Origin: Somniosus microcephalus
Lineage: Eukaryota
DNA: 64,000 bases
NCBI GenBank assembly: GCA_052327205.1
Contig: CM126211.1
Coordinates: 35,588,001 to 35,652,000, forward strand
Direction of reading: 5' to 3'
Shown: piece after piece, positions 1-64,000 of the stretch
How positions within the stretch are numbered: position 1 is the first letter of the stretch
Layout: each line of letters starts with the position of its first letter
The notes under the pieces: generated by a model
What the model was told of the DNA's origin: nothing
The model's database searches: none
The model's input: only the letters and a program-made list of their open reading frames with translations
Program-made: the position numbers and the translations under genes

Positions 1-52
1 ACACGGCGTTCGTTTCCATGCTGAAGACCTTCCGCGAAAACTGTTCGCGAAA

Positions 53-65
53 GTCGGGGTCACCA
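53..65 (-). promoter_or_regulatory. Primer-binding site (tRNA-Trp-like) of an LTR retrotransposon extending off the left edge
   Basis: Minus strand reads TGGTGACCCCGAC, a 13-nt match to the vertebrate tRNA-Trp 3' end, 1 nt from a TG-bounded LTR end. Confidence 0.7.
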
Positions 66-66
66 A

Positions 67-332
67 TGTAGGAACGTGGGTTCCTAACTAAAAGACTGAG
101 TTCTACTCAGGCGATCAAACAAAATGAACTTTAATGAAACAAACAGATTTTAACAAGAAACTGCAGGATAACATCGAATGTAGGTCTGCTGTCTACGGAG
201 GTTCCACAAGGACTCCTAGGGCGGTCCGGTGGCTGACGTCATGACGTCATGACGTTTTTCCCGCCAGTGGGGGATCACGTGATGAACGGCGTGACGTCAT
301 CACATTTTAACCCCGCTGTTAAAGTAACCACG
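67..332 (-). mobile_element. 5' LTR of a minus-strand LTR retrotransposon (internal part outside window)
   Basis: Starts TGTAGG next to the PBS; contains tandem TGACGTCA motifs; right boundary approximate. Confidence 0.55.
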
Positions 333-860
333 CTCTGTACAGTTAAACAGCATAAATAAAGATACAGGGGGAGAAATTTGGTCGGCAGCACCTCCAATTA
401 GCGCCTAAAGAGGCCAGGAAGTGGGGCGTTAGCCAATTTTCGGCCGGGCGCAGTTAAACCAGCGCCTCCTTCCATATTGAGTGGGCATTTTGCGCCGGCG
501 CTAAACCTTAGTGCCCGCTCGTGTCATTTCAGTGTGCAACGTCTTTTGGGCGCCCCGGACCAGAAATTCAGTGTTGCGCCCCTCCGTTCCGCCTGGCGCT
601 AATAAGGACTGCTTAACTGGAGCATTCCCCAGTCGCTCTCGGGCTACGGGGGCGCTCTTTAAAGGGGACTGCACTGGTATAAAAGCGGCAGCCATTTTGG
701 GAGCACAACTTCCTCGAGACTCTCACAGAGTTGCTGAGCTGCACTCTGAGAGCCATTGCACCAGTGAGCTTGCGCTGGCCAGAGGAACTTCAGCCTTCTG
801 ACCATCACCTTGCTGCTGGTGAGCATTTACAATGTTTTCAATTTCTTGTGCGCTATTATT

Positions 861-1973
861 ATGGGGGCTGCATTGGAGGGGAACGTCCTGCTGCTGAACC
901 ATCTGGAAAGGGCACAGAGACGCAGGGAGAGAGGGGCAGGAACGGCCAGATGGAGGAGGGCCAACAGACGTCGCCACACCAGACCTTACGCTGCCAGGGT
1001 TTTCCGACAGCAGTTCTCTTACTTGAACATGTCAGAGGAGCAGTGTCTTAGAAGGCTGCGCTTCAGAAAGGAGGTGGTGACTGAGCTGTGCCACCTGCTT
1101 CAGCCAGATCTGCAGCCTCAGATAAGGTGCAGGACCTCTCTGTCGGTGGCTGTCAAGATGACTGTTGCCCTGAATTTCTATGCGAGCGGCTCCTTCCAGG
1201 CCGCAACTGGGGACATCGCTAAGATATCGCAGTTTGCGATGCATTGCTGCATCCGTCAAGTAATAGATGCCCTATTTAAAAGGAGTCGGCAGTACATCTC
1301 CTTCCCTGTGACACTGGAGAAGCAGCGGGAGCGCGCAGAAGGCTTCGCAGCAATAGTGGACTTCCCCATGGTGCAGGGCGCCATTGACTGCACGCACGTG
1401 GCTTTGCGGGTGCCTGTTTTGAATCCAGAGGAGTTCCGCAACCGCAAGGGGTTCCATTCCTTGAATGTTCAGCTGGTCTGTGACCACCGACAGCTGATCC
1501 TCGCAGTCCATGCGCAGTTCCCTGGCAGCAGCCACGACGCCTTCATCCTGCGCCAGACTTCCGTTGCAGGCCTATTCGAGGCCCCGGCTCACCCAGGAGG
1601 CTGGCTTCTCGGTGACAAGGGCTATCCTCTGTGCCCATGGCTGATTACGCCACACCGTTCGCCCAGCACTCCTGCTGAAGAGCGCTTCAATGCGAGCCAT
1701 CAGGCGATGAGGAACATTGTGGAGCTGAAGCAGTGGTTCCGCTGTCTGGACCATTCCGGAGGCGCCTTGCAGTACTCACCAGAGCGAGTCTCCCACTTCA
1801 TCGTAGTCTGTTGCATGCTGCATAACCTCGGCATCCTACGCACCCAGCCATTGCCACCAGCCATTGAAGCACCAGCGGAGGAGGAGGAGGAGGAGGAGGA
1901 GGAGGACCAAGATGGGAGGGAGGTACAAACTGGAAGGGCCGTCCGTCAGAGACTGATAAAAAGCCGCTTCTAG
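861..1973 (+). CDS. HARBI1-like DDE transposase (Harbinger A)
   Basis: GAIDCTH, NRKGFHSLNVQLVCD, PGSSHDA, LGDKGYP and CCMLHN motifs; 5-codon in-frame deletion after NIVE relative to element B (QTIGV missing). Confidence 0.9.
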   Translation: MGAALEGNVLLLNHLERAQRRRERGAGTARWRRANRRRHTRPYAARVFRQQFSYLNMSEEQCLRRLRFRKEVVTELCHLLQPDLQPQIRCRTSLSVAVKMTVALNFYASGSFQAATGDIAKISQFAMHCCIRQVIDALFKRSRQYISFPVTLEKQRERAEGFAAIVDFPMVQGAIDCTHVALRVPVLNPEEFRNRKGFHSLNVQLVCDHRQLILAVHAQFPGSSHDAFILRQTSVAGLFEAPAHPGGWLLGDKGYPLCPWLITPHRSPSTPAEERFNASHQAMRNIVELKQWFRCLDHSGGALQYSPERVSHFIVVCCMLHNLGILRTQPLPPAIEAPAEEEEEEEEEDQDGREVQTGRAVRQRLIKSRF

Positions 1974-2799
1974 GCCCCTCTGACGGAATGCTTGGTGCCA
2001 TTCGATGATGATGAATGGAACCGTCCGGATAACCCAAAGCCTATGAAGGGCAGTGAATGTAAATATCAGACATGGCCAATGTAAATTTAAAAACTTGTTT
2101 ATTTTGCTAAATGTGCCTCCTTCCAACATGACAAAGCAATGGCAACAGAAAGCAAAACTAACACACTAACACATAAGTGACTCGCACACCCGGGAGACTA
2201 TCCAAAACAGTACTAACAATCAGACCAGCATCCACGGCCTTGATTTCTACAAATAAGACATCTCAGCTGCACCTTCTACTCTTTCCCCCTTGATGGTGAT
2301 CTACTTCTCTTGCGAGATCGGCCCCTTCCCTCCCTGCAGCTCCTCCGTAATGGGACCCCAGTGGCTGCATCAATGCTGGGGGAGGCCTGCTGACTGTCCG
2401 AAAGCGCAGATGCCCCTGAGGGACGTCCTGGACGACCTCTGGCCTTGGAGGGCCCGGATGCTGACTGCTCTAACTGTGCATGGGTGGAAGCAGTCTGTCC
2501 TGCAGGTGGTGGCCGCTGCAGTGGAGACGTGCCAGCGGTGGCATCAGGAATGCTGACATCCTGAGAGCGGACAGCAGCTCCCTGGTCGACCGACACACTG
2601 GCACTCTGACGGGGCAGCACCACAGCATGCGCACCAATCGGCTGGTCCACAGATTGATGCCCTGCTGTGGTGCTGCAAGGGCCCCGGGTAATCCCGCCTG
2701 ATCCAGCGAGGGTGGCAGCAGTCATTGGTCGCGTGGCCTCAATATGCGTCTGCATGAGACCAGCGAGTGACTGCGTGGCAGCACTCAGCACTTGCGTGG

Positions 2800-2995
2800 C
2801 AGGTGCCAGTGCTTCGGTGAAGCCCTGGACAGTCCTTTCCAGTGCTTCGCTGAAGGCCGGGACAGTCCTTTCCACTGCTTCGGTCAAGCCCTAGACAGTC
2901 CTTTCCAGTGCTGCCCCGAAGCCGTGGACAGTCCTTTCCAGTGATGCCCCGAAGTCCTGGACAGTCCTTTCCAGTGCTGCCCCAAAGTCCTGCGC
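2800..2995. repeat. 33-bp coding tandem repeat (11-aa unit, FGAALERTVQD-like)
   Basis: About 5-6 copies of ggacagtcctttccagtgct... in Myb exon 3. Confidence 0.85.
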
Positions 2996-3781
2996 ACTCC
3001 TTGCCTGTGCTGCCTTGAAGTCTTGGACAATCCTTGCCAGTGTCTCGATGGATTCAGACATCCTTGCCACTGCAGCCATGAGCTCAGTGTGCCTGAGCCG
3101 AGCCTGGGCACTCATTTCTGTGAGGGAACGCACCTCTTCTGCGCTCTGTGCAGCAGTACTCGCGGCCTGACTCGCCCTCCGGGGAGCCCCCGAGCTTCCC
3201 TACCCCCCTTGCGTTGCTGCAGGCCGCTGGTTCCTGGAGCTGGTTCCTCCTCAGAGCATTCCCCCCCGCTCCCCTCCAGGGAAGTGGTCTCCCCAGTCTG
3301 CAGAGGGGCTGGCTCGCCTGAGGGTGGCAGGGATGGTCCAGCTTCCTCCTGCTCATCGCCTCCGGAGTCAGTGGCAGTGGCAGCTTGAAGGCTCGGCTCC
3401 CGAGCTGGTGATGCAGCATCTGAAAACAGGGAGGTTGAAGAGTGGTTTTAGCAAAAGGACAGGGTGGCAGCAAGGGATGCATGAGTGCTGCAATGCTCTG
3501 ACATGGGTCCAGAGTGAAAAAGCATGCTGGTGGGGGGAAGAAGTGGAAGGAGAGAGTTCAAAAAGGTGATGACCTTACCATCGCTGTGCACAATGGGGTC
3601 TGCAGCTCCAGTGGTGTCAGGACCAGTCATCCGACCTCCAACAATCTGGTGGACTCGTTCCTCCAGGTCCATCTGTGTCTGCAGCTGAGGAGGGCCTCCT
3701 CCAGTGCGAAGCTGCTCACTCCGGTTCCTGGCCAGCTTGGCCTGCAGGAGAAAGGACGGGAAGTGATAAAACATGCTGGCC

Positions 3782-3941
3782 TGAGCTGACATCACATGCC
3801 CCCATGGTAGATTAGCCCTACCATTATGCATTGAGCTGACATCACATGCCTCCCATGGTAGATTAGCCCTTCCATTATGCATTGAGCTGACATCACATGC
3901 CCCCCATGGTAGAATAGCCCTTCCATTATGCATTGAGCTGA
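3782..3941. repeat. 50/51-bp tandem array (3 copies) in intron 1 of Harbinger A Myb gene
   Basis: Unit gagctgacatcacatgcc(t)cccatggtagattagcccttccattatgcatt at 3783, 3833 and 3884. Confidence 0.93.
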
Positions 3942-6622
3942 ATGTGCGTGTGTGTTTCCAGAAAGGGCCATGGGTGCTGGCTGACAGATGGCCATTGGGG
4001 CTTCGCGCACCCTCTGGCCATAATGTCAGGTGCAGATGGAGGGATGAAGAAATTGGCGAAAAAGGCACTCACCTTAACGACCCGAGTGAGGTCATTGAAC
4101 TTCTTCCTGCATTACACAGGAGTCCTGGCCACCACGCTGGTTGAGGTGACTCTTTGACAAACTTCCCTCCAAGCCCTGCGGTACTCGCTCTGATGAAGCC
4201 TCCTGCCATTGTCGGGGTACAGCACAGCTCGCCGGCGCTCCACTTCGCCAACCAAAGCATCCAATGCCCCATCGGTAAAGCGCTCTGCTCTCTGCCTCAC
4301 CCTCTCCATATGTTCAAAGTTTGGAACGCCACAGAAAGCACAGTGCCGATTTTGAGGCCTACAAGGCACAGAGTGTGGCTGCTGCTCCTAATTGACCCGC
4401 CCTTTTAAGAGCTGGCCGGCGCCAGCATTTCTCGGGGTAATCGATTATTGACAGCACCTGCGCTGCGCCCGGCCGCCGACATATTGAGTAGCGCCGCCGG
4501 GTTAGCGCCTTAAAACTCCCGTGCAGCGCCTGAATCAACACCGCAATCACCTTTAGGGGCGCAGCAACCCAATATCGCTCGAGGTGGCGATAAGTTGCGC
4601 CTGGCGATAAAATTTGTGCAGCGCCAATTCTAACGCCCCAAACGGGGCTATACCCAATTTCTCCCCCACAGTCTCAGGCTGTAGCTAACATGTTGTTAAA
4701 GGAATTATATACAAACACTCTGAGTCCTTTGGTGGCTCCGCCACATATAATATTTTGCTGGTGACTGCAACCATCTGTACATTAAAGGAGCAGTAATCTG
4801 TTCTGTTAGTAAAAAGGAGCGCCATGTCTATAAATGCATGAGCAGTGACATGAATGTAATTACTGATGCCTTGTACTCGGGAATAAACACAGGACTGAAG
4901 CAAATTGGGTCTAGTCTTCAGCTGGTGCTGCACAACAGTATTGGACATTGTGTTTGAAGATTAATGGCAAATGAGTGTTTCTGCTACTTTTCTGCACAGA
5001 AGTGAAGTCCATTCTAACTGGTGGCTCCTGAGGGTGCCTGAAAGAATCCAGTTGTGTCGAGGTTTCGTACATGAGGAGCTGCTTTTTGACTGCAGGTCTG
5101 CTCCAGGACCAAAGACAGATCAGAGCTGGTGTCCCTCTGTATATACAGTTCTTTGCTAAGGTCGAGCAGGTAGGTCTCCAAAATTCTGCTACCTCAAGTT
5201 GCAGCGAGTCCTAAAGGCCCCAAGCCATTGTCTCCTGATAGCCCTGCTCATTTTCCTTTAAAATATCTGACAAAAAAAGACTTGTGCTTCTGTAGAATGG
5301 TCAGTCTAAAGGAAAATGATTGAGACACCTAAAGGCCCATGATTCTAATTAATCAGCTAGGCCAATTAAGCACTGAAATCACAAAACCTACCAGAGTATA
5401 GTACCACCAACACCTTGGCCATGGCAACAGCCCATTTTACTTAGAAAATAGTATTCCTTCAACTAAAAGGAAGCAAATCTTCCATTTAAAAAAGGATAAA
5501 CAAATCCACAATTTAGTAAGTCAGTGATCAAAAAAATCAAATTTGGAATTGGAAACCGTGGATAACTGATTCCTTATGAGAGAGTTATTTAATTGACACC
5601 ACTGGTTTGTTTTTGGTATCTGGCAGTTTTGGGCTCTTCTGCACTGGTTTCCTATTCACTGACTTTAATAAAGAAATATCAGACTGATTTAATCAATAAG
5701 GTGGCTAACAGGCCCAGGCACAGAGAGTTATCAGTCAAGAGGTGCGTACAATAGGGGGAACTGAATAATCACATTATAGGCATGGTGGAACAAACATCAG
5801 ACAGATAGTTCAATGTGAGCGGAATGGATGGGGCAACTGTCCAGAAAGTTGCAGCATATTCCCTTTGAACTAGGGGTCGGCTGTACACATGGAAAGAAAG
5901 TTTCAGCCTATCCCTTTCTGACTAAGGTGCATGGTATACACATGAAAGAGAGATAGATTATAAAGATTATATTAATCAGGTGGAATCCAGGATAGAGAGA
6001 AAAGAAGACGAAGGAACCTAATTACCCGAGGTTTTGAGTTCTTCTTCCCAGACAAGGTCATATAAATGCTTTGCTGATAAAATGAATCACTGATACGCAC
6101 GAATTCATCAGTTTTATAATAATCTCACTTCGCTATGACTTATTGCTAACCATCAGGTCGAATCAAAGATGTATCTTTAAGATTCTACATTAATGGCAGT
6201 TTTATTTTAAGTGAATGACAACCTTTACAATCAAAAAACTTTGTCTTTAGGGTTTCTGACTGTGCAGAGAATCTGAATTTGGGTTTAACAATGATCTCAA
6301 CTTACAAAACTGCTACTAGAATTTACAGAAAATTCCCACTATGTCCTCTGTCTAGTAAGGTAAGAGGAAATGTCTATCACAAATTAAGGACTCAAAAGGC
6401 TAAAACAATTAAAGAGATTTGGTTACAAATGCAACTAGAATTAAGAGAATGCAAGATAGCTGGGTGTTATGATCATTCGCCATCTCTTGTTCAGCAGTTA
6501 GAATGGTCCCTAGAAATCAAACTAAGGCCAACGCACTGCCAAAGTGAATTAGAACACGATTGTTTTCATGTAGTTTGGTAATAGGATGTTGAATTGAAGC
6601 AAATCCATCAGGTAAGAACATT

Positions 6623-7379
6623 GGGTCGTATATTCCCATCCCTATGGGTGGGTACGCGCTGTGTACACACCCGTAGAGACATCGGAAATGCCAGTTTCAG
6701 GCATGCACAGTGGACGCACTGAAAACCAACGTTTCCGATCTGTCAAGAATGCTCTTGACAAATCGGATGCCTGCCCTGGAGAAGGGCCTCTGTGGACGGA
6801 TAGTTCCACTTTCTGGAGAACCTCCGTCCGCAGAAAACCCTTAGAAATCTTACGCCTGGTAAAAGCAGGCGTAAGGCCTGCTTTTACCAGGATAAGAGTT
6901 GAAAAATTTTAAAAAAAAAATTTTCACTCATTTATCATTTAAAAATACTTTTAAAAAAGATAAGTTTATTTTTAGCCCCATAAAAAGCTTTAATTATTTT
7001 TGTCAAAAAATAATATTTTTGTTTAAAATATTTAATTTATTGTAATTTCAAATAATTTTAGAAAGGTGATTGTTTTTTTAATTTATTTAAAGTTTTACTA
7101 TGTTTTTGGGCTGAACGCCATTCATATATTTGACAGGTCTATCTGTCAAGTGTATGAAGGGAGATTCCCTTCTTCTATTGGCTCCCCATGACCCACATGA
7201 TCCCAGGGACGCTTGCGAACTGCCTGCGCCTCTGGGATACGTGGGCCCTGCGCACTTGGAGTTTGGAGAGGCCCAGGAGCGGAAGTGTAGGCACCTCAGG
7301 AACCCCCAGGTAAGTTCATAGATTTTTCCAGATCGGGGGCATCTGCACGCAGGAAGCCTCCGATCGGAAAATACAGCCC
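6623..7379 (+). mobile_element. Non-autonomous Harbinger-type MITE
   Basis: Imperfect TIRs GGGTCGTATATTCC / GGGCTGTATTTTCC, AT-rich core, homologous to 10279-11032 in opposite orientation. Confidence 0.75.
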
Positions 7380-10278
7380 CTTATGTGATAAACATGAGTA
7401 ATACTCATGGTGCTTTTTTGTCTGAATAACCTTCAGAATCCAGTAAGAAGTCAAGGATTCACAGAATTATCTGATTTTAATCAGCTTAATTTATTTGATA
7501 ATATCTTTAAAGTATGCCTGGTTTCCTTCTTCAAACTACAATGGAGTAAAGCCTTGAAGCCTAGGACAATCTACAGCTATTTTCATCCATACAAGTTAGC
7601 CACAGGAAAACAACATGCTTGAGTCTGATGTTACACAGTGATGAAATTCACATAAACAGTTCCCGCTTCTGAATTGGGGACATGTTACAGATTTCATCGT
7701 ATTAACAGAGCACCTGCTACTGTATTTACAATTGGTATTTTAATCCAATGAAAATCCCTTTTACACTATAGGCCAAGTCTTAGGAGATCGACCTAAGAAG
7801 ACCACTCTCCTGAATTTACATTGTATTCATTACACTATTCTGCCTCTGAACCAGTGGTAAAGTGTGTTCCAAGCAGATGTACAAAGTGGTCATGACAAAT
7901 TTGCCATTTGCATGTGCCAAGGTAATAGTGTGATGTAATCATTAATTGATGGCATCACGATGCACAGAAGAGTCACATCAACAAAATAAGAGTTCAGTCA
8001 CACGATGATGATGTGTATGCGATGGTGTCATGATATTCGCAGAGGCATTCCGAAAATGGTTCTGCATCATTTTGTTGGTGGTGCAGTGCGTTTAGTGGCC
8101 TGAGTTAGACCAGTGCCAGGCACTAAAACCCAGCAAAAAAAAAACAGGTCTTTCTGGCTACTGGTCTAATAAAATCCGTCAGTTTTACCTTCACCCGATT
8201 CCCAGCTGTGGGAGACACTGTTATGGGAAGCAGAAGCTGAAGACCAATATAAAAACGATGATGTTGTTCACAAGGAAAAACAAGGCAAATAAACGCCTTT
8301 GAAATGAAAGAAAGAGCCAAGCCAATTTTTAAAACTTTAGCTTGGGAAAGATAATGCTGTTTTATTCCATTGCCAGCTGAAAATAAAGCAGCACAAGTTT
8401 TACTATTTGTGACAGTAACTCGTTTAATCCTATCATTCTTCTTCAAATGTTTTTATGTGATTTGTGTGTAAACAAATTGGAGAAATTAGCAAAACCTAAA
8501 GATCAGAATGCCAGTACATTATTTGCTCAACCTGCAACTACAGGTGTTACATTAAATAGTGGTAAACTGTGGTACCGTCCACCTTGCCAGTTGGGAGCAT
8601 AATTTATCAGGGGGCGTTCAAATGTTTAAGCTGGAACTCAGTGTCTGCAGCATTAGTGCAAAATCAATGTTAGGGGAATACCATGATGTCTAAAGATACA
8701 TCATTAGCTAAAAGTATGATTCCCCAGAAATCCATATAATGCCTGATATGAAAAATATTCAAAGTTCAAAATTGGTACAATTTAATAAGAAAACATATTG
8801 GTATCATTAAAGGGGCTCCATTTTGTCTGAATTATACCATTAAAATATACCTCTAGGACTCTTATGTCTGTTCTGGGAACTTTTAAGAAATTCAATTTAG
8901 CAGACAACTCATAAATCTAAAATGCTATTCACCCTCTTCCTCGTTATTGTTTAATTTCAAAATGCAATTAGCAATAGTCATCTGTTCATCATAAATTAGA
9001 CAGCTTGGCCAATCTACATGTGTCTCTTAGTGCATTGTGTCTCTTACACAATAACACAAATCAAAAATATACACTGCAAATTTTCACAAAAGGAAGATTT
9101 AAAGGGCATTTACCAGGAGACACCATGTGAAGTTAAATTCCGTTACAGTGTAATGTGAGGTTTGAAAAATGCTCAGGTGGGCTATTACATTTTCTCCACA
9201 TTTGAAAAACTTACTGAAGAATTGCTTTAATGTGATGAACATGTAGATACTCCTGCCCGCACTCCCAAAGCATTTTAATATTCAGCAGTCAGGAAGTTTA
9301 GCATGTTCAGAGATCTTTTCTAGCAGAGAGTGGGATTGTCAGCCTACGGTGTCACATGAGTCTTGCCAGTTGTATGTCGTGCTCTACGGCTAACAAATGA
9401 AATTCTTAATATCACAGTAAAATAATATATGTCAAAGTGTTGAAGCTTGTAAAGTTTCAAATCAGGTCTTAGAGAATGATGAGTTAAGCACTCAGCAGTT
9501 TAGCAGCAGCTGCTGAAAGCAAGCTTAGTTCTTTACAATCCAAAACCTATATCTTTTGTACATCACGCCTTTGGGATTAACAATGACTCCACTTAGAAAA
9601 ATATGCTGTCTGGTTTAACCTAACACCACACCATGCTACCAGTCTCACACCATGCTGCCAAACTGTTTCTAAAATAGCAGATATTACATAGGGACCAGCA
9701 GTTTACTAACTAATACAATTAATATGGTTATTTATAATACGAAACACCAAAATTTGGCAATTACCTTTCACAAGAATGTCTTTGGATGGAACATAAAGGT
9801 TTCCGACATAACTTGAACAAAGTTCTGTTTCTAAACAGTGACTTCAGCCGATCTCATCGTCTCATAAACATTTTCAACAGCACACTTTATAAAGCGTAAC
9901 TGGAGCAAAGAGCAAAACAGAATCGTTTCCTTGATCAATTATTAGGACTGCAGTCTTGTTTCAAACTAGCATTTATCCAGTTTGAAGTCAACCCGACAAT
10001 TCTGCGAACCCCCTTTGAAATGAGTTTTTACAGACACACCTACACATGTACAATTGACAATGGGGAAACTGGTAATGCAGCACAACAATACATATCCCAG
10101 AAGATACAAACATTTTGCATAACAATGTCATAGACAAATTCTATACAATCAAATGAACTACTTCACATCAAAGGAGCCAAGCAATTAATTAAAAGTAGGA
10201 ATTAAATCCATTTGATGCTTCAATCAAGGGCATAATCTAATCGTTAAGTAAAGGAACAAGCAATTCACATCTTATAAT

Positions 10279-11032
10279 GGCCCAGATATTCCGATCGCAG
10301 GCCTCTCGCGCGCGAGAGGCCTGCGATCTGGAAAAATCTGCGCCCTTACCTGAGAGCTCCCGGGACGCACATGCTTCCGCTCCAGGGCCTCTCCAAACTG
10401 CAGGTGCGCAGGGCCCACGTATCCCAGGGGCGCATGAAATTTGCAGCATCCCTGGGATCATGTGGGCCATGGGGAGCCAATCACAGAAGGGAATCTCCCT
10501 TCATACAGTTGACAGGAAGACCTGTCAAATATATGAATGGAGATCACCCCCAAAACATAGCAAAACTTTAAATACACCTTTTTCTAAATCACATTTTTAA
10601 AATGACTTGAAATTACAATAAATAACTATTTTAAACAAAAATTTTAATTTTTGAAACAAATAATTAAAGTTTTTTACAGGGCTAAAAAATAAACTTAGCT
10701 TTTTTTAAAGTATTTTTAAATGATAAATCAGTGAAAAAACATTTTTTAAAACTTTTTTCAACTCTTATCCTGGTAAAAGCAGGCCTTATGCCTGCATTTA
10801 ACAGGCACAAGAATTGTAAGGGTTTTCTGCAGGGAGATGGTCTCCAGAAAGCGAAACCCTCCACCCGCAGAAGCCCTTCTCCAGGGCAGCTGGAGGATCT
10901 GTCAAGAGCTTTCTTGACAGATCGGAAATACCAGTTTCCAGCGCATGCGCTGTGCATGCCTGAAACTGGCCAGGTGTGCTATGGGTGGGTACACAGCGCA
11001 TACACACCCGTAGGGATCGGAATAGCCGGCCC
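10279..11032 (-). mobile_element. Non-autonomous Harbinger-type MITE (same family as 6623-7379)
   Basis: TIRs ending ...TATTCCGATC, 3-bp TSD AAT on both sides. Confidence 0.8.
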
Positions 11033-11138
11033 AATATCAATCCCCCCCCCCACTTCTTTCCACAGATTAGTTTTCCTGATGGGTGTTTCAAATGGAACCC
11101 GTGTTTCAAACATATGCATCATTCTTTTTGCAACAAAG

Positions 11139-11196
11139 TACATAAGAACATAAATAGGAGCAGGAGTAGTCCATATGGCCCCCCGAGCCTGCTCCT
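11139..11196 (-). mobile_element. CR1 LINE 3' tail fragment
   Basis: acataagaacataaataggagcaggagtag...gagcctgctcc matches the typical chondrichthyan CR1 3' end. Confidence 0.6.
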
Positions 11197-11483
11197 ATTT
11201 GAAGAATAATTTGCTGTTCCCTTCTTCTGTAACACATGTACGGAAATAATCCAATGTAGCAACATTGCCACTATTTGAATGCAGCAAGGCCAAGAGACTG
11301 TGGTCTTAAGATACTGTTCCTGTAAATATGTTTAGAGTTTTCTGCATGCTCACACAGCACTGATTCAGCTAATTTCCAATCAATAAGTATAGTGATGTAC
11401 TATGAACATTAATAGATATCTTATTTCAGAAACTGTCAGTATTTTACAGTAGTTATTTTAAAGCAAAATACATAATTTAGGGG

Positions 11484-14400
11484 TGTTGTATCCATGTGTT
11501 AATGGAGACACGGAATGTAGGAGTTGGTTTCACAGGTGTTTACTGAACAAAGTCTGGAGGTGAACTAACAGATACAAGACACTATACAGGCTTATATAGC
11601 CCGAGTGGCCATTACCGGCATTACAGTACACAGGGGGCTCTTAAAGGCACATACACCACAATTCCTCCCCTTTTAGACAACCAGTACAGAACATTTTAAG
11701 TAATCATTAATTAACATGTTACAAGAACAATAATCTACACATTTGCTGCAGTTAATCAATTATAAGTCAGTCTCTCTGGAGACTTCCTGACTCGGTCCGG
11801 ATAATGCCTCGGTGGTGTAGTAGTTTCTGGTGGTGTAGTAGGTTCTTTTGGCAAGGTCGATTCGGCTTCAGTGCCAGTGTCGGGTTCATCTGGTTCCAGT
11901 ATTACCGGATCGGAGGTAGATACTATGGGTATCTCTGCTTCATCATTAGGCGTATAGAGTTGTGGTGTAGGTTGTCCCTTTTCGGATGACTCTATGATCT
12001 GGTCAGCATGGCGCCTTATTATGCTTTCTCCAATGTCCACGGTATACATCAGCGGTCCTAGTCGTGTGCAAATAGTTCCAGGCTGCCATTTCTCGGTACG
12101 GTAGTCCCAGGCCAAAACTTGTTGACCTATCTGGAAGGTTCTAGTTGGCCTTTCATTCATGCCTTGAAATTGCCGGTTCTCCACGTCCCTTCTGATGTTT
12201 GGCTTGATCAAATCCAGCCGGCATCTTAGGCTTCTATTGAAGAACATCATGGCGGGAGTTTGGTTTGTAACCACATGTGTTGCATTCCTGTATGCAAACA
12301 AGAAGTTATCTACCTTATGCTGTAGATTTATGTCTTCATTACCCATGGTCATTATGGCCTTCTTGAAGGTCTGGACAAACCTTTCAGCCAATCCATTGGT
12401 GGCGGGATGGTATGGGGCGGACGTGTAGTGCTTAACCCCATTGTTTTTTAAGAACTTCCTGAATTCTTCGGACACAAATTGCGGTCCATTATCAGAACAG
12501 ATCTGTTCAGGCAGCCCATTCCTGGTAAATATGGTCCTTAATACTGTGATGGTTTTTTCCGTGGTGGTGGAGGACATCTTTATTACCTCCGGCCACTTGG
12601 AGTGTGCATCAACCGCGATTAAGAACATTGAGTCCATAAATGGACCAGCAAAGTCGATGTGTACCCTTTGCCATGGAGATGAGGGCCACTCCCATGGATG
12701 TAGAGGGGCTTGTGGTGGGGCGTTTTGGACCTTCTGGCATCCTAGGCAGCTCTTGATCATTTCTTCGATGTCTCCATCGATACTTGGCCACCACACAAAC
12801 GCTCTGGCTAGGTTCTTCATTTTCACTCCACCCAGATGCCCCTCGTGAAGCTCTTTTAGCACTTTATCCTGGAGTTTGGGTGGAATCACCACTCTGGATC
12901 CACACATCAAGGTTCCTCGGCACACTGACAGCTGTTCTCTTCTTTGCGAGAATGCTGGCAACAGTGGTTCGCCATGTGCTGGCCATCCCTTCACCGTTAA
13001 ATTGTAGACTCGTGAGAGAGTCGGGTCATTTCTCGTTTCTTTTAATGGCAGAATTTGTTACTGGTAGACATTCCACTATGGTTGAGGGGAACATCTCACT
13101 GGGTCCACTGTAGGTGCCTCTTCTACCGTTGGCAACGGTAGGCGCGATAAACCGTCAGCATTCCCATGCTGTTTTGATCTTTTGTATTCTATGTCATATT
13201 GGTGTGCCCCTAGGAAAAGGGACCACCTCTGTAGCCTTTGCGCTGTCATAATGGGAACACCCTTTTTAGGGTTAAATATGGAGACGAGGGGTTGATGGTC
13301 AGTCAACAAGGTAAATTTTTGTCCGTGTAGGTAATGGTTGAATTTCTTAACTCCCCATACCAGGCTGAGTGCTTCCCTGTCGATCTGGGCATAGTTACGC
13401 TCAGCTGAGTTCAATGAGCGTGACGCAAAAGCTATTGGCCGCTCCAAACCATCAGGGAATCTATGCGATAATACCACCCCTATGCCGTAAGGGGATGCGT
13501 CGCACGCCAGTCTGATTGGCAGTGATGGGTTGTAATGAGCCAAAACTTCCTTGGACGTGATCAAGCCTTTGCATTTATGGAAGGCACGTTTACAGTCTTC
13601 GCTCCATTTCCAAATTACTCCCGTTTGTAGCAGTTCATTAAGAGGGTGCAGAACAGTTGACAAGTTCGGTAAAAATTTATGATAGTAATTTATCAATCCC
13701 AGGAACGACCTTAATTGTGAGACATTTTCAGGTGCTGGGGCTTTTATGGCCGCTTCAATTTTTTCAGGTGACTTATGCAACCCTTCCTCGTTAATTATGT
13801 GGCCACAATATGATATTTGTTTCTGGAAAAATTCGCACTTGGGGCGATTTGCTCGTAGGCCCTGTTCTCTCAGCCTAGTGAGCACCTGGTCCAAATTGGC
13901 AAGGTGCTCGTTGTCGTTTTCTCCTGTTACAAGGATGTCGTCTAGGTAGCATTGAGTCCCCAGAATCCCTTGGAGGACTTGCTCCATAGCTGTTTGCCAG
14001 ATAGCTGGAGCTGATGCTCCTCCGAAAACTAGTCGATTGTACTGGTACAGGCCTTTGTGTGTATTAATCGTGAGATACTTTTTAGAGGCCTCTTCAACCT
14101 CCATCTGTAGATATGCTTGTGCCAAGTCAATTTTGGTGAAACGTTTCCCTCCGGATAGTGAGGCGAAAATATCTTCTATCCTCGGAAGAGGATACTGTAC
14201 CGTGTGAAGGACCGGGTTTACAGTCACCTTGAAGTCCCCACAGATGCGAATTTTTCTCTGTTGTTCAGATTTATCATTATTCAACGTTTTCTTCATGACC
14301 GGGACGATGGGTGTTGCCCACTCGCTCCAATCTATCTTGGATAATACGCCTGCCTTTTCCAAATTCTCCAGCTCTGCCTCGACTGCTGGACGAATTACGT

Positions 14401-16399
14401 ATGGCACCGGCCTTGCCTTTAAAAACTTGGGAATTGCCGCATCTTCCACTTTTATTGAGACGGTGATGCCTTTCAAGGTTCCTAGTTCCTGTTGAAACAC
14501 TTCCTTGGCGTTGGCCAAGATGCCTTTTAATCGTACAGGTATGACGTCATCATCATTTTTTTTCTTACTGGTCACCGTCAGTGCCTGAATGGAGTGCCAG
14601 TCTAAACGTATCTTCCTGATCCATTCATGTCCCAACAGCGGTGGACCACCATCTTGCAGAACGTAGAAATACAACTTCTGTATTTCCTTGCCTTTGTATA
14701 CAACAGGCACCCTTATTTTCCCTTTGGGGTATACTTTCTGCCCCGTATATGTTTTCTAGACAATGGATGTGTCTTTCAGAGGTATATGCGGAAATAGCCG
14801 CTCGTAATCCCATCGACTTATGATGGTCGGAGCTGATCCTGTATCTAGCTCCATTTTAACTGGGGACCCCGCTATCGTGAGGTTAACCCAAATGGTCTGG
14901 TAATCTTCTTTGGCAATTACATTATGTAATTTGAGACAGCTTAGTCTCTTGTTTCCGGAGTCGCTATCGCTCTTCTGGTCTTCGGAGCTACTGTCCGTCA
15001 TCATTTGTACCTTTCTGTACTTTTCCTTATTGATTTTTTTCCTCTCCGTGGATTTTTTTGTTTCCAGATCGGCATACACGTGCAATGTGTCCAATCTTTC
15101 CGCATTGCCTGCATGCTTTGTCCTTGAACCAGCAGTCCCTCTGGTCATGGGTGGATCTGCTGCAGCGATAACATCTCTCGAAACCCTGTGTCATTTCATG
15201 GGTGCCGAAGTCCTGTGGCTTTTGCTGTATCTCTGCAGCTCCTCTTGCGGCTGCTTCGTATGATACAGGCACACTGAAAGCCTTGTCCAGTGTCAAATCA
15301 TTCTCAGAAAGTAGCCTTTTCAGTGTTATTTCACTTAGGAGACCACAGACGAATTTGTCTCGAAGAGAATCTGCCAGTCCTGCTCCGAATTGGCAGTGCT
15401 TTGACAGCTTCCTTAATTCGGTGAGGTAATCAGCGTTACTTTCATTCTTGTGCTGATTCCTCCTGAAGAATTTGAATCATTCCGCTATCAGCAGCGGTTT
15501 TGGGTTTAAGTGCTCCTGTAGGGTATCAACAATCTCCTTAAAATTCTTGTCCCTCGGTTTGGCTGGAGTGATTAAGTTTCGTAACAGCCCGTATGTCCTT
15601 GCGCCCATTAGATTTAGAAGTACTGATGCCTTTTTATCATCCTCTATTTCATTTGCTGTGCAATATACCTCCACTCTTTCCACATATGTGGTCCAATCCC
15701 CTATATCGCTATCGAAAGCAGTAATATTGCCAGTCTTAGGCATCCTGAAAAAAAAATGGCGCCTCCCGCGCTTTCCTTTCTTCCCCGCAGAAAAAAATGG
15801 CGCCTCCCGCGCTTTCCCGCCGCTGCCGCTGCTGACAACGCTGTTCTCTGCGGTTTTTATTTACACAGGTATTTTTTTTAATAGGTGGAGACTCGTTCCC
15901 GCCGGACTCTCTGGGACTTTTCCCTCCCTCTGCTTGGTCCGAACGCCGACCTGCTTTGCAGCGCCGGCCGTCTCCCGAGTGCTCCACCCTCTGTCTCTGT
16001 TTGCCTCCGCCTTCGCTGCTCGGCCCCGCTGCAGAGCCAGCCGATGGAGCCCCAGCCCGCTGCCCAGGATGGATTATTGCAGTACCTGCCATCAGCTCAG
16101 CTAGCTGGTGAAACCACTGTTTTTTTTTTTCTTTCTTGTTTTTCTTCGACTTTCGTCTGAGGAATCGATCTCCTTGAGGTGCTGCCAAATTGCAGGTAAG
16201 TCCGTTTCCAATTCGTCGCCACTGTTGTATCCGTGTGTTAATGGAGACACGGAATGCAGGAGTTGGTTTCACAGTTGTTTACTGAACAAAGTCTGGAGGT
16301 GAACTAACAGATACAAGACACTATACAGGCTTATATAGCCCGAGTGGCCATTACCGGCATTACAGTGCACAGGGGGCTCTTAAAGGCACATACACCACA
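11484..16399 (-). mobile_element. Gypsy LTR retrotransposon G1 (K02A2.6-like)
   Basis: 177-bp TG..CA LTRs at 11484-11660 and 16223-16399, 5-bp TSD AGGGG, PBS TGGCGACGA, PPT at 11661-11675. Confidence 0.95.
11756..15743 (-). pseudogene. gag-pol of G1 (frameshifted)
   Basis: Zinc knuckles, LDTGS protease, RT YLDD, RNase H DAS, integrase HHCC plus D..D..E, split over several ORFs. Confidence 0.93.
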
Positions 16400-17827
16400 A
16401 GGGGCACACCCTTAACAATCAGTATCTGACGATGTATCAATTAGGAAGTCAACTGGGCCCAGTCTGCAAAATGTAGTTTGTAAGCTAGATTAGTATTTTT
16501 TTTATCCTTAATAAACAAACTTGATTGTGATTAATTTATCATTCAAGTTGGGATTTTATTAAACCCTAAAACAAGTTTTTGGGTCACTGCACATATGTAG
16601 GGGGTTAAATTGGATAACCCCCCAAAATGGGCGCAGAGATCGCAATGTGTGATTAACCCGAGTCCGTTGATTGCAATGCATGCAGGATGCTAACTTTGTG
16701 CTGCCTGCTCATTTCCCTGATTACTACATGCAGCCAACACTCCCCACGCTGTTCATTGGCTGCACGCATCAGCAAGGGACCCAATATCATGAGTGCCTAG
16801 CACTACTTAAAGGGCAGGTGCATTGTGGCTGCTGGTGGTGCTGGGATCATTCTGAATATTGTGCTGTGGAAGAATCAACAATGGCTAACCATGGGAGAGA
16901 GCGTGCACCAAGGTTTTCGGATGCTGCACTGGAGGTATTAGTAGAAGAGGTGGAAAGAAGAAGAGATGTCCTGTATCCTCACGGGGGCTGGAGGCATTCC
17001 AGACACATCCTCAGAAAGCAGTGGTAAGAGATAGCGGTGGAGGTCAATGCCAGGCGTGTTGCCCCAAGGATCAGAATGCAGTGCAGGAAGAAGTTTAATG
17101 ATCTCACAAGAGTTGTCAAACTCAGTGAGTTCATCTTCAAATGCCATATCCTACCAACTGCACCACTAGCCTTATCCACTTCTCAATTCACTACACACCC
17201 ATCACTCACCTACCAACAATCTCTATCAATCAGGACTCATACCTAACATTCACATGCTTTACCTGACCCTCACACACTTAGCACTGTTGCAAGCCTCATA
17301 CCCACATCTCACAGCTTACGCACACTAGCATGACAGTCACATCAGCACAACTCACTGACACACTTCCCTCTTTCTTGCAGGAGAAGGTGGCACACAACAG
17401 CAGGCAGCAGGAATTAACGGGAGGGGAACAAGCGCGCCTGCATGATTTGACCCCCAAGGAGGAGACTGCAATGGCCATTATGGGAAGAGCCTTTGGTAAG
17501 CCCGTGACCACTGGGGGGGCTGAAGCAATTGAAGATGAGGATATCCGCATAACTAATCCTCCTTCCCTCATCCCACTTCTCCCTCATCCCTCAATCTGAC
17601 TTACAAACTGCAGATGGTGCGATTATACATTAGTAACCTTCTCCTCTCCCCTCACCACAACCCAATGCTTGTCTCTTTTTTATTTCAGATACTCAAGAAC
17701 TGGAACCTGCCCAGCAGTCGAAGCAAAACAAAAGAAAGTTAAGATGAAGGGACACCGTCACTCGATTTCACAGTCGCAGCTACCAGCTCAGATATTGAAA
17801 ATCCGCGTATTTTAGAGGATAGGATTG

Positions 17828-18271
17828 AAAGAAAGACTTGCATTTATATAGCACCTTTCACGACCTCACAATGTCCCAAAGCAATTTACAGCCAATGAAT
17901 ACTTTTGAAGTGTAGTCACTGTTGTAATGCTGGAAACGCGTCAGCCAATTGCACACAGCAAGCTCCTACAAACAGCAATGTGATAATGACCAGATAATCT
18001 GTTTTTGTTATGTTGATTGAGGGAAAAATATTGGCCAGGACAATGGGGAGAATTCCACTGCTCTTCTTCACAATATTGCCATGGGAATTTTTACATCCAC
18101 CTGAGATAGCAGACTTGGTTTAACATCTCATCTGAAAAATGGCACCTCCGACAGTGCAGCATTCACACTGGAGTTTCAGCCTAGATTATTTTGCTCAAAT
18201 CTCTGGAGTGGGACTATGAACCCACAACCTTCTGCCTCAGAAGGCAAGTGTGCTACTCACTGAGCCACAGC
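17828..18271 (-). mobile_element. tRNA-derived SINE (SacSINE1/DeuSINE-like)
   Basis: tRNA-like head with A/B boxes on minus strand (ctgtggctcagtg...ggttgtgggttca) and tail ...tataaatgcaagtctttct. Confidence 0.8.
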
Positions 18272-18543
18272 TTCCATTAAGGTAGAATTTGCACGTGATG
18301 AGACAGCTGGCACAAATACGCTGCAGCCAGAACTGGGAGAAAGGATAGCGCAGGTGCCAGCTTGCCAGAGGGCGAGGTCACACACTAGTTCTGCTGCAGA
18401 GGACTCAGATGAGGACTTCGATGGGCCATGCTACAGAAGATGGCTGATGGGTGTATACATCAAAATGCTTGGTGCATTGGGAAGCCTGAAGGAAAGCCTG
18501 CATTCAATTTCAAGGAGCATGGAGGTGTCTGGCACCAACTTGG

Positions 18544-18647
18544 CACAGGGCTTTGCGCAGAGCTTGAAGCCCATCCTTTCCAACATGGAATGGGGGCACA
18601 GGGCTTTGCGCAGAGCTTGAAGCCCATCCTTTCCAACATGGAATGGG
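18544..18647. repeat. Perfect ~52-bp tandem duplication
   Basis: gcacagggctttgcgcagagcttgaagcccatcctttccaacatggaatggg occurs twice. Confidence 0.9.
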
Positions 18648-19324
18648 TGGCCACTGTAAGACATTCTGATTGTCTGACAGTTTATAGAGTTCAGACCCAT
18701 AGAACAGACAATACAAATCCCAATGAATCTGTAAAACCTTTTTACTTAATAATCAACAAGAGGTTACAAGTAATTACCAGAATACAAACTGTACTCAATT
18801 CATGTACTTATTACAAGCAAGCATCTAAAATCATTGGCCTAGAAATTCAGCTGTTTGCGCCAGCCGTTAGCGCCAGATTTCCGGCGCTATCCACTTAGCG
18901 CCCGGGCACCGCCGGATCTGCGCCTACGCCGAAATTCAGCTGGGCTTTAGCGCCGGCGCAAAGTGTTAGCGCCCGCTCAGCTGCGCGCGCATCTTATGAC
19001 GTCATTCCGTCGTGCAACGCCGTTTGTGCGCCCCAAACCGGAAATTCAGTGGCGCCCGGCCGATGTGGCCGTGGCGCTGCTAAGAACTGTGAAATGGAAC
19101 TCAACAGAGGCCCTGTGGGATTCGGGGAGCGCTAATTAAAGGGCACATCCACTCACCCATAAAAGCCAGCCATTTCGCTGCAATGACTTGACTGGTTTGG
19201 ATTTCTGCACAGAGAGCAAGGCACAGAGATTACTGATTTCGGACACCATAGGAGAGGTATTTTTGGCTTCTAGCCAGTGCTTTGACATTTGCATCCTTGT
19301 GATTTTGCTGTTTGGAACTTTGTA

Positions 19325-20461
19325 ATGGGGGCTGCATGGGGGGCCAACCCTCAGTTCCTACATTTTGTGCGAAGGGCTCGCAGACGCTTTGAGAGAGGGC
19401 CAGGCATGCCTAGACGCAGAGGGGCCATTAGGCGTCGCCAACGTAGGCCTTACCCAGTCAGGCAATACCGGGAGCAGGTCTCATATCTCACCATGACTGC
19501 GGCGCATTGTGTTAAGAGGCTGCGCTTCAGAAGGGAGGTGGTTGAAGAGATCTGCCAGCTGCTTCATGCAGATTTGCAGCCACAGCTCATGTCCAGGGCA
19601 TCTCTCTCGGTGGAAGTGAAGGTCACGGTGGCTCTCAGCTTTTATGCAAGCGGCTCCTTCCAAGCCGCTGCTGGGGACATCGCGAACATCTCCCAGTTCG
19701 CCGCGCATCGCTGCATCCGACAGGTCACCGAAGCACTTTTCGCGAGGAGGCACCAATTCATCTCCTTCCCCATGACCCAACACAAGCAGGAGCAGCGTGC
19801 ATTCGGATTTGCCAGGATCGCGGCCTTCCCCATGGTGCAGGGCGCCATTGACTGCACGCATGTGGCTATGCGGGCACCTATCCACAATGCCGAGCAATGC
19901 CGCAACCGGAAGGGCTACCATTCCCTAAATGTGCAGCTGGTGTGTGACCACAGGCAGCGCATCCTAGCTGTCAATGCCCGCTTCCCAGGAAGCAGCCACG
20001 ATGCCTTTATCCTGCGCCAGACTACTGTGGCTGACATGTTCCAGGCACAGCCTCCACCAAGGGGATGGCTTATCGGGGACAAGGGCTACCCTTTGTGCAG
20101 ATGGCTCATGACCCCGCTCCGCGCGCCCAGGACCCCAGCGGAGCTGGCATACAACGAAAGCCATCAAGCCACAAGGAACCTAATAGAGCAAACGATAGGC
20201 GTCCTCAAGCAACGGTTCCGTTGCCTGGATCGTTCGGGCGGGTCTCTTCAGTATTCGCCGGATAGAGTCTCCCAGTTCGTCGTGGTGTGCTGCATGCTCC
20301 ACAACCTGGCTATCCGCAGGACTCAGGCACTGCCACCTGACATTGCCCCACCACCTCAGGAGGACGAGCAGGAGGACCCTGAGGAGGAGGAGCACCAGGC
20401 CAGGAGGGAGCGACAAGGTCCAAGGGCCGTCCGCCGGGGGCTTATTGCTCGACACTTCTAG
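19325..20461 (+). CDS. HARBI1-like DDE transposase (Harbinger B)
   Basis: Uninterrupted 378-aa ORF with GAIDCTH, IGDKGYP and NLIEQTIGVLKQRFRCL motifs. Confidence 0.93.
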   Translation: MGAAWGANPQFLHFVRRARRRFERGPGMPRRRGAIRRRQRRPYPVRQYREQVSYLTMTAAHCVKRLRFRREVVEEICQLLHADLQPQLMSRASLSVEVKVTVALSFYASGSFQAAAGDIANISQFAAHRCIRQVTEALFARRHQFISFPMTQHKQEQRAFGFARIAAFPMVQGAIDCTHVAMRAPIHNAEQCRNRKGYHSLNVQLVCDHRQRILAVNARFPGSSHDAFILRQTTVADMFQAQPPPRGWLIGDKGYPLCRWLMTPLRAPRTPAELAYNESHQATRNLIEQTIGVLKQRFRCLDRSGGSLQYSPDRVSQFVVVCCMLHNLAIRRTQALPPDIAPPPQEDEQEDPEEEEHQARRERQGPRAVRRGLIARHF

Positions 20462-20831
20462 GCCCCCTGTCAGGGAATGGCCTGGCCCACTGAACGCAGC
20501 CGCTTCGCAAGCCCTCAGCCGGTTAACCCAACAACCACTTGAAACATGACACCTGCACATGGTGAATAAATAAACATCTTTATTTCAAAAACTCAGGGCC
20601 CTTCTCACATGGAAGAGCAAAACAGTGAAGACCCCCAAAAAACAGTAACAAACTTCTGTCACTCCCAAAACCTGGGGAGGACTAACATAACATCACCATC
20701 CAAATGGCCTTCGTCACTGGCCTAACAAAAACAAGCCCCCCCCACAACACAAAGACCCCCATAAAACCAAACCACATAATGCCCCCCAGAACAGAAGCCC
20801 CCGCATCACCCAAACCCTCGCTCAACACACT

Positions 20832-22996
20832 CTATTCGGTGTGGCGAGAGGGCGAGTCTGTCGACAGCCGTCTTTTGCCCCGGCCCGTCCTGCTGCTGCG
20901 CCTCAAGCTGGGCCGTGAGGCTGTGGCGAGGCTGGGGGAAGGATCCTCAGGGCGACAAGGCGTCTCGCCAGATGCCCTTGGGGGTCGGCCTACACGAGGG
21001 CGGGCCCGGGAGGGGCCGGCTGGTGGCTGCTGCAGCTGTGGGTGGCCCTCTTCACTGGCTGCAGTAGCTCCTTGCACCCTGGCTGGGGGAGTCGCAGGCT
21101 CGCCTGCACCAATGGGGACAAGGTGGGTGATGCCAGGCGCGCGCTGGGCGCCAGACACACGTGCACTCGGCCGGCCTGGCCGGGGAGCAAGCGCGCCAAA
21201 CTGTTGGCCGCCAGACCGGTGTGCGGCAGCAGGGCGGCGGCTGGCCTGGCGACGCCTCCGCGCCAGTGCGAGGGTGGCAGAAGTCAGTGCCCCAACTGCG
21301 CCGGCATGTCCCCGCATCTGCAGTGCCATTGTCTGCACAGCACCTCTCAGCTGGCGACTGGCGTGCTGCGCTGCCTCGAGTTGTTCGACCCCCCTCTCAT
21401 GCGCTGCCACAAGGAGCTCCACCCCCCTGGCGTGCGCTGCTGCGAATAGCTCTAGGCCCCTGGCCTGGGATTGGCCGAAAGCCACCACACTTTGAGCGAG
21501 GCGTTCGATGGCGTGAGGCATCTGTGCCACCACCTCCATGATTTCGACGTGCCGGCGCTCCGACGCCGCCGACATCTCGTCCAGGAGGCGCACCTCCTGG
21601 GCGACGTCCGAGTCCGGACTGGAGGGCGCCTCCACCCTCTGGCCAGAAGGCTGGCGTGCCGCCGGAGCCTTGCCGCGTGCGTCCATGCCACTGGGACCAG
21701 GTTCGGGGCTCCCCTCCCCCGCCTCCCCCTGGCTCTCCGGCACGCCAGACGTCTCCCCTTCATTGCCATCTCCTGGAGCGGAGGAGGGTTCCCCCGAGGT
21801 GGCGCCTTCCTGCTGCTCCTCGACGTCCTCCTCCTCCGAGGGCCTGGCTGTGTGGGCTTCAGGGAGCACCTCCTCCTCACCAGCTGAAAGCAGGAAGGCA
21901 CAAGTGTAGCTTTAGAGTGAGGACAGGTCGACAGCGAGGGAGGCCGCACTGGTGCATTATGCGCATTTTTCGGCCAGTGGGGAAGGATGTAGATCTGATG
22001 CGCGAGGGCAAGGAGAGAGGTGCACCCGGTCCTGTCCTTACCAGTGGGTTCCAGTATAGGGTCGGCGTCGCCGAGCGCCACAGGCCCAATCACCGGGTGA
22101 CGCAGCAGTCGGGCCACCCTCTCTTCCAGAGCCGTTAGCTCCTGGTAATCGCGAGGGCCTCCACCAGTGACACGCAGGCTCCTGGCATTCCTCGCCAGCT
22201 TGGCCTGCAAGAGAAAGGAGGGCGTCTAAGTACAGTGTGGTGCCCCGTTGCTGTGTGTGAGGCCTCCCATGGTGGAATAGCTTGCACAGTGTGGTGCCCT
22301 GTAGCTGTGTGTGAGGCCTCCCATGGTGGAATAGCTTGCACAGTGTGGTGCCCTGTTGCTGTGTGTGAGGCCTCCCATGGTGGAATAGCTTTCACAGTGT
22401 GGTGCCCCGTTGCTGTGTGTGAGGCCTCCCATGGTGGAATAGCTTGCACAGTGTGGTGCCCTGTTGCTGTGTGTGGGGCCTCCCATGGTGGAATAGCTTG
22501 CACAGTGTGGTGCCCTGTTGCTGTGTGTGAGGCCTCCCATGGTGGAATAGCTTGCACAGTGTGGTGCCCTGTAGCTGTGTGTGAGGCCTCCCATGGTGGA
22601 ATAGCTTGCACAGTGTGGTAAGTGCAGAAAGAGCTATTGATTAACATGCAAGTGCCATTGCAGCGGCAGCAGGGCTGGGCATTAGACCTTGGATGTCCCT
22701 TTGGCCCTAATGGGAGGAGCACATGCAAGGATGAGGGGGACATTGGAAAGGGTACTCACCTTGACCAGCCGACATAGGTCATTGTATTTCTTGCGGCACT
22801 GGTCCGCACTCCTGGGAACATCGGAGTTGGAGGAGACCCTCCGGGCAATTTTGGTCCACGCCTCCCTGAACTGGCTCCTGGGAGCCTTCCTGCCACTAGC
22901 CGGGCACACGACCCGTCTTCTTTTGCGCACCCCATGAAGGAGCACACCCAGCGCATGCTCAGAGAACCGCTGGGCTCTTTCACGGGCCCTCTCCAT
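20832..22996 (-). CDS. Myb/SANT-like protein of Harbinger B (exons 22996-22760, 22204-22042, 21883-20832; 483 aa)
   Basis: Canonical GT-AG sites; exon lengths 237+163+1052=1452 nt keep frame with no internal stop; Myb motif RFSEHALGVL...W...CRKKYNDL. Confidence 0.88.
22233..22619. repeat. 54-bp tandem array (7 copies) in intron 1 of Harbinger B Myb gene
   Basis: Unit cagtgtggtgccc(c/t)gt(t/a)gctgtgtgtgaggcctcccatggtggaatagcttgca. Confidence 0.97.
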
Positions 22997-23911
22997 GACC
23001 TCCAGGCGTTGATATGGCACACAACCAGTCCTGAGGCCTAGTTGCAGGGCTACAGCATGCAGGGCGTGGCTGCAGTCAAAGTTGACCCTTCCCCCTTTAA
23101 GAGCTGGGTGTCTGCTGACACTCACCACATGATCGCACCTGCGCTGCGCCCGGAATCGGCGTTATCAGGCTGCATCGCCGGATTAGCGCCTGAACACAGG
23201 GTTCCAACGCCTTTTGCAGCGCTCGGCCAAAAAGTTGGCCAAATCTACTGAATTTCGGCGAGCTCGCCTGCACTTTCCGGCGGCCGCTAAATTTGACGAG
23301 CGCCCGACTTTAGCGCCGCAATAGCGTCCGAACTGAATTTCTAGGCCATTGACTTTAAGCTCAGGTGATTATAAGCACCACATATGTACAAACACCAGAT
23401 GAGAGGTCAATTCAACGATGACTAGACTTATGATTTTAACTGGCAACTGACCAGGTCACGAACGACTATAGACCCAAATGTCAGCCTACAACATCCCTTA
23501 TACCCCAAAACTTGACAACTCACCCACAGCATTCATGTCCCAAACTGTGTGGATGATGTTAGATCCATGGTTCAGTGGATAAATAATTACATGGACGCTG
23601 TACATAAACAAACAACAGGTCTTTACTGGAGGAGGGTCATCTCTAGACTGGAGTACAGAGGCATGCGCACAGCTTATATACCGGTGTGGTTACTGCCGGT
23701 ACTACAGTATACAGGAGCTGTAAAAAGTAGTTCTGACTTAAAGCACATACACTCCAGATAATGTAGTTTTTCCCTCTCTCTCTCTCTCTCTTCCTATCTG
23801 TTATGACACTTAGTTAACCAAGGCCAGACATCCAAGGATTGGAGAGAGTCGATGTTTTTCACATCTGCAGGATTGTTGACTCATGGTTCTCACAGAATTT
23901 TCAAGATCTTA

Positions 23912-24062
23912 GCCCATATTTTACGATTCCTACGGGTGTGTACGCGATGTGTAGGGACCTCGCCCTGGAGAAGGGCCTCCGCAGATGGAGAGTTCCACTT
24001 TCTGCAGAACCTCAGCCCACTGAAAATCTTTAAAAGTGTTACGCTTGGTAAAAGCATAGGCT
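23912..24062 (+). mobile_element. Truncated MITE fragment of the 6623-7379 family
   Basis: ctacgggtgtgtacgcg...ccctggagaagggcctc...ttacgcttggtaaaagca resembles the left part of 6623-7379. Confidence 0.6.
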
Positions 24063-24679
24063 GACAGGAATCTTTGAGATGGAGCAGAATCCCGATCATT
24101 GGCCAGAATAATTCCTTCATTTTATACAGTTCAGCCTCTCAATACTGATTTTTTTTAAAAACAAAACAAAACGGGACTTCCTATTTTTCTTTTTCTGTTT
24201 CGGGCAATTTTCGACTCCTACCACTGATGATACCTCAAGGGTGTCTTTTTATTTCTTTCACTACGTCGTGGGGTAGGAGGGGTCTGTTGGACTCGTCTGC
24301 GGACAGGAGGTGGTTCCAGACCTGGGGATGAGGAGGTTTCTACAGCTCCCATGTCCTGTCCACCTTCATTTGGACCATACTGTACCTGTGGAGGCACCAC
24401 TTCAGGCAAGGGCACCTCATTGGGTGGGGGTGTCTCATTAGACACCCCTTCATCATCCCACTGGAGAGAATAAATCTGGCTCACCATGCTCAATCTTGGC
24501 TTGTTGTCTTCTTGACCTGCTTGTGGGCTGAAAAGCTTCATCTGGTTAATATGAAACCATTTGATTTCCTTAGGTAACTGAACTGCGTATACCATAGGAC
24601 AAGCTTTGTCAATAATGTTATACGGCCCCTTGTAGAGGGGTTTAAAACCTCCCACCCTCACCATTACCTGGCTCTCTAC

Positions 24680-25645
24680 TGTAATGATATCAGCAAATAG
24701 TGATTATTTGCCTGTTTGATTATGATGCCTTACCAGCATGTTTGCATGTATTGATTACTTATGCCTGACCAGCAGAGGTCATGTGACAGAGACAAGCACT
24801 TGAGTTTAGTTTCAGTTTCATTCTAGATGCATCACTAGCATGATGTCTCCTGTAAATGCTGTATAAAGAGTTGAACAGACTTTAGATTAAAAGACATTGG
24901 CCTAGAAATTCAGTGCCCTTAGCACCGATTTTGCGGCGCTAGAGGGCCTAGCGCTGCAATTGGCGCCGGTTCCTAAATTGCCTGGGGCCCTTCCGCGGCG
25001 GTAGACCGGTAGCGCTGCGCCGGCACAGATGACGTCATCGGTGTGCGCAGCGTCCCGGTTGCCGTGGTAACCCGGCCCCAAGCCGAAATTCAGTTGCGCC
25101 CGCCTCGCCCGTGGCAGGCGCAACTAAGACTCCGGCAACAGAGTCTTCCCCCAGTGTGCGCCGGCGCATAAAGGTGGAGCGGCGGCCGGCCGCGTTCCCG
25201 GCGGCCGCCTGCCCGCACCTCCCTTCCCGGACTCCTGCATTCCCCCCCCGCGGCCCTGATCAGTGTCTCATGCGAGCCCGGCACTTCCCCGAGGTGCCGG
25301 GCTCAGATGTCGGGTCAATCCGCCGGACAGTTGTCGGCTGCAGGCAGCTCCTCCTTAACAGGAGGAGGAGGCCTGCAGTTCCCCCGCCTGCCGCACCGCA
25401 TCGGGTGCCGCAGCGGGGGATTAGCGCCGGGAAACCCAAGTTGACGCCCGTTTTGAGGCGCTAAAGGAGGGTTTTAGCGCCCGCCGCCGTCTGGGCCCGG
25501 CGCACCCGAATTTTCGTCGGGCGCTGCCGCATTACCGCTGGCGCAAACTTTCTGGCGCTACAGCCCTGGCAAGACCAGAACCCAATTTCTAGGCCATTCT
25601 CTTTCATAAATGTCTCGTCATTGAACCCACAAAGAAATCAATACA
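24680..25645. mobile_element. Solo LTR (about 270 bp once the MITE is removed)
   Basis: TGTA...TACA ends, 5-bp TSD TCTAC; removing it restores integrase QEWEVESQVMVR. Confidence 0.8.
24899..25595. mobile_element. Non-autonomous MITE with Harbinger B-type ends
   Basis: TIRs GGCCTAGAAATT, TSD ATT, GC-rich, no credible ORF. Confidence 0.9.
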
Positions 25646-27548
25646 TCTACTTCCCACTCCTGGGGTATACTCAGAGCCAGGTGTAGTCGGTTGCGTTGGT
25701 GCACCTTCCCAATGTTGTAGGTGGCCCTCAGGTTCAGTTCTTTTAAAGTTCCCCACAGGTCACTCAGTAATTTGTCCTGAGTCACCTCCTTAATTTGTTT
25801 ATCAGTCAGAGCGGGGACCAACAGGTGTGTGGGGGTTCACATGGGTCTCTCCGTTACCAATTCATGAGGGGAATGACCCGTTCCTTTGGATCTGTTACTA
25901 CATATCCCCATTAAGATTAGGGGAATTACCTCATCGCACTTAGTGTGTTCGTTTAATTCCTTTCACAGGGCCAACTTCGATGTACAGTTCATTCTTTCCA
26001 CAATTACCAATGATTGTGGGTTGTGGGTCACATGCCATTTCTCTTCAATTCCAAGCAATTTCAGAGTGGCTTGCATTACCTGACCTGTAAAATGACTTCC
26101 CTGGCCTGACTCTACCATGTGAGGAAGTCCCCAACTGGAGAATGCCTCTCTAACTAGGGTCTTGGCTGTCCATGAGGCTGCGGCCAACTTGCACAGGAAG
26201 ACTTCTACCCACCTGGTAATCTTGTACCATCAACACTCATCTGGCCCCCTGCTTCAAAGAAAAACAGACAATCCGTTGTGGTTTGCCTATGATCCCAATG
26301 GGTTAATTCATCAATTCCTGATTCTCTTCTGTCACTGTGGGGAAATATTCACTTAAAATTAAAAAGATTAAATTTAATAATGTCCAATATCTTTAAATAT
26401 AGTTGTTGTATGGTGAAAACCAGCTGTGAGCAGAAAGGGTTAACTCCTTTGCAGATTTGTAAGAAGGCGGAGCAAATTGTCAGACGCACGCAATTGCGTC
26501 ACTTCACGTAAATCTTTAAAAAACTTTCCCGATCAAAAAAGACAGTTTGGTTTTCACAATTTCATAGGTTAATTAACATTTTTCAAAAGTAGACTAACAC
26601 AGATACCATCAATCAATGTCAACTTGTGTCACACAGTTTCTCACAGCTTTCAGGTAAATTTAAAACAAAATCTTTGTGCCTTTAAATTTACAAACATTTT
26701 GTGAAACAACTCCACACACAATAGCATTTCTATTGTTTTCCCCTGGTCACACACACTTGAAATTAGTCAGAAATTTCAAAAATACCAATTGTTGATGTGA
26801 TTGCCTCATGACTGGAACTAAAGGCTTTCACACAATTTACACCAACCAGAATTTCACCGTGGCCACAATAAAAGTCTGGTTTAAACAGGTTAATTTACCT
26901 CAATAACGCCAATTCAATTCAAACCATTATCCCAAACTAACCAGTACCGCTTGAAATGAAAGGGAGAAGCTTCCCTCAGCTTGTAGCTTTGAAACATTCA
27001 TACAAGTTTTTTTCAGACATCACTTCAGACAGAACTTTTCCTTTTCTCCTTTCTTTATTTCATCTTAGGCTACTTGTCAAAAACTTAGAAAGTGGGCGTC
27101 TCGGATTTGCAGTGACCAAATTAAGAAAACAATGCTTTGTAAACATTCAAATTCATTTAAAATCAAATCAAACAATAGCTATTTTTTAAAATCCAATTAA
27201 AATAAAATGCTTTCAAAAAGTCCAAATTCATTTCTACCAGACACGATTAGAAACCATGGCAACTGTAACTTCAAGGCTGAAGCTTATCTTTTGTAAAACA
27301 AACTGCCTCTGACTTACAGTTTGCTGTACAAGCCGCCCCAGTCAAAATATATCCACAGCAGTGTCTTTAACTTAAAAATGCAAATCACAAAGTTTCTCCC
27401 ACTTCTAGGTGCACAATCTTAAATTGAAATGAACATATTTAACACATCCACACTCTTAAAACTTCCAATGTCCAACAAAGGATTAAACGGCTTTAGTTCC
27501 ATGCACGTAAAAGTGCGTGGAGCTAAAACAAACACAACAGACACTTCA

Positions 27549-27681
27549 AGGGATATGGGGAGAAGGCAGGGACAGGGTACTGAGTTTGGATGATCAGCCA
27601 TGATCTCATTGAATGGTGGAGCAGGCTTGAGGGGCTGAATGGCCTACTCCTGCTCCTATCTTCTATGTTTCTCTGTTTCTT
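27549..27681 (+). mobile_element. 5'-truncated CR1 LINE 3' end
   Basis: gatcagccatgatctcattgaatggtggagcaggcttgaggggctgaatggcctactcctgctcct followed by a (tctatgtt)-like tail. Confidence 0.75.
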
Positions 27682-28530
27682 TCAAAAACAGACTTTCAGA
27701 CAAAAGGAAAACTATAACTTCTTAAAATTCATAGTCAGGAAAACATCCACACTTTAACACACACTTTCACACAAACTGACATTCCAGCATCCTTTAAGGC
27801 TCATTTCAGTCAGCAAATCTTGTGTTTTATTTAATTTCTCCCGACACAGTGTCGGTAAAACTTTAAGTTTCTCTTTTTTTTTCCTTCTTTTAAATTGTCG
27901 TCTCAGCAGCTTTCCCTGGCTCTCCAAATCCTGTTTTGTTTTTCCCTTCCTTGGCCGAGTTTCAGATTGGTTAGCCTGCAACTTAGATCTTTTTCCATCT
28001 TTATCTCCCACTCTTTAACCCGCTTATTACATTCAGTGTGATCCCCACGAGCACTCCGTTTCTCTGGAGCCTGTTTCTGGGTGACCCTAAATGCAACCTT
28101 CAGGTCCTTATTGATCTGTTCTGCCTGCTCTGCCCGATGTCTCTGTTTGGATAGTTGTTTGACAAGGCATCACACAGATTCTGATTATTTATACACTGGC
28201 TCTCGAATTGTTGTTCTTTATTACACCACCTCTCCTCCTGTTCTAACTTTTCCTCGAGCCTGTTTCTACGTTCCCTTTTTTCTTCTGTTTCTTTTCTTAA
28301 CTTGATCTTTACCCTTTCATCAGATTTAACCTGCCACTGATAGGCCAATTAGCAAATGGATTTCTTTAACCTTTGCTGACACATGGACCCTTGTCCACTG
28401 TTCAGCCTCAAATACTTGTTCATCACAGTCTATAATGACCTGTACCCACCCCTCCCTGAGGGGTAGCTTTGTCATCACATATTTTGTGACTAACTCATCC
28501 ATTGTCTTTGCCATTGTTTGTTCCGAACGG

Positions 28531-28548
28531 GTCCCTGTTCGGGCGCCA
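28531..28548 (-). promoter_or_regulatory. Primer-binding site, tRNA-Lys(UUU)
   Basis: TGGCGCCCGAACAGGGAC, the canonical 18-nt Lys3 PBS, 6 nt from the LTR. Confidence 0.9.
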
Positions 28549-29953
28549 ATTATCTGTAAGACGTTCTGATTGTCTGACAGTTTATAGAGTTCAGACACGT
28601 GGAACAGACAATACAAATCCCAATGAATCTATGAAACGTTTTAACTTAAAAATTAACAAGGGGTTGCAAGTAATTGCCAGAATGCAAACTGTACTCAATT
28701 CTTGTACTTATTACAAGCAAGCATCTAAAATCATTTACTTTAGGCTCAGGTGATTATAAACAAAACCACATACGTACTAACACCAGATGAGAGGTCAATT
28801 CAGCGATGACTTCAACTGGCAACTGACTAGGTCACCATCGACTATAGCTCCGAATGTCAGTGTTCAATAACATTTATACCTCATAACTTGGCAACTCGCC
28901 CACAGCATTCATGTCCCAAATTGTGTGGATAATGTTGTTTTCCTCTCTCTCTCTCTTTCTCTTCCTATCTGTTTTGATGCTTAGTTAGCCAAGGCCAGAC
29001 ATCCAAGGATTGGAGAGATTCGTTGCTTTTCACATCTGCAGAGTTGTTGACTCATGGTTCTCACAGAATTTTCAAGATCTTATTTTTTGAAGGAAAAGTA
29101 CCAGCCCATCATGTTTTAGCCAAGCAGTCCCTTGCCCTCAAAGCTTGCCGGTACATTTGGTCACATTTAGATTCAGTGAAGTTTACCATGGACAGTGTTA
29201 CACCACCTCCATCAATAGACCTGTGGAGCCAACCATGATGCAGCGTCTTATGGCCGATGTCTCAGTTTCGATTGCAGCATAAGCAGCATCCACCCAATGT
29301 CTGAGTGCTGCATGGAAGCTCAGGCTGCTGCTGTCATCATGGCTCTGGATACCAATGTGTAAAGCAGTTTCCAGAGCATCATAGCAGTCCAGCAATCTGT
29401 TCTCCAACAGAGTATTAAGATTGCTGAGGCCTCACCCCGGGAGAGTGACAGTGATTCTATAGAGTACAAACCTGCTGTCCTCTCTCAGTATGACAGCATT
29501 TGTGCTCCCACCCCTGGCATTTTTCCAGTGCCCTTGTTGTTGCCTATCAGCCAACCAGCCCAGACTGCTGCAGACCAGGCCAAGATGGTACAATCTGTAG
29601 CCGGGCCTTCTAGGCCCAGAGCTGCTCGAGGTCGTCCTCCAAGAGCACCTGCAGTCTTCTACACTGAATGTCAGCAGCCTTCCACCAGTCATGCTATAGC
29701 CACTGGGAAAGCACCTCGTAGGAGCACTAAGAAAGGCAAAGGTGCATGGAAGAGGCACTAAGGGAATACATAAGGGTGATTATTTTTTTTGTATGCACTG
29801 CAGCGTGATTTAATTTATAAATTTGAATTGGAATGTGTATTTTGTGTTGGCTTTTATTTTTGCATTGTGGGAATGTGGACAATGTGATGGTTAGTGACAG
29901 AAGAAAGGTAAGGAATGTAGGACTATTGGTGAATGGGGAATTGGGGGTTGAGA

Positions 29954-31073
29954 TTACAGGTAGCGCTCATGAATTATTTGTTTATGTAGAGCCCGGGCAT
30001 AAAAGAGCTGTTGAGCTTGCAGCCTCCCTTTCTCTTCCTCCTCTTCTTCCACATTCTCCTCCTCCTTGTGCTGCTTCTCCTCAGCTTCTCACCTGATAGG
30101 TGCTAGCAAGGGCCGTTCCCTCATAATGACAAGGTTGTGCAGCATGCAGCATACCACAACAAATCTTGAGTCGCGCTCAACTGAGTACTGCAGGGCCCCA
30201 TCAGAACGGTTCAGGCAGCGAAAGCGTTGCTTGAGGATGCCAATGATCTGGCCTATAAGATTCTTTGTGGCAGCATGGCTCTCATTGTATGCCTGCTGTG
30301 CACATATGCATGGGTTCTGGACCGGAGTCATGAGCCATGTCATGAGTGGATAACCCTTGTTGCCCAGTAGCCACCTTTTGGTTTGCCTTGGTGGTTGAAA
30401 TACAGCTGGCACTGAGGACTGCTGCAGAATGGAGGAATTGTGACGGCTGCCTGGATACCGGGCATTGACCTGCATGATGTGTTGCCTGTGGTCACACACC
30501 AGCTCTGCACTGAGGGAGTGGAATCTCTTTCGGTTCAGGTAAATGGCCAAGTTCACATGAGGTGCCCGCAAAGCAATGTGCATGCAGTCAATGGCACCCT
30601 GCACCATGCAATCCTTGCAAATCCTTGTGCTCGCTCCACTTGTTTGTCTCTGGTAAGAAGGAATGAGATAATGTTGTCTCTCTTTGCATAGAGAGCCTCA
30701 CTGATCTCCCTTATGCAGCAGTGCACTACAAACTAAGGATGTTACTTATATCTCCAGTAGTAGCCTGGAAGGAGCCAGACGCATAAACGGTCAGAGCCAC
30801 GGTCACCTTCACAGCCACTGGCAATGCAGTCCTTGCCCTGCTCTGAGGTTGGAGTTGTGACTGCAGCAGTTGGCAGATTTCAGCATTGGTCGTTGCTGAA
30901 ATTCAAGTAGGGAATTTCTCCCTAAACACCCTTTGCGGCTGTGAACTCCTGCTGAGAGCCCTTCTCCCCTTCCTCCTCCTCCCTCTTCTAGCAGCTTGTC
31001 CTGCTCTGTGTGGCCTCTGCTCATTCTCCCAGTAATGCTCAAGGTCAAGAGGAAGTCTTACTAGGCCACCCAT
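29954..31073 (-). pseudogene. HARBI1-like transposase of Harbinger C
   Basis: GAIDCMH, LGNKGYP and CCMLHN motifs; frameshifts and mutated catalytic residues. Confidence 0.88.
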
Positions 31074-32385
31074 GTCTGGAAGGAACTTCGAACAGTCTCC
31101 TTGGATGAGCATCTTCTCTGCTTCCTTATTCATTTAGAATCAGGAAGCACTGCCAATGTTTGAGTCAGGGCTACAACATGGGAGGTGCTTCAGAGTGAGA
31201 ACAGGGGCTCTGGAACCCAGTGCCAAACTACAGTAACAGTTGGAAACTCGAGTCCTAGACTGCTCATGTACAACTCTATAGGGGATCTACAGGCTTGAGG
31301 AATATATAATTTCTTTAAATGATCACCAGAACAGACTTTCACTTTACAATTATATTCAGCTTTGTAAATATCTTAAAACATCAAAAACTGTAGCCAGGTT
31401 TGACGCCTGGTCTATATTGAGTTGTCTGATTTAAGTTGAGATAGTAATGCTCAGTGTTGCTGGACTAAGACTGTTGTGCATGTACCTTTAAGGGAATAAC
31501 TGGCCTCAGACTGCAGTACCGGCAGTGACCACCCCTGTATAAAAGGCCCTAGTAGGCTTCTGTAGTTTCAGTTTCCAAGTTGTCTCCATTCAGTAAAGAC
31601 TTGTTATAATCAACTCCTGCAGTCTGTGTCTCAATTATACACGGACAAAATACTGGTGACGAGTAAGAAATGAACTTACCTGCAACTCGGCAGCACCTCA
31701 GACGACGTTATTGAAGGTCGAAGCCAGAAGAAAAAAAAAAAATAATAATCCAAAGAAACTCGAGAAACGGGCGTCGACCGTGGGCAACTGCCCTCCAAAT
31801 CATCGAATTGAAAAGTGCAGGAGAGACTGTCGAGAGCCAGGCTTTGTTCTCCAGTCTGTGGTTTCACAGCTAATCGGGCTGGTGGCAGGTAGTGCACTGA
31901 TCCTTCCTGGGCTACGGCGGGCTAGAGCTCGATCGGGTGGCTCTGCAACGGGGCCGGGCAGCGAGTCGGGAAGCAAAGAGAGAGAGAGAGGGTGGAGCAC
32001 ACAGGGCGCGGCCGGTGTTTCGAAGCCGGGCAGCGTTCGGACCTAAGAAGAGGGAGGGAAGTGTCCCAGAGGGTCCGCTCCACGCCGGGAATGGTTCTTC
32101 AATTAACGGAGCAAATATTGAAGCGCGATAGAAAAATAAAAATACCGCGGAGAGCGGCGTTGGCAGCAGCGATCAGGGAGGCGCGACGACCATAGGGCGT
32201 CGCCATTACAGGATAGTAAAATAAATATAATCACCAGCAACAGCATTGGCAGCAGCGGCAGTGGCGGGAAAGCGTGGGAGGCACCATCTTAACTCGGCGG
32301 GGAAGAAGGAAAAGCGCGGGAGGCGCCATTTTGATCCATCGGGGACGAAGGCAAAGCACAGGAGGCGCCATCTTAGATTTTCAAG

Positions 32386-35300
32386 ATGCCAAAGACTGGC
32401 GATATCACTGCCTTCGATAATGCAATAGAAGACTGGACCACGTATATGGAAAGAGTCGAGGTATATTGCGAGGCAAACGAAATAGCCGATGAGAAAAAGG
32501 CATCGGTATTGCTAAATTTAATGGACGCAAGAACGTACGGCCTATTGCGGGACCTGATTACTCCAGCCAAACCAAAGGCGAAGAGTTTTAACGAAATTGT
32601 TGCTTTCCTACAGGAACACCTAAATCCTACACCGCTGCTGATAGCAGAAAGATTTAAATTCCACAGGAGAAATCAGCATAAAAATGAGAGCAATGCTGAT
32701 TACCTTACGGAACTATGCAAGCTATCAAAGCACTGCCAGTTCAGAGCAGGACTGGCAAATACCTTACGGGACAAATTTGTCTGTGGACTCCTGAGTGAAG
32801 GAACCCAGAAGAGGTTACTCTCAGAGAAAGAGATGACGCTAGATAAGGCTTTCAGCGTGGCAGTATCATACAAAGCAGCAGCAAGGGGAGCTGCAGAAAT
32901 ACAACAAAAGCCACAGGAATACGGCACCCACGAAATGACACGGGGATTTGCAAAATGTTATCGCTGCGGCAGAACAAACCATGACCAGAAGGACTGCTGG
33001 TCCAAGGACAAAATATGCAGGCAATGCAGAAAGATGGGACACATTGCACGAGTTTGCAGGTCTGGGAAGAAGACCAACGACAACAAAAAGGCTACTAAGG
33101 AACCATACAGGAAAGTACAAAAGATGACGGACAGTAGTTCCGAAGACCAGATGAGCGATAGTGAATCCGGGAACAAGAGACTAAGCTGTCTCAAACTTCA
33201 CAACGTAATCGCAAAAGAGGATCACCGAACCATTTGGGTCACCCTCACGATAGCAGGGTCCCAAGTCAAAATGAAATTGGATACAGGATCAGCTCTAACC
33301 GTCATGAATCGACGAGACTACGAGCGGCTATTCTCACACATACCCTTGAGAGAGACATCCATTGTCTTGAGGACGTATACGGGGCAAAAAGTATACCCCA
33401 GAGGAAAAATAAGGGTGCCTGTCGAATACAATGGCAAGAAAATACGGAAATTGTATCTCTACATTCTGCAAGATGGTGGAGCACCGTTATTGGGATGTGA
33501 ATGGATCAGAAAGATAAGTTTAGACTGGCACTCCATTCAGGCACTGACGGTGGCTGGTAAAAAGGATGACGACGTCACTCCTGGACGATTGTCAACAATT
33601 TTAGCTGACGCCAAAGAGGTATTTCAACAAGAACTGGGCACTCTTAAAGGCGTAACCGCCTCGATAAAAATAGAGGAGAATGCAATTCCCAAGTTTTTCA
33701 AAGCAAGACCGGTACCATATGCAATTCGCCCAGCCGTCGAGGCAGAGCTGGAGAATCTGGAGAATGCAGGCGTGTTGTCTAAGGTAGACTGGAGCGAGTG
33801 GGCGACACCCATCATTCCTGTCATGAAGAAAACGTTAAACAATAAGTCTGAGGAGCCAAGGAAGGTTCGCATCTGTGGGGTCATCAAGGTGACGGTGAAC
33901 CCAGTCCTTCACACTGTACAATATCCTCTTCCAAGGATAGAAGATATCTTCGCCTCACTATCTGGAGGGAAGTGTTTTACAAAAATTGACCTAGCACAAG
34001 CATATTTGCAGATGGAGGTTGAAGAATCCTCTAGGAAGTATCTCACGATAAACACTCACAAAGGTCTTTACCAGTATAATCGACTGGTATTCAGAGTAGC
34101 ATCAGCTCCGGCGATATGGCAAAGAGCGATGGAACAAGTCCTGCAAGGGATTCCGGGGACTCAGTGTTACTTGGACGACATCCTAGTGACAGGTGAAGAT
34201 GACAGTGAACACCTTGCCAACCTAGAGCAGGTGCTCACTAGACTACGTGAACATGGGCTACGAGCCAATCGCCCCAAGTGCGAGTTTTTTAAGAAACAGA
34301 TATCGTATTGTGGCCACGTGATTGATGAAGAGTGGTTGCATAAGTCCCCTGACAAAATTGAAGCAGTAGTTAAGGCTCCAGCGCCTGAAAATGTGTCGCA
34401 ACTGAGGTCATTTCTCGGATTGGTGAATTACTACCATAAGTTTTTGCTGAATTTGTCCACAATTCTGCATCCACTGAACGCCCTACTACGAACGGGAGTA
34501 GAATGGAAATGGAGCGATGAATGTAAGCGGGCCTTTCAGAAGAGTAAGGATCTAATCACTTCAAGAGAAGTATTGGCTCACAACAACCCATCACTACCGA
34601 TAAGACTGGCGTGTGATGCTTCTCCCTACGGCATTGGGGCGGTACTGTCACATAAATTCCTTGATGGTTCAGCGAGGCCGATAGCTTTTGCGTCGCGCTC
34701 GTTAACTTCAGCCAAGCGTAACTACGCCCAGATTGACAGAGAGGCCCTCAGCCTGGTGTGGGGGGTGAAGAAGTTCAATCACTACCTGCACGGTCAGAAA
34801 TTTACTCTACTAACTGATCATCAACCTCTCGTCTCCATTTTCAACCCTCAGAAGGGCGTACCGATAATGACGGCACAACGGCTACAGAGGCGGTCCCTGT
34901 TCCTAAGGGCACACCAATATGACATCGAGTACAAAGGAACTAAACAGCATGGGAATGCTGATGGATTGTCGCGCCTGCCGTTGCCGACGGTGGAAGAGGA
35001 ACTGGCAGTGGATCCAGTGGAGTTATTCCACTCGACTATAGTTGAATGTCTCCCTGTGACGCATGCAAACATAGAAAAGGAAACACGAAATGACCCGACA
35101 CTCTCCTGGGTCTATGATTTAACGGTGAAGGGATGGCCAGCACATGGCGAACCACTGCTGCCAGCATTCTCGCCGAGAAGAGAACAGCTGTCAGTGTGCC
35201 GAGGAACCTTGATGTGTGGATCCAGAGTAGTAATTCCACCCAAATTGAAGGATAGAGTGCTCAATGAGCTTCATGAGGGTCATCTGGGAGGGGTAAAAAT

Positions 35301-35808
35301 GAAGAACTTAGCCAGAGCGTTTGTGTGGTGGCCGGGAATCGATAGAGAAATCGAAGAGATGACCAAGAGCTGCACTGGATGCCAGAAGGTCCAAAACGCT
35401 CCACCACAAGCCCCTCTACATCCATGGGAGTGGCCCTCATCTCCATGGCAAAGGGTGCACATTGATTTTGCTGGTCCCTTTATGGACTCAATGTTTTTAA
35501 TTGCGGTGGATGCACATTCAAAGTGGCCAGAGGTAATAAAAATGTCCTCATCCACCACAGAAAAAACTATCACAGTCTTACGAACCATATTCACCAGGAA
35601 TGGGCTGCCTGAACAGATTTGGTCTGACAATGGACCACAGTTTGTGTCTGAAGAGTTCCGGAGGTTCTTAAAGAACAATGGTGTTAAGCATTACACATCT
35701 GCCCCATATCATCCAGCCACTGATGGATTGGCAGAGAGGTTTGTTCAAACATTCAAAAGGCTATCAAGGCAATGTGTATTGAAGATATACCCCTACAACA
35801 CAAGGTGG
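32386..35808 (+). pseudogene. G2 gag-pol (long open frame; integrase C-terminus continues at 48140-48676)
   Basis: Single ORF with zinc knuckles, LDTGS, YLDD, DAS and integrase core; frameshift near 35755, then provirus insertion. Confidence 0.92.
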
Positions 35809-37347
35809 TGTAGGGTTTTTTTTCCTGTTCTCTTGCCCGTTCTGGCCCCCTGCCAGGCTTCGTGCAAGAATTACCCTTGAGTGGTTCGACCCACCCCCCC
35901 CTACGGTTCTAGACCTTGGACTTAGATGCAGAGAACAGTAATGCAGAGAAGAGGACTCAATAGACCAGGCTGAATAGCACGAAATGGATGCTTTTATTTT
36001 TGAACAGTTTGAAGCATTACAAAATACATGTCATAGGCACAGATTAAAGTAACTACAATCATGCACAAATTTATGAACTTGACTCTATGGAAATGGGGAA
36101 CACACGGCACATCGTAAAAGGGGAAACACATTACGATTTCCCTTAACTCCCTCCCCTATACCTAAACTAAGTTTCGACCTGGGGAACTTGGGATCATGCT
36201 CACCACTCTCGAAATCGCGAAAAGGGGTTCGCAGCCTTTTTGACACCGCTTCCCGTCGTCACGTGGATTGGAAGCTTCTGGCGCAGTCGATATTCTCTCC
36301 TCCCTCGAGGCGGTGGGGTAGACCCAGCCTCGATGAGCGCTCGTCAAGGTTGAGATCCACTAGGCCTGTCGTGGATTTTTGTTCGTGGAGTAGACCTAGA
36401 TGCAGGTTATGCACATGGGAGAATCTTGTGGCATCGATCGCCGGTTCTCCAAAGGGTTTCTTCTCCGTCGGCCTGGGTCGTCGATGATCTCCCGACCCCA
36501 GTACCCGGGCCACCCTTGTCGTCTTCTCGTCGTGGCCGAGCCTTGTTTGGCTGAACACCGGCCACGTTGTCCCTTTTCCGAAACCGTCCGTCTTTAAAAA
36601 GACGAAAACGTTTTCATCGATCTGCCGAAGTGGAAGAGGCGCCGATCCGGGCACCGTCCGCCCTTCGTTCGTTCCTCGTAGAAGAAAGTTCTTGAAGAAA
36701 AAAGGAAGCCTGAAGTCGCCCAACAAGAAGCCGTAGCAGTGAAGAAGTAACTTAGATGGACTTTCAATCCATAGTTATACTCTTTTGGGACAGTCTTATC
36801 TCCTGCCAAATCATAGTCCTGTCTTTGTATTAATTTTGGCGGGCAGAGATCTCTGCAGGGGCGCTTTGTCTGGTAACGGAGCCGGTGATAACTTGAACTG
36901 GCCTTCCTGGCCGATAATGTCTGTTAATGTCCTTTGCATTGTCACCGCGGCTCGGTTCGCATATTGATCGGTCCGGACATTTTCCTTGATGGCTGCTAAA
37001 CGGTTTTTCCTTTGTACAATAAATGGGTATAAGTGTTTTTACATTGTCCGCCCATATCTTGATGGGCCCCATCCTGTACTTATAATCCATTGAATATGTA
37101 TGCTGTTGCTCTGAGTTTCGGTTCCCAGATACTGGCTTTCGCGGGCTTACTGTCTTCAATCCACAAGCCTGTCTGGCTTGCAGTAACAGAAATAAACTGG
37201 TTCAGAAACTGATCACGGGGCCTGGCGGCCATTTTGTATGCCCTTTTATCAAAGGTTTTTCTGTGCAAGCTTACTTTGGTCAATAAACAGTCTTATTTTT
37301 ATCCAGTTTTCTTGCTTGATTTTTGCTGAAAATTTTCGAATCTTACA
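35809..37347 (-). repeat. 3' LTR of provirus
   Basis: TGTAAG...CCTACA on minus; about 99% identical to 46601-48139 by eye; PPT AGGGGGG adjacent at about 37350-37356. Confidence 0.95.
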
Positions 37348-37764
37348 GGCCCCCCTGTGATACTGATAGCTTGCTTAAAGTATCAATCCTTGATGAGCAA
37401 ATTTTCCCTGATTCCCCACATCCAAACTTTCCTGGCACTTAACTATCTATGCCCCTCACGACACATGCAGTTCCCATTTCCGGAGAAAATGAAAATTACC
37501 TCATGCACATTTGGAATCAAAGACAGCAAATCTTAAACTATAACACCTTCACCTGTCAGATGGGCAGGGGTTGATACCCTTTTGCGCCATCTGCATACAC
37601 TTTTTATTAATCAAAACTTAATAACGACTAATAACATAACAATACTTAATTCCTTATAACCCAAACCAAACGCAAAAGAAAACACGGATGTTCAAAAGAG
37701 AAACAAAAACCAAAAAAAAAAAAAAATCTTAAAATGGATGGACTCTTAATCTTCTACTAGCAGC

Positions 37765-40122
37765 TTAAAGTGGGGTGTCTTCTTCCCCCATTCGCACATA
37801 GCGTTCTTTCCATTCGCCCGCGTTCTCGTGCCTCTGGAGGCGTTTGCCTCTCTTACAATGCACGAAGAGCAAAAATATCACAATTAAAACCTGACATCCT
37901 ACTAGGATATGGGATGCTATTCTAATCCAGGCTGGGATTTCTATGTTGGTGAACAAGTCCCACCATGGTGGGATGGTTATGTCCAATATGTCTTTTCCTA
38001 TCTCTAAAGTCTTCTGCTCCAGTGTGTAGAAATGTTTCTGCGAAATTATAACGGCTTTTAAAATCTTGGTGAGGTGTTCGGGAAGAGGGGGAATGACATA
38101 ACCAAAATGCGCGACAAATCGTTGTAAGTCTGTGAAATTCTCTTTGATAGTGATGTGTACGGTGGAGGGCGCAGGAATGGGAACAATTCGTTGTTGTGCC
38201 ACTTGAACCTCGGCCCTGGGTTTGAAACAGAAACTGCTATCACCGACCGAACACCACTCGTGTTGTCCATATCGGTACTGAGGCGCTGCAGTGGTGACGC
38301 AGTATGTCCCACCCCCGATATATGCTACCTGTGGGGGCACATGGTCCTCTGCCATTGCCTCCATGGTGCAATTCACCGGCTTCGCGCTAGCGGTTCTGAA
38401 CCCGCACTGTGGTTTCAAAAAGGCATTCAAGTGCTGGGGACACAGGATGATGTGTGCTCCCCGGCTCCGACATCCCGAGAGGTCGGTGCCTGTCATCGTA
38501 CGCTCCCATCTGATGACGTAAGGCGGGACCACTGCGTAACGAATGTGTGCGCCCCCCTGAATGACTCCAATGTTCTCCACTCTGTATACCGGGGCGGGCT
38601 TTGCTGCGGGACCCAACACCGGCATTCTTACTACTATTCCCATAATAGTGTGATTCGAATGTCCGCAGTCCACTGGAACTGGGTATGCTTCTGCGGCTAG
38701 CCTGAGCTGGCACGGGCTTAATGCATTCTCAAAAGGGTGGAGCGCTTGCAAGTGCTTGTTGCTGATCCAGGACGGGACCAAACCCTGTTTTAAATCCTCA
38801 AGATTACTGCGGCCCTAGCCCAATAACCACGCCCCGTACAGCACACAGGCCTCGTTTTGCGCAGCCTGATCGGACGCATTCCGATCCTCCTTAATGAGTG
38901 CATTTACCGTTCTCGCGTGTTTCTCCAGCTCAGCAATTATGTCCTTAAAGTGTAGTGTCATGGCCTGGTCCTCATGCAACTCAGAACCCACTACCTTGTT
39001 TTCGTCTGTCAATATGTTCCTTAACTGGGCTTTTAAACCGTTGATCTGTGTCTGCAGCTCCACGTTATCTAGAGCGTTGACAACAGATGTCCCGGTATTA
39101 AAAGCAGTGAATATGTCATTTACAGTACCCCTTCTTTGCCTCCCGACTCGATCCAAAACTTCTGGCGGTGTGGTGTATAATTTGTCTCTGTCGATGTTGG
39201 CAAAGTCAAATTCGTAAAATTGTCTAAACATACGGGTTAACAGGACCTGGTATAATTGTTCCGTTTCTTTGGGACACCACTCCGGCAATCTTACCTCAGT
39301 GAGATTTTAAATCACTGAGGCCACCGCGTAGTGTACCCCTTGGTACAGCACCTGACCGGTGGGTACCAATACTAAACTGTTCCCGGGTCCCTTGGTGGTG
39401 GTTGGGCACCCTCCTTTCTGGGCTAGTGCTACCGGAAGCGTGGGCAGGGGCTTGCGTGGGCGGGTGATGAGTTCAGTGGCGTTCACCGGAATAGGGGAGT
39501 ATGGGGCTCCGCACGCTCGAGTGCTAACATCCCATCTCATCCCCTTCCCTTCATCCTGCCACTGCCTCTGGAAGAAGATGGACACGCCCTTGGGGCAGAC
39601 GTGTCTCGAACCCCACATACAGACATATATTCCCTCATCTGGTTCCCACCATTTGTCCCAACACACACGTAATTGTCCGTGAGTTCCCGTAATAGTCCGA
39701 TGGGTGTTATTACCCAGTCACTCCCACTTGACCGTAGAGTTTCTCATGTCCTTTCCCAGCTTTCGTAGCCACCACCATCGCCTTAGTGGTACGTTCCCAT
39801 TGCACACCAGACAAATCCTCTTTCCCACGGTAACGCTGACTCTGGGCGCTAGGATCCTCACTCGAGGGCACGTTAATGAAGTCTCTTGGTAGGCAAAACC
39901 GAAATTGCTGGAATATTCCGTAGAATTCGTTCCCAGCCAACCTGGCCATCTCCCTTGGTGGAAGTAGGTGGCGATTTCCTCTACCTCTCGCTCCCCCGTC
40001 CCATCCGTTGCGATGGGGGCCGTGTCCCCGGAGCACCCGAAAATGATGACGTCCTTGGTGCGGCCTCGGTAGGCCCACCCGCACCCGATCGCCATGAACA
40101 CGACGACAATCCTTTCCATCAT
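37765..40122 (-). pseudogene. env: Envelope glycoprotein (~785 codons, 3 in-frame stops)
   Basis: Four track ORFs share one frame; signal peptide MMERIVVVFMAIGCGWA, furin site RQRR (39130-39141), heptad region, Cys-rich region, TM helix, YVRM tail. Confidence 0.85.
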
Positions 40123-40304
40123 ATCCCAGGTTTCTGTAACCAACAAAACGATGTAGCTGGGCTCCCGATAGGTGCTGGCCTAAATTAATTGGACGCGCGG
40201 GTTCCTGGACCCCGCTCCCTAACAAACACACATACCGGGCAGACCTCAAAATTGTACTCTTAACACCATATACTTTACATTCCTCAAACTATGACCATAA
40301 TTAC

Positions 40305-43300
40305 CTAACTTAACTTATGTACAGCGCCGCCCTCCGTGGGGCGGCTTTCCGAATCCCTGTGAGGTCTGTCGTGTGCCACACCCTGCGGTGGGGCTGCATT
40401 GATCTTTGGCTTTGATCCCCCGCAGCCTGTCGCTGCTGAACGGGGATCATGTCTTCCTGGGGCTGCTTCAAACCGTGGTTGTGAAGGATGGGGAGAATCT
40501 GGCCAAAATTTTCTGGGCTGGGGCGCTTGAGCCGACCTACGAGGGGCTGCTTTGGGTTGGGCTCCCGGGGCCGATGGACCGGGGGTTGGGACTGTTACCG
40601 TTACAGCCTGTGGTTCCTCCACAGCTGCCGGCTCCAGCTCCCCTCCCTCAGGCTCCGCCCCCCCGGGGTCGGGATCTGTGGCTTCTGACTCCACCTCACC
40701 TGTCCCTACAGGTAACGAGTCTCCGCCCCCACTCCCTACCTCCCCCAAGCTTGAGTCGAGGGCGGGACTGCCGTCCTCTGACTCTTCCTCCTCCGTGATT
40801 GGGTCTAAAGCGAGGTTGAGCTGTTCGGGCTCTCCCCTGCCTAAATCCCATTCAAAAGATGAGACCTCCCACTCCAATGGGATGGCCTCTCCCTTCACGC
40901 AGGCTACTGCTCCAGCCTGTGTAGTCTGTGACTCTGTTACAGGATGAGGATCTTTGTTCTCAGACCTGGTCCCCTTTGGTGGCCCTTGTGTACCCGGTTT
41001 AAACAGTTTACACTGGTTGATGTGAAACCATTTGGTACGTCGGGGCGTCTTCACTGCATAAACCATGGGGCTGGCCTTGTCTACAATGCTGTATGGCCCC
41101 ATGTACAGTGGTTCAAAACTCCCTATCCTGGCGTAGTTTCGGACCATGACCTGGTCTCCGACTACCCACTCTTGTTGTTTCCGAGGTTCCAACAACAGTT
41201 TATTTCCCTGGTGCTGTCTTCCCATGTTCCCAGCCGCCTGTCCATAAATCTGTCTCAGGCGCTCCAAGAGGGTTTGGGCGAATTTGTCCCGTTTCACCTC
41301 TCGGAGCTGGCCCTCAGTGAGCACCGGGGCTAGCACATGGGTGGGTGTTCGCATGATCCTTCCAGTCATTAACTCGTGCGGGGAATACCCCGTGCTTTTG
41401 GACTGGCTGGCTCGGATCCCCATGAGGACTAAAGGCAGGACCTCCGCCCATTTCTGGGGCGAGCCCATTGTCTCTTTCCTCAGCTTTTCCTTGAGGGTCC
41501 GATTCATACGCTCAACAATCCCGGATGACTGGGGATTGTATGCTACGTGCCACTTTCCCTCAATGCCCAAAAGCATGAGGGCGTTCTGCATTACTTGACC
41601 GGTGAACTGACTCCCTTGGTCGGACTCTACAAAACGGGGGAGTCCCCACCGTGAGAACACTTCCCGAATCAAGATCTTAGCAGTACCCAGTGCCGTAGCT
41701 GTTCTGCACGGGAAGGCTTCTACCCATTTGGTGAACACATCTACCAGGACAAGGCAGTACTTATAGCCTCCCTGGGCGGCGGGCAGGGGCCCTATGTAGT
41801 CGACCTGAATCGACTGCCATGGTCCCTCTACCCTCCTGATGTGCCCCATGGGCATCTTCCTTTTGTGGGGGTCTGGGTTGTTAGCAGCACACACAAGACA
41901 GCTTGCGCAGAACTCGCGGACATCGTCCCGAAGTCCCGGCCACCATCCCGCCTGCTCCACCCGTTGCCAGGTGACCTCAGGTCCGGGGTGTCCCGCTCCT
42001 GGACCCTCGTGGGCCAATTGCAGGAATTCCCTTCGGTGCTGCTGCGGCACAACCCACTGCTCCTCTCGGAACAGCATACCTTCTTTGACTGTGAGGGCTG
42101 CCGTACTGTACGGACCTTCTACCTGTTTGCCCTCTGTGATGGCTTTTAGGACTGCTTTTAGGGCGGGATCCAGGGTTTGGACGGTCTTTAGGTCTGGGGG
42201 CGGTGTCACCCCTGTGTTCCCGGGAATTCCCTCCCTGCCTTGGATCGCCGCCACGGGTCCGGGTTCGTATGGGTCCCAGAGAATGCCGTTGCGGGCACCT
42301 TCCCTGGCTAGCGCATCCACCTGCTGGTTGCCCTGACTGCGGGGTTCTGTAGTGGAGTGAGCCTTCACCTTATGGATGAACACCTCTCCTTTCTCCCCCA
42401 CAGCTGCTAGGATCTTCTCCAGCAAGGGCTTAACTGTTAAAGGCCGCCCGTCCGCGGAGGTGTACCCGCGTCGGGACCAGATGGCGAGGTACTCTGTACA
42501 CGAATTGCACGTGAACATGCTGTCTGAGCAAATCGTGTATGGGGTTGGGAAAATCTCGGGGTGGGTAACCACGTACGCCACCGCGGACAGTTCAGCCTGC
42601 TGCGCGCTCATAGTGCTGGGGAGCTTAATTGCCAGGGCAATGTTTGCCGCAGGGTCATAAACTCCACACCCTGTGAGTCGCTTGCCGTCAGCTACAGTGC
42701 TAGAACCGTCTACGTAGATCTCCCGGCCTGTGGGATGTATCCCGGCCCGTAAACCTATGTTAACTTCCCATACCCCTTCTACGGAACATTGATGGGCTGT
42801 CCCGGGATATGCCATATTGGCTGCGAGCCTTGGCGCGCAGAGGCCTTTAACTTTGAGATCCATCTGGGAAAGGAGGAGGGTCCAGCGCGCAATCCGAGCG
42901 CTGCTCACGGTCCCATCCTTAATCCTCCCGTCCAGAAGCATCTTCGTGGGGGTGTGATGGGTGAGGAGCGTAATGGGAGAGGTCCCTTTGAAGATCACTG
43001 ATCTGTTCACAGCCCAATGCGTGGCCAGGAGATGCCGTTCGCAATTGGAGAAACTCCTCTCCACATCCGTGAGCACCCTGGAGGAATAAACTACTGGTCT
43101 TAGCTTGCCGTGCTGCTCTTGGAGCAGCACTGCGCTCAGGCTGTCCCCACTAGCGGCTACCTCCAGAAAGAACTCCTCTCCCCCATCTATGGCCCCTAAG
43201 GCTGGCGCGGTCTGCAGATCTCTTTTCAACTTCTCGAATGCTGCCTGGCACCCCTCGTCCTAAGACCACTCGACTCCCTTGTGTAAGAGTCGAAGTAGCG

Positions 43301-44665
43301 GGGCCGCTGTGGCAGCATAGTCCTCGATGAAATCTCTGCAGTACCCGGTCAATCCCAAAAAGGACCTTACACCCGTTACTGTGTTGGGAATCGGCAGATC
43401 TTGTATAGATTCCCGTCTGGCCTTATCTATGGCTCTTTCCCCAGCGCGGATGGCCAGACCCAGGAATTTAACTTCCTGCTGGCCGATCTGGGCTTTCTTT
43501 GGGTTTACTTTGAAACCCTTCCTTTCTAACAGTTCCAACAATTCGGCTAACAGTGGGCCGTGCTGCTCCCTTGTATCTGTGAACAGGAGTAAGTCGTCCA
43601 CATACTGCACTATCTGGTTGGGCTGGCTGAACTCTTTCAAACTCCCCGCCATGCACTGATGGAAAATGCTGGGGCTGTTGTGAAAACCCTGTGGTAAGCA
43701 GTTCCAAGTGTACTGTTGCCCTTTGAAAGTAAAGGCAAACTTGTACTGGTCCTCCCGCCGCAGCGGAATGGACCAAAAACCGTTCGAGATGTCCAGCACC
43801 GTGAATGTGGTCGCCGATGCTGGAATACTCCCTATTAAGTCTGCAACTGCTGCTACCGTGGGCGCGCAGGCTGGGATATTACTATTGAGGACTCTGTAGT
43901 CCACCGTGGCTCTCCACAAATTGTCCGGTTTCTTTACCGGCCATAATGGGGAGTTCACGTGGGTGGCTATCGTCCTCAACACGCCCTGCTGTACCAATGA
44001 AGATATTGCTGTCTCCATGTCGGGTTCTGCCTCCTTGGGGAAATTATACTGCTTTTGGGGTCGGATCATGGGGTCCCCGTCTACGCTGACTTCAAACCCA
44101 GTGACTCTCCCACAGTCGTGCTTGTGGGTGGCGAACGCGGTCAGATTTTCTGACACACGCGCCTGCAAGTCCGTTGGGACGTTTGTTACCATGAGCTCGA
44201 GATCGTAACCTCCTGACGGCTTCATAGTGCACAGGGCCCCCTTTTCTTCCTTCCCGGGATTACGACTACCTTACCTAAACCGCCCTCGGCTCCCCAGAGA
44301 CAGTGATTTCTCAGGTCCACAAGGATCCCGTGTTCCACCAAGAAATCAGCCCCGAGGATGCCTTTCCCCCCCGCCTCATTCCACTTCAATAGGATGCACG
44401 TCCATGTGGTGTGGAGCGCTCCCAACTGAATGGAGAGCGGGAGGGAGTACGCGCCAGCCTGTTCTCTACCTGTGAAACCCGCTACTAAATATGGAGCCTG
44501 GGCGGACAGAGGTGAGGCAAAAGGTTTGTCCGTGTGGATCACGGTACACGAAGCTTCCGTATCCAACAGGTAACTACCCCTTTGTTTCTCCACCTCCATC
44601 TCCACCACAGGTCTTCTCCAAGCGTCATAGCGGAGCGGACACAAGTAGACGGGCTGCGCGGGCAT
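40305..44665 (-). pseudogene. pol: pro-pol: protease, RT, tether RNase H, RNase H, integrase
   Basis: LLDTEAS (DTG to DTE), frameshift near 44250, YVDD, stop at 43260, YVDGS/AELSA/SDS/KVKAH/GNQQVD, HHCC, QVDYIG/SDQG/IVERMN. Confidence 0.92.
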
Positions 44666-44668
44666 CAG

Positions 44669-46597
44669 TCATTTAGGTGTTTCGGCTGGGGTCTCGGGGG
44701 CGATAGGGCTGTTAGCAACCGCTACCTTCCCCTGCCAGGTCATCAGAGACCGCATAGTCTCCAAGACTGACTCGATCGCAGCGGGGTCCACAACCGCACC
44801 ACCCCCTTTATTCGGGGCAGAGGCTACGGTTGGGTTCTGGACTGGTGTTGGGGCAGCGGCCTGCACTTGTGGTTGTGCTGGTGTTGGGTAAACTCTCGGG
44901 CCGTTGGCGACTCGGGCTTGGGCTTGATCTTGGGCTGCGGCGAACGCTCTCTCCCTCTTATCCTTCCAAGGATTCCTACAGTCCTTGCGCCAATGACCCT
45001 CCTTCCCACACCCGTAACAACTGCTATTGGCTTGGGGATGGCGATTTCCCTCCTGACGCCATTCCTTTTTAGCAGAGGCTGCGGGTCTCACCTCATGCAC
45101 CTTTCCTTTCACAACAGGCGTTTTCTTGCCCTTGTTGTTTCTATAACTGATCGTGAGCTGATCTAGTACTACTTCCTCCGTGGAGCGGGCGTTAGTGGGG
45201 TCAAACCATGCTTTGGCCTGCTCCTTCACTACTGGCAGGCAACCTGCTACCAGGCACCGAAGCCAGTGAGCCCTTTGTTCGCCATCCAGCCCGGCCCGGG
45301 CCGGCCCGCCCGGGCAGCTGCGCCGATACACTGGCCACAACCTGTCGGCGAAAACCCTTGGGGGTTCTCCCTCTAGCTGCACTGTCTTTTCTAAACGGAG
45401 GAACGGAGTTCCGTCCCCCTCTCCCATGATCTCCAGAATCTCATCCCGTAGCAACTCATAGTCCCTGTGCCCTCTCTTGCTCTCGTCAGGGAGACACTGG
45501 AGGAGCGAACTGTCCAGGGAGAACAGCAGCATTTTAGACTGTTCAACCCCGTCGCAGTCATTGACTGCTGCGGTCTGCTCCACGTCCCTGAAATGCACGG
45601 AGGGATCTCCTGACTCGGAGAGTTTTGGGATGTGACTTATCATCTCTCTTAGCTGTCGTGCGCTATGAGGCATTATGATCTGACTCTCAAGGGGTCCGTC
45701 ATCGCCATTTTCTTCATTTGGACCGAGCCTCCGGTGTCTCGTTGGACACATCGGCGCCGGCCCCGACTCTACTGTCTGGGGTTGCTCTACCTCAGGGCTC
45801 TCTTCCTCTACCGTCTCCGTCTCCTGTCCCGGAGTCCAAGACTCCTCATAGGCAGGAGGCGCAGAGGGTTCGGGGGTTGGTACCCCAACTGCCTCTTGTG
45901 GAATCGGTCTTTTGGATTCCTTGGCTAGCAACAGCTGACTCGCTGGTGGATTTATGAGACACACCAACCCGTTTGCCTTCGCTAGGGCCTTTCTCAGGTC
46001 CTCTCGCTCCCGGCGGCAAGCGCTGTGGTCGGTGTTCTCAGATCTATCCTCCATGGCCATCTTATATGCTGCCCTGGCTCCCAGGAGCTTTTCCTCTTGG
46101 GCATCTACTTGTTTGGCTAGACGGAAACACCTCTCTCTCATTCTACCTTCACTGGCCTTGGCCTCAACGACCTGACATTTTAAATATTCTACCCGGGTTT
46201 CGTGGCAGCGAATTACAGAGCGGCGTTCCTGATTCAGCGCGTCAAGTGATTCAATCAGTTTTTGACCTCCCGCAACCTTTTCCTCTACGTCTTTAAGCAA
46301 GCCGTTGATCTGGACTGTCTGTGCTGCAACTACCTGGTCCAAAAGCTGGACTTGCTTCTTGTAGCACATCAGCCAGACCGCCTTTTCTACAGATTTCTTA
46401 TGCTCTCTACCCGCTGTCCACTTGATGGCTGCGTCTAGCGGGCGCCTATCCCTTAGTAGATCAGATATCCATTGTTTTGTGAGGTTGACTTTTCTGAAAA
46501 CATAATCTGCTATTCTTTCATCCATCACATTTCGTTTATTCAGATCTTGATCTAACACACTACTTTCCTGCTGCCAAGGTCCTGCCGCGGTCGCCAT
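44669..46597 (-). CDS. gag: Gag polyprotein (642 aa)
   Basis: Open ORF; N-terminal coiled coil, PSAPPAY, capsid-like region, CCHC knuckle CYGCGKEGHWRKDC. Confidence 0.88.
   Translation of the reverse strand: MATAAGPWQQESSVLDQDLNKRNVMDERIADYVFRKVNLTKQWISDLLRDRRPLDAAIKWTAGREHKKSVEKAVWLMCYKKQVQLLDQVVAAQTVQINGLLKDVEEKVAGGQKLIESLDALNQERRSVIRCHETRVEYLKCQVVEAKASEGRMRERCFRLAKQVDAQEEKLLGARAAYKMAMEDRSENTDHSACRREREDLRKALAKANGLVCLINPPASQLLLAKESKRPIPQEAVGVPTPEPSAPPAYEESWTPGQETETVEEESPEVEQPQTVESGPAPMCPTRHRRLGPNEENGDDGPLESQIIMPHSARQLREMISHIPKLSESGDPSVHFRDVEQTAAVNDCDGVEQSKMLLFSLDSSLLQCLPDESKRGHRDYELLRDEILEIMGEGDGTPFLRLEKTVQLEGEPPRVFADRLWPVYRRSCPGGPARAGLDGEQRAHWLRCLVAGCLPVVKEQAKAWFDPTNARSTEEVVLDQLTISYRNNKGKKTPVVKGKVHEVRPAASAKKEWRQEGNRHPQANSSCYGCGKEGHWRKDCRNPWKDKRERAFAAAQDQAQARVANGPRVYPTPAQPQVQAAAPTPVQNPTVASAPNKGGGAVVDPAAIESVLETMRSLMTWQGKVAVANSPIAPETPAETPK
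46579..46596 (-). promoter_or_regulatory. Primer-binding site, tRNA-Arg(UCG)-like
   Basis: TGGCGACCGCGGCAGGAC is complementary to the 3' end (GTCCTGCCGCGGTCGCCA) of vertebrate tRNA-Arg-TCG as recalled; 4 nt from the LTR. Confidence 0.82.
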
Positions 46598-46600
46598 TTC

Positions 46601-48139
46601 TGTAGGGTTTTTTTTCCTGCTCTCTTGCCCGTTCTGGCCCCCTGCCAGGCTTCGTGCAAGAATTACCCTTGAGTGGTTCGACCCACCCCCCCCTACGGTT
46701 CTAGACCTTGGACTTAGATGCAGAGAACAGTAATGCAGAGAAGAGGACTCAATAGACCAGGCTGAATAGCACGAAATGGATGCTTTTATTTTTGAACAGT
46801 TGGAAGCATTACAAAATACATGTCATAGGCACAGATTAAAGTAACTACAATCATGCACAAATTTATGAACTTGACTCTATGGAAATGGGGAACACACGGC
46901 ACATCGTAAAAGGGGAAACACATTACGATTTCCCTTAACTCCCTCCCCTATACCTAAACTAAGTTTCGACCTGGGGAACTTGGGATCATGCTCACCACTC
47001 TCGAAATCGCGAAAAGGGGTTCGCAGCCTTTTTGACACCGCTTCCCGTCGTCACGTGGATTGGAAGCTTCTGGCGCAGTCGATATTCTCTCCTCCCTCGA
47101 GGCGGTGGGGTAGACCCAGCCTCGATGAGCGCTCGTCAAGGTTGAGATCCACTAGGCCTGTTGTGGATTTTTGTTCGTGGAGTAGACCTAGATGCAGGTT
47201 ATGCACATGGGAGAATCTTGTGGCATCGATCGCCGGTTCTCCAAAGGGTTTCTTCTCCATCGGCCTGGGTCGTCGATGATCTCCCGACCCCAGTACCCGG
47301 GCCACCCTTGTCGTCTTCTCGTCGTGGCCGAGCCTTGTTTGGCTGAACACCGGCCACGTTGTCCCTTTTCCGAAACCGTCCGTCTTTAAAAAGACGAAAA
47401 CGTTTTCATCGATCTGCCGAAGTGGAAGAGGCGCCGATCCGGGCACCGTCCGCCCTTCGTTCGTTCCTCGTAGAAGAAAGTTCTTGAAGAAAAAAGGAAG
47501 CCTGAAGTCGCCCAACAAGAAGCCGTAGCAGTGAAGAAGTCCCTTAGATGGACTTTCAATCCATAGTTATACTCTTTTGGGACAGTCTTATCTCCCGCCA
47601 AATCATAGTCCTGTCTTTGTATTAATTTTGGCAGGCAGAGATCTCTGCAGGGGCGCTTTGTCTGGTAACGGAGCCGGTGATAACTTGAACTGGCCTTCCT
47701 GGCCAATAATGTCTGTTAATGTCCTTTGCATTGTCACTGCGGCTCGGTTCGCATATTGATCGGTCCGGACATTTTCCTTGATGGCTGCTAAACGGTTTTT
47801 CCTTTGTACAATAAATGGGTATAAGTGTTTTTACATTGTCCGCCCATATCTTGATGGGCCCCATCCTGTACTTATAATCCATTGAATATGTATGCTGTTG
47901 CTCTGAGTTTCGGTTCCCAGATACTGGCTTTCGCGGGTTTACTGTCTTCAATCCACAAGCCTGTCTAGCTTGCAGTAACAGAAATAAACTGGTTCAGAAA
48001 CTGATCACGGGGCCTGGCGGCCATTTTGTATGCCCTTTTATCAAAGGTTTTTCTGTGCAAGCTTACTTTGGTCAATAAACAGTCTTATTTTTATCCAGTT
48101 TTCTTGCTTGATTTTTGCTGAAAATTTTCGAATCTTACA
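46601..48139 (-). repeat. 5' LTR of provirus
   Basis: Direct repeat of 35809-37347. Confidence 0.95.
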
Positions 48140-48975
48140 GTCGATAACTTCTTGTTTGCCTACCGGAAAGCGACACATGCGGTTACCAACCAAACTCCAG
48201 CCATGAAGTTCTTCAATCGAAGACTACGATGCCGCTTGGATTTGGTTAAGCCAAACGTCAGAAGAGATGTGTAGAACAGTCAGTTTCAGAGTATGAATGA
48301 AAGGCCGACCAGGAGTTTTAAGATAGGTCAACCAGTTTTGGTCCGGGACTACCGCACAGAGAAATGGCAGCCAGGAACGATCTGTACACGGCAAGGACCT
48401 CTAATGTATACCGTGGACGTTGGAGAGAGCATTGTAAGACGCCATGCTGACCAGATTCTAGAGTCACTGGAAAACGTGAACTCCACACCACGATCTGATA
48501 CACCTGGCGATGAAACCGAAGTACCAATTGCATCTACCGCAGAATCGGTGATATTGGAAGCAGACGAACCAAACAACGACATTGATCCCGACTCAACCTT
48601 GCCAGAAGAACCTGATATCCCAAAGAGGCGTTATCCAGACAGAATCAGGAAGCCTCCTCAAAGACTGAACTTATAATTGCTTAACTTCAACCAATGTATC
48701 TAGCAACCGTAATTGTAATTGTAATTAGTTATTATTTAGTTGTTAAATGAATGTTATGTACTGTTTATCTAAAAGGGGAGGAATTGTTGTGTATGTACCT
48801 TTAAGGGAATAACTGGTCTCAGACTGCAGTACCGGCAGTGACCACCCCTCTATAAAAGGGCCTAGCAGGCTTCTGTAGATTCAGTTTCCAAGTTGTCTTC
48901 ATTCAGTAAAGACTTGTTATAATCAACTCCTGCAGTCCGTGTCTCAATTATACACAGACATAATAAAGACAAGGT

Positions 48976-51900
48976 TGTTGTGTCCGTGTGTTAATGGAGA
49001 CACGGAATGCAGGAGTTGGTTTAACAGGTGTTTACTGAACAAAGTCTGGAGGTGAACTAAAAGAGAAAAGACACTATACAGGCTTATATAGCCCGAGTGG
49101 CCACTACCGGCATTACAGTACACAGGGGCTCTTAAAGGCACATACACCACAATTCCTCCCCTTTTAGACAACCAGTACATAACATTTTAAGTAATTGTTA
49201 TTAACATGTGTACAAGAACAATAATCTACACATTTGCTGCAGTTAATCAATTATAAGTCAGTCTCTCTGGAGGCTTCCTGACTCGGTCCGGATAACGCCT
49301 CGGTGGTGTAGTAGTTTTCGGTGGTGTAGTAGGTTCTTTTGGCAAGGTCAATTCGGCTTGAATGCCAGTGTTGGGTTCATCTGGTTCCAGTATTACCGGA
49401 TTGGAGGTAGATACTATGGGTATCTCTGCTTCATCATTAGGCGTATAGAGTGGTGGTGTAGGTTGTCCCTTTTCGGATGACTCTATGATCTGGTCAGCAT
49501 AGCGCCTTATTATGCTTTCTCCAATGTCCACGGTATACTTCAGCGATCCTAGTCATGTGCAAATAGTTCCAGGCTGCCATTTCTCGGTACGGTAGTCCCG
49601 GGCCAAAACTTGCTGACCTATCTGGAAGGCTCTAGTTGGCCTTTCATTCATGCCTAGAAATTTTCGGTTCGCTACGTCCCTTCTGATGTTTGGCTTGATT
49701 AAATCCAGCCGGCATCTTAGTCTTCTATTGAATAACATCATGGCGGGAGTTTGGTTTGTAACCACATGTGTTGCATTCCTGTATGCAAACAAGAAGTTAT
49801 CTACCTTATGCTGTAGATTTATGTCTTCATTACCCATGGCCTTTATGGCCTTCTTGAAGATCTGGACAAACCTTTGAGCCAATCCATTGGTGGCGGGATG
49901 GTATGGGGCGGACGTGTAGTGCTTAACCCCATTGTTTTTTAAGAACTTCCTGAATTCTTCGGACACAAATTGTGGTCCATTATCAGAACAGATCTGTTCA
50001 GGCAGCCCATTCCTGGCAAATATGGTCCTTAATACTGTGATGGTTTTTTCCGTGGTGGTGGAGGACATCTTTATTGCCTCCGGCCACTTGGAGTGTGCAT
50101 CAACCGCGATTAAGAACATTGAGTCCATAAATGGACCAGCAAAGTCGATGTGTACCCTTTGCCATGGAGATGAGGGCCACTCCCATGGATGTAGAGGGGC
50201 TTGTGGTGGGGTGTTTTGGACCTTCTTGCATCCTAGACAGCCCTTGGTCATTTCTTCGATGTCTCCATCGATACCTGGCCACCATACAAATGCTCTGGCT
50301 AGGTTCTTCATTTTCACTCCACCCAGATGCCCCTCGTGAAGCTCCTTTAGCACTTTATCCTGGAGTTTGGGTGGAATCACCACTCTGGATCCACACATCA
50401 AGGTTCCTCGGCACACTGACAGCTGTTCCCTTCTTTGCGAGAATGCTGGCAACAGTGGTTCGCCATGTGCTGGCCATTCCTTCACCGTTAAATCGTAGAC
50501 TCGTGAGAGAGTCGGGTCATTTCTCGTTTCCTTTTCAATGGTAGAATTTGTTACTGGTAGACATTCCACTATGGTTGAGTGGAACATTTCCACTAGGTCC
50601 AGTGTATGTGCCTCTTCTACCGTTGGCAACGGTAGACGCGATAAACCGTCAGCATTTCCATGCTGTTTTGATCCTTTGTATTCTATGTCATATTGGTGTG
50701 CCCCTAGGAAAAGGGACCACCTCTGTAGCCTTTGCGCTGTCATAATGGGAACGCCCTTTTTAGGGTTGAATATGGAGACGAGGGGTTGATGGTCAGTCAA
50801 CAAGGTAAATTTTTGTCCGTGTAGGTAATGGTTGAATTTCTTCACTCCCCATACCAGGCTGAGTGCTTCCCTGTCGATCTGGGCATTGTTACGCTCAGCT
50901 GAGTTCAATGAGCGTGATGCAGAAGCTATCGGCCGCTCCGAGCCATCAGGGAATATATGCGATAATACCGCTCCTACGCCGTAAGGGGATGCATCACACG
51001 CCAGTCTGATTGGCAGTGATGGGTTGTAATGAGCCAAAACTTCCTTGGACGTGATCAAGCCTTTACATTTATGGAAGGCATGTTTACAGTCTTCGATCCA
51101 TTTCCAAATTAGTCCCGTTTGTAGCAGTTTATTAAGAGGGTGCAGAACAGTTGACAAGTTCGGTAAAAATTTATGATAGTAATTTATCAATCCCAGGAAT
51201 GACCTTAATTGTGAGACATTTTCAGGTGCTGGGGCTTTTATGACCGCTTCAATTTTTTCAGGTGACTTATGCAACCCTTCTTCGATAATTATGTGGCCAC
51301 AATATGATATTTGTTTCTGGAAAAATTCGCACTTGGGACGATTTGCTCATAGGCCCCGTTCTCTCAGCCTAGTGAGTACCTGCTCCAAATTGGCAAGGCG
51401 CTCGTTGTCGTTTTCTCCTGTCACAAGGATGTCGTCTAGGTAGCATTGAGTCCCCGGAATCCCTTGCAGGACTTGCTCCATAGCCCTTTGCCAGATAGCT
51501 GGAGCTGATGCCACTCCGAAAACCAGTCGATTGTACTGGTACAGGCCTTTGTGTGTGTTTATCGTGAGATACTTTTTAGAGGCCTCCTCAACCTCCATCT
51601 GTAGATATGCCTGTGCCAAGTCAATTTTGGTGAAACATTTCCCTCCGGATAGTGAGGCGAAAATATCTTCTATCCTCGGAAGAGGATACTGTACCGTGTG
51701 AAGGACCGGGTTTACAGTCACCTTGAAGTCCCCACAGATGTGAATTTTTCTCTGTTCTTCAGATTTATCATTATTCTACGTTTTCTTCATGACCGGGATG
51801 ATGGGTGTTGCCCACTCGCTCCAATCTATCTTGGATAACACGCCTGCTTTTTCCAAATTCTCCAGCTCTGCCTTGACTGCTGGACGAATTGCGTATGGCA

Positions 51901-53755
51901 CCGGCCTTGCCTTAAAAAACTTGGGAATTGCCGCATCTTCCACTTTTATTGAGGCGGTGACGCCTTTCAAGGTCCCTAGTTCCTGTTGAAACACTTCTTT
52001 GGCGTTGGCCAAGATGTCTTATAATCGTTCAGGTTTGATGTCATCATCATTTTTTTTCTCACTGGTCACCATCAGTGCCTGAATGGAGTGCCAGTCTAAA
52101 CGTATCTTCCTGATCCATTCACGTCCCAACAGCGGTGGACCACCATCTTGCAGAACGTATAAATACAACTTCTGTATTTCCTTGCCGTTGTATACAACAG
52201 GCACCCTTATTTTCCCTCTGGGGTATACTTTCTGCCCCGTATATGTCTTCAAGATAATGGATGTGTCTTTCAAAGGTATATGCGGAAATAGCCGCTCGTA
52301 ATCCCGTCGACTTATGACGGTCAGAGCTGATCCTGTATCTAGCTCCATTTTAACTGGGGACCCCGCTATTGTGAGGGTAACCCAAATGGTCTCGTAATCT
52401 TCTTTGGCAATTACATTATGTAATTTGAGAGAGCTTAGTCTCTTGTTTCCGGAATCGCTATCGCTCTTCTGGTCTTCGGAGCTACTGTCCGTCTTCATTT
52501 GTACCTTTCTGTACATTTCCTTATTGATTTTTTTTCTGTCAGTGGATTTTTTGTTTCCAGACCGGCATACACATGTAATGTGTCCCATCTTTCCGCATTG
52601 CCTGCATGCTTTGTCCTTGAACCAGCAGTCCCTCTGGTAATGGGTGGATCTGCCGCAGCGATAACATCTCTCGAAACCCCGTGTCATGTCATGGGTGCCG
52701 CAGTCCTGTGGCTTTTGCTGTATCTCTGCAGCTCCTCTTGCTGCTGCTTCGTATGATACAGCTGCACTTAAAGCCTTGTCCAGTGTCAAATCTTTCTCAG
52801 AAAGTAGCCTTTTTTGTGTTCCTTCACTTAGGAGACCGCAGACGAATTTGCCTGGTAGAGAATCTGCCAATCCTGCCCCGAATTGGCAGTGTAGGGTATC
52901 AACAATCTCCTTAAAATTCTTGTCCATCAGTTTGGCTGGAGTGATTAAGTTTCGTAACAGCCTGTATGTCCTTGTGCCCATTAGATTTAGAAGTACCGAT
53001 GCCTTTTTATCATCCTCTATTTCATTCGCTGTGCAATATACCTCCACTCTTTCCACATATGTGGTCCAATCCTCTATATCGCTATCGAAAGCAGTAATAT
53101 TGCCAGTCTTAGGCATCCTGAAAAAAAATGGCGCCACCCGCGCTTTCCTTTCTTCCCCGCAGAAAAAAATGGCACCTCCTGCGCTTTCCTGCCGCTGCCG
53201 CTTCTGACTACGCTGTTCTCCGCGGTTTTTATTTACATAGGTATTTTTAATAGGTGGAGACTCATTCCCGCCGGACTCTCTGGGACTTTTCCCTCCCTCT
53301 GCTTGGTCCGAACGCCGACCTGCTTTGCAGCGCCGGCCGTCTCCCGAGTGCTCCACCCTCTGTCTCTGTTTGCCTCCGCCTTCGCTGCTCGGCCCCGCTG
53401 CAGTGCCAGCCGATGGAGCCCCAGCCCGCCGCCCAGGAGGGATTATTGCAGTACCTGGTGAAACCACAGTTTTTAAAAAAAAAAATTCTTTCTTGTTTTT
53501 CTTCGACTTTCATCTGAGGAATCGATCTCCTTGAGGTGCTGCCGAATTGCAGGTAAGTCCGTTTCCAATTCTTCGCCACTGTTGTGTCCGTGTGTTAATG
53601 GAGACACGGAATGCAGGAGTTGGTTTAACAGCTGTTTACTGAACAAAGTCTGGAGGTGAACTAAAAGATACAAGACACTATACAGGCTTATATAGCCCGA
53701 GTGGCCACTACCGGCATTACAGTACACAGGGGCTCTTAAAGGCACATACACCACA
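48976..53755 (-). mobile_element. Gypsy LTR retrotransposon G3 (same family as G1)
   Basis: LTRs 48976-49151 and 53580-53755, TSD AAGGT, near-identical to G1. Confidence 0.95.
49247..53116 (-). pseudogene. gag-pol of G3
   Basis: Same domains as G1; stops, and an in-frame deletion in gag (EIVDTL joined to HCQFG). Confidence 0.92.
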
Positions 53756-54769
53756 AAGGTAAAGTTTGTCAGGGTTCCCACTCCTGATCATTATTCGCTG
53801 ACCTCTGTTCAAATGTATGCATTTTCAGCATCATGCACAGGTGTGATATTGCCATGGTTAAATACTTTAACAATGTTCACCATTTTCATAACTATGGATG
53901 GCTGTGAGAGAAATGCATGCAATTCTCATACAGTAAACCACCTCTTAACTTGTAAATATGCCTACTGTGTTAATTAGTGATGTTGACAACTTCCCCATAT
54001 TCTTTGGACTCATGGCACTTGATGAAACCTGCTCCCAAGTCTTGACAAGAACACTTTCCACACAAAAAATTGTAGTGGATTTTTATTATCCAAACATTGT
54101 GCATAAGTGCCCACTGTTTGCTACCACGGTGCTTCCCTTTGTTGACAGTCCATGACACAAGTTCTCTTAACCTTAAACATCTACTTCTACTAGGCACTGT
54201 CTCAATGGCAGGAGTCGATGAGGTGTGTGCCTGTTGTGTGCCAATAGAGATCTCTTGGGATTATGCTGGCCTCCTGGCAACTGTGTCCTGAGATGAATCT
54301 GCTGCAAGATGTGCCAATTTTGGTACTGTGTGGGCAACCTGGCCCTATGTAATTTCTCCATCTGTGAAGACATTGGAGGTCGCGAGTAGAAGGGTTTAGA
54401 TGTGCTGGTGTCCTGAGAGACAGAGCCATCCTCCATGATGATTCAGCTATGTTCCTGGTATTAGGCACTGCCTCCCCACTGACTTGCATGGCAGCAAACC
54501 TAACGTCACCATTGAGATCAGAGAAGCCATCCCCCAAGATTCTCTGTCAATCATATCGAAGAAGCAACCTATTCCAATTTGGCACTCAGTCCTCTCTGTG
54601 TGCAGGCTGAGCATCTGTGGGAGAAGCACTGACTGCCTTGAGGGCCTATGGCATGGGAGGCCCCCAATGTTGACAACAATACTTAATGCTCTAAAAGTAT
54701 CCTTTTAAAAGCAGAATCTATGAGTTGCAGATCTGCAAAGCTCCTTCTCATTCTGTGGTATCAAATTAA

Positions 54770-54862
54770 ATAATACATCAAACTCTTTCACAATCTCAGG
54801 ATGTCACAAACTGCTTTATAGCTGATGAAAAACTTTTGAAGAGTAGTCACTGTTGTAATGTT
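54770..54862 (-). mobile_element. SINE 3' fragment (family of 17828-18271)
   Basis: ctttcacaatctcaggatgtcacaaa...acttttgaagagtagtcactgttgtaatg resembles 17855-17929. Confidence 0.6.
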
Positions 54863-56179
54863 CCTGATGACTCATGCCGTGTATCTTAACCTCTGCGCTC
54901 CTCTGTCTCTCAAAGTCACCCAGGATGGATGTATATCAGCCAGTGTCTGATATGAGTGACAATGTATGATGTAACCCCGTCATCTGGCACTTTTAAAAAA
55001 GGAGAAGAGGAAGATATTAATGTCCTGATGAGCATTCGTCACATCTAGTTTTCAGTAGCAGGAATAACATGATAAAGTGCTTCAATATATGCTTTGCTGT
55101 CACTTAGTGAATTAGGGAATAGGATAAGAAGGTAGAGCAGCAGAAGTTAGAAACAAACCTTGAGCTGGCAACTACCTTCCTAATTCCCTATCCATGGAAG
55201 CATCTATGACCTGTCTTCCAATGATTCCAAGGGTTTCTTCCTCATAGAGGGTGTGCATTCGAAAGTTTAGGGATCCACTACCTGTCATTGATGTCTCATG
55301 GTTGTTTTGGTTTAGATTCTGCAAGAAAAAGACAAGAAGTGAGAAGCATTAATGTAAGGTACTAGAAGGCTCTCCTAACTTGGCTGTCCTGGTAAGGTCA
55401 ATGGATTTTTGTCTGCACTACTTTCAGGTGTACAGAGGCCTATTCTTTCCAGAGCCCATGCCACTCACTACCTCACCTTTTGAAGAAGAATCTCAATGGC
55501 CCTAGTAAAGAAGCAGGCCACTTTGTAGCCTACTTTACTCCTTCCAGCCATTTTATTGGACAAAAGCTTGATTGTTTCACAATCACTTCAGGATACCTGT
55601 CCCTCTAGGCTACTGAAGGCTATTCAATCCTGCAGTGACCTGCAATTTCTCACACCCACTGGGCAAGCTCTCAGAGGTATTCTCTACGCCTGGAGCTTTC
55701 CCCTTATATTTCAGTTAAGCTGACCACGGAAATTTGTGCAACTTCAGAGTTATGAAAGTCAAACCAGTCCGATTTGTACATGACCTGATTTATGGTCAGG
55801 TTTATGACCAATCGAAAAAATCTATCTACTGTATTGCATTTATGAAAGAAGTGATCAGGGGAGAAAACTGGAAAAAATCTAAAGAAGGGCTACCAAGGTA
55901 CAATCTATCACTTTTATACCAAACACTAAAGCTGTTAATTACCTTTTACTGTGGGGTTTTGTAACTACTGGGAACTATCCGTAGGTTCACTCTGTAAGAC
56001 CCTTACTCCTGAGACCACCAGGTTACTGGTTCGTAGTTGAAATTTACGAGAAATTTCGCAAGACACATGGGTTCCATCTTTAAGATTTTATTGTCCTTAC
56101 GACAGACTCAAAACCCCTATCACTATTGCTATGAATTCAAGCAATACACCAATAATGTTACAAGAGATCATACATATGA

Positions 56180-57228
56180 GAGTAGAATGGCAGTTAACAT
56201 AAAAGGGAACCCAAAAATCTCCTACCGGCATGTAAACAGTAAGCAGGTAGTAAGAGGCGGGGTGGGGCCTATTAGAGACATATGCTTAGAGGCGCAGGGC
56301 AAGGCTACAATACTCAATGAGTACTTTACTAAGGAGGTGGATGCTGACAAAATATTGGTAGAAGTGGAAAAGCTAGAAGCAATGGAAGGGGTGAAAATTG
56401 ATGTACTAGAAAGGCTGGGTAGGCTTAGAGCAGACAAGTTGCCTGGTCCAGATGGCTTGCATCCCAGGTTGCTAAGGGAGTTGGAGGAGGAGATAGCGGA
56501 AGGGCTTGCCATATTTTTCCAATCTTACCTAGATGCAGGGAAGGTGCCTGAGGATTGGAAAGTGGCAAATGTGACACCATTGTTCAAGAAAGGGTGTAAG
56601 GACAATCCTAGTAGCTACAGGCCGGTCAATTTAACATCAGTGGTGGGTAAAGTTTTAGAAAAAATAATCAAGGAACAAATTAACGGGCATTTGGAGAGGT
56701 TTAAGCTAAATGAAAGCCAAAACGGGTTTGTAAAAGGAAGATCGTGTTTGACTAATCTAATTGAATTTTTTGATGATGTAACAGAAAGGATTTATAAAGG
56801 GAATGCAATGGATGTTGTCTACATTGTTTTTTCAGAAGGCATTTGACAAAGTATCACATAGAAGGCTGGTTAACAAAATTGAGGCTCATGGAATAGGTGG
56901 GTCAGTGGCAGCTTGGATAGGAATTCGCTTAAGGACAGAAAACAGCGAATTGTGGTAAATGGTTGTTGTACAGACTGGAGGATGGTAGACAGTGGTGTTC
57001 CTCAAGGGTCAGTGCTGGGGCCACTGCTTTTTTTGTGATATATAAATGACCTGGATATTGGAATACAGAGTAGAATTTCTAAATTTGCCGATGACACCAA
57101 ACTTGGGGGTGTGGCAAACAGTGATGATGATATCAATTGACTGCAACAGGACATAGAAAGGCTAGCAGAATGGGCAAACAAGTGGCAGGTGGAATTTAAT
57201 ACAGAGAAGTGTGAGGTGGTGCATTTTG
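56180..57228 (+). mobile_element. CR1-clade LINE ORF2 fragment (RT)
   Basis: PGPDGLHP, VPEDWKVANVTPLFKKG, YRPVNLTS, GVPQGSVLGP and FADDTKL motifs; frameshifted and truncated. Confidence 0.9.
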
Positions 57229-58200
57229 GCCCGGGTCATGGGGAAAGAGATCTATTGTCGTCTCCTTTTATAGAGGGCATTTGTGACCTGACGGATGCAG
57301 CAATGGACCGCGAACTGGGAGATATTGGCGATGTCCCCAGTAGCTGCTTGAAAGGATCCGGTGGCATAAAAGTTCAGAGCCACTGTGATCTTCACTGCCA
57401 CTGACAGAGACGTCCTGGACCTCAGTAGAGGCTGCAGATCTGGCTGCAGCAGGTGGCAGAGCTCAGTGACCACCTCCTTACTGAAGCGCAGCCTTCGCAA
57501 ACACTGCTCCTCAGACATATTAATGTCGGAGAATTGTTGGCGAAATACCCTGGGAGGGTAAGGTCTCCTGTACAGAGGCCTGTTGGCCCTCTTCCGTCTG
57601 GCCATGATTGCCACTCTCTCTCTCTGTGTCTCTGTGGCCTCTGATTCTGATGGTGCAGGACGACGCCCCCAATCAGTGCAGCCCCCAAAGTCTCTTGGCA
57701 ATCAAAGTAATGAAGGTCAAAACCAAAGTACCTGCAAAGTGATGCTCAGTAGCCAAAACTACTTCATTGAGCGTTGACTCAATGCAGAAGTCTCTCTTTC
57801 TCTCTCTCAGAATCTCTCTCTCTCTCTCAGAACGAGTGGTGCAAAAATGTCTACCACAGAAAAAGCCAGGAAGAGGCCCCCTTTAAATAGCACCTCCCCC
57901 CAGCACCACAGTGACTGGGAAATGTTCCAGGCTACCTGTGATTGCTTGCGCCAAGTGGAAAGGAGGGGGGCGCCACTCAATTTCCATTCCGGGGCACCAA
58001 AGGGCATTGCACGCTCGAATGACATCAAGATCTGCGTGCGCAGGAGATCGGGGCAGTATTGTTTAGCGCCACTGCAAAATGTCTGGTTAATTTCGCGAGA
58101 GGAGCAGATATCGCCGCGCTGGGGCGCTAGTTGCTATACGCCCCATTAGCGCCCTCTTAAGGTGCTAACGGGAGTTGCAAATCAACTGAGTTTTTCCCCC
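57229..58200 (-). mobile_element. Harbinger D remnant (one end plus transposase N-terminus)
   Basis: 57252-57701 encodes MSEEQCLRRLRFSKEVVTELCHLLQPDLQP, close to element A; end GGGGGAAAAACT at 58200. Confidence 0.85.
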
Positions 58201-58249
58201 TGACTGTATGACGTACAACCACCCACAGATGATCAGTCCAGCATTGATT

Positions 58250-58452
58250 GTAGGTCCTCGTAGGCGAGATGACTGGCCAGGTCACCTCCTTCTGACTGCA
58301 GCAGGCCCTCGTAGGTGAGATGACTGGCCAGGTCACCTTTTGACTGCAGCAGGTCCTCGTAGGTGAGATGACTGGCCAGGCCACCTCCTCCTGACTGCAG
58401 CAGGTCCTCGTAGGCGAGATGACTGGCCAGGTCACCTCCTTCCGACTACAGC
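58250..58452. repeat. 48-51-bp minisatellite (4 copies)
   Basis: ggtcctcgtagg(c/t)gagatgactggccaggtcacctcc...gactgcagc repeated. Confidence 0.9.
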
Positions 58453-60139
58453 GCTGATATCTTTTAGTCACTGTCTTTTATACAGTTCTTGTTCTTCTCC
58501 ATAAATTTCCATCATGCAGGGGCTGTGAGGGGTGTTCCACCAATGTTCTGCTTAAGTTGTCTGAGCTGTCAATCTCTCAAACATACACATCTTGTGTCTG
58601 CTGACCGTTGTTATTTGCAGATGTGGTCGGCCGACCATTTGGTCACAATGCACATTGTGCAAAACTCGTTTACTGGTGTCCTGTTTTGCAGAACTCCCAA
58701 GGTCTTTCTCCTCCCTTCAGCTGCAGATGTCTGGTTTCATGACCCCTGGGGCCCCAAGGCCATTCACACCATTTGCCTGAAGATGTACCTGTCTTTGTAA
58801 GGCCCAACCATTTGTTCCTGCTCAGGGTCTGTCACTTCCTTGTTACTGATTAACAGCTTGTAGCCTTCACAGCTCATAGTTGCAGCAGTTTATTCAGCAC
58901 ATGCTTATTTTCTTACAACTCTCAAACCAAATCATCATTATTGCTATTTATAGAGATATCAAAATTTAAGGCTCCATTTTCATTGTCACAGTTCTGTTAC
59001 ATCTCCCATTGTGCAATGACAAGTTTGGAACTTAGTGTTTTTTATGTGGAGTATACATAACACTATGGGAAATCTGCTGTCATTTGGCAATCCAGTACAT
59101 TTTTTTCCAAGTCTTTATATGGTACAACTAAAGTCAATATTGTGTGACACCTATTCTTCTTTCATCTGTCTCCATCTTGTTTCAGGTCAAGTATTATATG
59201 AAAAAAATCATTTTTCAGTGGATTTGCAACAGAAGTGTTATCTTTTAAGAATACAACTGGCCAATCAGATACTGCATTGAAATACTTGGGCAAAAATCAT
59301 GTTTCCCATTTCAGATCAAAGCACAAAGGAAAGCAATCCTACCACAGGTCTAAACGGAGTTCATTGGCTGTAAGAATGACTTTGTAGAGCAGATTCAGTT
59401 CTAGTTACAGGGTGAGCTTTGATAACATGAATTACAAAATAAGAAGCAGATCAGTCAACCTGATAGTTGGTGTGCACTGTAGTGATGAGCGGAGCATAGT
59501 AAAGTGCCGCATTCATTACCAACAAAGATACGCATTAGTGAATAGGCAATGCTCATTTCAAATTAATGGCTGCACTTTTCCCATCATGTAGAGAAAATAA
59601 AAAACAGGTTGCAATAACTTGACAAATCAGCATAATGCAAATGGGAAATCATCATTTATCCAACAGAGGTATTCAATGTCATCAGAAAGGCAAGGGAGTC
59701 GAGAAGGAACTATTTGGTCTGACTAACAGATAACAAATAAAGATTTATTCTGCTTGACATGAGCCAACTGTAGTTAGTTATGATGATATTATTTTTTAAT
59801 AATTCCCAAAACACAATATTTATAAATCCAGAGGAAGCACAATAACAATTTCAGAGAAATGCAACTAACAATAACAAATATATCATTGTGGTATCTTGAG
59901 TATGATATGCAATTTAGGTGAATTGAAAGCTCTAAGTAGTGCACATTGTACATCACAAGCCATTAAAGTTTCCATATTAATTTCTGAAAATGATTCTCCG
60001 GAGCAGACTTAAATTTTATAACTATTCTCAGTTGTGCAAAAAGTATTGAAACAACATTTAAAAATATTTATGTAGATTATCCTGCAAATGTGCTCATTAA
60101 CATGAACTACTGTGTATTGCTCACTGTAGTAGAAAGGGA

Positions 60140-60796
60140 GAGAACATCCCCTAGAGGGCCACTTGAGGCACTAAGTCAAAAATGTTTGAAAAGTTAGCAT
60201 CAGGCGCTAACCTTTTCAATAATTTGAGAAACTCCCATTTTTTGCTCCAAGAGGGAAGTGGGCTGCTAAATCCAGTGCTCCACTTGTCTCTAGGAGCACA
60301 AGAGGCGGGAAATGTCCCGATTTGGTGCGATGTGCTCAACATCGCCACATGTGGCCACGTGTGGTGCTGCCACATTGCAGGGGCTCTTCCCTTAATTAAA
60401 GGGAAGGGCTCCCCGCTGTGAACTCTGCATTTTTTTATTGGCATCTGCTGGAGCACCGGGGTGCGGGACTGCCACGCGATCAGCCCTAAAGCTGAGTGCC
60501 GGGGCTGACTGATCGTGGCATTCAGACCGCGTCCGGTGTTCAGAAATATTTTTTTGAAATCGACGATTTTTTTAAGTCAGGGGGCCATCGCACCTTTAAA
60601 TGGTGCCCCATGAGCGTCTGGCCTCAGTATTTGAGGCGCTACAGGGGCGCGGTGCCCGGCGCCCAGAGATGACATCATCATCTCTGGGCGCAGAAGATCG
60701 GGCGATACCCGGTAGCACCGCCTTTAACCTCCCACGGAATTTCACGGGAGGCTCGGGGGAGCGAAAAGCCATTTTTAACGATGGGAATTTCACCCC
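60140..60796 (-). mobile_element. GC-rich MITE (Harbinger-type)
   Basis: Ends ...GGGAATTTCACCCC; inverted homolog of 60979-61490; left boundary approximate. Confidence 0.65.
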
Positions 60797-60978
60797 AGTG
60801 CTTTGCTTTGTGAAACAGACTAATTAATAAATGTTACTCCCACTTAGATAGATGCCTTGTGCTTGACAATCAGATAAGTTACTTGCCACCATTACAAATG
60901 GCTGTTTCCTGTGCTGAAGTGGTAGCAATGCCTGTTGTGGAAGCCCAAGTGTATAATCCTTGGATAGGAGAGAATAAG

Positions 60979-61490
60979 AGGGTGTAATTCCCCTTGTTGG
61001 CGCCACTGGTGGGAGGCGCTAATGGGTCACAAATGGCTTTACGCCCCCCCCCCCGGCGAGGCAATAACCGCGCCTTCCGCAGAATTCTGCGGGAGGTTAG
61101 CGGCGGCATTGCCGGGTATCACCCCGATCTTCTGCGCCCGGAGATCATGATGTCATCCCCGGGTGCCATGCCCCGGTAGCGCCACGGGAGAAAAATTCCC
61201 CTCGCGCCCCGCAGCAGCACCGGGCGATGTTACCGGCTGCTGCAGGGGTCGCAAACATTGAGGTTGGCTCTTCGCGGGGAGCCATTTAAAGGCACGGTGC
61301 TCTAACAGATGCCAAAAATAAATGCAGAGCTCACAGTGGGGAGCCTTCCCTTAAATTGAGGGAAGAGCCCCTGCAATGTGGCAGCATCACGCGTGGCTAC
61401 ATGTGGTACTGCTGAGCACATCGCACCGGATTGGGACATTCCCCGCCTCTTGCACTCCAAGGGGCAAGTGGAGCGCTTGATTTAGTCGAA
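60979..61490 (+). mobile_element. GC-rich MITE, truncated, same family as 60140-60796
   Basis: Starts AGGGTGTAATTCCC; gggaagagcccctgcaatgtggcagca is the reverse complement of 60365-60392. Confidence 0.65.
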
Positions 61491-61879
61491 TTTTCAACAT
61501 TGCGAATCATCAGTTGTCAACTCTTATGTAAACAGTAGGGTGTGATTTTTTTTACCTGGGAAGTAGCCTGGGTTATTACCTCCATTAACTGTAACACAAT
61601 TTGCCACCTTGTAGTCAATCATTTTTGACTACTTTTCCTAGGCGTTTATTTGTGAGACTTAAAGAACGGTGTCTTTGAGGAATTTAAAGAATCAGGATTT
61701 TCATTTCATCAAAGGGTGAGGAATAAATCAAGATGTAATGATTCGGTCAGTGCATTGCAAGACAAATGAAGGTTGTGTGCTCTGAAGACGTGATCTATAG
61801 GGAGTTGACAAAAGAAGAGTTGAATCATCAGTAAAAGAATGGCTAGGGTTGGAAGATGAGTAGACGAGATCAATGTTCT

Positions 61880-64000: not shown

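Follow-up and report, generated by a model that had tools for sequence, protein, structure and literature searches.

On its minus strand, the 64-kb stretch of DNA analysed here (the window) carries a provirus at 35809-48139 with the order LTR-gag-pro-pol-env-LTR. We consider it probable that this is a defective copy of a large ERV family whose reverse transcriptase (RT) is that of a canonical retrovirus, in the company of coelacanth and frog elements and likely of a CmiERV-I/SnRV-like grade, and whose members likely entered cells by an Env with the predicted fold of paramyxovirus F; their germ-line spread was likely by reinfection.

The preliminary description of this DNA had claimed a full-length, env-bearing provirus with the layout LTR-PBS-gag-pro-pol-env-LTR, and comparison of the LTRs, the Pfam domains and the primer binding site (PBS) confirmed it. 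All proviral features given below lie on the minus strand. Both LTRs (5' LTR, 46601-48139, with AATAAA at LTR position 1350; 3' LTR, 35809-37347) begin with TG, end with CA and have the 1539 bp stated earlier, while the by-eye count of about 14 differences between them was too high: we found 12 substitutions (9 transitions and 3 transversions) and zero indels. The PBS (46579-46596), 4 nt past the LTR, is the reverse complement of the 3' end of the genomic tRNA-Arg(TCG) at 3 of the 4 tRNA loci scanned. It is overlapped by the gag ATG (46597-46595), and the element thus has no leader. A short polypurine tract, AGGGGGG (37350-37356), lies 2 nt ahead of the 3' LTR.

The provirus sits in a Gypsy element (31472-48965, plus strand), which lies outside it and whose integrase it interrupts. 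On the plus strand the insertion is flanked by GTGG on the left (35805-35808) and GTCG on the right (48140-48143), which is the 4-bp target-site duplication claimed earlier, with one mismatch. Comparison with an uninterrupted Gypsy copy elsewhere in the window agrees, giving 4 extra bases at the junction, and of the 15 other copies in which both LTRs could be placed, 14 have a duplication of exactly 4 bp. The estimate of about six lesions came down to five private breaks, namely one frameshift near 44260, one pol stop and three env stops; the stop that ends gag is common to 19 of 20 copies. The window copy is unable to make RT-RNase H-integrase or Env.

The gag gene (44669-46597, 642 codons) is open in the window copy and encodes one CCHC zinc knuckle and a PSAP motif. 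It ends in a family-wide TGA followed by CTG (44666-44671), in frame with the protease, which is likely a site of readthrough to Gag-Pol, judging from the sequence: the UGA is present in 19/20 copies and the CTG after it in 20/20. A separate pol start at the next ATG is disfavoured, that ATG being kept in just 11/20. At the corresponding gag-pol junction, one Loki-motif contig reads TGA-CTA. No stable RNA structure was found 3' of the UGA, where the predicted fold is no better than shuffles (z -0.21), and neither U5 nor the opening 600 nt of gag contains a splice donor consensus. Of the smc-like gene that some lokiretroviruses carry, the open reading frame list and a Pfam scan gave no sign, with neither a separate ORF nor an SMC match. 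An 86-codon ATG frame in U3 (47622-47882), full-length open in 13 of 16 5' LTRs, was rejected as an accessory gene: it is without coding constraint, its ratio of 1.1 lying within the 0.32-2.25 of 30 control frames. Measured against that same range, the ratios of 0.4-0.5 that gag and RT give for private variants carry little meaning.

The aspartic protease (44225-44668, LLDTEA) contains the frameshift near 44260, which is absent from all 20 other copies. It is followed by the RT (43263-44054; Pfam RVT_1), an in-frame stop (43260-43262) seen in 0/20 other copies, the tether or degenerate first RNase H (42830-43259; Pfam RT_RNaseH_2, E 1.5e-19, and RT_RNaseH, E 2.5e-17), the second RNase H (42294-42722), which has acidic catalytic motifs (Pfam RNase_H, E 1.7e-20), and the integrase (41007-42050), which has an HHCC motif, an rve core and a GPY/SH3-like end (Pfam Integrase_H2C2 and rve) and is Loki-like by similarity. 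A low-complexity Pro/Glu/Ala-rich tail (40305-41006) closes pol, and its shared variants are unconstrained (4 synonymous to 14 nonsynonymous). Domains and motifs thus bear out the retrovirus-style RT (LPQGFHNSP, YVDD) and the two RNase H domains noted previously; this pair is common to all retroviruses and hence not diagnostic of lokiretroviruses.

The RT phylogeny that the preliminary description had proposed placed the provirus neither in Metaviridae nor with gamma/epsilon viruses. In a tree of 84 rows rooted on Gypsy, the Loki-motif elements (100/100) form the sister group of a clade with 99/97 support that takes in all others, the provirus included, and the provirus falls in a group of 12 rows with coelacanth and frog elements (97/85). 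The canonical clade holding the provirus, with Loki outside, reaches 100/95 in a second RT tree and 100/99 in a whole-Pol tree. Among named references SnRV is the top match (44% identity, 227 bits), against 37% for the best foamy virus and 34-35% for the Loki-motif elements. Over 46 residues of the RT core matched by eye, CmiERV-I agrees at 39, SnRV at 35 and Loki-Lch at 25. SnRV is sister in the best 40-row RT tree (61/39), part of an open fork in the 84-row tree, and not sister in the whole-Pol tree. Foamy RTs are the top RT matches in the PDB; the provirus lies outside their 100/100 clade in the 84-row tree, and the AU test does not reject foamy viruses as sister of its group (p-AU 0.21). 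These trees sample Loki by 2-3 teleost-type contigs labelled by motif, and they are without Odin, frog or lamprey Loki, ZFERV-2, named fish foamy-like sequences and CmiERV-I; rows left out include P0135, P0121 and P0124 (RT cover <85%) and P0012 and L049 (integrase). The RT query found no relatives in viral contigs, and the Loki motif occurred there 0 times.

Were the provirus a genuine lokiretrovirus, which would be the first from a cartilaginous fish, it would show the dual RNase H, the F-type Env with an RxxR site, the Loki-like integrase and the UGA-CU junction that we see. Against it, monophyly of the provirus RT with Loki is rejected (p-AU 0.0155), the RT motif is LPQGFHNSP here but PFG in 24 Loki rows, gag carries a zinc knuckle, and there is no blastp match of gag to Loki contigs among the 12 matches listed. 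We regard this reading as largely refuted and very improbable. Of the earlier suggestion of a lokiretrovirus member or neighbour, membership is not supported; as a neighbour the provirus qualifies in its Env, integrase, tether and RNase H and at its gag-pol junction.

These Loki-like parts could also have been brought together by recombination, either a Loki-type genome (integrase, tether, RNase H, Env, UGA junction) having gained a canonical RT or a canonical virus having gained a Loki integrase and Env. The tether and integrase are 39.6% and 44.6% identical to Loki, compared with 27% and 37% to SnRV. In the integrase tree Loki is nested inside the provirus group, with SnRV elsewhere, and the RNase H tree groups the provirus with Loki and foamy viruses (SH-aLRT 92). 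A kinship to CGIN1 marks lokiretrovirus integrases; here relatives carry the name NYNRIN-like, and the integrase tree was built without CGIN1 sequences. By hmmsearch the Env profile scores Loki Env at 61 bits, foamy at 22 and SnRV at 2.7, and repeated domain replacement has been argued for lokiretroviruses (PMC7947760). However, the integrase tree places Gypsy sequences in that region too, so that the likeness may be ancestral; the tether tree joins Loki to Gypsy (97) and not to the provirus group; the whole-Pol tree keeps Loki out of the clade with the provirus; and the Env cysteines and N-terminal module align with SnRV Env and are missing in Loki Env. A recombinant seems to us unlikely. Under the preferred reading, a canonical retrovirus, the Loki-like Env, integrase, tether, RNase H and UGA junction would most simply be retained traits of a common ancestor.

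The env gene (37765-40122, 785 codons read with X) is interrupted in the window copy by three in-frame stops (39718-39720, 39307-39309 and 38815-38817). It encodes a likely N-terminal signal peptide, an RQRR site (39130-39141), heptad helices, an F-type core and a transmembrane segment near 37846-37932; as claimed previously, neither CKS-17 nor CX6CC occurs in it. Env is predicted to fold like the F protein of paramyxoviruses and pneumoviruses (measles-type) rather than as a conventional SU/TM. In this F relationship, its cleavage site, coiled coil and TM it agrees with lokiretrovirus Env, which is akin to Mononegavirales F and has an RXKR-type site. The model, with a mean pLDDT of 61 and blocks of 80-94 across much of the F core, matched hPIV3 F (E 2e-11), the F proteins of henipavirus, RSV and hMPV, and foamy Env (1.2e-5). 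The Env profile, none of whose members is a Loki Env (best identity 24.6% over 406 aa), found foamy Env first in the PDB (E 5e-4) and matched Loki Env with 98.4% probability and SnRV Env with 65%. No Pfam fusion-protein family (PF00523 included) matched Env or 37 family members, and BLASTP of Env against SnRV Env gave nothing significant. An Ig-like domain likely forms the N-terminus (39619-39861), although the evidence is weak: Pfam Ig_3 has E 0.21 in the window copy and was found in 3 of 12 family members (best E 0.0085), the rows listed by Foldseek are antibody domains save one, with none at E <= 0.001, and the UniRef name of the homologue P0220 was counted toward it. Folded separately, the N-terminus had a mean pLDDT of 42.6 and no Foldseek match at E <= 0.001.

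The copy search suggested in the preliminary description revealed a large family: the exact 26-nt LTR/ATG/PBS junction occurs 1,656 times in the host genome assembly. The 20 copies sampled are the top RT matches and not a random draw. Env is kept in 19/20 and open in 13/20. Among env variants shared within 20 sequences, 13 are synonymous and 5 nonsynonymous (p 1.2e-5, or 0.0014 at a generous neutral share of 0.35), and a comparison of shared with private env variants gave p 0.009; the predominance of synonymous shared variants points to spread by reinfection. The family might instead have multiplied mainly within cells (by retrotransposition, trans-complementation or segmental duplication) with env as a passenger, and the very high copy number, the clustering of several copies on single contigs, the copy without env and two env stops shared between copies (one of them by the window copy and 1 of 19 others) speak for this. 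Such shared stops are what one would expect if defective templates were sometimes copied or if the same mutation recurred. Yet the constraint on shared env variants, the retention of env in nearly all copies and the distinct 4-bp duplications of 14/15 copies all argue against it, and we think such a history quite improbable and retain reinfection as the likely route.

LTR divergence across the family is 0.1-1.6%; for dating, 5 of the 20 copies were dropped because at least one LTR could not be placed or the two gave a poor alignment. The claim of recent activity depends on the host rate: if this is 2.2e-9 per site per year the window copy is 1.8 My old, but if it is 2.2e-10 the age rises to 18 My. 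Current activity is not supported, as 0 of 15 copies have identical LTR pairs. In two RNA runs from one study, chosen by species label, 4,518 records out of 16.7 million and 4,470 out of 14.4 million matched, spread over all 30 bins. The runs, from what is presumably the host species, have opposite strand bias and no splice joint, and about 0.03% of reads compares with a genome share of at least 0.3%. The cartilaginous-fish host proposed earlier is probably correct: host Niban exons are 73-76% identical to a sawshark protein, in a comparison without teleost control.

In the life cycle we propose, transcription would start from the LTR. Gag would be translated from the ATG overlapping the PBS, which would place the packaging signal in R-U5 or gag, and Gag-Pol would be a UGA readthrough product. 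Env is predicted to be translated from a spliced RNA (no splice was observed) and cleaved at RQRR; fusion would follow the class Ib route, with the N-terminal Ig-like module as the likely receptor binder. The gag start on the PBS, with no leader, and the UGA junction give replication two concrete features that can be tested.

F-like Env has been described previously for lokiretroviruses (PMC7947760) and, structurally, for foamy viruses (PMC11468914). A young, high-copy family that combines a canonical RT with an F-type Env under purifying selection adds a third independent point. Wang and Han gave four scenarios for the origin of Env and were able to rule out none (PMC7947760). An F-type envelope may be ancestral for retroviruses. 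In the whole-Pol tree a branch with 83/97 support sets a shark-coelacanth-frog grade apart from class I viruses, foamy viruses and SnRV, an order that short branches near the root can also produce. We tentatively raise the possibility, whose odds we put well below even, that this grade is the earliest canonical branch and has preserved an ancestral kit that lokiretroviruses also possess (F-type Env, Loki-type integrase, group I RNase H, UGA readthrough), that the first retrovirus Env was paramyxovirus-like, that gamma-type Env replaced it later, as CmiERV-I would show in progress, and that sharks and rays may still harbour an infectious counterpart of the leaderless, Ig-tipped family. Which Env came first is now testable by trees and structures.

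Compared with known systems, the provirus belongs to the canonical Retroviridae by its RT clade and its order LTR-gag-pro-RT-tether-RH-IN-env-LTR. It differs from gamma/epsilon (class I) viruses in its RT position and the lack of CKS-17 and CX6CC, from Spumaretrovirinae in RT position, in the CCHC of Gag, a zinc knuckle being absent from theirs, and in the gag-pol junction, where just 11/20 copies keep an ATG after the gag stop while spumaviral Pol comes from an mRNA of its own, and from Metaviridae (Gypsy) and Odin in an RT not among Gypsy (in a tree without Odin), two RNase H domains and an env. ERV3 and ERV4 have a 5-bp duplication and lack the zinc finger and GPY/F motif (PMC4299795 Table 1), whereas a 4-bp duplication, CCHC and GPY are all present here; 4 bp is the ERV1 value in that work.

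By eye, the likely closest system is CmiERV lineage I of the elephant shark, which clustered with snakehead retrovirus (Han 2015, PMC4422223); our "SnRV-like" placement leans on similarity and on that published position. The supplement of that paper, read by eye, gives CmiERV-I similar integrase motifs, a gag ending in TGA-C in frame with the protease and a chondrichthyan host. It differs in a gamma-type Env (immunosuppressive motif and CX6CC, by eye), another PBS, a long leader and an LTR divergence of 3.3%, against an F-type Env, a tRNA-Arg PBS, no leader and 0.1-1.6% in the present family. The two Env types point to exchange of Env within the lineage. The SnRV-like clade is clade Huo of Xu et al. 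2018 (PMC6001957).

Like the provirus, SnRV has one zinc knuckle and a pol that continues in frame with gag past a stop, and the two Env proteins are weakly homologous, with aligned cysteines. In SnRV, however, the stop is TAG, the leader measures about 250 nt, there are accessory ORFs, the N-terminus of Env is much longer and the integrase is distant. Its PBS is, we presume, also of the tRNA-Arg type.

Lokiretroviruses (Wang and Han 2020, PMC7947760), unreported from Chondrichthyes (supplement row 'Chondrichthyes 3 0'), share the dual RNase H, F-type Env and TGA-CT(A/G) junction and are the best match for the tether, integrase and Env, whereas the provirus has its RT outside their clade, no long protease-RT spacer, a zinc knuckle and an N-terminal Ig-like Env module. 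With foamy viruses, whose Env structure was described by Fernandez et al. 2024 (PMC11468914), the provirus has in common an F-like Env core of class Ib and an RNase H of the same group. In contrast to them, the provirus has a Gag zinc knuckle, gag and pol in frame and no detected leader-peptide membrane anchor, and the extra Env module, inserted in foamy viruses, is N-terminal here.

Running from 48139 to 35809 on the minus strand, the provirus is bounded by LTRs of 1539 bp that start with TG and end with CA. The LTR pair, a PBS matching genomic tRNA-Arg(TCG), the retroviral order of Pfam domains (zinc knuckle, a weak protease match, RT, tether, RNase H and integrase) and a 4-bp duplication bear out the proviral structure given in the preliminary description, although the LTRs differ at 12 sites (K2P 0.0078) rather than at about 14. 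The provirus splits a Gypsy integrase encoded on the plus strand, and alignment of the junction with a second Gypsy copy by eye gives GTGG / GTCG, with four additional bases. Of 15 other copies for which both LTRs could be located, 14 have an exact 4-bp duplication. The two Gypsy copies are about 83% alike and stand tail to tail at 31472-48965 (plus strand) and 48976-53756 (minus strand), the provirus interrupting the first. The window also contains a third Gypsy-type pol (11756-14755, minus strand) and three Harbinger-type DDE transposase ORFs (Pfam DDE_Tnp_4; 768-1973, 19286-20461 and 30089-30697), while no host gene was detected among ORFs of at least 200 codons or the 13 further ORFs scanned. 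The primer tRNA of the provirus family, tRNA-Arg(TCG), has 341 exact matches across the host genome (G000) and forms long tandem arrays with a period of ~1.6 kb at G000:C35, ~1.58-4.40 Mb.

Searching the 6.45-Gb genome with the RT returned 2,750 candidates, and the 40 that were scored are all ~100% identical. The 26-nt junction of LTR end, ATG and PBS occurs exactly 1,656 times in the genome (control, 0). Copies were compared using 20 of the 40 scored candidates. The gag stop is present in 19/20 copies and is thus a family feature. The window copy has five lesions of its own, where about six had first been counted: a frameshift near 44260 (absent from 20/20 other copies), a pol stop (0/20) and three env stops (present in 0, 1 and 0 of 19 other copies). 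An open env is retained in 13/20 copies, and two of the 20 are free of breaks in all frames. Across 15 copies, LTR divergence ranges from 0.0013 to 0.0158 (median 0.0052), with no identical pair among them. Depending on whether a substitution rate of 2.2e-9 or 2.2e-10 is applied (PMC7947760, PMC4422223), the estimated age is 1.8 or 18 My for the window copy and 0.3 or 3 My for the youngest one in the sample.

For RT placement we used a snakehead retrovirus (SnRV) reference of 10,688 nt (L031), whose RT agrees with the SnRV row of the PMC7947760 supplement, together with 15 foamy-motif genomes, three Loki-motif contigs, class II and gamma/delta/epsilon-motif loci, and homologous proteins; the group labels of the reference loci are motif-based. 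In a Gypsy-rooted tree of 84 rows, lokiretroviruses (Loki) are sister to a clade of everything else (branch support 99/97). The provirus and a set of coelacanth, frog and unnamed proteins together form the window group (97/85), which meets SnRV, foamy, ERV-S-motif and class I/II viruses at an open fork. Two more well-supported unnamed retroviral RT groups (P0127-P0133 and P0016/P0018/P0138) are found at the base of this tree, and the frog and coelacanth Pol relatives P0007-P0010 carry the annotation 'NYNRIN-like'. In a 40-row subset the window group is sister to SnRV (61/39), and a sister relation to foamy viruses is not rejected (p-AU 0.21). The preliminary description had taken the provirus for a member or neighbour of the lokiretroviruses; membership is not supported, as the RT lies outside Loki and monophyly of the two is rejected (p-AU 0.0155, same subset). 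Of 46 RT core residues compared by eye, the provirus shares 39 with elephant-shark ERV lineage I (CmiERV-I), published as SnRV-like (PMC4422223), 35 with SnRV and 25 with Loki-Lch.

Judged by sequence similarity, the non-RT Pol domains point toward Loki. Identity to Loki versus SnRV is 39.6% versus 27% in the tether and 44.6% versus 37% in the integrase. The integrase tree has a clade (95/94) that unites the window group with Loki and eight Gypsy rows. A quick tether tree pairs Loki with Gypsy (97), with the window group as next neighbour (84), and a quick RNase H tree groups the window group with Loki and foamy viruses (92). In a 30-row tree of whole Pol, which combines domains with differing histories and in which short near-root branches may mislead, Loki stays outside (100/99) and the window group forms a basal grade beneath SnRV, foamy and class I viruses (83/97). 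Candidate sources of the CGIN1/NYNRIN integrase include this grade as well as Loki.

The env of the window copy spans 785 codons, with X placed at the three stops, and its product has an RQRR site, long helices and a TM segment; neither CX6CC nor a CKS-17-like motif is present. Homologues were found in skate (76%), sawshark, smooth-hound, bamboo shark, sevengill, horn shark and frogs, the nearest named relatives being chondrichthyan. These relatives, and host Niban exons that show 73-76% identity to a sawshark protein, point to a probably chondrichthyan host. A structure model built from a 37-row alignment, confident across much of the core, matches paramyxo- and pneumovirus F (best E 2e-11), and also foamy Env (1.2e-5), lispi- and chuvirus glycoproteins and baculovirus F, suggesting an F-type fold. 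Weak but concordant support was obtained for an N-terminal Ig-like module. The family profile scores Loki Env at 98.4% versus 65% for SnRV Env, and its first PDB match is foamy Env. The SnRV env (L031 6131-9535) aligns weakly to this profile (E 6e-5), with matching cysteines. Previous work has described SnRV-like ERVs in sharks, coelacanth and frogs. Our literature search, which excluded Hayward et al. 2015, Repbase, Dfam and subscription papers, yielded no paper that calls SnRV Env F-like or that describes an F-type Env for the SnRV-like or CmiERV-I lineages. The authors of bioRxiv 2023.10.26.564294 announce a vertebrate analysis for another publication. CmiERV-I, by eye, carries a gamma-type Env, unlike the provirus, and Env has therefore likely been exchanged within their RT lineage, in either direction. 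A skate protein 76% identical to the window Env and an unnamed Pol 86-89% identical (P0003/P0005), as well as 61-71% of sampled 31-mers found under three organism labels in sequencing runs X1-X6, possibly reflect spread between chondrichthyan hosts, or merely close relatives.

Env variants shared between copies are mostly synonymous (13 versus 5 nonsynonymous, p 1.2e-5, or p 0.0014 if the neutral share is set to 0.35). Private variants differ in this respect (48:79; Fisher p 0.009). The pattern suggests that the lineage required Env during its spread. Against such a requirement, two env stops are common to more than one copy.

Gag likely starts at an ATG in strong context that overlaps the PBS, which would leave no leader; SnRV and CmiERV-I, in contrast, have leaders. 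The gag gene is in frame with pro-pol, TGA-CTG standing between them. Because the ATG following the gag stop is kept in only 11/20 copies, TGA readthrough appears favoured over a separate pol start. SnRV has TAG at this junction, whereas in a Loki-motif element (L048 4440-4445) gag and pol are in frame with TGA-CTA between, which we take to be a readthrough-type context. In its Env, integrase and gag-pol junction the provirus works like a lokiretrovirus, yet its RT is canonical.
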